Of a stretch of 44,723 bases of DNA, positions 1-44,723 are shown in pieces. Numbering within the stretch: the first letter of the stretch is position 1; each line of letters begins with the position of its first letter. The stretch comes from Thermoleophilia bacterium (lineage in GTDB: Bacteria > Actinomycetota > Thermoleophilia > Gaiellales > Gaiellaceae). The stretch lies in contig JADGHP010000001.1 in the NCBI GenBank assembly GCA_019683855.1, positions 1-44,723 on the forward strand, read 5' to 3'. A program made the position numbers and the translations under genes. The notes below the pieces were generated by a model that made no database searches, was not told the DNA's origin, and was given only the letters and a program-made list of their open reading frames with translations.

Positions 1-426
1 GACGCGCGCCTTGCGCTCGCGCGCGCTGCCGAGCCGGTGGATCTTCATCGGGTCGCTGATGATCGTCCCGACGCGCTTGCGCGGGTTCAGGCTCGCATAT
101 GGATCCTGGAAGACCATCTGCATCTCGCGGCGCAGCGGCCGCAGCTGACGCGCGCCCAGGCCTTGGATCGGCCTGCCCTGGAAGAGGATCTCCCCGGCGG
201 TCGGCTCCAGCAGGCGAACGATCGTCCGCCCCAGGGTCGACTTCCCGCAGCCCGACTCGCCCACGAGACCGAGCGTCTCGCCCTCGCGCACCGTGAAGCT
301 GACGTCGTCGACCGCGTGCACGCGCGCCACCTCGCGCTGCAGCACGCCCTTCCGGATCGGAAAGTACTTCTTGACGTGCCTGACCTCGAGCAGCGGCGCG
401 CCTTCGCCCTGCGCCGCCGCGCTCAT
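1..426 (-). CDS. Peptide ABC transporter ATP-binding protein (OppF/DppF-like), N-terminal part; the gene runs off the left edge
   Basis: The reverse frame from ATG 426-424 reads [33 protein letters not shown]...[33 protein letters not shown] (Walker A). The start overlaps the stop of the upstream ATPase gene (ATGA at 423-426). There is no stop in the window, so it is absent from the ORF track. Confidence 0.85.
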
Positions 427-1451
427 GCCGCCTCCGTGGCGCCGCCGGCGATCGCCTCGTCGCGGTGCGCGCGCTTGAACTCGACGTCGAGCCAGCAGCG
501 ATCGAGATGCCCCGGCGTCCCGACCCGATTCTCGAGCGCCGGCTCCTCGACGCACTTCTCGAACGCGTACGGGCAGCGGGGCCGGAAGGAGCAGCCCCGC
601 GGCAGGTTGATCAGCGACGGCGGCGAGCCCTTGATCGTGTGCAGCCGCCTCGGCCGCGGGCGGTCGAGCCGCGGAATCGAGCCCAGCAGGCCCCACGTGT
701 ACGGCATCTGCGGGTCGTAGAACAGATCGCGCGTCGCGCCCCGCTCGACGATCCGCCCCGCGTACATGACGACGATCTCATCCGCGATGTCCGCGACCAC
801 GCCGAGGTCGTGCGTGATCAGGATCACGCCCGAGTCGAACTCGTCCTTCAGCCGGCCGATCAGCTCGATGATCTGCGCCTGGATGGTCACGTCGAGCGCC
901 GTCGTGGGCTCGTCCGCGATCAGGATCGACGGGTTGCACGAGAGCGCCATCGCGATCATCGCGCGCTGTCGCATCCCGCCCGAGAACTGGTGCGGGAAGT
1001 CGTCGACGCGAGCCTCGGGGTTCGGGATCCCGACCTGGCGCAGCAGCTCGACGGCGCGCCGCCGCGCGGTCCGCTTGTCCACTCGCTCGTGCGCCCGGAT
1101 CGCCTCGATGATCTGCTCGCCGATCCTGTACACCGGGTTCAGCGACGTCATCGGATCCTGGAAGATCATCCCGATCTCGTTGCCGCGATACTCCTGCAGC
1201 TCGGACTCCGACACCTGGAGCAGGTCGGTGCCCTTGTAGAGGACACGACCCGAGAAGCGAGCGTTGACGTCGCGCGTGAGCCCCATCACCGTCATCGCCG
1301 TCACGCTCTTGCCGGAGCCGGACTCGCCGACGATCCCGAGCACCTTCCCGCGCTCCAGCTCGAACGAGACGCCGTCGACCGCGCGAACGATCCCGTCCTC
1401 GGTCGCGAAATGGACCTCGAGATCCTCGACTTGGAGCAGCGTCTCGGCCAC
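423..1451 (-). CDS. Peptide ABC transporter ATP-binding protein (OppD/DppD-like)
   Basis: ORF 423..1451 (342 aa) has Walker [11 protein letters not shown], signature FSGGMRQR and Walker [13 protein letters not shown]. It also has the Cys-containing C-terminal oligopeptide-transporter extension ([16 protein letters not shown]). Confidence 0.9.
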
Positions 1452-1457
1452 CGGCGC

Positions 1458-2411
1458 CTACGTCGGACGGATCCGCGGGTCGAGGTAGGCGTAGAACAGG
1501 TCGACGAGGACGCTGAACACCACGATGAAGAAGGCACCGTACAGCGTCACGCCCATGATCGGGGGCAGGTCGAAGTTGTTGATCGACTGCGCCGCGTACT
1601 GCCCGACCCCGTGCAGGTCGAACACCGTCTCGGTGAGGATCGCGCCGCCGCCCAGCACCGCCGCGAAGTCGAGCCCGAACAGGGTCACGATCGGGATCAG
1701 CGAGGTGCGCAGCACATGCTTGAGGAGAATGCGCCTGCGCGAGAGCCCCTTCGCCTTCGCGGTCCGGACGTAATCCTCGTTGATCGTGTCGAGGATGTTG
1801 CCTCGCAGCACGCGCCCGTAGAAGCCGATGAAGAGAACCGCGAGCACGAGCCACGGCAGCAGGAGATGCCAGAACCACTGCACCGGGCTCTGCGTGAACG
1901 GCACGTACTCCCCGTCGGGGAAGATCGACGTCAGCCCGCCCTCGGCGAGGTAGTAGCGCGCGACGATGCCGAGCCAGAAGACCGGCATCGAGATCCCGAT
2001 CAGAGCGAGCACCGTGATCACGCGGTCGGACAGCCTCCCCGCGGTGACCGCGGCTATCACCCCCACCGAGATCCCGAAGAGAAGCCAGATGATCCCGGCG
2101 CCGATCGTGAGCGAGAACGTCGCCGGCATCCCCTGCTTGATCTGCTGGATGACGTTCTGCTGGCTCGTGTAGGAGACGAGCGTGCCGCTGAACATCTTCT
2201 TCAACATCCGCCAGTACTGCACGTAGAAGGGCTGGTCGAAGCCCCACGAGTGGCGGATGTTGACGATGTTCTGCTGGGTCGCGTTCTTGCCCGCGATCCG
2301 CTGCGCCGGGTCGCCGCCGGGGACGACGATGAAGATCAGGAAGACGACGAACGTGACGGCGACGCAGACGAGCGCCGCCCCGACCGTGCGCCGGACGAAG
2401 AACGCGGCCAT
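1458..2411 (-). CDS. Peptide ABC transporter permease (DppB/OppB-like)
   Basis: An in-frame Met inside track ORF 1458..3536 starts MAAFFVRRTVGAALVCVAVTFVVFLIF..., a multi-pass permease of 317 aa. Its ATG shares one base with the upstream permease stop (TGATG at 2409-2413). The 375 aa upstream of it in the track ORF are Arg/Pro-rich and out of frame with the real upstream gene. Confidence 0.88.
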   Translation of the reverse strand: MAAFFVRRTVGAALVCVAVTFVVFLIFIVVPGGDPAQRIAGKNATQQNIVNIRHSWGFDQPFYVQYWRMLKKMFSGTLVSYTSQQNVIQQIKQGMPATFSLTIGAGIIWLLFGISVGVIAAVTAGRLSDRVITVLALIGISMPVFWLGIVARYYLAEGGLTSIFPDGEYVPFTQSPVQWFWHLLLPWLVLAVLFIGFYGRVLRGNILDTINEDYVRTAKAKGLSRRRILLKHVLRTSLIPIVTLFGLDFAAVLGGGAILTETVFDLHGVGQYAAQSINNFDLPPIMGVTLYGAFFIVVFSVLVDLFYAYLDPRIRPT

Positions 2412-3529
2412 CAGTGCTCCACCTTCACCTTCGCGCGCGGGTCGAGCGCGTCGCGCAGGCCGTCGCCGAAGACGTTGAGCGACAGCACGGTGAGGATGAT
2501 CGCGATGCCGGGCGCCAGCGCGAGCCACGGCCGGGTCACGATCAGATCCTGCCCGTCGGTGATCAGCGTCCCCCACGAGGGCGTCGGCGGCTGCACTCCC
2601 GCGCCGAGGTAGGAGAGACCCGCCTCGAGGACGATGTTGTTGGCGATGATCAGCGTGAAGAAGACGAGCACCGAGCTCGCGATGTTCGGCAGCAGGTCGG
2701 TGAACATGATCCGCAGCGGGCTTGCGCCCTGCGCGATCGCCGCCTCCACGAACTCTTTCTCGCGCAGCGAGAGCACCTGCCCGCGCAGCGGCCTGCCCAC
2801 GTAGGGGATCAGGACGTACGAGATGACGAGCGTCGGGATCCAGAGGCTGCCGCTCTGGATGTTGATCCCGAAGCGGTGGAAGCCGTTGATGGCGAGCGCC
2901 GACCCGAGCGCGATCCCGAGCAGCACGACCGGGAACGCGTAGAAGAGGTCGAAGAAACGGGTGATCACGAAATCCACCCAGCCGCGGAAGTAGCCCGCGA
3001 GCAGCGCGAGCACGACCGCGAAGAAGACGCAGAGCGCGGACGAGCCGATCCCGACGATCAGCGAGTTGCGGCCACCGTACAGGAGCCGCACAGCGATGTC
3101 GCGGCCGTTCTGGTCGGCGCCGAGTACGAACCTGCCGCCGGCGCTGAACCACGTCGGCCCGATCGGGATCGCCGAGAGGAGGACGCAGTCCGAGCCACCC
3201 GTCGTGCACGGCTTGCCCGTCTTCTTGTCGATGTAGCCGCCCTGGGAGATCACCGGCACCGGCTTGCCGTCCACGCGGACCGTCTCGAGGATGTGGTTCG
3301 TGTTCGGCCCGGTGTGGGCGACGTGGCGCGCGTAGACGCCCGCGAGCGCGCACGCGATCAGGATGAGGACGAACAGGCCGAGGAACGCGAACGCGACGTA
3401 GTTGCGGCGAAGGCGCCGCCAGGCGAGGTACCAGGGGCTGCGCCCGCGGATCGCGCTGGCCGGCTCCGCAGCTGCGAGCGCCGCCGCGGTGTCGAGCGTG
3501 AACTCGCTCTCGGTTACGCGTTGGGCCAA
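2411..3529 (-). CDS. Peptide ABC transporter permease (DppC/OppC-like)
   Basis: ORF 2411..3529 (372 aa) has a hydrophobic N-terminal anchor after SPWYLAWRRLRRN, a long periplasmic loop and a typical BPD-type permease core. It sits in the operon between the binding protein and the second permease. Confidence 0.88.
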   Translation of the reverse strand: MAQRVTESEFTLDTAAALAAAEPASAIRGRSPWYLAWRRLRRNYVAFAFLGLFVLILIACALAGVYARHVAHTGPNTNHILETVRVDGKPVPVISQGGYIDKKTGKPCTTGGSDCVLLSAIPIGPTWFSAGGRFVLGADQNGRDIAVRLLYGGRNSLIVGIGSSALCVFFAVVLALLAGYFRGWVDFVITRFFDLFYAFPVVLLGIALGSALAINGFHRFGINIQSGSLWIPTLVISYVLIPYVGRPLRGQVLSLREKEFVEAAIAQGASPLRIMFTDLLPNIASSVLVFFTLIIANNIVLEAGLSYLGAGVQPPTPSWGTLITDGQDLIVTRPWLALAPGIAIILTVLSLNVFGDGLRDALDPRAKVKVEH

Positions 3530-3605
3530 CGCTCACGTCCCCTGCGGAAGGCTCCGTCGGGGACGTCGTACCCGGCGCCCCCGACGGTCGAACGCCGGAG
3601 TCCGG

Positions 3606-5291
3606 CTACTTGACGCAGATCGTCGCGTAGTCGAACTCGTACAGCACGTGGTTCTCGTAGCAGCTGAGATCCACGCGCGAGCTGAAGAAGTCCGTGAACT
3701 GCCGGTTGAGGAACGGCGCCCACGGAGCATCCTGCATGATCGTCTTGTCGAGCGCCTTCCACCGCTTGTTGACCTCGGGGGTCAGCGTCGGCGACTTCTT
3801 GAGGTCGTCGATCTCCGCGTTGACCTTCTTGTTGTCGTAGTTGGCGTAGTTGTTGTTGTGCGTCTGCGTGATGCGCTCGCCGTTCAGCAGCACGTCGAAC
3901 CAGTCGAGCGGATGCGGGTAATCCTGGAACCAGTCGGCGAAGCCGATCTGGGCCTTCGTCGCTTGGTTGCCGATCGTCGTCCAGTACACGGCCGCGTTGA
4001 CGATCTTCTCCTTCGCCTTGAACCCGATCTTGTTCAGGACGTCGGTGAGGTACGCCGTGAACTTCGGGTCGATCCCGCGCTCGTGGTTCCAGACCGTGAC
4101 CTCCATCCCCTTGGTGCCCGACTCGGCGACGAGCCGCTTCGCCTTCTCGAGGTTATAGGGGTAGAGGTTGTGCTGCTCGTACTGCGGGTAGGTCGGCGGG
4201 AGGATGTTCTCCGTCGGCTGCGCGAGCCCGCCGACGATGCGCACGAGCGCGTCGCGGTTGATCGCGTAGTTGACCGCCTGCCGCACCTTCACGTTGTCGA
4301 AGGGCGGCACCCGCGTGTTCATGAAGAAGTAGTACGTGTTCGCCGGCGTGAAGACCTTGAGCTGGTCGGCGTACTTCTGCTGCACCGAGGCCAGGCGGTC
4401 GGTCGGGATCGGGTGATAGCTCATCCAGTCGTCCTGACCGCTGATCGTGCGCTGCAGGGCGACGTTGTCGTCGCCGATGATGTCCCAGGTGACCTTGTCA
4501 GGGTTACCTGCCGGAACGTTCCCGTCGAACTTGGAGGCGTCGAAGTACGGATTCCGCACCTCGACGATCTGCTTGTTCGGCTGGTAGCTCTTGATCATGT
4601 ACGGGCCCGTCGACGGCAGCGGGCTCGTCGACGTGTCCTTCCCCGGGGCATTCCCCGGCACCGGCGCCGCGAACTCGGTCGCCAGGATGTTCATGAAGTC
4701 GCCCTGGGGCGCCTCGAGACGGATCGTGATCTTTCCGGTCGCGTCGTCGGTCGTAATTCCGCTGATGTCGCCCTTCTTCGTCTTCTCGAACTGTTTGGCG
4801 CCGACGATGTTCTCGAAGAAACCGACGCCCGGCGAGTCGACGATGAAGTCGCGCTCGATCGTCTTCTTGAAGTCGCTCGCCTTCACCGGCGTGCCGTCCG
4901 AGTACTTGAGACCCTTGCGCAGCCTCAGCGTGTAGGTCTTGCCGTCGGAGGAGACCTGCGGCAGATCCTGTGCGAGGTACGGGACGAGCGTCGCGCCGTC
5001 GGGGCCGTTGACGTGCTTGTAGCCGATCAGGGGCAGGTAGACGTTCCACATCACGCCCCAGCCCTCGACCGTGTAGGACAGGCCGGGATCGAGGTAGTCC
5101 GTGCCCGCGTCCATCGCGATGTTGAAGCTCGCGAAGCTCTTGCCCGAGGCGGACGCACCGGTGGAGGTGCCCCCGCTCGTCGTGGCGCCGCCGCTGCTGC
5201 CCCCGCCCCCGCAGGCCGCCGCGATCAACGCGACGCCGGCGGAGAACGCAGCCGCGGTCGCCAGCCGCTTCCACCGAACACTTCGGTTCAA
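3606..5291 (-). CDS. Family-5 peptide/nickel ABC substrate-binding lipoprotein
   Basis: I place the start at TTG 5291-5289, 7 nt after a GGAGG (minus strand). That gives (M)NRSVRWKRLATAAAFSAGVALIAAAC GGGGSSGG, a lipoprotein signal with lipobox and Gly/Ser linker. The body is SBP_bac_5-like. The part of the track ORF further upstream (to 5516) has no coding character. Confidence 0.85.
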   Translation of the reverse strand: MNRSVRWKRLATAAAFSAGVALIAAACGGGGSSGGATTSGGTSTGASASGKSFASFNIAMDAGTDYLDPGLSYTVEGWGVMWNVYLPLIGYKHVNGPDGATLVPYLAQDLPQVSSDGKTYTLRLRKGLKYSDGTPVKASDFKKTIERDFIVDSPGVGFFENIVGAKQFEKTKKGDISGITTDDATGKITIRLEAPQGDFMNILATEFAAPVPGNAPGKDTSTSPLPSTGPYMIKSYQPNKQIVEVRNPYFDASKFDGNVPAGNPDKVTWDIIGDDNVALQRTISGQDDWMSYHPIPTDRLASVQQKYADQLKVFTPANTYYFFMNTRVPPFDNVKVRQAVNYAINRDALVRIVGGLAQPTENILPPTYPQYEQHNLYPYNLEKAKRLVAESGTKGMEVTVWNHERGIDPKFTAYLTDVLNKIGFKAKEKIVNAAVYWTTIGNQATKAQIGFADWFQDYPHPLDWFDVLLNGERITQTHNNNYANYDNKKVNAEIDDLKKSPTLTPEVNKRWKALDKTIMQDAPWAPFLNRQFTDFFSSRVDLSCYENHVLYEFDYATICVK

Positions 5292-5361
5292 CTCGTTACC
5301 TCCCCGGCTCGATTCGAGGCGCGGCAAAAGCCCGACCCCCCTCCGCGCACCGCCATTCTTA

Positions 5362-5371
5362 CTGACGTCAG
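5362..5371. promoter_or_regulatory. 10-bp perfect palindrome CTGACGTCAG just downstream of a TAGAAT hexamer (minus strand); a candidate operator or promoter element of the peptide-transporter operon
   Basis: The minus strand reads ...TAGAATtgttccCTGACGTCAGtaagaat..., about 70 nt upstream of the binding-protein start. The assignment rests on position only. Confidence 0.25.
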
Positions 5372-5601
5372 GGAACAATTCTAGTGCGGCCTCTCGTAGC
5401 GTTCGACGGGAGACGGCCGCTGGCGAAGGCCGCACGTGGGGCCGCTTCGCGGCCCGTTCGGTGTTTCTCTTTGGAGGGGCGCCAGGAGCGGCGCGACCGT
5501 TGAGGAGCTGGCGCACCCGGTCTGCGTCCTCCTACCAGCCGAACGCAAGCCCGGCCGCGCAGCGGCCGGCAAGTGCGGCGTCACAGGACGCGGGCTTCCG
5601 G

Positions 5602-6234
5602 TCAAACGGTGGGAGACGCCGCACTGGCACCGTCGCGATCCGATGCTTCTCCCGGCCGCCACCCGACGAGCCTGACCGCCGCCCGTCGCCGCTCCCGCAA
5701 CTCCGCCGGCTCGTGCTCCTCGACGACGCCGTCCACGCCGTCGCGACGAGTCGAGTGGAGGATCCGGCCGTCGCCGAGCCAGAAGGCGACGTGGTCGGCT
5801 GAGGCGCCCGACTCGCCGTACGTGATCAGGTCCCCCGGCCGGAGCTCCGTCTCGGCGATCGGCTCGCCGGCGGCCTCCTGCTGGTGGGCGTCGCGCGGGA
5901 CGAGGCGCCCGGCGGCGCGGAAGCTCATGTGGACGAGGCCGGAGCAGTCGATGCCCGCAGCCGTCATGCCGCCCCACAGGTAGGGCGCGCCGAGCAGTGT
6001 GCGCGCGTGGTCGAGCGGGTCTGTGACCGTCGCGGCGAGCCACCCCGGGTCGGGGTCGCCGCCGAGGGCCTCGACCCGGATCCAGCCGGGGTAGTCGTAC
6101 GCCGTCCGGATCCGCGCCCAGCCGCCGCTCGTCTCCTCGACGGCGAGCGGCTCGCCGGGGAGGAGCTGCGTCACCTGCTCCGCGTCGTCGCGAGGCTCTC
6201 CCCGCACCGGCGTCAGCTCGCGCACCGTCCGCAT
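5602..6234 (-). CDS. SH3-domain plus NlpC/P60 (C40) cell-wall peptidase
   Basis: ORF 5602..6234 (210 aa) has an N-terminal SH3b-like segment (GEPLAVEETSGGWARIRT). The catalytic Cys is in GIDCSGLVHMSF and the His in ADHVAFWLGDGRILHS. Confidence 0.85.
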   Translation of the reverse strand: MRTVRELTPVRGEPRDDAEQVTQLLPGEPLAVEETSGGWARIRTAYDYPGWIRVEALGGDPDPGWLAATVTDPLDHARTLLGAPYLWGGMTAAGIDCSGLVHMSFRAAGRLVPRDAHQQEAAGEPIAETELRPGDLITYGESGASADHVAFWLGDGRILHSTRRDGVDGVVEEHEPAELRERRRAAVRLVGWRPGEASDRDGASAASPTV

Positions 6235-6347
6235 GGGCCGAGGCTAGCGCAGGCGGGCGCTCGAGGAGCTGCGCCCCATCCGGAACCTGTGGACGCGAGC
6301 GCGGGTGCGCCGCCGAGGCGGACGCACCCGCACGAAGTCTCGCTCTT

Positions 6348-7421
6348 CTAGGCCGCCGCGACCGAGATCAGGTCGCGCAGCGCGCCCAGGCGGGCGAGCG
6401 CCTGACCCTCGAGCTGGCGGACGCGCTCGCGCGTCAGGTCGAGCTCGTTGCCGATCGCCTCGAGCGTCCACGGCTCGCCCTCGAAGCCGAAGCGCAGCTC
6501 GAGGATGCGCCGCTCGCGCTCCGGAAGCGCCTCGAGCGCGCGCCGCACGCCCTGCCGGCGCAGCGACTCCTCCGCCTCGTCGAACGGATCTGCCGCCTCG
6601 CGGTCGGCGAACAGGTCGCCCAGCTCGCCCTCGTCGTCCGCGCCGACGGTCTGGTTGAGCGAAACGGACGCGTGCGCGGCGCCGAGCGCCTCGTCGACGT
6701 GCTGCATCGGCAGGCCGGTCGCCTCCGCCAGCTCCTCCTTGGTCGCCTCGCGGCCCAGCTCGACCTCGAGCCGGCGCGCGGCCCGCGACAGCTTCTGCTG
6801 CCGCTCCACGACGTGCACCGGAACCCGGATCGTGCGGGCGTGGTTCGCGACCGCGCGCTGGACCGACTGGCGGATCCACCAGGTCGCGTACGTCGAGAAC
6901 TTGTAGCCGCGACGCCAGTCGAACTTCTCGACGGCGCGGTTCAGGCCGAGCGTGCCCTCCTGGATCAGGTCGAGGAAGGGGACGCCGAGGCCTCGGTAGC
7001 CCTTCGCGATCGAGACGACGAGCCGGAGGTTCGACTCGATCATGCGCCGCTTCGCCGCCGCGTCGCCGCGCTCGATCCGCTTCGCGAGCATGACCTCCTC
7101 GGCGGCCGTGAGCAGCTTGTGCCGGCCCACGTCCGCGAGGAAGAGCTGCAGGCTGTCGCCTGCGCCGGAGATCTCCGCGGACGGGTCGAACGCCGGCTCC
7201 AGGTCGACGGGACTCTCCTTGCCGTCCTTCTCGTCCTTCTCCGCGGCCACCGCCGGTGCGCCGATCTCGAGCCCGGTGCGCTCGAGCTCCCGCGTCAGCT
7301 CCTCGACCTCCTCGTCGGTGAGGTCGAGCTCCGCGGCGAGCGCCTCGAGCTCGACCGGCTCGACGTAGCCGCGTTCCTCCGCCGCCTCGATCAGGGCGCG
7401 GATCTGCTCGGACTCGAGCAA
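6348..7421 (-). CDS. RNA polymerase sigma-70 factor, RpoD/SigA (primary-like) family
   Basis: ORF 6348..7421 (357 aa) has an acidic N-terminus. Region 2 reads [41 protein letters not shown], and region 4 reads [40 protein letters not shown]. The TTG start is uncertain because the frame stays open about 20 codons further upstream with no ATG/GTG. Confidence 0.88.
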
Positions 7422-7662
7422 CTCGTGAAGCTGGTTCTGCGTCAGGGTCGTCTCAGTCCTTTCGGTCGTACCTCGAAGACGTCAGCAACCTTCTCACTTT
7501 AGGAGTCTTCTCCTCCTGTTGCCAGCGGAACCGTTCTGGGAGGGCGGCCTCCCGGCGCTCCGGCTCCAGGAACGCATGCTCGCCGCCTTCCATTCCGGGC
7601 CGCCGGCAGCGTTCCGGACGGGTCCGCGTCCGTCTCGATACGACGACCGCAGCGGCGCAAGG

Positions 7663-10248
7663 TTAGGAGACGCGCCGACGGCGCGGACGCTTGGCGGGGC
7701 CTTGCGCGCGGCGCTCGGCGAGGAGCTCGACCGCGCGCTCGAGGGTCAGCGTCTCGGGGTCGTCGCCGCGGCGGAGGCTCGCGTTCGTCTCGCCGTCGGT
7801 GACGTACGGGCCGAAGCGGCCCGCCTTGAGGACGATCGGCCTGCCGCTCACCGGGTCCGGCCCCAGCTCCCTGAGCGGCTCGGCGGCGGCCCGCCGCCCG
7901 CGCCGCTGCCGCGGCTGGGCGAGCAGGGCGAGCGCCTCCTCCAACGTGATCGTCAGCAGCCGCTCCTCCGAGTCGAGCGACCGCGACTCCGAGCCCTTCT
8001 GGATGTACGGGCCGTAGCGGCCGTTGCGCGCGACCACCTCCGCCCCGTCGGGCGCGACCCCGATCACGCGCGGAAGCCGCAGCAGCCGGAGCGCGTCCTC
8101 GAGCGTGACCGTGTCGAGCGACATCGACGCGAAGAGCGAGGCGGTGCGCGGCTTCTCCTTCGCGTCCTCGGGCAGCACCTCGGTGACGTACGGGCCGTAG
8201 CGGCCGGTGCGCGCGACGATCTCGCGGCCGGTCTCGGGGTCGACGCCCAGGCGACGCTCCCCGGACGGCTGCTCGAGCAGCTCGCGCGCGCGCTCGACGG
8301 TCAGCTCGTCCGGGGCGATGTCCTCGGGCAGGCTCGCGCGCTGGCCGTCCCGCTCGAGGTAGGGGCCGTAGCGGCCGACGCGCAGGACGATCCCGTCGCC
8401 GATCTCGATCGAGTTGATCTCGCGCGCGTCGATGCTGCCGAGATCCGAGACGAGCTCCTTGAGCCCCTCGTCCCCGTCCTCGCCGAAGTAGAAGCGGCGC
8501 AGCCAGCCCGTCCGCTCCTCCTCTCCCGCGGCGATCCGGTCGAGGTCGTCCTCCATCCGGGCCGTGAAGTCGTAGTCGACGAGCCGGCCGAAGTGGCGCT
8601 CGAGCAGCTCCGTGACCGCGAAGGCGAGGAACGAGGGGACGAGCGCGCTCCCCTTCTTGAACACGTAGCCGCGCTCGAGGATCGTGCCGATGATCGAGGC
8701 GTAGGTGGAGGGCCGGCCGATGCCGCGCTCCTCGAGCGTGCGCACGAGCGTGGCCTCCGTGTAGCGCGGCGGCGGGCTCGTCTCGTGCCCCTGCGGCTCG
8801 AGCGCCCGCAGCTCGACCGCGTCGCCCTCGGAGAGGTTCGGCAGCCGCCGCTCGTCGTCGCCGTCGCGCTCGGACGCGGCCTCCTCGTCGCGGCCCTCCT
8901 CGTAGGCGGCGAGGAAGCCGCGGAAGGTGATCACCGTGCCGGAGGCGCCCAGCTCGACCTCCTCGTCCGCCGTCGAGCGGCCGCCGATCCGCAGCGAGAC
9001 GGTCTGGCCCTCTGCGTCCTTCATCTGCGAGGCGATCGTCCGTATCCAGATCAGCTCGTAGAGCGCGAGCTCGTCGCGGGACAGCTCGCCCCGCACCTCC
9101 TGCGGCGTGCGGAAGCGGTCGCCGGCGGGGCGAATCGCCTCGTGCGCCTCCTGGGCGTTCTTCACGCGCCGCTCGTAGCGGCGCGGCTCCTCCGGAACGA
9201 ACTCGGGACCGTAGAGCGAGGCGGCCTGCGAGCGCGCGGCGGCGAGCGCCGTGTCCGACAGCGTCGTCGAGTCCGTGCGCATGTAGGTGATGTAGCCGTT
9301 CTCGTAGAGGCGCTGGGCGACGCGCATCGTCGTCTGCGCCGAGAAGCGGAGCTTACGGCTCGCCTCCTGCTGCAACGTCGAGGTCATGAACGGCGGGCTC
9401 GGCCGGCGCACGTACGGCTTGCGCTCGACGCGGACGACCCGGAAGCTCGCCCCCTCGAGCCGCTCGGCGAGGCCCCGCGCGGCTTCCTCGTCGAGCACGA
9501 GCGCCTCCGCCGACCGCAGCGCGCCGTCCGGGCCGAAGTCGCGGCCCTGCGCGACGCGGCGCCCGTCGACCGCGACGAGCCGCGCCTCGAAGGCGTCCGG
9601 GTCGAACGTCGCGAGCAGGTCCCACCACCGCGCGGCGACGAACTTCATGCGCTCGCGCTCCCGCTCGACGACGAGCCGCGTCGCCACCGACTGGACGCGG
9701 CCGGCGGAGAGGCCGCGCATGATCTTCTTCCAGAGCACCGGCGAGACCTCGTAGCCGTAGAGGCGGTCGAGGATGCGCCGCGTCTCCTGCGCGTCCACGA
9801 GTCGCTGGTCGACGTCGCGGGTCTGCTCGAGGGCGCGCTGGATCGCGTCGCGCGTGATCTCGTGGAAGACCATCCGCCGCGCCGGCACCTTCGGCTTCAG
9901 CACCTGCAGCAGATGCCAGGCGATCGCCTCGCCCTCGCGGTCCTCGTCGGTCGCGAGCAGCAGCTCGTCCGCGTCGGAGAGGAGCTTGCGCAGCTCGCCG
10001 ACCTTCTTGCGCTTCTCGGGGTCGATGACGTAGAGCGGCTCGAAGTCGTGCTCCACGTCGACGCCGAGCCGCGCCCACGGCTCGCTCTTGTAGCGCTCCG
10101 GGATCTCGGCCGCGCTGTCGGGCAGGTCGCGGATGTGGCCGACGCTCGACTCGACGACGAAGCCGTCGCCGAGGTAGCCGGCGATCGTCTTCGCCTTCGC
10201 CGGCGACTCGACGATCACGAGGCGCTTCTGTTTCCCGGCAGCGGGCAC
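7663..10248 (-). CDS. topA: DNA topoisomerase I
   Basis: ORF 7663..10248 (861 aa) has a Toprim N-terminus (LVIVESPAKAKTIAGYLG) and the active-site Tyr region (GYITYMRTDS). Four zinc-less C-terminal repeats carry G(R)(Y/F)GPY, followed by a basic tail, as in actinobacterial TopA. Confidence 0.95.
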   Translation of the reverse strand: MPAAGKQKRLVIVESPAKAKTIAGYLGDGFVVESSVGHIRDLPDSAAEIPERYKSEPWARLGVDVEHDFEPLYVIDPEKRKKVGELRKLLSDADELLLATDEDREGEAIAWHLLQVLKPKVPARRMVFHEITRDAIQRALEQTRDVDQRLVDAQETRRILDRLYGYEVSPVLWKKIMRGLSAGRVQSVATRLVVERERERMKFVAARWWDLLATFDPDAFEARLVAVDGRRVAQGRDFGPDGALRSAEALVLDEEAARGLAERLEGASFRVVRVERKPYVRRPSPPFMTSTLQQEASRKLRFSAQTTMRVAQRLYENGYITYMRTDSTTLSDTALAAARSQAASLYGPEFVPEEPRRYERRVKNAQEAHEAIRPAGDRFRTPQEVRGELSRDELALYELIWIRTIASQMKDAEGQTVSLRIGGRSTADEEVELGASGTVITFRGFLAAYEEGRDEEAASERDGDDERRLPNLSEGDAVELRALEPQGHETSPPPRYTEATLVRTLEERGIGRPSTYASIIGTILERGYVFKKGSALVPSFLAFAVTELLERHFGRLVDYDFTARMEDDLDRIAAGEEERTGWLRRFYFGEDGDEGLKELVSDLGSIDAREINSIEIGDGIVLRVGRYGPYLERDGQRASLPEDIAPDELTVERARELLEQPSGERRLGVDPETGREIVARTGRYGPYVTEVLPEDAKEKPRTASLFASMSLDTVTLEDALRLLRLPRVIGVAPDGAEVVARNGRYGPYIQKGSESRSLDSEERLLTITLEEALALLAQPRQRRGRRAAAEPLRELGPDPVSGRPIVLKAGRFGPYVTDGETNASLRRGDDPETLTLERAVELLAERRAQGPAKRPRRRRVS

Positions 10249-10342
10249 GGTCGGTCACCATAGCGCGCGCTTCCTCCTGCTCCAACGCGGCATCCCACGG
10301 ACAGTGGATGCTCGGCGCCGTGCGGCCGATGGCCGTGGCCAA

Positions 10343-10434
10343 CCGTGGCGACGCCACGCCACGCCACGGCGATACCGCGCGCCGCGACCGACGCTCTCGC
10401 CGACCCGTGGCGACGCCACGCCACGCCACGCCAC
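10343..10434. repeat. Two copies of a 26-nt perfect direct repeat (10343-10368 and 10405-10430) in the topA/acyltransferase divergent spacer
   Basis: CCGTGGCGACGCCACGCCACGCCACG occurs twice. Each copy contains the inverted repeat CGTGGCG-A-CGCCACG and a tandem GCCAC pentamer run. The second copy is followed by an extra CCAC. Confidence 0.9.
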
Positions 10435-10450
10435 ATGGATACTGGGCGCC

Positions 10451-11095
10451 GTGCGACCGACACCGGTCTACAACCTCCTCGCTGCGCTCAGCTGGCCCGC
10501 CCTCTACGGGCTGTTCCGGCTGCGCGCTCGCGGCCTCGAACACCTGCCGCGGGAGGGCGGCTACGTGCTCGCGTGCAACCACCTCTCGAGCGTCGACCCC
10601 TGGCCCCTCGGGCTTCCGCTCTGGCCGCGCCGCTTCCTGCGCTTCATGGCCAAGTCGGAGCTCTACTGGTGGCCGCTCGGCGCCGTCCTGAACGCGGCCG
10701 GCGCCTTCCCGGTGCGGCGCGGGCAGGCCGACGTCGAGGCCATCCAGACCGCGGTGCGGCTGGCCCGCGAAGGGAACGTCGTGGCCATGTTCCCGGAGGG
10801 GACGCGCCGTCGGAAGGGACTCGTGAAGCGGCACGAGGCCCGGCCTCGCAGCGGCGCGGCCCGGATCGCGCTCGAGGCCGGAGTGCCGCTCCTCCCCGCC
10901 GCCGTCGCCGGCACCGACAGGCTGCTTCGCCTCGGGCCGCTGCGCGTCGCCTACGGTCCGCCGGTCGAGATCGACGACCTGCGCGAGCGGGAGGATCTGC
11001 GGCAGGCGGCGCGGGAGGCGACCGACCGCCTGATGGCGCGGATCGCGGAGCTCGAGGCCTCGCTCGCCGCGCCGCAGAGCGCTCCGCCGAGATGA
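10451..11095 (+). CDS. 1-acyl-sn-glycerol-3-phosphate acyltransferase family protein (PlsC-like)
   Basis: The protein carries the H(X4)D motif (CNHLSSVD) and an FPEGTRR motif. I prefer the GTG at 10451 because the region from 10304 encodes an Arg/Pro-rich stretch that coincides with the repeat region. The ORF is open from 10304, so the start is uncertain. Confidence 0.8.
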   Translation: MRPTPVYNLLAALSWPALYGLFRLRARGLEHLPREGGYVLACNHLSSVDPWPLGLPLWPRRFLRFMAKSELYWWPLGAVLNAAGAFPVRRGQADVEAIQTAVRLAREGNVVAMFPEGTRRRKGLVKRHEARPRSGAARIALEAGVPLLPAAVAGTDRLLRLGPLRVAYGPPVEIDDLREREDLRQAAREATDRLMARIAELEASLAAPQSAPPR

Positions 11096-11967
11096 GCGCC
11101 GGCACGCTGCTCGCCGTCGACGGCGACTCGTTCGCGCACCGCGCCTACCACGCGCTGCCGAAGTCGCTCCGCCTCAACGCCGTCGTCGGCTTCACGAGCA
11201 TGCTCACGCGGCTGTGGCAGGAGGAGCGGCCCGCCTCGGTGCTCGTCGCGTGGGACACGCCGTCGGCGCCGACCTACCGGCACCGGGCGTTCGCGGCGTA
11301 CCAGTCGGGCCGCGTGTTCGACGACGCGCTGCTCGAGCAGCTCGAGCTCCTGCCCGGGCTCGTGCGCGCAATGGGCTTCGCGGTCGCCAAGGCCGAGGGC
11401 TACGAGGCTGACGACTTCCTCGCCGCAGCCGCGCGCGCGTGGCCCGGCCCCGTCCTCGTCGCCACCTCGGACCGTGACGCGTTTCAGCTCGCGAGCGACC
11501 GCGTCACGATCCTCCAGCCGACGAAGGCTGGTAGCGTCGCCGGCAAAGCCAGCGACGCCCGGCCGAGGACCCGGGGCCACCATGGGCGGCCCGGGGGCGT
11601 GAGCGAGCTGGCGCGGATCGGCCCTGCCGAGGTGCGGGAGCGCTGGGGCGTCGAGCCCGAGCAGGTGCCCGACCTGATCGCGCTCCGCGGCGACCCCTCC
11701 GACCGGCTGCCGGGCGCCAGGGGCGTGGGCCCGAAGAAGGCCGCGGAGCTCCTCCGCCGGTACGGGACGCTCGAGGCGGCGCTGGCGGACGGAAGATTCG
11801 CAGCCGAGGCGAAGGAGTTGCGCCTCTTCCGGCGAATCGCGACCATGGACGCCTCCGCCCCCCTTCCTCCCCTCGAAGAAACACACCCCACATGGGCGGA
11901 GGCGTCCAGCTTCCTCGAGGGCCTCGGTCTCGGCCGCGTCGCCGAGCGCGTGGCGGCTCTGGCGTAG
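11092..11967 (+). CDS. 5'-3' exonuclease (FEN/Pol I N-terminal-like nuclease)
   Basis: An in-frame ATG at 11092 overlaps the acyltransferase stop (ATGA). The protein reads [23 protein letters not shown]...[10 protein letters not shown]...TSDRDAFQL...[26 protein letters not shown]. The track ORF 10345..11967 has a spurious N-terminal extension. Confidence 0.88.
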
Positions 11968-12010
11968 ACTGCCGCCCGTCGAAGCCCTGACGCACCGAGC
12001 GTTCGCACGC

Positions 12011-12865
12011 TTGCACCCGACCGGCCACCACCCGGAGCGGCCGGAGCGGATCGCCGCGCTCCTCGCGCATCTGCCCGCCTGGAGCGAGGGTCGTGCCGCG
12101 ACCGAGGAGGAGCTCCTCCTCTGCCACACGCCGGAGCACGTCGCCCGCGTGCGCGCGATCGAGCGCCCGCAGTGGCTCGACGGGGACACGATCTGCAGCG
12201 AGACGACCTGGGAGGCAGCCCTGCTCGCCGCCGGGACGGCGATCGAGGCCGCGCTCCGCGGCGGCTTCGCGCTCGTCCGCCCGCCCGGACACCACGCGCT
12301 CCCCGACCGGGCGATGGGCTTCTGCATCTTCAACAACGTCGCGATCGCGGCGCGCGCCGCGCAGCGCGCCCTGGGGCTCGAGCGAGTGGCGATCGTCGAC
12401 TTCGACGTCCACCACGGCAACGGCACCGAGGCGATCTTCGCGGACGACGACAGCGTCCTCTTCGCCTCACTGCACCAGTGGCCGTTCTACCCCGGCAGCG
12501 GCGGCCCCGACGACCAGCGCGAGACGACGGTGAACGTGCCCATGTCCGCCGGCTCCGGCGACGAGGAGTACCTGCACGCGTTCGAGCACGTCGTCGAGCC
12601 CGCGGTGACGCGGTTCGAGCCGGAGCTTGTGCTCGTCTCCGCCGGCTTCGACGCGCACGTCGACGACCCGCTCGCGGGCATGCGCCTCACCGAGGACGGC
12701 TTCCGCGAGCTCGCGCGCCGCTGCGCGCGCCTCGCGCCCCGCGTGGCCGCGGTGCTCGAGGGCGGCTACGAGATCGCGACGCTCCCCGGCCTCGTCGACG
12801 CCGCGCTCGACGGCTTCGGTCGACGCGAGGCGCTGCGCGAAGGCTCAGACGAGGCCCTGTTGTGA
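12011..12865 (+). CDS. Histone deacetylase / acetoin-utilisation (AcuC-like) family deacetylase
   Basis: ORF 12011..12865 (284 aa) contains [15 protein letters not shown] and [11 protein letters not shown] motifs. The TTG start is uncertain, and the N-terminus looks slightly short for the family. Confidence 0.82.
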
Positions 12866-12888
12866 ATGCGTTGCGACTCTTCTGCAGG

Positions 12889-12910
12889 GGGTCAGACCCG
12901 GGTCAGACCC
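12889..12910. repeat. Perfect tandem duplication of the 11-mer GGGTCAGACCC
   Basis: GGGTCAGACCC occupies 12889-12899 and again 12900-12910. It lies inside a 357-bp spacer with no coding signal, between convergent genes. Confidence 0.9.
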
Positions 12911-13222
12911 CGTTACGGAAGTGTTGCGGCCGGGAGACGTCTCTTCGAGCCGCGTCAGGTAGCTGTTTCCAGGCGTGGCCGGGGAAGCCATGCAAGGGGC
13001 GCGTGCCGCACAGCGAAGCCGTCCCGGCAGCCCGGAAGCCAGAGCACGGCACATGCGTCCGCGTCACGGCGGTCAGAAGGCGGCGTCTCACGCACGCGAG
13101 CCAGTCGCCACGCATCCGTCACAGGCGCACCCCAAGGCAGCCAAGCGGCGCCGAGCACCGCGAACCAGAAGCAGCACGAACGCCGGCCGAGACTGCGCTC
13201 TCGGCCCGCCGCAGCGCGAAGC

Positions 13223-14451
13223 TCAGCGCCCCACCCGCTCGAGCCGACGCCGCGAGAGGGTGTCGAGCGTGACGGCGGCGAGCAGGATGAGGCCCGTCGT
13301 CACGTTCTTCACCCAGTCGGTCTGGCCGAGCAGGTCGAGGCCGTTCTCGATCGTCTTGATCACGAGCGCGCCGAGCAACGCGCTGCGCACGTAGCCGCGG
13401 CCGCCGAACAGGCTCGTTCCTCCGATCACCGCGGCGGCGATGGAGTCGAGGAGGACGGTCCCGCTCCCCGCGGTGAGGTCGACGGAGCTGAGGCGGGCGG
13501 CGAAGGCGATCCCTCCGAGCGCCGCCATCGCGCCCGAGATCATGAACACGAGAATCCGGATCCGCGCGACGTTGATGCCGGCGCGCCGGGCGGCCTCCGG
13601 GTTGCCGCCGACCGCGTAGACGTGCCGCCCGAACGTCGTCCGTCTCGCGACGTACGTCCAGAAGCCGATCAGGCCGATCACGAGCAGGCCGGCGAACGGC
13701 ACCCCGCGCGCGTGGTTGCAGATCGCGACGGCGCCGAAGGCGATGACGGCGAGCGCCGCGAGCCGCAGGGCGGCGAGCAGCGGGTTCCCGATCGGGAGCC
13801 CCGCCCGGTGCCGGGTCACGAAACCGCTGACGGTGACGGCGCAGAGCCCGACGGTGACAGCCGCCGCGATCGCCCAGCCCCACTCCTTGGGCAGAAAGTA
13901 GTTGGCGACGTTGTTGACCGTGTTGCTCTGGATGCCGATCACGCCCTGGATCCCGAGCGCCTTCAGGATCACGCCCTGGAAGGCGAGCAGGCCCGCGAGC
14001 GTGACGACGAAGGACGGCACGCCGATCAGCGCCACGAACGAGCCCTGGAGGGCGCCGATCAGCGCGCCGACGGCGATCGCGATGGCGATCGCCGCCCCGC
14101 CGCCGAGGTTGTGGCCGGTGCCCGCCTGCTGCAGCTCGGCGACGACGACGCCGCCGACGCCGCTGACCGAGCCGATGGAAAGGTCGATCTCGCCGAGCAG
14201 GAGCACGAAGACGACGCCGATCGCGATCAGCGCGACCGGCGCCATCTGCACGATCAGGTTGTCGAAGTTGATCGAGGTGAAGAAGACGCTCGTCTTCGCC
14301 GTGAAGAAGACCGTGATCAGGGCGAGCGCGACGATCACCGGCAGGCTGCCGACGTCGCCCGCCCGCACCCGCTCGAGGTAGGCGCGCGCGGCGGCGCGGA
14401 CTCCGCCCTCCTCGGCGGCCGCCAGCTCGACCTCGGAAGGCCCGAGGACGC

Positions 14452-14455
<4 letters not shown>
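13223..14455 (-). CDS. Sugar ABC transporter permease (CUT2, XylH/FrcC-like)
   Basis: A GTG at 14455 overlaps the ATPase stop (GTGA) and gives a 410-aa multi-pass protein (VSVLGPSEVELAAAEEGG...LPVIVALALITVFF...). The upstream part of track ORF 13223..14962 is junk that overlaps the ATPase gene. Confidence 0.85.
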
Positions 14456-15246
<791 letters not shown>

Positions 15247-15316
15247 ATCACAGAGGCGGCGGCGGGACGACCCTGCGGCCGTCCCGCCGCCGATCAGCTA
15301 CCGGTGCGAGCGGCTC

Positions 15317-16381
15317 CTACTTGCAGTACTGCGCGTACTTGCCGACGCAGACCTGGCTCCGCTTCACGAACCCCTCCTGGAAGAGGAGCTTGTAGTTCGC
15401 CTTGGTCACCCACTTCGGGGTGAGCAGGATCGACGGCATGCCGCTGATCTTGCCGTTCGTCTTCACCGGCTTGCCGTTCAGGACGTCGATCGCCGCCTGC
15501 GCCGCGGCGTTCGCCTCCTGGCGCACCGACTTGTACACGGTGCCGCTCTGCCAGCCGGCGAGGATGTACTGGACGCCGGTTGGGGTGGCGTCCTGGCCGG
15601 TGACCGGGATCGGCTTCAGGCCGTGGTTCTGGAGGGCGGAGATGACGGCGCCCGCGAGGCCGTCGTTGGCGGCGAGCACGCCGTCGATGCGGTTCCCGTT
15701 GCGGGCGAGCATCTGCTCGAAGATGGTCAGGCCCTTGTTGGGATCCCAGTCCGTCCACTGGTCGCCGGCGACCGCCTTCTTGAAGACGCCCTTCTTGTAG
15801 AGCGGGTTCAGGACCGAGTCGTAGCCCTGCTTGAACAGCTTCGCGTTGTTGTCCTGGATGCCGCCGTTCAGCTCGGCGATCACCGGGTGCTTCGAGTACA
15901 TCCCGTTCGCCCTAAGCGCCGCGACGAGCCCCTGCCCCATCAGCTTGCCGACCTTCACGTTGTCGAAGGAGACGTAGTAGGAGGCCTTGCTCCCGGGGAC
16001 GATGCGGTCGTAGTCGATGACCGTGGCCCCCTGGGCGACGGCGTCGTTCGTGATCGCCGCGCCCGAGGCGAGCGTCAGCTCGTCGAGCAGGATCACCTTC
16101 GCGCCCGCGGCGAGACAGCCGTCGGCCTGCGACTTCTGGCGCTGCGCGTCGCCCTGGGCGTTCAGCACCTGGGCGGAGACGCCGGCCTTCTTGAACGCAG
16201 CCTTGAGGTAGGGCGCGTCGAACAGCGTGTAGCGCGTGGACGACTTCGTGTCCGGCAGCAGCGCGCAAACCTGGACGTCTGCCTTGTGCACCGAGACGCG
16301 GGCCGTCGCCGAGCCGGTCGCGACCAGCGCGGCGAGCGCCACGATCCCGGCTGCGAGGCTCCAGCGTGAGCGAACCTTCAT
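15317..16381 (-). CDS. Periplasmic sugar-binding protein (Peripla_BP-type, xylose/ribose-like)
   Basis: The ATG at 16381 is preceded by GGAGGG (minus strand). The signal peptide is MKVRSRWSLAAGIVALAALVATGSATA, and the body is PBP type I-like. Confidence 0.85.
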   Translation of the reverse strand: MKVRSRWSLAAGIVALAALVATGSATARVSVHKADVQVCALLPDTKSSTRYTLFDAPYLKAAFKKAGVSAQVLNAQGDAQRQKSQADGCLAAGAKVILLDELTLASGAAITNDAVAQGATVIDYDRIVPGSKASYYVSFDNVKVGKLMGQGLVAALRANGMYSKHPVIAELNGGIQDNNAKLFKQGYDSVLNPLYKKGVFKKAVAGDQWTDWDPNKGLTIFEQMLARNGNRIDGVLAANDGLAGAVISALQNHGLKPIPVTGQDATPTGVQYILAGWQSGTVYKSVRQEANAAAQAAIDVLNGKPVKTNGKISGMPSILLTPKWVTKANYKLLFQEGFVKRSQVCVGKYAQYCK

Positions 16382-16442
16382 TTCACCCTCCATTGGGTCC
16401 GATGACCGGCGGTCCACGGTGACCGCGGTTCGTAGCGGCGCA

Positions 16443-16470
16443 ATACTACTCCTCTAGTGAAATAGGGCAA
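16443..16470 (-). promoter_or_regulatory. Candidate promoter of the sugar ABC operon
   Basis: The minus strand reads TTGCCC-16 nt-TAGTAT in the only AT-rich patch of the 129-bp spacer upstream of the binding-protein gene. Confidence 0.3.
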
Positions 16471-16510
16471 GCGTGCTTTTCCGCAGAGCTCACGCGGGCT
16501 CGCCGCGGGC

Positions 16511-17500
16511 CTACGAGACCGGGTACTTCTGCTCCCGCGAGCTGCCCTCGTAGCGGGTGCGCGTGGTGAGGTAGCGGGCGACGTTCGCCCGCGTCACGAA
16601 CTTGAGCCCGGTGTTCGTCTCGGCGGGCGAGACGAGGCCGCCGCTGTAGCGGTAGAAGAAGAGCTGCTGGATCGGCAGGAAGCCCTGCAGGTAGGGCTGC
16701 TGGTCGATCGTGAAGTCGAGGCGCCCCGCCGCGATCGAGGCCAGCGTGCCCGGCAGGAGGTCCCAGCCACCGGCCCGGACGCCCTTGCGGTGGAGGTGGT
16801 AGCGGTGGACCACCTCGGCGACGCCCTGCGTCGAGCCGCCGTCGACCGCGAACATGCCGCGCAAGCCGCGGTGCGCGAGGTAGATCTGCTCGATCTTCCG
16901 CCGCTCGGCCGCGACGTCCGCCCCGGTGGCGACGACGTGGACGCGGATCGGCTTGCCCGAGTCGCGGATGGCGTCGACCGCGCCGTCGACGCGCGGCTGG
17001 ATGTTGAGCTGCCCGGGCGTGGCGATGAAGATGAAGACGTCCCCCTCGTGGACGAGCTCGACGATGCGCGCACCGAACTTCAGGCCCGCCTGGTAGAGGT
17101 CCTGGCCGACGTAGGCGAGCCGGGCGTTGCCGCGACCGCCGTCGGCGTTGTACGAGACCACCGGGATGCCCCGCTCCAGGGCGCGCGCGGTGGGCTCGTT
17201 GAAGGCGACCGGGTCGATCACCGAGACGGCGATCCCGTCGGCGCGCCGCTCGATCGCGCGGTTCATCGCGTCGACCATCTCCGCGACGTCGCTGCGCTTC
17301 GAGCCCGTCCAGTCGGCGGCGACGTCGTAGAGCGAGCAGGCGTCGGCGATGCCGTAGCGGGCCGGCACGAAGAACGGGTTCGTGGTCGCGTGGTTGACGA
17401 AGACGAAGCGCCAGCGCGGGTGCGGCCGGATGAAGGTCCGCGGCGCGAGCCCCGCGACGGCCGCCCGGCGCAGGAGCGCCGCTCGATCGATCGCCTCCAT
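16511..17500 (-). CDS. Second periplasmic sugar-binding-protein-like protein with a Tat-like signal
   Basis: The ATG at 17500 shares one base with the stop of the upstream membrane-protein gene (TGATG) and is preceded by GGAGGAG. The protein starts MEAIDRAALLRRAAVAGLA..., and the body is Peripla_BP-like (329 aa). Confidence 0.8.
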   Translation of the reverse strand: MEAIDRAALLRRAAVAGLAPRTFIRPHPRWRFVFVNHATTNPFFVPARYGIADACSLYDVAADWTGSKRSDVAEMVDAMNRAIERRADGIAVSVIDPVAFNEPTARALERGIPVVSYNADGGRGNARLAYVGQDLYQAGLKFGARIVELVHEGDVFIFIATPGQLNIQPRVDGAVDAIRDSGKPIRVHVVATGADVAAERRKIEQIYLAHRGLRGMFAVDGGSTQGVAEVVHRYHLHRKGVRAGGWDLLPGTLASIAAGRLDFTIDQQPYLQGFLPIQQLFFYRYSGGLVSPAETNTGLKFVTRANVARYLTTRTRYEGSSREQKYPVS

Positions 17501-18447
17501 CACGCCGGTCTCCTCCGTACGAGGGCCACGGCCGCGAGCAGCACGACCGCCGCGAGCGCGACGAAGATCGCAGCCTCGATCCCCTGGAACACCCAGAAGC
17601 GATCGGGAGGCTGGAAGGTGATCACCCGCCGCCAGCCGAGCGAGGAGAAGTACTGCTGCGGGTCGACGCTCGCCCGCTGCGCGTGCAGCACCGCGAGGTC
17701 CTCGCGACCGGTCGTGATCTTCCGGCCGAGCGTGTCGACGAGGGCGTTGTCGAGCACCCACCCGCGGGAGCGCGTGGGAGCGGAGAGCCCCGACGCGACC
17801 TGGTGCAGCGGCGGCAGGTAGCGGGGGCGGAGGAGCTTCTCGACGCCGAGCCGGACCGCGACGAACGCCGCGGCCGCCACCGAGAGCGCCGCGAGCGTGC
17901 GCCGCAGCACGAGCCCGGCCAGGATGCCGACGGCGAGCGCGAACAGAGCGTACGCGGGAACGACGATCCCCTCCACGTCGAACGCCGCCGGGCTCATCCG
18001 GCCGTCGACGTGGTCGAACGGCTCCCGCCACCACATCGCGACACCCGCCAGCGCGAGCGAGGCCGCCACCACCGCGAGCCCGAGCAGGGCGGTCTTCGAG
18101 AGCAGCCAGCGCTGCCGCGAGATCCCCTGCGTCCACGCGAGCCGGTAGGTGCCGTGCTCGAACTCGCGCGCGAGCAGCGGCGCCCCGATGAGCACGCCGG
18201 CGAGGCCGGGGAGCAGGATCAGCCAGCGCGCGACCGCGGCCCGCGCCGCGAACTCGCTACGGAAGTGTCCGACGATCAGCTCGCAGCCCGGTCGCAGGGC
18301 GGGCGGCAGGCACGACGAGAGCGCCTGCCGATGGTACGCCGCCCGCACCGGCAGCGCCGTCGCCACCGCCGCGACGGCGACGAGCAGGACGAGGCCCCCG
18401 ACCGCGAGGAGCTGCAGCCGGTGCTGGCGCCAGATCACCCATGCCAT
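17500..18447 (-). CDS. ABC-2-type transporter membrane protein
   Basis: An in-frame Met at 18447 starts MAWVIWRQHRLQLLAVGGLVLLVAVAAV... (315 aa, about six hydrophobic spans). It overlaps the ATPase gene end by 13 nt. The upstream part of track ORF 17500..19599 is out-of-frame junk. Confidence 0.75.
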   Translation of the reverse strand: MAWVIWRQHRLQLLAVGGLVLLVAVAAVATALPVRAAYHRQALSSCLPPALRPGCELIVGHFRSEFAARAAVARWLILLPGLAGVLIGAPLLAREFEHGTYRLAWTQGISRQRWLLSKTALLGLAVVAASLALAGVAMWWREPFDHVDGRMSPAAFDVEGIVVPAYALFALAVGILAGLVLRRTLAALSVAAAAFVAVRLGVEKLLRPRYLPPLHQVASGLSAPTRSRGWVLDNALVDTLGRKITTGREDLAVLHAQRASVDPQQYFSSLGWRRVITFQPPDRFWVFQGIEAAIFVALAAVVLLAAVALVRRRPA

Positions 18448-19331
18448 CGCAGCCTCGAAGGCTCCGGGGGTCGAGGCGTCGGAAGCTCGACGGTCGCCAT
18501 GTAGGCGAGGAGCAGCTCCTCGAGCCCGATCGGCTCGACCGTCCACGTCGGATCGAGCACGGGGCCGTTCGTACGGACGAGCAGCGTCAGCTGCCTGCCG
18601 CTGTGGCGGGCCCTCACGATCTCCTCGACGCCGCGAATGCGGCCCAGCGGCCGCCGCACGCCGGTGAGAAGCCGGTGCGACTCGAGCAGCTCCTCGACCG
18701 TGCCGTCGAGCCGGACGCCGCCCTCGCCGAGAAGGACGATCCGCTCGCAGGCTCGCTCGATGTCGGTCACGACCCGCGTCGCGATCACGACCGTGGCGCC
18801 CGTCTCGGCGACCCCGTCCATCAGTACCTGGAGGAACGCGCGCGCGGCGAGCGGGTCGAGGCGGGCGAACGGCTCGTCGAGGAGGACGAGCCCGGGCCGC
18901 TTGCCGAGCGCGACCGCGAGCGCGAGACGCGAGCGCTCGCCCGGCGTGAGCGCCGAGACGCGCGTCTGCCGAGACAGCCCGCCGAGCAGCTCGTCCGCGA
19001 GCGCGCCGTCCCAGCGCACGTTCGTCGCGCGCGCGAACTCCAAGGTCTCGGCGACGGTGAACGACCGGTAGAGCGGCGCGTCCTGGGCGACGTAGCCGAC
19101 CTCGGCGATCGCGTCGGCGCTGCGGCGCGGGTCGCGGCCGAGGACGCGGATCGTCCCCTCCGTCGGCTCGAGCAGCCCGACGGCCAGGCTGAGCAGGGTG
19201 GACTTGCCCGCCCCGTTCGGGCCCGTCAGGCCGACCACCGTCTGCTCGGGAGCGCGCAGCGTGCAGTCCCGGAGCGCCCATCTGCCGCGGAAGCGCTTCC
19301 CCAGCGCGACCGTCTCCAGCGGAGCGCTCAT
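18435..19331 (-). CDS. ABC transporter ATP-binding protein (YtrB-like)
   Basis: The ATG at 19331 overlaps the GntR stop (ATGA). The protein reads MSAPLETVALGKRFRGRWAL...GPNGAGKSTLL...LLDEPFARLD (298 aa). Confidence 0.88.
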   Translation of the reverse strand: MSAPLETVALGKRFRGRWALRDCTLRAPEQTVVGLTGPNGAGKSTLLSLAVGLLEPTEGTIRVLGRDPRRSADAIAEVGYVAQDAPLYRSFTVAETLEFARATNVRWDGALADELLGGLSRQTRVSALTPGERSRLALAVALGKRPGLVLLDEPFARLDPLAARAFLQVLMDGVAETGATVVIATRVVTDIERACERIVLLGEGGVRLDGTVEELLESHRLLTGVRRPLGRIRGVEEIVRARHSGRQLTLLVRTNGPVLDPTWTVEPIGLEELLLAYMATVELPTPRPPEPSRLRWHG

Positions 19332-19717
19332 GCGACCCGGCGGTCGAGCGCCTCCCGAAGCGTGCTCGAGACGAGGGCGCGGATGCTCTCCTCGTCGATG
19401 CCGGCGCGTTGCGCCTCGCGCAGCCACGCGAGCAGGCCGCGGCGGAGCGCGTCGTGGTGCTCCACCGAGGGAGACCCGAGCGAGCTCGCGACGAACGTGC
19501 CGCGGCCGGGTCGGGCGACGACGAGCCCGTCGCGCTCGAGCTCCCGGTACGCCTTGGCCACCGTGTTCGGGTTGATCCCGATCGCGGCGACGACCTCACG
19601 CACGGTCGGTAGCTGGTCGCCGACGTCGAGCAGGCCGAGCCGGAGCGCGTCCTTCACCTGCTGGACGATCTGCAGGTACATCGGGAGCCCCGAGCGGGGA
19701 TCGAGGTGGAACTCCAC
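19328..19717 (-). CDS. GntR-family transcriptional regulator, short YtrA subfamily
   Basis: ORF 19328..19717 (129 aa) has a winged HTH (LPTVREVVAAIGINPNTVAKAYRELERDGLVVARPGRGTFV) and the short C-terminal domain typical of YtrA. Confidence 0.88.
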   Translation of the reverse strand: MEFHLDPRSGLPMYLQIVQQVKDALRLGLLDVGDQLPTVREVVAAIGINPNTVAKAYRELERDGLVVARPGRGTFVASSLGSPSVEHHDALRRGLLAWLREAQRAGIDEESIRALVSSTLREALDRRVA

Positions 19718-19723
19718 GAGCCG

Positions 19724-19729
19724 ATTGTA
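19724..19729 (-). promoter_or_regulatory. -10 hexamer TACAAT placed 6 nt upstream of the GntR GTG start (leaderless geometry)
   Basis: The minus strand reads CCTACAATCGgctcGTG. The same 9-mer, CTACAATCG, precedes rnpB on the other strand. Confidence 0.45.
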
Positions 19730-19802
19730 GGCGGCGTCCCCTCGGGGCGGAAAGCGCCGCCCGCCGCGCGGGCCGGGAGGTCGGGCCGCGGCGCGGGCCG
19801 GC

Positions 19803-19808
19803 TACAAT
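19803..19808 (+). promoter_or_regulatory. -10 hexamer TACAAT of the rnpB promoter
   Basis: GGCTACAATCGcgcctGCAGGCC: the hexamer ends 7 nt before the predicted RNase P RNA 5' end. Confidence 0.5.
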
Positions 19809-19815
19809 CGCGCCT

Positions 19816-20144
<329 letters not shown>

Positions 20145-20152
20145 ACGGAAAG

Positions 20153-20175
20153 AGCCCTGGAACCAGGGCTTTTTC
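20153..20175 (+). terminator. Intrinsic terminator after rnpB
   Basis: AGCCCTGG-AA-CCAGGGCT forms a perfect hairpin and is followed by TTTTT. Confidence 0.75.
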
Positions 20176-20379
20176 TATGGGCCCAATTCGTTTCTCCTGT
20201 CCGGCAGGCGGAGACGCAGTCGAATGTACTTGATCCGGGCGACCTGGCGAGCGGGCGAGCAGATAGACGGATCGCGTGGTGCGGCCGCCGAGATCGTGGG
20301 TCGCAAGATGCGGCGCCACAGATGAGGAGTACCCCGTGACTGAGGTCATGGACAGGGTCGCGGCGGCCGGCTGCGCGTC

Positions 20380-20861
20380 GTGACGAGCCGGAAGGTCAAG
20401 GACGGCAAGACGGGGGCGAGAAGCGGACGATCGAGAACGCGCTCTACTTCCCGTTCCTCCGCACCGGCAAGAACGCGTTCGGCAAGCGCGGCACCTGGGA
20501 GCTGACCTCCTCGGCGACCTTTGCGATCCTGGCCACCTTCCGCACCTTCGTCGTCGAAGGCGAGGACAGCGTCTACCACTGGAGGGGAGGCTTCGACGCA
20601 GCCGAGCGGACGTGGCGGAAGCTCGGTGCTGAGCTGGTGATCACTTGCCAGGATACCGCCGAGACGCTTCCGGAGCACAAGATGGCCGTTCTGCTCGGGC
20701 GGAACTCTCCGCTCTGGAACGGGCTCCACACGATCGTCACGGAGTGCGTGACGCGTCAGGAGCAGGAGGCCGAGCAGCGCACGGCGGAGCTCGAGGCGGA
20801 CATCAAGCGTCTCCGCGAGCTCGCTGGTCAGCCCGCCGGCGCGGGCGGTTCGGAACCGTAG
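20380..20861 (+). pseudogene. Orphan ORF of unknown function, apparently frameshifted at a G5 run
   Basis: The frame from GTG 20380 reads VTSRKVKDGKTG and stops soon after. The adjacent frame continues GEKRTIENALYFPFLRTGKNAFGKRGTWELTSSATFAILATFRTF...EADIKRLRELAGQ to the stop at 20861. The two join by a 1-nt slip in ACGGGGGC. I recognised no family. Confidence 0.4.
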
Positions 20862-20887
20862 CCGGAGGTGCAGCGTCCATCCGCTGG

Positions 20888-21450
20888 CTATTCCTGTGCC
20901 TGAAGCAGCTCAGCGACTTGTCCTGAGACTGCTTCCAGTCCCGCAAGGCCGGGCAGGCTCAGATCCACAGTCGCGATCACGCAGCGTGCTCCCGCAGCCT
21001 CAAAAGTCACGTGGACGTCGCGCTCGGATCGCGGGTAGACGAGCAGGCCAGGGCAGCCGTATTCGTTTGCGTAGAACGCGACCTGGTAGAGGTCGTCATT
21101 CCTGAACGAGCGGGTGCCAGAGCGTGTTTTCCGCTCGGGATCCGCGTACTTCGTGTCGAGCACGAGGCTCGGCCTCTCACCCACGAGGAGATCGGGCCGG
21201 TAGGTGAGCATATGCCGCGGCTCTCCCTCGACGGGCGCCAGCGAGCGCTCGGGCTGCACCCTTACGTCGGGCAGCCGGCTGGCGAGGTGATTTGCTATCG
21301 CTCTCTCGAACACCTGCTCCATCGGAAACAGGAATGCAGGCGCGAATACTTCGCCGGTGGGCTGCTCCACCGCCCGGCCTTCGAGGTAGAGACGGCAGAG
21401 ATCCAGCGCCGGCCGGTAATGCGCGTTGAGCCTCGTCAGGCTCGGTCAGG
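20888..21450 (-). pseudogene. McrC-like PD-(D/E)xK restriction nuclease, C-terminal remnant
   Basis: The frame opens only at about 21450 (stop upstream) and the first usable start is at 21370. It reads YRPALDLCRLYLEG...FLFPMEQVFERAIANHL...YRPDLLVGERPSLVLDTKY...DDLYQVAFYANEYGCPGLLVYP, which matches the McrC C-terminal pattern. The N-terminal half is missing and there is no McrB partner. Confidence 0.55.
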
Positions 21451-21873
21451 CCGTCGCACGCCTTCAGGTCGAGCGCTTCTCGTTCGACCTTGCCGCTGTC
21501 CTCGCCGACAAGAACCCGGCCGCCGCGTTCGCTGGCGCTGAAACCGCCTATTCCTCGCTCTCAGCCTCCGAGAAAGACCAGCTCGTGAGTCTTCTCGAAG
21601 CGCACGGTCGGCTCGAGCAGGGACCCGTCTTCGACGCAGTCATGGCGGACGACGCCAAGGGACCGCGGCCCGCAGGCGAAGGGTCGCCCGGCGTGTCGCC
21701 GAACTCACAGAGCCGCGCACCGCGCTGCCCACATGGATGCTGAAACTCCTCGGCTCCGGGAACGTCGAGCTACGCGAGGAGGCCATCCGGTCCTTCGAGC
21801 GCGTGAAACCGCGCGACGAGCACGTGATCCGCGAGCTCCGCAACCTCGCCGACGCGGGCGGCGTACCAGGTGA

Positions 21874-22788
21874 TCTGAGCCTCGATCCACCGCGTCGGGG
21901 TGCCGGTTCCGTCCGATGGCGGGCGAGGTGCACGGCTACGAGAAGGAGGGCACCTGCTACGGGTACACGCGCGAGCGCGGCTACCACCCGTTGCTGGCGA
22001 CCCGCGCCGGCTCGGACGAGGTGCTGCACATCAGGCTGCGCAAGGGCTCCAAGGGCTCGGCGAACACGCAGCGCGGCGCGCTGCGCTTCGTCGACGAGTT
22101 GATCGCCCGCGTCCGCCGCGCCGGCGCCGTCGGCGAGATCCTCCTGCGCGTCGACTCGGGCTTCTGGAACAAGAAGATCACCGCGAGGCTGCGCGCGAAG
22201 GGTTGCCTCTACTCGATCGGGGTGAGGATCACCAAACTCGCCGCCGCCGCGATCGGCGCTATCCCCGACTAGGCGTGGCGTCGGTTGGCCGACTACCCGC
22301 AGACGGGCGAGGCGGAGATCGCCGAGACCGTCCTCAGCGACGACCGGCTGATCGTCCGCCGCGTACGCACCCTCGATCCCCAGCAGCTGTTTGCGACCTG
22401 GCAGCACTTCGCCTTCATCACGAACCGAACCGAGCCAGTCGAGCTGGTGGAGCGCGAGCACCGCGAGCACGCAACCGTCGAGCTGGCGATCCGCGACCTG
22501 AAAGACCAAGCGCTCGCGCACTTCCCCTCCGGACGCTTCAACGCCAACGCCGCCTGGACGGTGATCGCCTCACTCGCCCACAACCTGCTCCGCTGGAGCG
22601 AGCTGCTCGGCCTGCCCGAGCAGCGACCACGCCAGGCGCGAACGTTGCGGCGCTGGCTGCTCGCCCTGCCCGACCGGCTCACCCGCAGCGCCCGCCGCTG
22701 GACGCTCCACCTGCCCGCCATCTGGCCCTGGCAGCATGACTTCCTCGCCGGGCTTGCGCGAATCCGCGCGCTCCCCGCGCCCGGCTGA
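21874..22788 (+). mobile_element. IS1380-family transposase remnant (5'-truncated, with an in-frame TAG)
   Basis: EVHGYEKEGTCYGYTRERGYHPLLATRAGSDEVLHIRLRKGS...ILLRVDSGFWNKK reads to the TAG at 22270-22272. It then continues in the same frame as AWRRLADYPQTGEAEIAET...HFAFITNRTEP...REHATVELAIRDLKDQALAHFPSGRFNANAAW. About 130-150 N-terminal residues are missing, and I identified no inverted repeats. Confidence 0.7.
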
Positions 22789-22990
22789 GCGCCTCTCACC
22801 CCTCCCGTCAAACGACGCGCAGCGCCCGTCCCGGCCGGCGTGCGCTCGCGCAGGGACGCTCCGCCCTCACACGGCCGATCGAGTACGCCCAACCCGAAGT
22901 TGCTCACGCTCGACAGTCTCGCCGGCCGCCGATGAGCACCACCGACCGCTCATCACCGACCCTCGTCGATGCGAAACGGTGGATCGAGGC

Positions 22991-23170
22991 TCAGTAGAAG
23001 CGGCCGGCGATGGCGTGGGCGATCAGGAAGTTGGCGAGGATCAGCAGCCCGATCACGACCGCGAGCGCGAGCGCCACGCCCGGCAGGAGCAGCCACGGCG
23101 ACCCCTGCTCGTCGCCGCGGAGGTTCACGTGCGGGACGTGGCGATGCGGGTGCGGATGCGTGTGCGCCAT
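22991..23170 (-). CDS. 59-aa His-rich single-pass membrane mini-protein
   Basis: MAHTHPHPHRHVPHVNLRGDEQGSPWLLLPGVALALAVVIGLLILANFLIAHAIAGRFY. AAGGAGGTG lies 7-8 nt upstream of the ATG, and nearly every codon ends in G/C. It is below the ORF-track length cut-off. Confidence 0.65.
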   Translation of the reverse strand: MAHTHPHPHRHVPHVNLRGDEQGSPWLLLPGVALALAVVIGLLILANFLIAHAIAGRFY

Positions 23171-23841
23171 TCGGCACCACCTCCTTGTCCCACCCTACCC
23201 GAACTCGTGCCGGACGACACGAGCCGGGCGGTTCGCTCCCGGCGGACCTCCACGTCCGTCGGGAACGAACCTTCTGGTCCGCTGACAACGGACCAACAGC
23301 GAGCTCCAGGACTCGCTTCGGTGCGTTTCCCGCGCGTTTGGCATGCCGATGCGCCGCTGGCGAGGCGCGACGAGGAGGCGCCGATACTCCCATCGTTCCT
23401 GGCGAAATCGCACGATGGAGTCGAGCCAGGAGGGTGAGATCGTTCGAGCCGCCGCAGGCGCGCATCTCGCCGCGTTCGCGCTTGACTCCTCGGCGACCCG
23501 GCCGAGAGAATCGCGGCTGGCCAAACCCAACGGAGGTCGGCGACGTCCTGGAGCCAGACGGTCAGCGAGGTCGAGAGGTGCTCTTGCGGCTCATCCGCCC
23601 GTGGAACGCGTCGCCCGACCGGGCGGCACGTACGCCTTCTGCGCGTCGTGCTCGCGCTGGACGTCCGTGACGGAGAAGTCGACGAGAGTGACGTCGGCGG
23701 GTGCAAGATGACGCCGACCGCCCACACGCCGAAGGCGCAGACCGACGGGAGCCGGCGGCCCGGGAGGTTCTCCGACGAGAAGTCGGCGGGCGAGCAGCTC
23801 GACGAGCTCGTCCAGGTCGACGCCGCGCGGCCCCTGAGCCG

Positions 23842-24663
23842 ATGATCGCGGGGCAGGCGCATCGCGACGGCCGCGGCGGCCTCGCGCCCGCGTTTGCGGC
23901 GGCGCGCGCACGGCTCGGGCTCGTCGCGCTCCTCTTCGCGCTCGCCGCCTCCGGCTGGTGGTGGATGGCGGCACAGATGCGAGGCATGGACGAGGGACCC
24001 TGGACGGGCCTCGGCGCGTTCGGGTGGTTCGTCGGCGTCTGGCTCGTGATGATGGCCGCGATGATGTTCCCGTCCGTCGCGCCGACGGTCGCGCTCTACT
24101 CGCACATCACGAGGGAGCGTGCGGTCCTCTCGCCGCTCCTCTTCGCCGCCGGCTATCTCGTCGCCTGGGCCGTTGCCGGCGTCGTGGCGTTCGCGCTCGC
24201 GGCCGCCGGCGGCCGTGTGTGGGGCGACGTCTTCGCGTGGGAGCACGCCGGCCGCTGGCTCGCGGGCGCCACGCTCCTCGTCGCCGCCGTCTACGAGCTG
24301 ACGCCGCTGAAGGACGCCTGCCTGGGGAAGTGCCGCAGCCCGCTCGGCCTTCTCGTCGGCTCCTGGCGCGGCGGCCGGAGCGGCGCGCTGCGGATGGGGG
24401 TGCGGAACGGCGCGTGGTGCGCCGGGTGCTGCTGGGCCCTGATGGCCTCGCTGTTCGCGCTCGGCGTGATGAGCGTCACGTGGATGGCGCTCGTCGCCGG
24501 GCTGATCGCGGCCGAGAAGCTCCTTCCCTGGCGTGCCGTCGCGGTCTACGGGACCGCCGCGATCCTCCTCGCCCTGGGCGTCGCCTTGCTCGCCACGCCG
24601 GACGCCGTCCCGGGTCTCACGATTCCCGGCAGCGGCCCGATGCCGATGCCGATGACGGGATGA
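23842..24663 (+). CDS. DUF2182-family predicted metal-binding integral membrane protein
   Basis: An in-frame ATG inside track ORF 23701..24663 gives a 273-aa polytopic protein. It carries MMAAMMFPS and the Cys cluster CLGKCRSP...GAWCAGCCWALM that I recall for DUF2182. It is followed by a DUF1326 gene, the usual partner. Confidence 0.75.
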   Translation: MIAGQAHRDGRGGLAPAFAAARARLGLVALLFALAASGWWWMAAQMRGMDEGPWTGLGAFGWFVGVWLVMMAAMMFPSVAPTVALYSHITRERAVLSPLLFAAGYLVAWAVAGVVAFALAAAGGRVWGDVFAWEHAGRWLAGATLLVAAVYELTPLKDACLGKCRSPLGLLVGSWRGGRSGALRMGVRNGAWCAGCCWALMASLFALGVMSVTWMALVAGLIAAEKLLPWRAVAVYGTAAILLALGVALLATPDAVPGLTIPGSGPMPMPMTG

Positions 24664-24678
24664 GAGGCTAGACGAGCG

Positions 24679-25284
24679 ATGGGCTGGCGCATCCGGGGGA
24701 CGTACTTCGAATCCTGCAATTGCGACGCGATCTGCCCGTGCCGACGGATCGACGGCGTAGCGGGCGGGCGCTCGACCCACGGCGTCTGCACCGGCGTGCT
24801 CACCTGGCTCATCGAGGACGGGCATGTGGACGGAACGGAGCTCGCCGGGCTGCCCGTCGCCCTCGCCTTCCGCTACGACGACGACGAGCCGGGGTCGCCG
24901 TGGACCTGGATCCTCTACCTCGACGCGCAGGCGACGGACGAGCAGCGCGCCGGGCTCGAGGCCATCTTCGCGGGCCGTCTCGGCGGCGACGCACTCGTGC
25001 ACTTCCCCTGGGCATGGAAGCAGAGCGAGCTCGTGGCCGTGCGGCCCGTCACCATCGACGTCGACCACACGCGACGGCGCCAGCGGCTGCGCGTCCGCGA
25101 CAGAGTCAGCGTGCGGATCCGCGGCGCATACGCCGGCGCCGGGACGGTCACATGCGTGATCCCGGGCCACGACCGCGAGGGCGAGGAGCTCGTCGCCGAC
25201 GAGCTCCTCGTCGAGGATCCGCCGCTCGAGGTGAGCTACCGCGGCACATGCGGCTACGGCTCGACGTTCGACTACTCCGGATGA
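24679..25284 (+). CDS. DUF1326-family protein
   Basis: ORF 24679..25284 (201 aa) starts MGWRIRGTYFESCNCDAICPCR, the N-terminal Cys motif I recall as typical of DUF1326. Confidence 0.75.
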   Translation: MGWRIRGTYFESCNCDAICPCRRIDGVAGGRSTHGVCTGVLTWLIEDGHVDGTELAGLPVALAFRYDDDEPGSPWTWILYLDAQATDEQRAGLEAIFAGRLGGDALVHFPWAWKQSELVAVRPVTIDVDHTRRRQRLRVRDRVSVRIRGAYAGAGTVTCVIPGHDREGEELVADELLVEDPPLEVSYRGTCGYGSTFDYSG

Positions 25285-25302
25285 CGAAGAAGGGACTGCG
25301 CC

Positions 25303-25911
25303 ATGCCAGAGACCACGATGTTCCTCAGCGAGCCGCCCATAGACGAGGCGGGCGAGCGCGCCTACGAGGAGGACCGCTCCTCCAGTGGCTACGTCATGAA
25401 CGTGACGCGGCTGTGGTGCTGGCGGCCGGACGTCTACGAGGTCTACCGCGCGCTGCGGTCGGCGCTCATGGAGAGCTCGACGCTGACCGACCGCGACTGG
25501 GCGATCCTCGTCGCTGCCACGGCGGCGGAGCGGCGCGATTCGTACTGCTCGCTCGCCTGGGGGTCGCGCCTGGCACGGCTCACCGACGGCGCCACCGCTG
25601 CCGCCGTGATCGCCGGAACGCCCGCCGACGCGCTCTCCGAGCGCGAGCAGGCGCTCGCCGACTGGGCACGCAAGGTCGTCGACGACCCCAATGCGACGAC
25701 GGAGGACGACGTCGCGCGCCTGCGCGAGCTCGGGCTCGGCGACCGCGAGATCTTCGAGGCGACGGTGTTCGTCGCCCTCCGTCTCGCCTTCTCGACCGTC
25801 AACGACGCGCTCGGCGCCGCGCCGGACAAGCAGGTGGCGGACGAGGCCCCGGCACCTGTGCGGGACGCGGTCGCATGGGGCCGGGCGCCGGAGGCGACGC
25901 CGTCGCGGTAG
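25303..25911 (+). CDS. Carboxymuconolactone decarboxylase / AhpD-like family protein
   Basis: ORF 25303..25911 (202 aa) is an all-helical CMD-like sequence (RDWAILVAATAAERRDSYCSLAWGSRL...). The family assignment is moderately secure. Confidence 0.6.
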   Translation: MPETTMFLSEPPIDEAGERAYEEDRSSSGYVMNVTRLWCWRPDVYEVYRALRSALMESSTLTDRDWAILVAATAAERRDSYCSLAWGSRLARLTDGATAAAVIAGTPADALSEREQALADWARKVVDDPNATTEDDVARLRELGLGDREIFEATVFVALRLAFSTVNDALGAAPDKQVADEAPAPVRDAVAWGRAPEATPSR

Positions 25912-26004
25912 CACGGCGCAGAACGGAGCGCCGGTGCCGCCCGCCGAACGGCGAGCCAGGCATGCGACGCGCGGCTCGCCGCCTTCCGCGAGCTCCGGCT
26001 GAGC

Positions 26005-26697
26005 TCACCCCTCGTCGGCGGCGTCGCCCCCGCCCGCGTCCACCCGCGCGATCCACTCGGCGTAGAGCGGGTCGACGACGCGGTACTTGCCCGCGCCCGC
26101 CTCCTCGACGTCGGCGGCGTCGAGCAGCCGCTGGACGGCGGCGCTCGCGGCGCTCTTCTCCAGCTCGAGCCGGCGGAGCACGGCCGTCCGGTAGGCGGAG
26201 CCGCTGCCGGCGACGATCAAGCGGAGCGTCTTCTGCGCGACCGTCGACCCGTAGCCGCGCCAGATCGCGTCGAACTCGGGCTGGAGCTCGGCCAGCGCGG
26301 CCGCGTGGGCGGCCTCCCAGCGCTCGAGCGTGCCGGCCTCGCCGGACGGCACCTGGTCCCACAGGTGGTGGGCGAGCATGATCGCCCGCTGCGGATGGCC
26401 CTGCGCGCTCTCGAGCAGCGGCCCGAGCGCCTCGCCGACGCTCCTCGAGGTCTGCGCGAAGCGGTCGGCTACGTAGTCGGCGATGTCCGCGTCGGCGAGG
26501 CGGCCGAGCCGCATCGGCACCGCGGCGCCGTAGAGCGGCCGCTCCTTCCGCTCGAACAGCTGCTTCATCAGCCCTGGCTCCGAGCCCGCGAACACGTACG
26601 ACGCGACCTCGCCGTGGTGCTGGATGTGGCTGCGGATCAGGCCGTCCAGGTCGGGGATCCTGCCGACGTCCTGGAACTCGTCCAGCGCGATCAGCGC
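26005..26697 (-). pseudogene. AAA/Arch-type ATPase with C-terminal winged helix, N-terminally truncated (no Walker A)
   Basis: From residue 79 of track ORF 26005..26931 the protein reads ALIALDEFQDVGRIPDLDGLIRSHIQHHGEVASYVFAGSEPGLMKQLF...RPLYGAAVPMRLGRL... (Walker B onward). The first 78 residues of the ORF are antisense to another coding fragment. Confidence 0.55.
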
Positions 26698-26721
26698 CCG
26701 TTCCGGACAAGTCGCAAGCAG

Positions 26722-26946
26722 GGGGACTATGCCAACCTGATCGGCGCGATCGGGAACACGCCCAAGATGCGGGGGATCAAGGCCGAGCTCGAAGTCATCC
26801 ACAACCTCCGCTCCGAGAAGAGCATGGAGGCGCATCCCGGCGAGCCGGCAACCGCCGAGGACGTAACGGCTGCGAGGCAGCACTTGAAGAAGGTGGCGAC
26901 CGTCTGCCTCCAGCTTCTCGAGGACGCCCACGCGGCGCAGGGGTAG
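26722..26946 (+). pseudogene. C-terminal tail of a HEPN-like (Swt1-type) protein; fragment only
   Basis: GDYANLIGAIGNTPKMRGIKAELEVIHNLRSEKSMEAHPGEPATAEDVTAARQHLKKVATVCLQLLEDAHAAQG ends at a stop. G/C third-position bias is strong. The R...H spacing is looser than the canonical Rx4-6H. Everything upstream in this frame is antisense to the ATPase remnant. Confidence 0.35.
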
Positions 26947-27026
26947 GACGGCGGTCTTCAGATAGCGGCGGGCACGGAGTGAGCGCCCAAGCGGAGGGGC
27001 AGACCTCGTCTGCCGAACGAGGCGCC

Positions 27027-28925
27027 TTACGGGAAGGAGATGAGGTCCTCGTATTTGAGCCCGCGCGTCGCGGGCTTTCCCCGGTCTGTAAGCCGCTGGC
27101 GCCTAATCTCGACCCTCGGCGGATCGGCCGCGCCCATCGCCTTGATCGCCGCCCGGTACTCCGGCTCCAGCCAGACGCCGTGCGGATAGTCCTCGTTCAG
27201 AAGATCCAGGAACGCGAGCGTGCGGCCCCGGTACATCTCTGTTAGCCGGTCCTGAAGTGTCGGGTAGGGAGGTGCTTCGGCCACCTCCAACTCGAGCTGA
27301 TCGGGCGGGCGGATAGTCACCGGCCAGAACGTCATGTCCCCCGACTTCTTGACCATCGCCTTCTTCATCTCTCGCATTCCGAGGTCGCTGTTCGTGAGGT
27401 GGACGAGGTAGTAGAGGACGGTCTTGCGCTCGTCCTCGAAGACGCGGAACGGCGTGGCCCAGCGGGCTACCCCCGACCGAACGACGTCCTGGAAGCGGAG
27501 AAGGAGGCATTCCGGACGGTTCGCCGCCTGCTCGCACTCGCGCCACGCGTCGCCCCCGAACAAGGCAGTGAGCGGTTCCGCATAGTTCCCTTCCTTCATG
27601 AAGCGGCTTGGGTCGCGAACCATGAACGTCAGAAGGATTTCGAGGCGCTCGATCGCGAGGAGCCTGCGAAGGAGGCTGAGCCGCACGCCTCGGATGCCGT
27701 ACGGGTCGACCAGCACAAAGATGGGAACAGCCGGATGCTGCTTCTCGGCCCACTCAGCCAGCCGAGTGCCGATCTCTTCGAACGTTTCCTTCGTCGGGAC
27801 GATCTTGACCTGCGGATGCCTCAGCCCGTCACACACTTCCTCGAGGTGGGCGAAGTTGCCGGCGTTCGGCTCGGCACAGCGGATCAGCACGTGCTCGGCC
27901 AGGCCGGCCTCGACCACCTCGACCGCCCGCTCGAACATGATCTTCGGCGAGCCCGGCTCGCCGCCGATGTACCGCCCGCGTCCCGCGAATCCGTCCACGA
28001 GCACGAGCTGCTTGTGACGCCATTTGGTTCCCTTCCTGCCCCGGCCAAGGATGGCCAGCCATGCGCCGAGGTATCGATGCAGGATCTCGTGCTTCGCTGC
28101 CGTGTGCTCGGTGTAGACCCACTTCTCGTCGGCATCGTCAGGAATGTCACGCGGCCTGCCCATGCGTCCGTTTGTAGCGGAAGACGCGAGTGGCATGGCA
28201 TTCCACTCGCGGCCGTCGAGAAGGCGTCCGTTCGACTGGGGCCGGAGGCCACCCCACTGCTTGAAGAAGAAAGCAACGCCTTCGCGCTCACATTGCTGCC
28301 TCAGCACGCGGACCCATTCGGGTTTGATTGGACGGTGGCGCGGGCCCGATTCGCCGCCGACGATGAGCCAGTGAATGCCGGTGAGGTCGAGACCATCGAG
28401 CGGTCCGAGCAGCGGCTCGGCGCTGATAAAGCGGACAGCGGCCGGCACTCGCCTCAGGTAGTCCGCGCGCACGACCCAGCGCCGATTCTCGATTGATACG
28501 CCCATCCACACGTTTGGTGGCCAAGAAAGCGATGGGGCCAGTTCCGCGAGCCGCTCGTGTCGCTTGGTGAGGATCTGGAACGTATGACGCTCGGCCGCGC
28601 GCATGACGCCGAATACCTCTTTGATGAAGTCGAGCGGTACGAGTTCATGGAACAGGTCGCTCATGCTGTTCACGAAAATCATCCGCGGCCGTCGCCAGCG
28701 GAGCGGCTGGTCGAGGCGCTCAGGATGGAGCCGAACGTTCTCTGACGCATGGTCTGGAAGCCACGGTTTCGGTGACCTCCCGAAGCGGAGACTGATCGCC
28801 TCGGCGTAGCAGTGAGCGCAGCCTGGACTCACCTTTGAGCAGCCGGTGACCGGGTTCCAGGTGGACTCTGTCCACTCGATCGTCGTGTCAGCGGGCATGC
28901 GGAAGCGGCGAGCGTAATCGACCAT
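27027..28925 (-). CDS. Fusion protein: N-terminal DUF5131 (phage Gp37/Gp68, three-Cys motif) domain plus C-terminal TcmP (three-Cys-motif partner protein)-like domain
   Basis: ORF 27027..28925 is intact (632 aa). The N-terminal domain reads TIEWTESTWNPVTGCSKVSPGCAHCYA (C-x6-C-x2-C)...FISAEPLLGPL...WLIVGGESGP...FFFKQWGG. The C-terminal domain reads HTAAKHEILHRYLGAWL...LVLVDGFAGRGRY...FVLVDPYG...YYLVHLTNS, followed by an unassigned tail of about 85 aa. Confidence 0.8.
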   Translation of the reverse strand: MVDYARRFRMPADTTIEWTESTWNPVTGCSKVSPGCAHCYAEAISLRFGRSPKPWLPDHASENVRLHPERLDQPLRWRRPRMIFVNSMSDLFHELVPLDFIKEVFGVMRAAERHTFQILTKRHERLAELAPSLSWPPNVWMGVSIENRRWVVRADYLRRVPAAVRFISAEPLLGPLDGLDLTGIHWLIVGGESGPRHRPIKPEWVRVLRQQCEREGVAFFFKQWGGLRPQSNGRLLDGREWNAMPLASSATNGRMGRPRDIPDDADEKWVYTEHTAAKHEILHRYLGAWLAILGRGRKGTKWRHKQLVLVDGFAGRGRYIGGEPGSPKIMFERAVEVVEAGLAEHVLIRCAEPNAGNFAHLEEVCDGLRHPQVKIVPTKETFEEIGTRLAEWAEKQHPAVPIFVLVDPYGIRGVRLSLLRRLLAIERLEILLTFMVRDPSRFMKEGNYAEPLTALFGGDAWRECEQAANRPECLLLRFQDVVRSGVARWATPFRVFEDERKTVLYYLVHLTNSDLGMREMKKAMVKKSGDMTFWPVTIRPPDQLELEVAEAPPYPTLQDRLTEMYRGRTLAFLDLLNEDYPHGVWLEPEYRAAIKAMGAADPPRVEIRRQRLTDRGKPATRGLKYEDLISFP

Positions 28926-28928
28926 CTA

Positions 28929-28946
28929 GGCGAACATATGTTCGCC
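28929..28946. promoter_or_regulatory. LexA (SOS/Cheo) box inside an 18-bp perfect palindrome, overlapping a -10-like hexamer of the fusion gene
   Basis: GGCGAACATATGTTCGCC has the core CGAAC-ATAT-GTTCG at 28931-28944. On the minus strand, TATGTT ends 7 nt before the ATG at 28925. The core has the same architecture as the box upstream of lexA at 34214-34227. Confidence 0.7.
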
Positions 28947-29085
28947 ACGCGGCCGGACGGAGACCTCTCGAGCTTCTACGTGTCGTCGATGCCTCCTACG
29001 CGCTCCACGGTTGAGCCGGTGCAAGGCGTCGCGCTGGCGCAAGAGACGCGAGTCGGCTTCGTAGTCATCGTCGAAGCGAGCATGA

Positions 29086-29565
29086 CGAGAAGGACCGTCC
29101 TCCCGCTCCTTCGACGGCTCGACCTCTCTCGAGCCGCGGGAGCGGCGCTTCTTCAGGACGATCTCGAAGCGCGAGTGGACGTGGATCAAGCACACGATCC
29201 TCGGCCGCTACCTGCGCCCCTGGAGCATGAAGGTGGGCACCCTCGCCAAGACGATCTGGGTCGTCGACTGCTTCGCGGGCGCGGGCAGCTACGAGGACCT
29301 CCTCACGGGTGAGCGCATCGACGGGTCGCCGGTGATCGCGGCGCTCGAGGCGCGCAGGCACGCCGAGCAGCGCCCCGGCCGTGAGATGCGCGTCATCTGC
29401 GTCGAGCGCAATCGGAAGAACTACGCCGACCTGGTCGAGCGCGTGTCCGGCTTCAGCGACGTCGTCACCGCCCTCAGGGGCAACTTCGCTCGCCACATCG
29501 AGGCGATCACGAAGACGATCGGCGACGACCCGGCGCTGATCTTCCTCGACCCGATCGGCGTGAAG
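29086..29565 (+). pseudogene. Second TcmP-like gene, damaged at both ends
   Basis: The frame opening at 29086 reads ...FFRTISKREWTWIKHTILGRYLRPWSMKVGTLAKTIWVVDCFAGAGSY...VICVERNRKNY...ALIFLDPIGVK, which parallels the TcmP domain of the fusion. There is no ATG/GTG/TTG before the conserved N-terminal motif (an ATG at 29082 is in another frame). Homology ends at about 29565, where IS110 transposase sequence begins. Confidence 0.6.
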
Positions 29566-30813
29566 GCAAGTACGGCGGAGGGGCCGAGACCGAGCACGCC
29601 GCCTGCCTGCTCTCCCCGACGGAGGAGGTACTCAGGCGGCTGCGGATCGGCCGCGACGTCCAAGGCGTCGAGCGGCTCGTCCGCGCGATCGGCGAGCTCG
29701 AGCCGGATCCGGCCCCGGTGCTGGTCGCCATCGAGACCGCGCACGGGCTGCTCGTCTCCGCGCTCCTCGAGGCCGGCTACACCGTCTATCCGATCAACCC
29801 GAAGGCGGTCGAGCGCTACCGGAGCAGGACGCGCGTCTCGCGCGCGAAGACCGACCCGGCCGACGCCGAGCTGCTCGCCCGGATCCTTTGCACCGACCGG
29901 GAGCGCCACCGTCCGCTGTCGGTCTCCTCGGCCGAGCGGGAGGAGATCCGCTCGCTCGCCCGCGACGACGCGCGCGCCGCCCGCGACCAGCGGCGGCTCT
30001 TGAACCGGCTGCGCCAGGACCTGCTGGCCGTCTTCCCGCAGGCGCGTGAGGCGTTCGACGACCTCGCCGCCCCCACCTGCCTCGCCTTCCTCGCCCGCTG
30101 GCCGAGCGCCAGCGAGGCGGCCGCGGTCGACGAGGCCGAGCTGGAGGCGTTCTTCCGCGGGCAGCGGCACGGCTGGCCCGCCCGCGCCGCGGCGCGCATC
30201 CGCGCCGCCCTGACCGCGCCCGCCCTGACCGCGCCGCCCCACCTTGCCTCCGCGAAAGCGGGCACGATCCGGCTCGCCTGCGAGCAGCTGCTCCTGATCC
30301 ACCGCCAGCGGCGCGCCTGGGAGCGGCGACTGCGCGAGCTGTTGGAAGGCGAACGAGCGCACCCTGACGGCGAGATCTACCTGAGCCTGCCCGGGCTCGA
30401 CATCCGCCTCGCCGCCAGGGTGTTGGCCGAGGTCGGAGACGGCGCCACCGACTTCACCGTCCCCAACCAGCTCCAATGCTACGGCGGCACCGCGCCGGTC
30501 ACCAGACGCTCCGGCAAACAGCTCACCATCGCCTGCCGGCTCGCCTGCAACCGCCACCTCCGCCAGGCCGCGATGCAATGGGCCTTCTGCAGCCTCAGCC
30601 GCAGCGCCTGGACCCGCGACTTCTACGACCGCCAAGCGCCACCGGCAAAACCCACTACAAAGCCCTCCGAGCCCTCGCCAACCACTGGCTCGAACTGCTC
30701 TGGCACCTCCCCCACAAGCGCGCCCTCTACAACGAGAGCACCCATCAACACAACCGCTCCAAAGCCGAAGCGACAGCATGCGCCGCGTAGAAGATGGACA
30801 AAGGGTGTCTCAC
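29566..30813 (+). mobile_element. IS110-family element remnant (transposase lacking its first residues and 5' non-coding end; frameshift near the 3' end)
   Basis: The transposase reads ..AETEHAACLLSPTEEVLRRLRIG...PVLVAIETAHGLLVSALLEAGYTVYPINPKAVERYR...KTDPADAELLARIL...LSLPGLDIRLAARVLAEVGD...GTAPVTRRSGK...WTRDFYDRQ. After a 1-nt shift at about 30634-30642 it continues ATGKTHYKALRALANHWLELLWHL... to the TAG at 30788-30790. Confidence 0.75.
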
Positions 30814-31161
30814 CGCCAGCCCTGGGGCGTGAGCGGGCTCGCCTGCGCGGCGCTCGCGACGTGCGCCGGAGATCGCGACACGCCGAGGCGCGTCGCCGGC
30901 GAGGTGGCCGCCGCCCGCGTCGAGCTCGCGGAGGCGCTCGGCTCGCTTGCCGGCCTCCGCGTCTGGCCGTCCGCGGCGAACTTCCTCCTCGTGCGAACGC
31001 CGGAGGGACCCCGCCTCGTCGAGGCGCTCCGTCGACGGAGAATCGCCGTCCGCCCCGCCGCCTCCTTCCCCGGCTTGAACGAGAGCTACGTTCGGATCGC
31101 CGTGCGCACGCGCGACGACAACATGCTGCTCGTGGGGGCGCTGGGGGAGCTGCTCGCGTAG
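30814..31161 (+). pseudogene. C-terminal fragment of a CobD/CobC-type (HisC-family) PLP-dependent threonine-phosphate decarboxylase
   Basis: RQPWGVSGLACAALATCAGD...LRVWPSAANFLLVRTPEG...IAVRPAASFPGLNESYVRIAVRTRDDNMLLVGAL corresponds to only about the last 115 residues of such an enzyme. The PLP-lysine region is absent, and the upstream sequence is the IS110 remnant. Confidence 0.6.
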
Positions 31162-31259
31162 ATGCCGCTCGTCTCTGCGATCGGAGGCACGGGCAGCGGC
31201 AGGCCGAAGCCGGCTGCGCCGCGAGCGGCGGAACGGCTGCCCACGGCGAGGATCGCCCC

Positions 31260-33101
31260 GTGAGCCTCGGCGAGCGCTTCGAGCGGCCGCCGCTGCCGCC
31301 CGGCTTCGACGAGTCGCGCGCCCGCGAGCGGCGCAGCGACCCAGCCGGCTGGCGCTTCGACGACGCCGAGCGGGCAGGGGTCTGGCGGGCGATCACCGAG
31401 CGCCGCGACATCCGCCGCTTCCGTCCCGACCCGCTGCCCGACGAGTTGCTCCGCCGGCTGCTGGAGGCCGCCCACCAGGCGCCCTCGGTTGGGCTGATGC
31501 AGCCGTGGCGGTTCATCCTCGTCCGCGAGGAGCGGACGAAGGCGGAGATGCAGGCTCTCGTCGCCCGCGAGCGGCTCGTCCAGGCCGAGCGCTTCGACGA
31601 GCGTGCCCGCCACTACCTCGACCTGAAGATCGAGGGCATCCGCGAAGCCCCGCTCAGCATCTGCGTCTGCTGCGACCGCGAGCCGGGCCGCGAGGTGCTC
31701 GGCCGGCACACGATCCGCGACACCGACCTCTACAGCACCTGCCTCGCGATCGAGAACCTCTGGCTCGCCGCCCGCGCCGAAGGCGTCGGCGTCGGCTGGG
31801 TCTCCTTCTACCGCGAAGACGACCTCCGCGCCCTGCTCGGCCTCCCCGAGCGGGTCGTCCCGGTCGCCTGGCTCTGCCTCGGCTACCCCGACGAGCGGCC
31901 CAGCCGCCCCGGCCTCGAAGCCGCCGGCTGGGAACGCCGCCGCCCGCTCGACGAGCTCGTCTTCGCCGAGCGTTGGGGGAAACGCGAGTCGGAGCCGCGC
32001 CCGCCAACGATCGTCGCTTCCGCATACGCGGTGGCGCCGACCGAGCAGCCGGACTGGTGGCGGCGGCTCGCCGACGAGGTCCGGCCGGGCGACCCGACCG
32101 CCGCCATCCGTGTCCGCGACGCCTCCGACGAGCTTGTGAAGCCTGCCGGCAGCCTCGGCGCCCTCGAGACGCTGCTCGAGCGGTGGGCGATCGCGACCGG
32201 CACGACCCCGCCCAGCCGGCCGCGCGCCGGCATCATCGTCTTTGCCGCCGACCACGGCGTCGCGGAACGCGGCGTCAGCCTCTACCCCGCCCGCGTCGGC
32301 GCCCAGGTCGCCGCGGCCGCCGCCCGCGGCGAAACCGCGATCGGTGTTCTCGCCCGCGCGCTCGGCGCCGAGCTGGTCGTCGCCGACGTCGGCTTGTCCG
32401 GGCCGCGCGTGGCGGGGCTCGTCGACCGGCGCGTCGTCGACGGAAGCGCGGACATCACGAAGGGGCCCGCGCTCACCGCCGGCCAGCTTCGGACGGCGAT
32501 CGAAACGGGACACTCGCTCGCCCGCCATCTCGCCCAGCGCTGCGACCTGCTCATCCTGGGCGAGATCGGCATCGGGAACACGACCGTCGCCTCGGCCCTC
32601 CTCGCGGCGCTCACCCGCCTTCCGCCCGAAGCCGTCTGCGGACGGGGCACCGGTCTCGACGCCCAGGGACTCGAGCGCAAGCGGGACACCGTCGCCTCCG
32701 CCCTGGCCGCGAACGCGCCCGACGGCGCCGACCCGCTCGAGTGCCTCCGCCGGCTCGGCGGTCTCGAGATCGCCGCCCTCGTCGGCGGCCTCCTCGCCGC
32801 TGCCGCCGCGCGACGGCCCGTGCTCCTGGACGGCTTCGCGACCGGCGTCGCCGCGCTCGCCGCCTGTCGCTTGCAGCCGGCGCTCCGCGACTACCTGATC
32901 GCTGGACACCGCTCCGCCGAGCCCGCCCACGCGCGCGTGCTCACCGAGCTCGGCCTCGAGCCGCTGCTCGACCTCCGGCTCCGCCTCGGCGAAGCGAGCG
33001 GCGCGGCCCTCGCGCTCCCGCTCGTCGGCCTCGCCGCCCGCCTCCACACCGAGATGCGGCGATTCGACCAAGCCGGCGTCGACCGCGCCGGCGCGGAGTG
33101 A
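31260..33101 (+). CDS. bluB/cobT: Fusion of BluB (5,6-dimethylbenzimidazole synthase) and CobT (nicotinate-nucleotide:DMB phosphoribosyltransferase)
   Basis: The GTG at 31260 is preceded by GAGGA. The N-terminal half is a nitroreductase-fold BluB (RRDIRRFRPDPLPDELLRRLLEAAHQAPSVGLMQPWRFILV...). The C-terminal half is CobT (DELVKPAGSLGALETLLERWA...IIVFAADHGV...GEIGIGNTT...). The total is 613 aa. It is part of the artefactual 1127-aa track ORF. Confidence 0.85.
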   Translation: MSLGERFERPPLPPGFDESRARERRSDPAGWRFDDAERAGVWRAITERRDIRRFRPDPLPDELLRRLLEAAHQAPSVGLMQPWRFILVREERTKAEMQALVARERLVQAERFDERARHYLDLKIEGIREAPLSICVCCDREPGREVLGRHTIRDTDLYSTCLAIENLWLAARAEGVGVGWVSFYREDDLRALLGLPERVVPVAWLCLGYPDERPSRPGLEAAGWERRRPLDELVFAERWGKRESEPRPPTIVASAYAVAPTEQPDWWRRLADEVRPGDPTAAIRVRDASDELVKPAGSLGALETLLERWAIATGTTPPSRPRAGIIVFAADHGVAERGVSLYPARVGAQVAAAAARGETAIGVLARALGAELVVADVGLSGPRVAGLVDRRVVDGSADITKGPALTAGQLRTAIETGHSLARHLAQRCDLLILGEIGIGNTTVASALLAALTRLPPEAVCGRGTGLDAQGLERKRDTVASALAANAPDGADPLECLRRLGGLEIAALVGGLLAAAAARRPVLLDGFATGVAALAACRLQPALRDYLIAGHRSAEPAHARVLTELGLEPLLDLRLRLGEASGAALALPLVGLAARLHTEMRRFDQAGVDRAGAE

Positions 33102-33339
33102 GTCCGAACCATCCCCAGGCGATCGAGCTCGTGGAGGGCGTGAGCCACGAGCTCGGGATCGAGCCGAACGTGCGACTGGTGAAGGTCGCAGACCAGAAGG
33201 AGGCCCGGCGGTTGCGCTTCCCCGGCTCGCCGACGATCCGCGGCGGCGGCGTCGACGTCGATCCCCACGCCGAGGAACGCCACGACGATGCGCTCGCCTG
33301 CCGGGTCTCCCGCGCGGCCGGGCCGCCCGACCCCGCGGC
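33098..33339 (+). pseudogene. Possible remnant of a small thioredoxin-fold protein (GCPN...GSPTI...CRxY family)
   Basis: A GTG at 33098 overlaps the cobT stop (GTGA). The frame reads (V)SPNHPQAIELVEG...EARRLRFPGSPTIRGGGVDVDPHAEERHDDALACRV. The N-terminal strand and Cys are missing, and the frame has no nearby stop, running antisense through the next two genes instead. Confidence 0.3.
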
Positions 33340-33543
33340 TCAGCCGGCGCGCTCGCCCAGCTCGAGCTGCGCCCCGTCCGCCCCGAGGCGGCCGTGCAGC
33401 GTCATCCCGCACTCGGGGCAGCGGATCGCCGGCCCGTCGTGGAGGACGAACTCGCCGCAGACCGGGCACTCGAGCGAGGCGCCGCGCAGCAACGCGAGCA
33501 GTTCCTGCTCGAGCGTCCGGTGGAGGGGCGCGACGCCGCTCAT
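33340..33543 (-). CDS. 67-aa zinc-ribbon protein (two CxxC pairs), translationally coupled to lexA
   Basis: MSGVAPLHRTLEQELLALLRGASLECPVCGEFVLHDGPAIRCPECGMTLHGRL... The ATG at 33543 lies 1 nt after the lexA stop (TGAGATG), and almost every codon ends in G/C. Confidence 0.6.
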   Translation of the reverse strand: MSGVAPLHRTLEQELLALLRGASLECPVCGEFVLHDGPAIRCPECGMTLHGRLGADGAQLELGERAG

Positions 33544-33544
33544 C

Positions 33545-34177
33545 TCATCCCAGCTCTCGGAAGACGCCGACCACCTTGCCGAGGATCTGCACGTGGCGCG
33601 GATAGATGGGCTCGAGCGCGGCGTTCTCGGGCTGCAGCCGGATGCGGTCGCCGTCGCGGTAGAACGTCTTCACGGTCGCCTCGTCGGCGGACTCGTCGTC
33701 GCCGGCCAGCGCGACCACGATCTCGCCGTTGCGCGCGTCCTGCGTCCGCCGGACGACGACGATGTCGCCGTCGAGGATGCCGGCCTCGATCATCGAGTCG
33801 CCCTTCACGCGGAGCAGGAAGTCGCCGCGCAGCGTCTCGGGGACGGCGATCTCGTCCTCGACGTTCTGCTCGGCGAGCAGCGGCGCGCCCGCGGCGATCT
33901 GCCCGAGCAGCGGCAGCCGCGGCAGCTCCGCGGCCGCGGGCTCGCCCGGCTTCTCGCGCCCGACGAGCTCGAGGGCGCGCGGCTTCGTCGGGTCGCGCCG
34001 CAGGAGCCCGGCGCGCTCGAGGTTGGCGAGGTGCGCGTGCACGGTCGAGGGCGACGCGAGCCCGACCGCCTCGCCGATCTCGCGCACCGTCGGCGGATAG
34101 CCGTGGCGGTCGACGTAGTCGACGAGGAAGCTCCAGATCTGGCGCTGGCGTCCGGTCAGCTCCGCGGTGCTCTGCAT
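33545..34177 (-). CDS. lexA: LexA repressor
   Basis: An in-frame ATG at 34177 starts MQSTAELTGRQRQIWSFLVDYVDRHGYPPTVREIGEAVGLASPSTVHAHLANLERAGLL. The Ala-Gly cleavage site is in GQIAAGAPLL, the Ser in VKGDSM and the Lys in ATVKTF (210 aa). Confidence 0.93.
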   Translation of the reverse strand: MQSTAELTGRQRQIWSFLVDYVDRHGYPPTVREIGEAVGLASPSTVHAHLANLERAGLLRRDPTKPRALELVGREKPGEPAAAELPRLPLLGQIAAGAPLLAEQNVEDEIAVPETLRGDFLLRVKGDSMIEAGILDGDIVVVRRTQDARNGEIVVALAGDDESADEATVKTFYRDGDRIRLQPENAALEPIYPRHVQILGKVVGVFRELG

Positions 34178-34213
34178 CGGGTCTCTCACGCTCCGGGGTC
34201 GGGGACTGGTTGA

Positions 34214-34261
34214 CGAACGTGTGTTCGAGGACAGCCTAGAGACTCCTCCGGACGGCGTCAA
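34214..34261 (-). promoter_or_regulatory. lexA promoter with its autoregulatory SOS box
   Basis: The minus strand reads TTGACG (34261-34256), 17 nt, TAGGCT (34238-34233), 5 nt, then CGAACACACGTTCG (plus strand CGAACGTGTGTTCG, 34214-34227). This lies 37 nt upstream of the lexA ATG. Confidence 0.7.
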
Positions 34262-34269
34262 CGAAGGTG

Positions 34270-34284
34270 TATAGGTGATCTATA
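34270..34284. promoter_or_regulatory. Inverted repeat TATAG-N5-CTATA in the AT-rich patch upstream of the MarR gene (candidate MarR operator)
   Basis: TATAGgtgatCTATA is followed by TATGCT (34294-34299), 6 nt before the GTG at 34306. This is leaderless-type geometry. Confidence 0.3.
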
Positions 34285-34305
34285 TAGCTGTGCTATGCTC
34301 TTGGC

Positions 34306-34728
34306 GTGGTCGCGACCGTCGAGATGCTCGAGCTGGCGAACGCGCTGGGGCCCCGGCTGGCGCGGCTCGTGCGCGTGCTCATCCAGGAGGCCGGCGGCCT
34401 CAGCCGGACGCAGCTCTCCGTGCTCGCGACGCTCCGGGACGGCCCCCGTCGCGTCACCGAGCTGGCCGAGAGCGAGCGCGTCGCGCAGCCGTCGATGACG
34501 GCGCTCGTCTCGCGGCTCGAGCGCGCCGGCTGGGTCACCCGCGGCGCCGACCCCTCGGACGGGCGCGTCGTGAACGTCGCGATCACGCCGGCCGGGATCG
34601 AGACCCTCGACCGCCACACCGCCGCCCGCGCCGCCGCGCTCGCGAAGCGGCTGGAGGCGCTCGCGCCGGAGGAGCGGGACGCGCTCGCGGCGGCACTGCC
34701 GGCCCTCGACAAGCTGATCGACGCGTAG
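34306..34728 (+). CDS. MarR-family transcriptional regulator
   Basis: ORF 34306..34728 (140 aa) has a winged HTH: LSRTQLSVLATLRDGPRRVTELAESERVAQPSMTALVSRLERAGWVTRGADPSDGRVVNVAITPAG. Confidence 0.88.
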   Translation: MVATVEMLELANALGPRLARLVRVLIQEAGGLSRTQLSVLATLRDGPRRVTELAESERVAQPSMTALVSRLERAGWVTRGADPSDGRVVNVAITPAGIETLDRHTAARAAALAKRLEALAPEERDALAAALPALDKLIDA

Positions 34729-34742
34729 AAGGAGGCGAGGGG

Positions 34743-35984
34743 GTGCGGTCCCAGGCGAGCGACCGGCGGCTGCTCCGCCAGCCGAAGGCGGTCTGGGCGG
34801 TCGCGTTCGCCTGCGTCGTCGCCTTCATGGGGATCGGGCTCGTCGACCCGATCCTGCCCGCGCTCGCGAAGAGCCTGCACGCCTCCCCGAGCCAGGTCGA
34901 GCTGCTGTTCACGAGCTACTTCGCGATCACCGGCGCCGCGATGCTCGTCACCGGCTGGGTGTCGAGCCGGATCGGCGCCCGCCGGACGCTGCTCGCGGGG
35001 CTCGCGCTCGTCGTCGCCTTCAGCGCCGCCGCCGGCGCCTCCCGCTCGATCGGGGAGATCGTCGCGGCGCGCGGCGTCTGGGGGCTCGGCAACGCGCTCT
35101 TCATCGCGACCGCGCTCTCGGCGATCGTCGGCGCCGCCTCGGGCGGCCTCGCAGGCGCGATCGTCCTCTACGAGGCCGCGCTCGGGCTCGGGATCGCGTC
35201 GGGGCCGCTCGTGGGCGGCGAGCTGGGCGCGATCAGCTGGCGGGGGCCGTTCTTCGGCACGGCGACCCTGATGGCGATCGGCTTCATCGCCATCGCGGCG
35301 CTGCTCGAGCCGACGCCGGCGCCGGCCCGGGCGGCCTCCCTCGGCGACCCGCTGCGCGCGCTGCGCCACCGCGGGCTGCTCGGTCTGGCGCTGACGGCGC
35401 TCCTCTACAACTACGGCTTCTTCACGTTGCTCGCGTACACGCCGTTCCCGCTCCGGCTCGGCGCGCACCAGCTCGGCTACGTCTTCTTCGGCTGGGGCCT
35501 GCTGCTTGCGCTCTCGTCGGTGCTCCTCGCCCCGCGCGTGCGGGACGCGCTCGGGCTCGTGCCGTCGCTCGCGGGCGCGTTCGCGCTCGTCGCCGCCGAC
35601 CTCGTCGCGATGGGGGTCTGGACGTCGACGCGGCTCGCGCTCGTCGTCGCGGTGGTCGTGGCGGGGCTCTTCCTCGGCGTCGTGAACACGCTCGTCACCG
35701 AGACGGTGATGCGCGTCTCCCCGGTCGAGCGCGCGACCGCGTCGGCCGCGTACAGCTTCGTGCGCTTCATCGGCGGCGCGGCGGCGCCCTACCTCGCGGG
35801 CCGGCTCGCCGAGCGGTTCAGCCCGCACGTGCCGTTCTTCGTCGGCGCGACCGGAGTGGTCGCGGCGATCCTCGTGCTCCTCGCGCACCGGCGCGAGGTG
35901 ACGCAGGAGCACGAGCCGGCGCGGCGGGAGGCGCTCGGCGAGCCGGCGCGCGCGTACGCGCTCACGGCGAGCGAGGCCGACTGA
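34743..35984 (+). CDS. MFS transporter (drug/metabolite efflux type)
   Basis: The GTG at 34743 is preceded by GAAGGAGG. The 413-aa 12-TM-like protein reads ...GIGLVDPILPALAKSLHASPSQVELLFTSYFAITGAAMLVTGWVSSRIGARRTLL. The upstream part of track ORF 34275..35984 overlaps the MarR gene out of frame. Confidence 0.85.
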   Translation: MRSQASDRRLLRQPKAVWAVAFACVVAFMGIGLVDPILPALAKSLHASPSQVELLFTSYFAITGAAMLVTGWVSSRIGARRTLLAGLALVVAFSAAAGASRSIGEIVAARGVWGLGNALFIATALSAIVGAASGGLAGAIVLYEAALGLGIASGPLVGGELGAISWRGPFFGTATLMAIGFIAIAALLEPTPAPARAASLGDPLRALRHRGLLGLALTALLYNYGFFTLLAYTPFPLRLGAHQLGYVFFGWGLLLALSSVLLAPRVRDALGLVPSLAGAFALVAADLVAMGVWTSTRLALVVAVVVAGLFLGVVNTLVTETVMRVSPVERATASAAYSFVRFIGGAAAPYLAGRLAERFSPHVPFFVGATGVVAAILVLLAHRREVTQEHEPARREALGEPARAYALTASEAD

Positions 35985-35987
35985 CCG

Positions 35988-37055
35988 TTACGTCATCGGC
36001 ACCTGGCGCAGGAGGCGCGGCGCCACGCGGTCGAGGATCTCCTCGAGGCTCGAGCCGGTGGCCGTGATCCCGTGGTTGCGCAGCCCGATGATCGCGTGCG
36101 CGGGATCGGGCTCGGCGGCGAGCAGGTCGGCGACGTTCCGCGCCAGCTCCTCGGTGCCGCACGGGTAGTTCACCTCGGTCGCGGGAATGCCCTCCACCCA
36201 GGCGTGGACGTGCAGGATCGCGCCCACGTCGGGATGGTCGCGGTAGATCATCCAGTGCTCGATCGCGTCGACCGAGACGCGGCGCGGCTCGATCCCGGGC
36301 GGGACCTGGAGGATGATGCGACGGTGCTCCGCGTCGTAGTCGGAGACCAGCAGGATGTCGCGTCCCGGGGTCTCGAGGCGCGCCTTGTCGACGCCGCTCG
36401 CGCTCATCCAGAAGCGGCGCTCGTCCTTGCGGGCCGACAGGTTCCCGTAGGAGAGGCCGCCGATGCCGTAGAGGCGCTTGATGTGGCGCAGGTCGCGCTC
36501 GTCGACGAGCTCCTCGACCGGGAACGGCGCCGGCAGCAGGCCGAGCTCGTCGAGCCGTCGGCCGGCGGCGGCGATCGAGCGGGTGAGCTCGTCTCCGTCC
36601 CACAGCTCCGGCTCGAGGTCGGGACGGAACTCGTTCTCGATCACGAGCCGCGAGCGGGCGAGCGGCGCGAGCCGCGCGACGACCGCGTCCGCGAGACCGG
36701 CAAGGTCGCCCTGCTCGGGGACGAGGTAGCTGCCGCGCTCGAGCGTCGTGAACCAGACGCCGGTCCCGGGGACGTAGGTGAGGGACAGGTTGGCGAGGGA
36801 GCGCACGAGCAGCGGGTAGCCGTGGCGCAGCGGGTCGGGCGGCGGCGCGGCGAGCGCGTGCAGCGAGGCGACGAAGGTGCCGCGGGAGCGGCGCCGGTAG
36901 GGCCGCGGCCGGTCGGGGTCGATGAGGTTGAGAACGAGCGACGGGAGCCCGCCGTCCTCCGCTGGCTCGAAGCCGGCGCGCTCGAGGGCGCGACGGAGCT
37001 CCTCCACGAGCGGGGCGAGCGGGGCCGCCGTCTCTCCTGCGACGAGGTACGCCAT
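35988..37055 (-). CDS. Class II aldolase/adducin-domain protein with an unassigned N-terminal domain of about 170 aa
   Basis: ORF 35988..37055 (355 aa). The C-terminal half reads GGLSYGNLSARKDERRFWMSASGVDKARL...VSVDAIEHWMIYRDHPDVGAILHVHAW... Confidence 0.7.
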   Translation of the reverse strand: MAYLVAGETAAPLAPLVEELRRALERAGFEPAEDGGLPSLVLNLIDPDRPRPYRRRSRGTFVASLHALAAPPPDPLRHGYPLLVRSLANLSLTYVPGTGVWFTTLERGSYLVPEQGDLAGLADAVVARLAPLARSRLVIENEFRPDLEPELWDGDELTRSIAAAGRRLDELGLLPAPFPVEELVDERDLRHIKRLYGIGGLSYGNLSARKDERRFWMSASGVDKARLETPGRDILLVSDYDAEHRRIILQVPPGIEPRRVSVDAIEHWMIYRDHPDVGAILHVHAWVEGIPATEVNYPCGTEELARNVADLLAAEPDPAHAIIGLRNHGITATGSSLEEILDRVAPRLLRQVPMT

Positions 37056-37141
37056 GCCGGCGAGGCTAGTGGCCCGGCCGGCGGGCGCGCATCGCGGGAA
37101 AACCCGGATACGAGAAAGGGCCGCCCCGGGGCGACCCTCGA

Positions 37142-37226
37142 TGCGCTGGAGAGGACTTGAACCTCCACGGCCTATGCGGCCACTAGGCCCTCAACCTAGC
37201 GCGTCTACCAATTCCGCCACCAGCGC
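37142..37226 (-). tRNA. tRNA-Leu (anticodon GAG)
   Basis: The reverse complement is GCGCTGGTGGCGGAATTGGTAGACGCGCTAGGTTGAGGGCCTAGTGGCCGCATAGGCCGTGGAGGTTCAAGTCCTCTCCAGCGCA. It has a 7-bp acceptor stem, anticodon stem CTAGG/CCTAG with loop TTGAGGG, a long variable arm and a GTTCAAGT T-loop. CCA is not encoded. Confidence 0.93.
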
Positions 37227-37371
37227 GAGAGCGCGACTAGTGTAGCGACGCCCGCAAAGGGCGGCGACCCGACGAGACTCGCACAGGACACGGCGGAGGC
37301 GGACATGTCCAGCGACCTGGTCGGGGGACATGGCCGCTACGGACAGGTGCGGAAGCGCGGGCTCCCTGACG

Positions 37372-37593
37372 CTAGGTCAGGTAGTGGAAGAGGGCGATGC
37401 TGTTCGCGAAGAAGAGCACCGCGAACACGACCGTCAGGCGGGTCAGGTTGCGCTCGACGATGTGCGTGCCGCCCTGCGACGCGGGCGTGAAGCCCATCCC
37501 GCCCATGCCGGCCTCGCGGCCGCTGTGCATGAGCACGAGCGACGTCATCGCGACGACGATCAGCACCTGCATCACGGCGAGGAACTGGAGCAT
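37372..37593 (-). CDS. secG: Preprotein translocase subunit SecG
   Basis: ORF 37372..37593 (73 aa) has two TM helices and a Gly-rich loop (HSGREAGMGGMGF). tRNA-Leu lies immediately downstream, a common arrangement. Confidence 0.85.
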   Translation of the reverse strand: MLQFLAVMQVLIVVAMTSLVLMHSGREAGMGGMGFTPASQGGTHIVERNLTRLTVVFAVLFFANSIALFHYLT

Positions 37594-37678
37594 CGCGGGC
37601 AGGGTACCAGCGTTCCCGCGCCGACCCGGCGCGACGCGCGGCGGCCAGCGCGCGAGCCCCTGTTACCCTCGGCCCCTG

Positions 37679-37885
37679 GTGGTGGAGGACGCGCGCGAGC
37701 GGATCCAGAAGCTCCTCGTCACCGGCGACAACCGGATCAAGCAGGGCGTGGACCCGGCGAAGGCGCGCGAGAGCTGGGAGCGGGCGCTCGCGGTCGCGCG
37801 CGAGGCGGGGCTCGAGGAGCAGGTGCGGCCGCTCGTCGAGATCAGGCTCGCCGATCTCGAGCGTCGCGGCCGGCGGCGCGGCTGA
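37679..37885 (+). CDS. Small helical hypothetical protein (about 68 aa)
   Basis: From GTG 37679 the frame reads VVEDARERIQKLLVTGDNRIKQGVDPAKARESWERALAVAREAGLEEQVRPLVEIRLADLERRGRRRG. Nearly every codon ends in G/C, in a stretch with no opposite-strand gene until its last 44 nt. I recognised no family. Confidence 0.4.
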   Translation: MVEDARERIQKLLVTGDNRIKQGVDPAKARESWERALAVAREAGLEEQVRPLVEIRLADLERRGRRRG

Positions 37886-38849
37886 GGATCGCCTCGATCC
37901 GCTCCGCCTGCCGGCGCACGTCGTGTGCGGCGGTCGCCTGCCGCGCCGCCTCGTTCGGGCACGCAAGCGACGCGGCCGCCGCGAGCCCGCGCGCAAGCTC
38001 GTCCACGTCGAGCGGGTCGACGAGGACGCCCGCCTCGGGCGGCACGAGCTCGGGCGGGCCGCCGATCCGGGTCGCGACGACCGGGCGGCCGCAGGCCATC
38101 GCCTCGAGCAACGCCTGGCCGAGCGGCTCGAGCAGGCTCGGCTGCGCGAGCACGCGGCTCTCGGCGAGGAGCCGCGGCACCTCGTGGTGCGGGACGCGCC
38201 CGAGCAGCCGCACACCCTTCCGCCCCTCGAGCCGGCCGCGCAGCGGCCCGTCGCCCGCGAAGGTGAGCGTCCCCTCCCCCAGGCGCGCGAACGCGTCCGC
38301 GAGCCGGACGACGTTCTTGCGCTCATCGAGCGAGCCGACGCACAGGAAGCGCGGCGGACCGTCCGGCGGAGGCGTCACCGCGAACCGCTCGCGGTCGACG
38401 CCGCTCGAGACGACCTCCGTCTTGCCGCGCGCCTCCGGCAGCTTCGCCTCCAGCTCCCGGCGCAGGTACTCGGAGACGCAGACGACGGTCGCGGCGCGGC
38501 GGACGACGAAGCGCGTCGCGGCGGCGACCCCCGGGATCGCGCCGACGTTGCGGACGTCGCGGCCGTGGGCGGTGACGACGAGCGGCAGCCCGGGCGCGAG
38601 CGCCGCGATCAGCCCCGAGGGGACGAGGAAGTGCGCGTAGAGGACGTCCGGCCGGAAACGGCGTCCCGCCCGGTGCGCGCGGCGGGCCAGCGTGAGGTAG
38701 CGGAGCTTGCCGCCCGCGCGCGTGTCGAGTACCGCCCGCTCGACCTCGTGGCCGCGCTCGACGAGCGCGCGCTCCACCTGGGCGACGAAGGTGCCGAGGT
38801 CGGGCGCCTCCGAGCCGGGATACATCTGCGAGACGAGCAGGATGCGCAC
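37842..38849 (-). CDS. Glycosyltransferase, GT4/GT-B family
   Basis: ORF 37842..38849 (335 aa) reads MRILLVSQMYPG...LVVTAHGRDV...PSLLEPLGQALLEAMACGRPVVATRIGGPPELV, which includes the E-x7-E region. Confidence 0.85.
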   Translation of the reverse strand: MRILLVSQMYPGSEAPDLGTFVAQVERALVERGHEVERAVLDTRAGGKLRYLTLARRAHRAGRRFRPDVLYAHFLVPSGLIAALAPGLPLVVTAHGRDVRNVGAIPGVAAATRFVVRRAATVVCVSEYLRRELEAKLPEARGKTEVVSSGVDRERFAVTPPPDGPPRFLCVGSLDERKNVVRLADAFARLGEGTLTFAGDGPLRGRLEGRKGVRLLGRVPHHEVPRLLAESRVLAQPSLLEPLGQALLEAMACGRPVVATRIGGPPELVPPEAGVLVDPLDVDELARGLAAAASLACPNEAARQATAAHDVRRQAERIEAILSRAAGRDARDRRA

Positions 38850-38907
38850 GGCGGGAGCCTACGCGCGACGCCCCGGCGCGCAGCCTCTCGTCGAGTAGAG
38901 TCCCGTT

Positions 38908-39300
38908 ATGAGCGACTACGCGAAGGTCAACCTGCGCGAGGTCGAGGACTCCGCGCCCAAGGCCGGCTTGCAGGGGATCGAGGCGCGCTTCCCGAAGCGG
39001 GAGCTCGGCTGCACGACGGGCGCCGTCAGCCTGCAGACGCTCGCGCCCGGGGCCCGGAGCCCGTTCGGTCATCGGCACGCCCGGCAGGAGGAGCTGTACG
39101 TGATCCTCGCGGGCGGCGGGCGCATGAAGCTCGACGACGACGTGATCGAGCTGCGCCAGTGGGACGCGATCCGCGTCGCCCCGCAGACGATGCGCGCCTT
39201 CGAGGCCGGGCCGGATGGGCTCGAGCTCCTCGCCTACGGCGCCCCGATCGCCGAGCAGAGCGACGGCGAGCGGGTGCCCGGCTGGTGGAGCGACTCGTAG
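38908..39300 (+). CDS. Cupin-domain protein
   Basis: ORF 38908..39300 (130 aa) carries the cupin motif GHRHARQEELYVILAGGG... Confidence 0.75.
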   Translation: MSDYAKVNLREVEDSAPKAGLQGIEARFPKRELGCTTGAVSLQTLAPGARSPFGHRHARQEELYVILAGGGRMKLDDDVIELRQWDAIRVAPQTMRAFEAGPDGLELLAYGAPIAEQSDGERVPGWWSDS

Positions 39301-39325
39301 CGGCGCGTCCCGCGCGGCGGGCGAC

Positions 39326-40906
39326 CTACGCGCGCGCGCGGAGCGCGTCGTAGGTGCCCCATTCGTCGCGGAGGACGCCGCAGATCTCGCCGATGGTGCA
39401 GTAGGCGCGGAGCGCCTCGCGCATCGCCGGGAGCAGGTTCGCCTGGCCGCGCGCGGTCTCGCGCACCGCGGCAAGCGCCCGCGCCGCCTGCTCCGGGTTG
39501 CGCTCGGCGCGGACGCGGGCGGTGCGCTCGAGCTGGCGCCGCTCGGCCTGCGGGTCGATCCGCAGCAGCTCGAGACGCTCGGCCTCCTCCTCCTGGAAGC
39601 GGTTGACGCCCACGATCACCCGCTCGCCCGACTCCACCTGGCGCTGCCACTCGAACGCGGCCCGCTCGATCTCGTCCTGGACGAACCCCTCCTCGATCGC
39701 CGCCACCGCCCCGCCCAGCTCGTCGATCCGCTCGATCAGCTCCAACGCGCGCGCCTCCAGCTCGTCGGTCAGCGCCTCGATGAAGTAGGAGCCCCCCAAC
39801 GGATCGGCGGTGTCGGTCGTCCCCGCCTCCGCCTGCAGGATCTGCTGGGTACGCAACGCGATCCGGGCCGCCCGCTCGGACGGCAGCGCCAGCGCCTCGT
39901 CGAACGCGTTCGTGTGCAAGCTCTGCGCCCCACCGCAGGCCGCCGCCAGCGCCTGGATCGCCACCCGCACGATGTTGTTCTCCGGCTGCTGCGCCGTCAG
40001 CGTCGAGCCGCCCGTCTGGGCGTGGAAGCGAAGCGCAAGCGCCCGCGGGTTCGTCACCCCGAAACGCTCCCGCATGATCCGCGCCCACAACCGCCGCGCC
40101 GCCCGGAACTTCGCCACCTCCTGGAAGAAATGGTTGTGCGCATTGAAGAAAAACGACACCCGCTCCCCGAAGCGGTCCGGCGAGAGCCCCGCCTCCACCG
40201 CCGCCTCGCAGTAGGCGATCCCGTTCGCAAGCGTGAACGCCAGCTCCTGCACCGCCGTCGCGCCCGCCTCCCGGATGTGGTAGCCCGAGACCGAGATCGC
40301 GTTCCAGCGCGGCAACCGCTCCGCGCAGTAGGCGAACAGATCGGTCACCAGCCGCATCGACGGCCGCGGCGGGAAGATGTAGTTCCCCCGCGCCGCGTAC
40401 TCCTTCAAGATGTCGTTCTGCACCGTCCCGCGCAGCTCGCCCGGCGGCACCCCCTGCCGCTCCGCCACCAGCTCATACAGCAGCAAAAGCAACGCCGCCG
40501 GCGCGTTGATCGTCATCGACGTCGACACCCGATCGAGCGGAATCCCCTCCAGCAGAATCTCCATGTCCGCCAACGAGTCGACCGCCACCCCCGTCCGCCC
40601 CACCTCGCCGGCCGCGCGCGGATCATCCGAGTCGTAGCCCAGCTGCGTCGGCAAATCGAACGCCACCGACAACCCCGTCTGGCCCCGCTCCAACAAGAAA
40701 CGAAACCGCGCATTCGACTCCTCCGCCGAGCCGAACCCCGCATACTGGCGAATCGTCCACGGCCGCCCCCGGTACATATCCCGATACGGCCCCCGCGTGA
40801 ACGGATACTCCCCCGGCGGCTCCAACACCCGCGGCGCATCCCCCGCGCAATACACCGGCTTCACCACGATCCCCGAATCGGTGCGCCGATCGTCGGTCGC
40901 GGCCAT
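39326..40906 (-). CDS. Methylmalonyl-CoA mutase family protein, large catalytic (substrate-binding) subunit without a B12-binding domain
   Basis: ORF 39326..40906 (526 aa) reads [40 protein letters not shown]...[21 protein letters not shown]...[10 protein letters not shown]... Confidence 0.88.
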
Positions 40907-40951
40907 GGCAGAGATCGTACGCGCCCGCGGCGTCGGCCCGCGCCCGCGGCG

Positions 40952-42379
40952 TTACGGCGCGGACGCGTGCTCGGGCTCGTGGCTTCGCCGCGCGACCCCG
41001 TCCGCCTCCGCAGCCGCCGCGACCGCCGCCGCGACCGAGGCCACGACGTCGCGGTTGAAGACGCTCGGGACGATGTAGTCCGGGGCGAGCTCCTCGTCGG
41101 AGATGGTGGCGGCGATGGCGCGTCCGGCCGCCACCTCCATCGCCTCGGTGATCGCGGAGGCGCGGACGTCGAGCGCGCCGCGGAAGATCCCCGGGAAGGC
41201 GAGCACGTTGTTGATCTGGTTGGGGTAGTCGGAGCGGCCTGTGGCGATCACCGCGGCCAGGCCCGCAACCTCCTCCGGCGCCACCTCGGGCGTCGGGTTG
41301 GCCATGGCGAACACGATCGCGTCGTCGGCCATGCGACGGATGCCCTCGACCGACACGGCGCCCGGCTGGGAGAGGCCGATGTAGACGTCGGCGCCCGCGA
41401 GCGCCTCGTCGGCTGTCCCCGTCTCCTCGGGCGCCGTCTCCTCGGCGTAGCGGCGCTTCACCGGGTTCAGGTCGTCGCGACCGGGGTGGACGACGCCCTT
41501 GCTGTCGCACCCGACGATCCGGCGCACCCCCGCCGCCTGGAGCGTCTTCGTGACGGCGACGCCTGCGGCGCCGATGCCGGTCACGACGACCTTCACGTCC
41601 TCGATGCGCTTGCCCACGACCTTCAGCGCGTTGAGGAACGCGGCCAGGACGACGACCGCGGTGCCGTGCTGGTCGTCGTGGAAGACCGGGATGTCGAGCC
41701 GCTCGCGCAGCCGCTCCTCGATCTCGAAGCAGCGGGGCGCCGAGATGTCCTCGAGGTTGATGCCGCCGAAGCCCGGAGCGATCGCTTCGACGGTGGCGAC
41801 GATCGCGTCGGGGTCCTGGGTGGCGAGGCAGATCGGCCACGCGTCCACCCCGCCGAACTCCTTGAAGAGCAGCGCCTTGCCCTCCATCACCGGCATCGCC
41901 GCCTCCGGGCCGATGTTGCCGAGCCCGAGCACGGCGCTGCCGTCGCTCACCACCGCGACCGTGTTCCGCTTGATCGTCAGGTTCCAGGCGCTGTCGCGGT
42001 CGGCGGCGATCGCCTGGCAGACGCGCGCGACGCCAGGCGTGTAGGCCATCGACAGGTCGTCGCGGGTCTTCACCGGCGCGTTCGCGTCCATGTGGATCTT
42101 GCCGCCGAGGTGAAGCAGGAACGTCCGGTCGGAGACGCGCTCGACCTCGACGCCCGGCACGGCGCGGCAGGCCTCGACGATCGCGTCCGCGTGCGCGGCG
42201 TCGGTGGCGAGGACGGTGACGTCACGGACCTTCGAGTCGCCTTCGATGCGGACGAGGTCGATGGCGTCGAGCAGCCCGCCCGCGTCGGCGATGGCGCGGG
42301 CGAGGTCGGCGAACGAGCCCGGCCGGTCGAGGAGGCGGACGCGGATGGTGACGCTGAAGGAGGCGGAGTAGTGGCTCAT
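40952..42379 (-). CDS. NAD(P)-dependent malic enzyme with an N-terminal ACT domain
   Basis: The in-frame ATG at 42379 (MSHYSASFSVTIRVRLLDRPGSFADLARAI...) is preceded by AGGATGAGG. The malic-enzyme core reads LSMAYTPGVA...VVSDGSAVLGLGNIG...FGGINLEDI...VFHDDQHGTA... Confidence 0.88.
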   Translation of the reverse strand: MSHYSASFSVTIRVRLLDRPGSFADLARAIADAGGLLDAIDLVRIEGDSKVRDVTVLATDAAHADAIVEACRAVPGVEVERVSDRTFLLHLGGKIHMDANAPVKTRDDLSMAYTPGVARVCQAIAADRDSAWNLTIKRNTVAVVSDGSAVLGLGNIGPEAAMPVMEGKALLFKEFGGVDAWPICLATQDPDAIVATVEAIAPGFGGINLEDISAPRCFEIEERLRERLDIPVFHDDQHGTAVVVLAAFLNALKVVGKRIEDVKVVVTGIGAAGVAVTKTLQAAGVRRIVGCDSKGVVHPGRDDLNPVKRRYAEETAPEETGTADEALAGADVYIGLSQPGAVSVEGIRRMADDAIVFAMANPTPEVAPEEVAGLAAVIATGRSDYPNQINNVLAFPGIFRGALDVRASAITEAMEVAAGRAIAATISDEELAPDYIVPSVFNRDVVASVAAAVAAAAEADGVARRSHEPEHASAP

Positions 42380-42488
42380 AGGCCTCATCCTCACGGGCGG
42401 AGACGACATCGGCATCCGGAGTTTTCCGGGTTACCGTCCGGGGTTCGCGCGTCCCGGGCGTGCCCGCGCGGGCCGCCTCGGCGCCCGG

Positions 42489-44294
42489 TCAGGCCTCGAG
42501 CGGCTCCAGCTCGGCGTCGCGGCTCACGAGCGCCGCGTAGCGGCCGCCACGTGCGAGCAGCTCCGCGTGGGTGCCGATCTCGACCACGCGGCCCCGGTCG
42601 AGCACGACGATCTGGTCGGCGTCGCGCACGGTCGAGAGCCGGTGTGCGATCGCGATCGTCGTCCGGCCGGCCGCGAGCCGGTCGAGCGCCTCCTGCACGA
42701 GCCGCTCCGTCTCGGTGTCCAGCGAGGAGGTCGCCTCGTCCAAGACGAGTATCGGCGGGTTGCGGAGGATGGTGCGCGCGATCGCGATCCGCTGCTTCTC
42801 GCCGCCCGAGAAGCGGTAGCCGCGCTCGCCGACCACGGTGTCGTAGCCCTCGGGCAGCGACGCGATCACGTGGTGGATCCGCGCCGCCTCGGCCGCGGCG
42901 ACGATCTCCTCGTCGCTCGCGTCCGGCTTGGCGAATCGCAGGTTCTCGCGCACCGAGGCGTGGAAGAGGTACGTCTCCTGCGAGACGACGCCGACGAGCT
43001 CCGACAGCGCGCGGAAGGTCAGGTCGCGCACGTCGACCCCGCCGATCGAGACCGAGCCGCGGTCGACGTCGTACAGGCGGGCGGCGAGGTAGCCGAGCGT
43101 GGTCTTGCCCGCGCCGGTCTCGCCGACGAGCGCCGTCTTCGTGCCCGCCGGGACGGTGAAGCTCACGTCGCGGAGCGTCCACTCGTCGTCGCCGTAGCGG
43201 AACCAGACCCCGTCGAAGACGACGTCGCCCGCCTCCGCTGCGTCGAGCGCATCCGGCTTCTCCTCGATGTCGACCGGGTGGTCGAGGTACTCGAAGATGC
43301 GGTCGAAGAGCGCGAGCGAGGTCTGCACGTCGAGGCTCACGCCGAGCAGCGAGCCGACCGGGAAGAACAGCCGCGTCTGCAGCGTGGTGAACGAGACGAG
43401 CATCGGCACCGAGACCGCGTGCGAGCCGTGCGCGAGCGCGAGCCCGCCGAACCAGTACACCGCCGCGGGCATGACGGCGAAGCTCGTCTGGATCGAGGCC
43501 ATCACCCAGCGACCGGCCATCCGCTGCCGCACCTCGAGCTCGGCGAGCCGGCGCGAGTCCTGCTCGAAGCGGTCGGCGAGCTCCGCGCCGCGACCCATCG
43601 TCTTGCCGAGTAGGACTCCCGAGACCGAGAGCGACTCCTGGACGAGGCTCGAGAGGTCGGCGAGCGTTTCCTGGGTGCGCTTCGCGATCCGGCGCCGCTC
43701 GTTCCCGACCCGGCGCGTCAAGAGCGCGAAGAGCGGGATGAGCGCGAACGCGAAGAGCGCCAGCCGCCAGCTCAGAAGGAGCATGCCGACCATCGTGGCG
43801 GCCACCGTCGTCACGTTGGAGGCGATCGAGGTGGCGGTGTTGGTGACGACGTTCTGGACGCCGCCGATGTCGTTCGAGATCCGCGACTGCACCTCCCCCG
43901 TGCGCGTCCGCGTGAAGAACGCAAGCGAGAGGCGCTGGAGGTGCCGGAAGACGGCGGCGCGCAGGTCGTGCATGACGCGCTGCCCCACCTGGTTCGAGAG
44001 GAGCGTCTGCACGACCCCGAGCACGCCCGTCGCGACCGCGATCCCGATCATCCCGGCCGCGTTCGCCGACAGCGCCCGAGTGTCGCCGCGCGCGATCGCC
44101 TCCAGTGCTCGCTTGAGCAGGAACGCGGGCACCACGCCGAGCGCGGCCGAGACCACGATCAGCCCGAGCAGCGCGCCGAGCCGCAGCTGGTACGGGCGGA
44201 AGAGCCCGCCGACGCGGCGGAGGTTCGCGCGGCGCACGGCGGGATCGGCAGGCCGCTCCGGCGGCGCCTCCGCCGAATGGAAGAACATCCCCAT
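42489..44294 (-). CDS. ABC exporter, fused permease-ATPase (MsbA/MdlB-like)
   Basis: ORF 42489..44294 (601 aa) has six N-terminal TM spans, then GETGAGKTT, FSGGEKQR and LVLDEATSSLD. Confidence 0.9.
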   Translation of the reverse strand: MGMFFHSAEAPPERPADPAVRRANLRRVGGLFRPYQLRLGALLGLIVVSAALGVVPAFLLKRALEAIARGDTRALSANAAGMIGIAVATGVLGVVQTLLSNQVGQRVMHDLRAAVFRHLQRLSLAFFTRTRTGEVQSRISNDIGGVQNVVTNTATSIASNVTTVAATMVGMLLLSWRLALFAFALIPLFALLTRRVGNERRRIAKRTQETLADLSSLVQESLSVSGVLLGKTMGRGAELADRFEQDSRRLAELEVRQRMAGRWVMASIQTSFAVMPAAVYWFGGLALAHGSHAVSVPMLVSFTTLQTRLFFPVGSLLGVSLDVQTSLALFDRIFEYLDHPVDIEEKPDALDAAEAGDVVFDGVWFRYGDDEWTLRDVSFTVPAGTKTALVGETGAGKTTLGYLAARLYDVDRGSVSIGGVDVRDLTFRALSELVGVVSQETYLFHASVRENLRFAKPDASDEEIVAAAEAARIHHVIASLPEGYDTVVGERGYRFSGGEKQRIAIARTILRNPPILVLDEATSSLDTETERLVQEALDRLAAGRTTIAIAHRLSTVRDADQIVVLDRGRVVEIGTHAELLARGGRYAALVSRDAELEPLEA

Positions 44295-44328
44295 CTCGGC
44301 TCAGCGTACGCCGTCGGGCAAGATCAGG

Positions 44329-44723
44329 GCATGCGCGTGACCGTCCGCCTCTTCGCCGGTCTCCGCGAGCGGGCCGGCCGCTCCCGGGTGGAGCTCGAGG
44401 ACGTGGCGCGCGTCGAGGACGTCTGGCCGGCGCTCGGCCTCGGCGAGGAGCCCGACGGCCTCTTCTACGCGGTCAACCGGGAGTACGTCGAGCGCGGCCA
44501 CGAGCTCGCCGACGGCGACGAGGTAGCGTTGATCCCGCCCGTCTCCGGCGGCGCCTGCCGGATCGTCGAGGGCCCGCTCGACCTCGGGGCCGCGGTCGCC
44601 GAGGTGGCCGACGAGGACGCGGGCGCGATCGCCACCTTCGTCGGCACCGTCCGCCGCCGCTCGCGCGGACGCGACGTCATCCACCTCGAGTACGAGGCGT
44701 ACGAGGAGATGGCGGAGGCGATG
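44329..44723 (+). CDS. Molybdopterin synthase MoaD-MoaE fusion (MoaX-like); the 3' end lies beyond the window
   Basis: The ATG at 44329 starts MRVTVRLFAGLRERAG...DGDEVALIPPVSGG (a MoaD ending in Gly-Gly). It continues without a stop into ACRIVEGPLDLGAAVAEVADEDAGAIATFVGTVRRRSRGRDVIHLEYEAYEEMAE (the MoaE N-terminus). It is not in the ORF track because no stop lies in the window. Confidence 0.8.

What the first reader, a model, noticed from the sequence alone, without database searches (positions are those of the whole stretch)
27027..28946. Intact DUF5131 (three-Cys, phage Gp37/Gp68) :: TcmP fusion gene sitting directly behind a perfect LexA/SOS box
ORF 27027..28925 (632 aa) joins two uncharacterised families that, as far as I recall from Pfam and TIGRFAMs, normally occur as adjacent separate genes.
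- Residues about 14-235 are a canonical DUF5131 domain: WNPVTGCSKVSPGCAHCYA (C-x6-C-x2-C), FISAEPLLGPL, WLIVGGESGP.
- Residues about 268-545 match the three-Cys-motif partner protein TcmP: HTAAKHEILHRYLGAWL, LVLVDGFAGRGRY, FVLVDPYG, YYLVHLTNS.
- An unassigned tail of about 85 aa follows.

Immediately upstream (28929-28946) lies the 18-bp perfect palindrome GGCGAACATATGTTCGCC. Its core, CGAAC-ATAT-GTTCG, is the Gram-positive/actinobacterial LexA box. The same core architecture (CGAAC-GTGT-GTTCG, 34214-34227) precedes the lexA gene in this window. Repressor and operator type are therefore both present.

The box embeds a TATGTT (TANNNT) hexamer that ends 7 nt before the ATG. That is the geometry of a leaderless promoter occluded by LexA.

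Inference: this is a DNA-damage-induced, phage-derived two-domain module of unknown chemistry. DGFAGRG resembles SAM-methyltransferase motif I, so nucleic-acid modification, or a defence or abortive function triggered by SOS, are plausible. I know of no experimental description of this pair, of the fusion, or of SOS control of it.
Basis: partly seen in the sequence, partly recalled or inferred. Interest (0 to 1): 0.85.

Follow-up and report, generated by a model that had tools for sequence, protein, structure and literature searches.

The report
SOS-controlled radical-SAM/methyltransferase-fold fusion gene
An intact gene fusing a spore-photoproduct-lyase-like iron-sulfur enzyme to a methyltransferase-like partner sits behind a LexA (DNA-damage) operator, and related genes in several bacterial phyla carry their own lineage's LexA site, which points to a DNA-damage role for a large uncharacterised family.

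Summary
ORF 27027..28925 (-) is an intact DUF5131::TcmP fusion (Pfam E=1e-98; NCBIfam E=3e-40). The palindrome GGCGAACATATGTTCGCC (28929-28946) is a perfect LexA box. The only other exact box in the window lies upstream of lexA (2 found, 0.10 expected).

Three points need correction:
- The fusion is recurrent, with at least 45 protein clusters.
- Homologues start at M10 (ATG 28898), so the leaderless geometry is doubtful.
- The C-terminal "tail" belongs to TcmP and looks like a winged helix.

The main new result is comparative. All 13 close relatives with upstream DNA (12 other loci plus the window) carry the same box, one with a single mismatch, 13-46 nt before the start codon, in otherwise unalignable DNA. 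More distant relatives carry their own lineage's LexA motif: alphaproteobacterial GTTC-N7-GTTC, Firmicutes-type AGAAC-N4-GTTCT, and CTGT-N8-ACAG. In two proteobacterial MAGs the pair lies in an operon directly after lexA. One of these reads lexA-tcmP-DUF5131-imuA-imuB-dnaE2.

Structure models put the N-terminal half nearest spore photoproduct lyase (weak match) and the C-terminal half in the RlmJ-like SAM-methyltransferase fold.

Best reading: a LexA-repressed enzyme that acts on DNA after damage. Its chemistry is untested. PADLOC lists the pair only as candidate defence systems PDC-M30/M41, and I found no paper on the SOS link.

The parts
27027..28925 (-). DUF5131::TcmP fusion ORF (632 aa from ATG 28925). 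The probable true start is ATG 28898 (M10), giving 623 aa.
   Evidence: The alignment with 29 homologues puts the conserved N-terminus MPxxS/TAIEWT at M10, and every invariant residue is retained.
28191..28886 (-). DUF5131 domain (residues 14-245). It is a radical-SAM-superfamily branch with a C-x6-C-x2-C cluster motif (C29, C36, C39; 28809-28841).
   Evidence: PF07505 E=9.6e-99. PMC9477430 lists DUF5131 as Megacluster-5-2 with a CX6CX2C motif, beside spore photoproduct lyase at 5-3. In the domain model, the top PDB Foldseek hit is spore photoproduct lyase 4fhg at E=3.6e-3, followed by lipoyl synthase and TIM barrels.
27345..28109 (-). TcmP domain (residues 273-527) with a class I SAM-methyltransferase fold. 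Conserved residues: motif I D311-G-F-A-G-R-G-R-Y319, E352, and D407-P408-Y-G.
   Evidence: TIGR04474 E=2.8e-40. Foldseek PDB hits are RlmJ 6qe5 (TM 0.48 on the target), Trm1, TYW4, histamine MTase and PRMT5, at E 1e-5 to 3e-7.
27030..27290 (-). C-terminal tail (residues 546-632), a probable winged-helix nucleic-acid-binding unit belonging to TcmP.
   Evidence: It is present in stand-alone TcmP proteins of about 380 aa at up to 73% identity. The model has pLDDT 84-94 with helices 555-564, 572-582 and 587-599 and short strands. Homologues hit PF22560 GMT-wHTH at 23-26 bits against a cut-off of 27. The window protein itself gives no Pfam hit.
28929..28946 (.). LexA operator, an 18-bp perfect palindrome with core CGAAC-ATAT-GTTCG. 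It lies 3 nt before ATG 28925 and 30 nt before ATG 28898 (32 nt from the 14-bp core).
   Evidence: The same core lies upstream of DUF5131 in 12 other close-clade loci and in the more distant Blastococcus locus L021.
28954..28960 (-). Conserved CCGTCCG element exactly 9 nt upstream of the box core. It is a candidate -35 region or second regulatory site.
   Evidence: It is present at fixed spacing in 13/13 close-clade loci, while the flanks are otherwise about 31% identical. Its function is unresolved.
33545..34177 (-). lexA, the repressor of the same operator type.
   Evidence: TIGR00498 E=3.6e-67.
34214..34227 (.). LexA box CGAAC-GTGT-GTTCG upstream of lexA (autoregulation).
29086..29570 (+). 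Decayed second TcmP gene, divergent from the fusion. It has no start codon before 29227, and its 3' half is replaced by an IS110 remnant.
   Evidence: TIGR04474 positions 30-140, E=1.1e-20. PADLOC PDC-M30A. Frame reading. GC3 is 0.96, like the host.

Best explanation
**What it is.** The gene belongs to the LexA (SOS) regulon.
- In undamaged cells a LexA dimer sits on CGAAC-ATAT-GTTCG, which overlaps or directly follows the promoter.
- After DNA damage, RecA-stimulated LexA self-cleavage frees transcription.

**What the product looks like.** It is one polypeptide with three parts:
- an Fe-S/SAM radical enzyme of the DUF5131 branch (C-x6-C-x2-C), whose nearest characterised relative is the DNA-repair enzyme spore photoproduct lyase;
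- an RlmJ-like SAM-methyltransferase-fold domain (TcmP) with intact SAM-binding motifs and a DP(Y/F) motif of the kind used by base-flipping amino-methyltransferases;
- a winged-helix-like tail.

**Proposed mechanism.** The TcmP half and tail bind DNA and present a base or lesion. The radical-SAM half then carries out hydrogen-abstraction chemistry on it. The outcome would be direct reversal or processing of a lesion, or a damage-linked base modification.

**Shown versus inferred.**
- Shown here: domain identities, folds, the operator, and conservation of the operator.
- Inferred: LexA binding, induction by damage, DNA as the substrate, and the chemistry.
For: **1. The operator is real and matches the resident repressor.**
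- There are 2 exact boxes in 44.7 kb against 0.10 expected, and the other one is at lexA.

**2. Phylogenetic footprint in the close clade.**
- The box lies 13-46 nt before the conserved start in 12 other loci: L004, L005, L006, L014, L083, L084, L085, L087, L091, L098, L099 and L100. L087 has one mismatch. With the window this makes 13 of 13 close-clade loci with upstream DNA.
- The more distant Blastococcus locus L021 has an exact box 117 nt before the start.
- The box is 91% identical across these loci, against 31% in the flanks. Spacers and distances vary.
- The first 93 fetched loci total 1.0 Mb and contain only 11 exact boxes. Nine of them are immediately upstream of DUF5131.

**3. Lineage-matched LexA motifs in distant relatives.**
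- GTTC-N7-GTTC lies at -17 to -28 in Methylobacterium, Parvibaculum, another alphaproteobacterial MAG and Gemmatimonas (4 observed, 0.36 expected).
- GAAC-N4-GTTC was seen 13 times against 0.6 expected, including a Dehalococcoidia locus.
- In viral contigs, AAGAAC-N4-GTTCTT precedes low-GC fusions, TACTGT-N8-ACAGTA occurs in one contig, and GTTC-N7-GTTC occurs in two.

**4. Operons with lexA itself.**
- L080 (Burkholiales-type MAG, Burkholderiales) reads lexA-tcmP-DUF5131-imuA-imuB-like-dnaE2.
- L072 (deltaproteobacterial MAG) reads lexA-tcmP-DUF5131, followed further on by imuA-like and imuB-like genes.

**5. Protein evidence.**
- DUF5131 is curated in the radical SAM superfamily next to spore photoproduct lyase (PMC9477430).
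- Spore photoproduct lyase is the top structural match.
- SplB-like radical SAM genes are known SOS-regulon members (PMC8565304 and PMC3765255).
- The gene is intact, with every family-invariant residue kept.
Against: - There is no experimental datum for LexA binding, induction, Fe-S content, SAM cleavage or substrate.
- The spore photoproduct lyase match is weak (E=3.6e-3, TM 0.44). Generic TIM barrels score similarly, and no PDB sequence hit exists.
- The best structural matches of the TcmP half are RNA methyltransferases.
- The pair is common on plasmids, in temperate phages and in defence-island-like contexts, and PADLOC lists it as a defence candidate. This fits mobile-element or defence roles at least as naturally.
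- Several actinobacterial relatives (Streptomyces, Acidimicrobiia, Sphaerisporangium) have no recognisable box.
- About 80% of the broad sample has no motif that I could test.
- Mobile elements often place genes under LexA for reasons unrelated to repair.
Confidence: 0.45

Rival explanations
1. It is an anti-phage defence or abortive-infection module (PADLOC candidates PDC-M30/M41). Its expression is wired to SOS because phage attack or prophage induction triggers LexA cleavage. The two domains would modify or damage invading nucleic acid, or shut down the cell.
For: - Strong hits to PDC-M41B/M30B (E=1e-104 and 6e-98) and to PDC-M30A/M41A.
- Neighbours in relatives include Mrr (L099), and PIN plus AAA_15/AAA_21 and DUF488 (L100).
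- The window's own 20-31 kb stretch holds an McrBC fragment and transposase remnants.
- In Gordonia phage Fairfaxidum the pair sits between the integrase and the immunity repressor, a region where prophage-expressed accessory genes commonly lie (own knowledge).
- In S. meliloti, TcmP SMa2243 lies beside the defence gene hna (PMC12445080).
Against: - PDC systems are candidates without tested function. Only two papers mention PDC-M30, both merely as a PADLOC output.
- Placement inside lexA-imuA-imuB-dnaE2 operons fits defence less well.
- So do solitary LexA-boxed DUF5131 genes among housekeeping genes (L004, L005).
- No nuclease, NTPase or other effector domain is present.
Confidence: 0.2
2. 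It is a mobile-element self-service enzyme. It would modify DNA or counteract restriction on behalf of a phage, plasmid or island, and be switched on by SOS when the element mobilises.
For: - 432 plasmid records and 179 phage records carry DUF5131, often with TcmP and next to integrases or partition genes.
- More than 590 relatives were found in viral contigs.
- The gene plus its promoter forms a 2.1-kb low-GC islet.
- The methyltransferase fold has a DP(Y/F) motif.
Against: - The window islet and several relatives (L004, L005, L098) have no mobility, replication or packaging genes around them.
- The fusion copy has stayed intact while adjacent mobile-element remnants have decayed.
Confidence: 0.15
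3. It is an SOS-induced RNA-modifying enzyme acting on rRNA or tRNA, which would retune translation during the damage response.
For: The closest solved folds for the TcmP half are RNA methyltransferases: RlmJ, Trm1, TYW4 and BCDIN3D. Radical-SAM RNA methylases and modifiers are well known (own knowledge).
Against: - Genomic partners are DNA-centred (lexA, imuA, imuB, dnaE2, integrases).
- The nearest relative of the radical-SAM half is a DNA repair lyase.
- Distribution is patchy and tied to mobile elements, which is unlike core RNA-modification genes.
Confidence: 0.1
4. The palindrome is a chance or relic sequence, or it serves only the divergent decayed TcmP gene. The fusion gene would then not be SOS-regulated.
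For: The box lies in a divergent region 140-200 nt from the 5' part of the second TcmP copy. The simple scan finds no sigma-70-type promoter.
Against: - Conservation in 13/13 close-clade loci with entirely different upstream neighbours.
- Lineage-specific LexA motifs in other phyla.
- 0 of 100 shuffles give two boxes in the window.
Confidence: 0.03

Closest known systems
SplB / spore-photoproduct-lyase-like radical SAM 'DNA repair photolyases' (COG1533), reported as SOS-regulated in several phyla (PMC8565304, PMC3765255)
   Same: - Both belong to the radical SAM superfamily, and both fall in RadicalSAM.org Megacluster-5.
- Spore photoproduct lyase is the best structural match of the DUF5131 half.
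- Both sit behind LexA operators and associate with mutagenesis and repair genes.
   Different: - The cluster motif is CX6CX2C rather than CX3CX2C.
- There is no sequence-level match to spore photoproduct lyase, and the fold match is only marginal.
- DUF5131 needs or recruits a methyltransferase-fold partner (TcmP), which SplB does not have.
- No activity is known.
PADLOC candidate defence systems PDC-M30 and PDC-M41 (two-gene: A = TcmP-like, B = DUF5131)
   Same: The protein families are the same, and both halves hit these models strongly. A defence-island-like neighbourhood is seen in some relatives.
   Different: Here the two genes are fused and LexA-controlled. The PDC entries carry no mechanism, no regulation and no experimental test.
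LexA-regulated mutagenesis cassette lexA-imuA-imuB-dnaE2
   Same: In L080 the tcmP-DUF5131 pair sits inside this cassette, between lexA and imuA. L072 is similar. LexA control is shared.
   Different: The window has no imuA/imuB/dnaE2 next to the fusion. The pair is an optional insert, not a described component of the cassette.
RlmJ-type (23S rRNA m6A2030) and related class I amino-methyltransferases
   Same: The Rossmann SAM-binding fold matches. So do motif I (GxGxG-like, DGFAGRG), the acidic motif II residue, and a DP(Y/F) motif IV analogue.
   Different: - Sequence identity is about 11%.
- TcmP has a conserved N-terminal helix (HTxAKHxIL..YLxAW) and a winged-helix tail.
- It is obligately partnered with DUF5131.
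- Neither its substrate nor methyl transfer itself has been shown.

Membership tests
DUF5131 (PF07505, phage Gp37/Gp68) | Profile match above Pfam's gathering score over the full domain | tested here: met
   E=9.6e-99, 330 bits against 28.9, profile positions 2-243 of 243.
DUF5131 (PF07505, phage Gp37/Gp68) | Three-Cys motif C-x6-C-x2-C near the N-terminus | tested here: met
   C29, C36 and C39 are conserved in the homologues. The motif is named for Megacluster-5-2 in PMC9477430.
TcmP (TIGR04474, three-Cys-motif partner protein) | Profile match above NCBIfam's cut-off | tested here: met
   138.9 bits against 53, profile positions 1-262 of 263.
TcmP (TIGR04474, three-Cys-motif partner protein) | Genomic partnership with a DUF5131 protein | tested here: met
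   It is fused here. In relatives it is adjacent, convergent or fused.
LexA/SOS regulon (Gram-positive/actinobacterial CGAAC-N4-GTTCG operator) | Consensus operator in the promoter or 5' region | tested here: met
   An exact palindromic core lies 3 nt before ATG 28925 and 32 nt before ATG 28898.
LexA/SOS regulon (Gram-positive/actinobacterial CGAAC-N4-GTTCG operator) | A cognate LexA is encoded and autoregulated through the same operator type | tested here: met
   lexA at 33545-34177, with a box at 34214-34227.
LexA/SOS regulon (Gram-positive/actinobacterial CGAAC-N4-GTTCG operator) | Operator conserved upstream of orthologues (phylogenetic footprint) | tested here: met
   13/13 close-clade loci carry it. 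Lineage-matched motifs occur in other phyla. Nine of the 11 exact boxes in 1.0 Mb of the first 93 loci lie upstream of DUF5131.
LexA/SOS regulon (Gram-positive/actinobacterial CGAAC-N4-GTTCG operator) | LexA binding and induction by DNA damage | not testable with these tools
   Needs EMSA or ChIP, and RNA-seq or RT-qPCR after mitomycin C or UV.
Radical SAM superfamily | Canonical CX3CX2C motif | tested here: not met
   The motif is CX6CX2C. RadicalSAM.org accepts this as a listed variant for this subgroup.
Radical SAM superfamily | Partial (beta/alpha)6 TIM-barrel core | tested here: inconclusive
   The model shows alternating strands and helices, with core pLDDT about 90. Foldseek hits are spore photoproduct lyase, lipoyl synthase and TIM barrels, all at E>1e-3. 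The cluster loop is modelled poorly.
Radical SAM superfamily | [4Fe-4S] cluster and reductive SAM cleavage | not testable with these tools
   Needs biochemistry.
Spore photoproduct lyase / SplB family | Sequence-level homology to solved spore photoproduct lyase | tested here: not met
   A profile search of the PDB finds nothing significant. There is only a marginal fold match. I therefore do not file it as an SPL member, only as the nearest characterised relative.
Class I SAM-dependent methyltransferases (RlmJ-like) | Rossmann-like methyltransferase fold with a SAM-binding motif I and an acidic motif II residue | tested here: met
   35 Foldseek PDB hits at E<=1e-3, nearly all methyltransferases. 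D311, G315, G317 and E352 are invariant in 30 sequences.
Class I SAM-dependent methyltransferases (RlmJ-like) | Methyl-transfer activity on a defined substrate | not testable with these tools
   No data.
PADLOC PDC-M30 / PDC-M41 | Both component profiles are matched | tested here: met
   PDC-M41B E=1.3e-104, PDC-M30B E=6.4e-98, PDC-M30A E=9.7e-23, PDC-M41A E=2.4e-6.
PADLOC PDC-M30 / PDC-M41 | Protection against phage | not testable with these tools
   It is a candidate system only. No test was found in the literature.
   The geometry holds for ATG 28925. However, homologues start at M10 and are mostly leadered with Shine-Dalgarno sites, and half of them lack a TANNNT hexamer inside the box. 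Needs 5'-RACE.

The most novel reading that the evidence does not exclude
DUF5131/TcmP would be a previously unrecognised SOS-regulon DNA-repair system found across phyla. It would be the third branch of the spore-photoproduct-lyase clan of radical SAM enzymes. A methyltransferase-fold partner would recognise and flip a damaged base, and the Fe-S/SAM domain would reverse or process the lesion by radical chemistry. The many phage, plasmid and 'defence-candidate' copies would then be mobile versions of a repair function.
Probability: 0.3. Interest if true: 0.85.

Novelty: new variant of a known kind. Interest (0 to 1): 0.66.

Why it matters
- DUF5131 is a large family found in bacteria, plasmids and phages, with hundreds of records in each collection searched here. 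It has no known function, and its partner TcmP is equally uncharacterised.
- LexA sites of four different lineage types recur in front of these genes, and the pair can sit between lexA and imuA-imuB-dnaE2. This gives a first concrete and testable functional lead: the DNA-damage response.
- It would extend the known SOS link of SplB-like radical SAM enzymes to a second branch of the same clan.
- It would change how the 'PDC-M30/M41' defence candidates are read.
- Culturable carriers with predicted LexA sites exist, so the question is directly testable. Examples are Methylobacterium brachiatum B0021 and Blastococcus sp. TF02A-30.

Tried and rejected
- **PDB sequence search.** A profile search of the PDB with the 30-sequence alignment gave nothing significant for either half.
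- **Pfam on the TcmP half, tail and second copy.** Searches at E<=10 gave no hit for the window protein. Only homologues give near-threshold GMT-wHTH hits.
- **Promoter and terminator scan.** A consensus sigma-70 scan of 26700-29400 found no promoter and one terminator-like site, inside the coding sequence and not above the shuffle background.
- **Repeat search for island boundaries.** The search over 26000-31500 found only GC-rich chance matches.
- **The 89-codon ORF (28926..29195 -).** It ends at the TAG before the ATG. It has no family hit and no homologue outside the near-identical contig L001. I treat it as spurious.
- **The 308-aa gene downstream (26005..26931 -).** It has no family hit, host-like GC, and is not conserved next to relatives. 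I do not count it as part of the module.
- **E. coli-type box upstream of lexA in L080.** None was convincing, so the operator of that operon is unidentified.
- **Composite motif scan in viral contigs.** GTCCG-N9-box gave one hit (L181) that is not followed by DUF5131. It is probably unrelated.
- **Metagenome scan.** It returned only 13 loci, so the close-clade sample is small.
- **Viral structure library.** It only re-confirmed the methyltransferase fold.
- **RecA-NDp/PafBC motif.** I considered it for the CCGTCCG element and rejected it because the spacing does not fit (the motif is from my own knowledge).
- **First attempt at dnaE2 in L080.** My first frame choice was a spurious ORF. This was corrected.


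Full report

Yes. The minus-strand ORF 27027..28925 encodes 632 aa.
- Pfam gives DUF5131 over residues 14-245 (E=9.6e-99).
- The cysteines are C29-x6-C36-x2-C39.
- The 18-bp perfect palindrome GGCGAACATATGTTCGCC lies at 28929-28946, three bases before the ATG at 28925.
- Exact CGAAC-N4-GTTCG occurs only twice in the 44.7-kb window, against 0.10 expected. None of 100 shuffles reaches two.
- The other copy (34214-34227) lies 37 nt upstream of a bona fide lexA (33545..34177 -, TIGR00498 E=3.6e-67).

**2. Corrections to the anatomy.**

- *Start codon.* Twenty-five homologues begin MP/VPxxS/TAIEWT, which aligns to M10 of the window ORF (ATG 28898). Several have a clear Shine-Dalgarno sequence and a 25-46 nt leader after the box. 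Leaderless initiation at that in-frame ATG cannot be excluded, because no Shine-Dalgarno sequence precedes M10. It is not what the family does in general, however. Half of the relatives have ATGT spacers with no TANNNT inside the box.
- *The tail.* The 85-aa 'tail' is part of TcmP in this clade. Stand-alone TcmPs of about 380 aa cover residues 255-632 at up to 73% identity. The AlphaFold model folds it with high confidence as a helix/strand unit. Homologues give near-threshold GMT-like winged-helix hits.
- *The upstream DNA.* It is not empty. On the + strand from 29086 lies a second TcmP copy (TIGR04474 positions 30-140, E=1e-20). It has host-like codon usage and no start codon before 29227. 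Its 3' half is replaced by a 5'-truncated IS110 transposase. Only the last 125 or so codons of cobD/cobC follow.
- *Composition.* The fusion gene with its promoter is a 2.1-kb islet of 63-65% GC in a 71-77% GC background.
- *Related strain.* A Logan contig (L001, SRR12718347) is 99.76% identical over window positions 22538-29951, including these junctions.

**3. The fusion is recurrent.**

- Among the 120 best-scoring protein clusters, about 45 are full-length fusions of 550-660 aa at 58-72% identity. JGI already names many of them 'three-Cys-motif partner protein'.
- In species-representative genomes the two families appear fused, adjacent in either order, convergent, or with DUF5131 alone.
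- Fusions also occur in an Acidobacteriota MAG (L010, 634 aa) and in low-GC viral contigs.
- The closest genomic relatives of the DUF5131 half (65-69% identity) are in Solirubrobacterales MAGs. With 71% GC, this suggests the window comes from a Thermoleophilia-type actinobacterium. That is an inference.

**4. The LexA box is conserved. This is the main result.**

I collected every close relative whose upstream DNA was available:
- four Solirubrobacterales genomes (L004, L005, L006, L014);
- five metagenome loci (L083, L084, L085, L087, L091);
- three contigs retrieved through homologous proteins (L098, L099, L100).

All twelve have CGAAC-N4-GTTCG, with one mismatch in L087. The box ends 13-46 nt before the conserved start codon, as in the window, where the core box ends 32 nt before M10. 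A more distant Blastococcus locus (L021) has an exact box 117 nt upstream.

Anchored on the box, these regions are 91% identical within it and 31% identical in the 40 nt on either side. The spacers vary (ATAT, ATGT, ATGA, ATTC, GTTT), and so do the distance to the start codon and the upstream neighbours. This is selective conservation rather than recent common descent.

In the 1.0 Mb of the first 93 fetched loci there are only 11 exact boxes, and nine lie directly upstream of DUF5131. The box tracks DUF5131 rather than TcmP:
- in L004 and L005 DUF5131 is alone;
- in L006 the box lies between an upstream TcmP gene and DUF5131;
- in L014 TcmP is convergent.

**5. The link to LexA crosses phyla.**

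Upstream of more distant DUF5131 genes I found the LexA motif proper to the lineage. Motif assignments rest on my own knowledge of published LexA sites.

| Motif type | Where found | Statistics / call |
|---|---|---|
| Alphaproteobacterial direct repeat GTTC-N7-GTTC, at -17 to -28 | Methylobacterium brachiatum (L002), an alphaproteobacterial MAG (L003), Parvibaculum (L050), Gemmatimonas (L038) | 4 observed, 0.36 expected |
| GAAC-N4-GTTC | Dehalococcoidia MAG (GAGAACGTATGTTCTC, -11) and two other loci, in addition to the close clade | 13 observed in all, 0.6 expected |
| AAGAAC-N4-GTTCTT (Firmicutes type) | Two 40%-GC fused genes in viral contigs (L101, L102) | |
| TACTGT-N8-ACAGTA (E. coli type) | Viral contig L120 | |
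| GTTC-N7-GTTC | Viral contigs L124 and L129 | |

Independently, two proteobacterial MAGs place the pair in an operon right after lexA.
- L080 (Burkholderiales) reads lexA (LexA_DNA_bind + Peptidase_S24), tcmP (E=2e-44), DUF5131, imuA (NF033429, E=4e-67), a Y-family-like imuB, and dnaE2 (Pol III alpha, E=2e-113 to 4jom). The gaps between lexA, tcmP, DUF5131 and imuA are 11-46 nt.
- L072 (deltaproteobacterium) reads lexA, tcmP, DUF5131, with imuA-like and imuB-like genes 3-4 kb further on.

Some actinobacterial relatives (Streptomyces, Sphaerisporangium, Acidimicrobiia) show no box. SOS control is therefore frequent but not universal.

**6. What the protein looks like.**

The full-length model has mean pLDDT 78, with both cores near 90.
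- *C-terminal half.* It is a class I SAM-methyltransferase fold. PDB hits include RlmJ (6qe5, TM 0.48 on the target), Trm1, TYW4, histamine N-methyltransferase and PRMT5. Thirty-five hits fall at E<=1e-3, nearly all methyltransferases. A viral library gives the same answer. Invariant residues fit a working SAM site: D311-G-F-A-G315-R-G317 (motif I), E352 at the end of the next strand, and D407-P408-Y-G, which resembles the (D/N)PP(Y/F) motif of base-flipping amino-methyltransferases (the reading of the motifs is inference).
- *N-terminal half.* Modelled alone (pLDDT 76), it gives spore photoproduct lyase as top hit (4fhg, E=3.6e-3, probability 0.97, TM 0.44). Lipoyl synthase and generic TIM barrels follow. 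This is weak on its own. It agrees with RadicalSAM.org, which places DUF5131 (Megacluster-5-2, CX6CX2C) in the same megacluster as spore photoproduct lyase (5-3) (PMC9477430). Neither half has a sequence-level relative in the PDB.

**7. Context elsewhere.**

- The pair is abundant on mobile DNA. There are 432 plasmid records, for example P. aeruginosa pJB37 next to an integrase and a Micromonospora plasmid near parAB.
- There are 179 phage records, mainly Gordonia and Mycobacterium phages, which carry DUF5131 only or with a separate partner.
- In Gordonia phage Fairfaxidum, DUF5131 (gp42) and a convergent 'methyltransferase' (gp43) lie between the integrase and the immunity repressor. I show that gp43 is a TcmP (TIGR04474, E=4e-31).
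- PADLOC models PDC-M41B/M30B and PDC-M30A/M41A match the two halves. These are untested candidates.
- Some relatives sit near Mrr, PIN or AAA_15/21 genes.
- The window itself has an McrBC fragment and transposase remnants at 20.9-22.8 kb.

**8. Mechanism and rivals.**

The best-supported statement is regulatory. This gene is LexA-repressed and induced by DNA damage. I put that at about 0.85, on comparative evidence only.

For function, I favour action on DNA after damage (0.45). Three observations together support this:
- the nearest characterised relative is a DNA-repair lyase;
- SplB-like radical SAM genes are already known SOS members (PMC8565304, PMC3765255);
- the pair can be embedded in the lexA-imuA-imuB-dnaE2 cassette.

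The methyltransferase-fold half and the winged-helix tail would supply DNA binding and base presentation.

| Rival | Confidence |
|---|---|
| SOS-wired phage defence | 0.2 |
| Mobile-element DNA modification or anti-restriction | 0.15 |
| RNA modification | 0.1 |
| Non-functional box | 0.03 |

All but the last rival keep LexA control. They differ in substrate and purpose, which only experiments can settle.

**9. Novelty.**

Full-text searches gave the following:
- Terms searched were DUF5131, PF07505, TIGR04474, TcmP/'three-Cys-motif', Gp37Gp68, COG4422 and PDC-M30/M41.
- They returned only annotation-level mentions and the RadicalSAM.org listing.
- A separate search for imuA + radical SAM + LexA returned only papers on SplB-like enzymes.
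- No paper in that library describes function, the fusion, or SOS control.

The families, the fusion and the 'defence candidate' label are therefore known. The conserved, cross-phylum LexA control and the lexA/imuA embedding appear to be new.

**10. Caveats.**

- All regulatory claims are sequence-based.
- The close-clade sample is 13 loci.
- LexA motifs could be tested only for lineages whose motif I know.
- Collection scans return at most 80 loci each.
- The spore photoproduct lyase match is marginal.
- A conserved CCGTCCG element lies exactly 9 nt upstream of the box in 13/13 close relatives and remains unexplained.

Noticed in passing
window 28954-28960 (- strand), and the same position in L004, L005, L006, L014, L083, L084, L085, L087, L091, L098, L099, L100: A second conserved element, (C)CGTCCG (variants TGTCCG, TGTCGG, CGTCTC), lies exactly 9 nt upstream of the LexA-box core in 13/13 close-clade loci. 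The surrounding sequence is otherwise unconserved. It could be a -35 region or a site for a second regulator. It is absent at the window's own lexA promoter and in Blastococcus L021.
   Followed up: partly
window 29086-31161 (+): This stretch looks like a rearrangement scar. A second TcmP copy has host-like codon usage but no start codon before 29227. It breaks off near 29570 into a 5'-truncated IS110 transposase (to about 30800). Only the C-terminal 125 or so codons of cobD/cobC follow (30778-31161), ahead of a cobalamin-gene-like ORF. The same junctions are present in contig L001 from SRR12718347.
   Followed up: partly
window 20888-22788: An McrBC C-terminal fragment (20888-21445, -) and two adjacent DDE_Tnp_1_4 transposase fragments (21874-22272 and 22273-22788, +) suggest a decayed defence or mobile island. 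It lies between ABC-transporter genes and the fusion locus.
   Followed up: no
window 27000-29100; L004 5989-6729: The LexA box plus gene forms a minimal low-GC islet. In the window it is 63-65% GC against 71-77%. In L004 GC3 is 0.81 against 0.92-0.98 in the neighbours. No mobility gene is attached. How such a cassette spreads is unclear.
   Followed up: no
L080 3497-4471; L098 1-343; L099 6031-6498; L100 459-923: Genes of the glyoxalase/bleomycin-resistance family lie within 4 kb of the DUF5131/TcmP module in four unrelated loci. This may be chance in soil genomes. It may also be a further hint of a link to DNA-damaging agents.
   Followed up: no
L072 4215-4232: The 18-bp palindrome ACTGAAAATATTTTCAGT lies just upstream of lexA in the lexA-tcmP-DUF5131 operon of a deltaproteobacterial MAG. 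It is probably that LexA's operator. I did not match it to a published motif.
   Followed up: no
L095 (Gordonia phage Fairfaxidum) 3992-5933: The phage gene annotated 'methyltransferase' (gp43) is a TcmP-family protein (TIGR04474, E=4e-31). It is convergent with DUF5131 gp42 and lies between the integrase and the immunity repressor. No GAAC-N4-GTTC box is present in that region.
   Followed up: partly
L085 4223-6131: In this close relative the DUF5131 and TcmP reading frames overlap by about 158 nt in different frames. This is either a genuine split, a frameshifted fusion or a sequencing error. Fusion and fission seem frequent within the clade.
   Followed up: no
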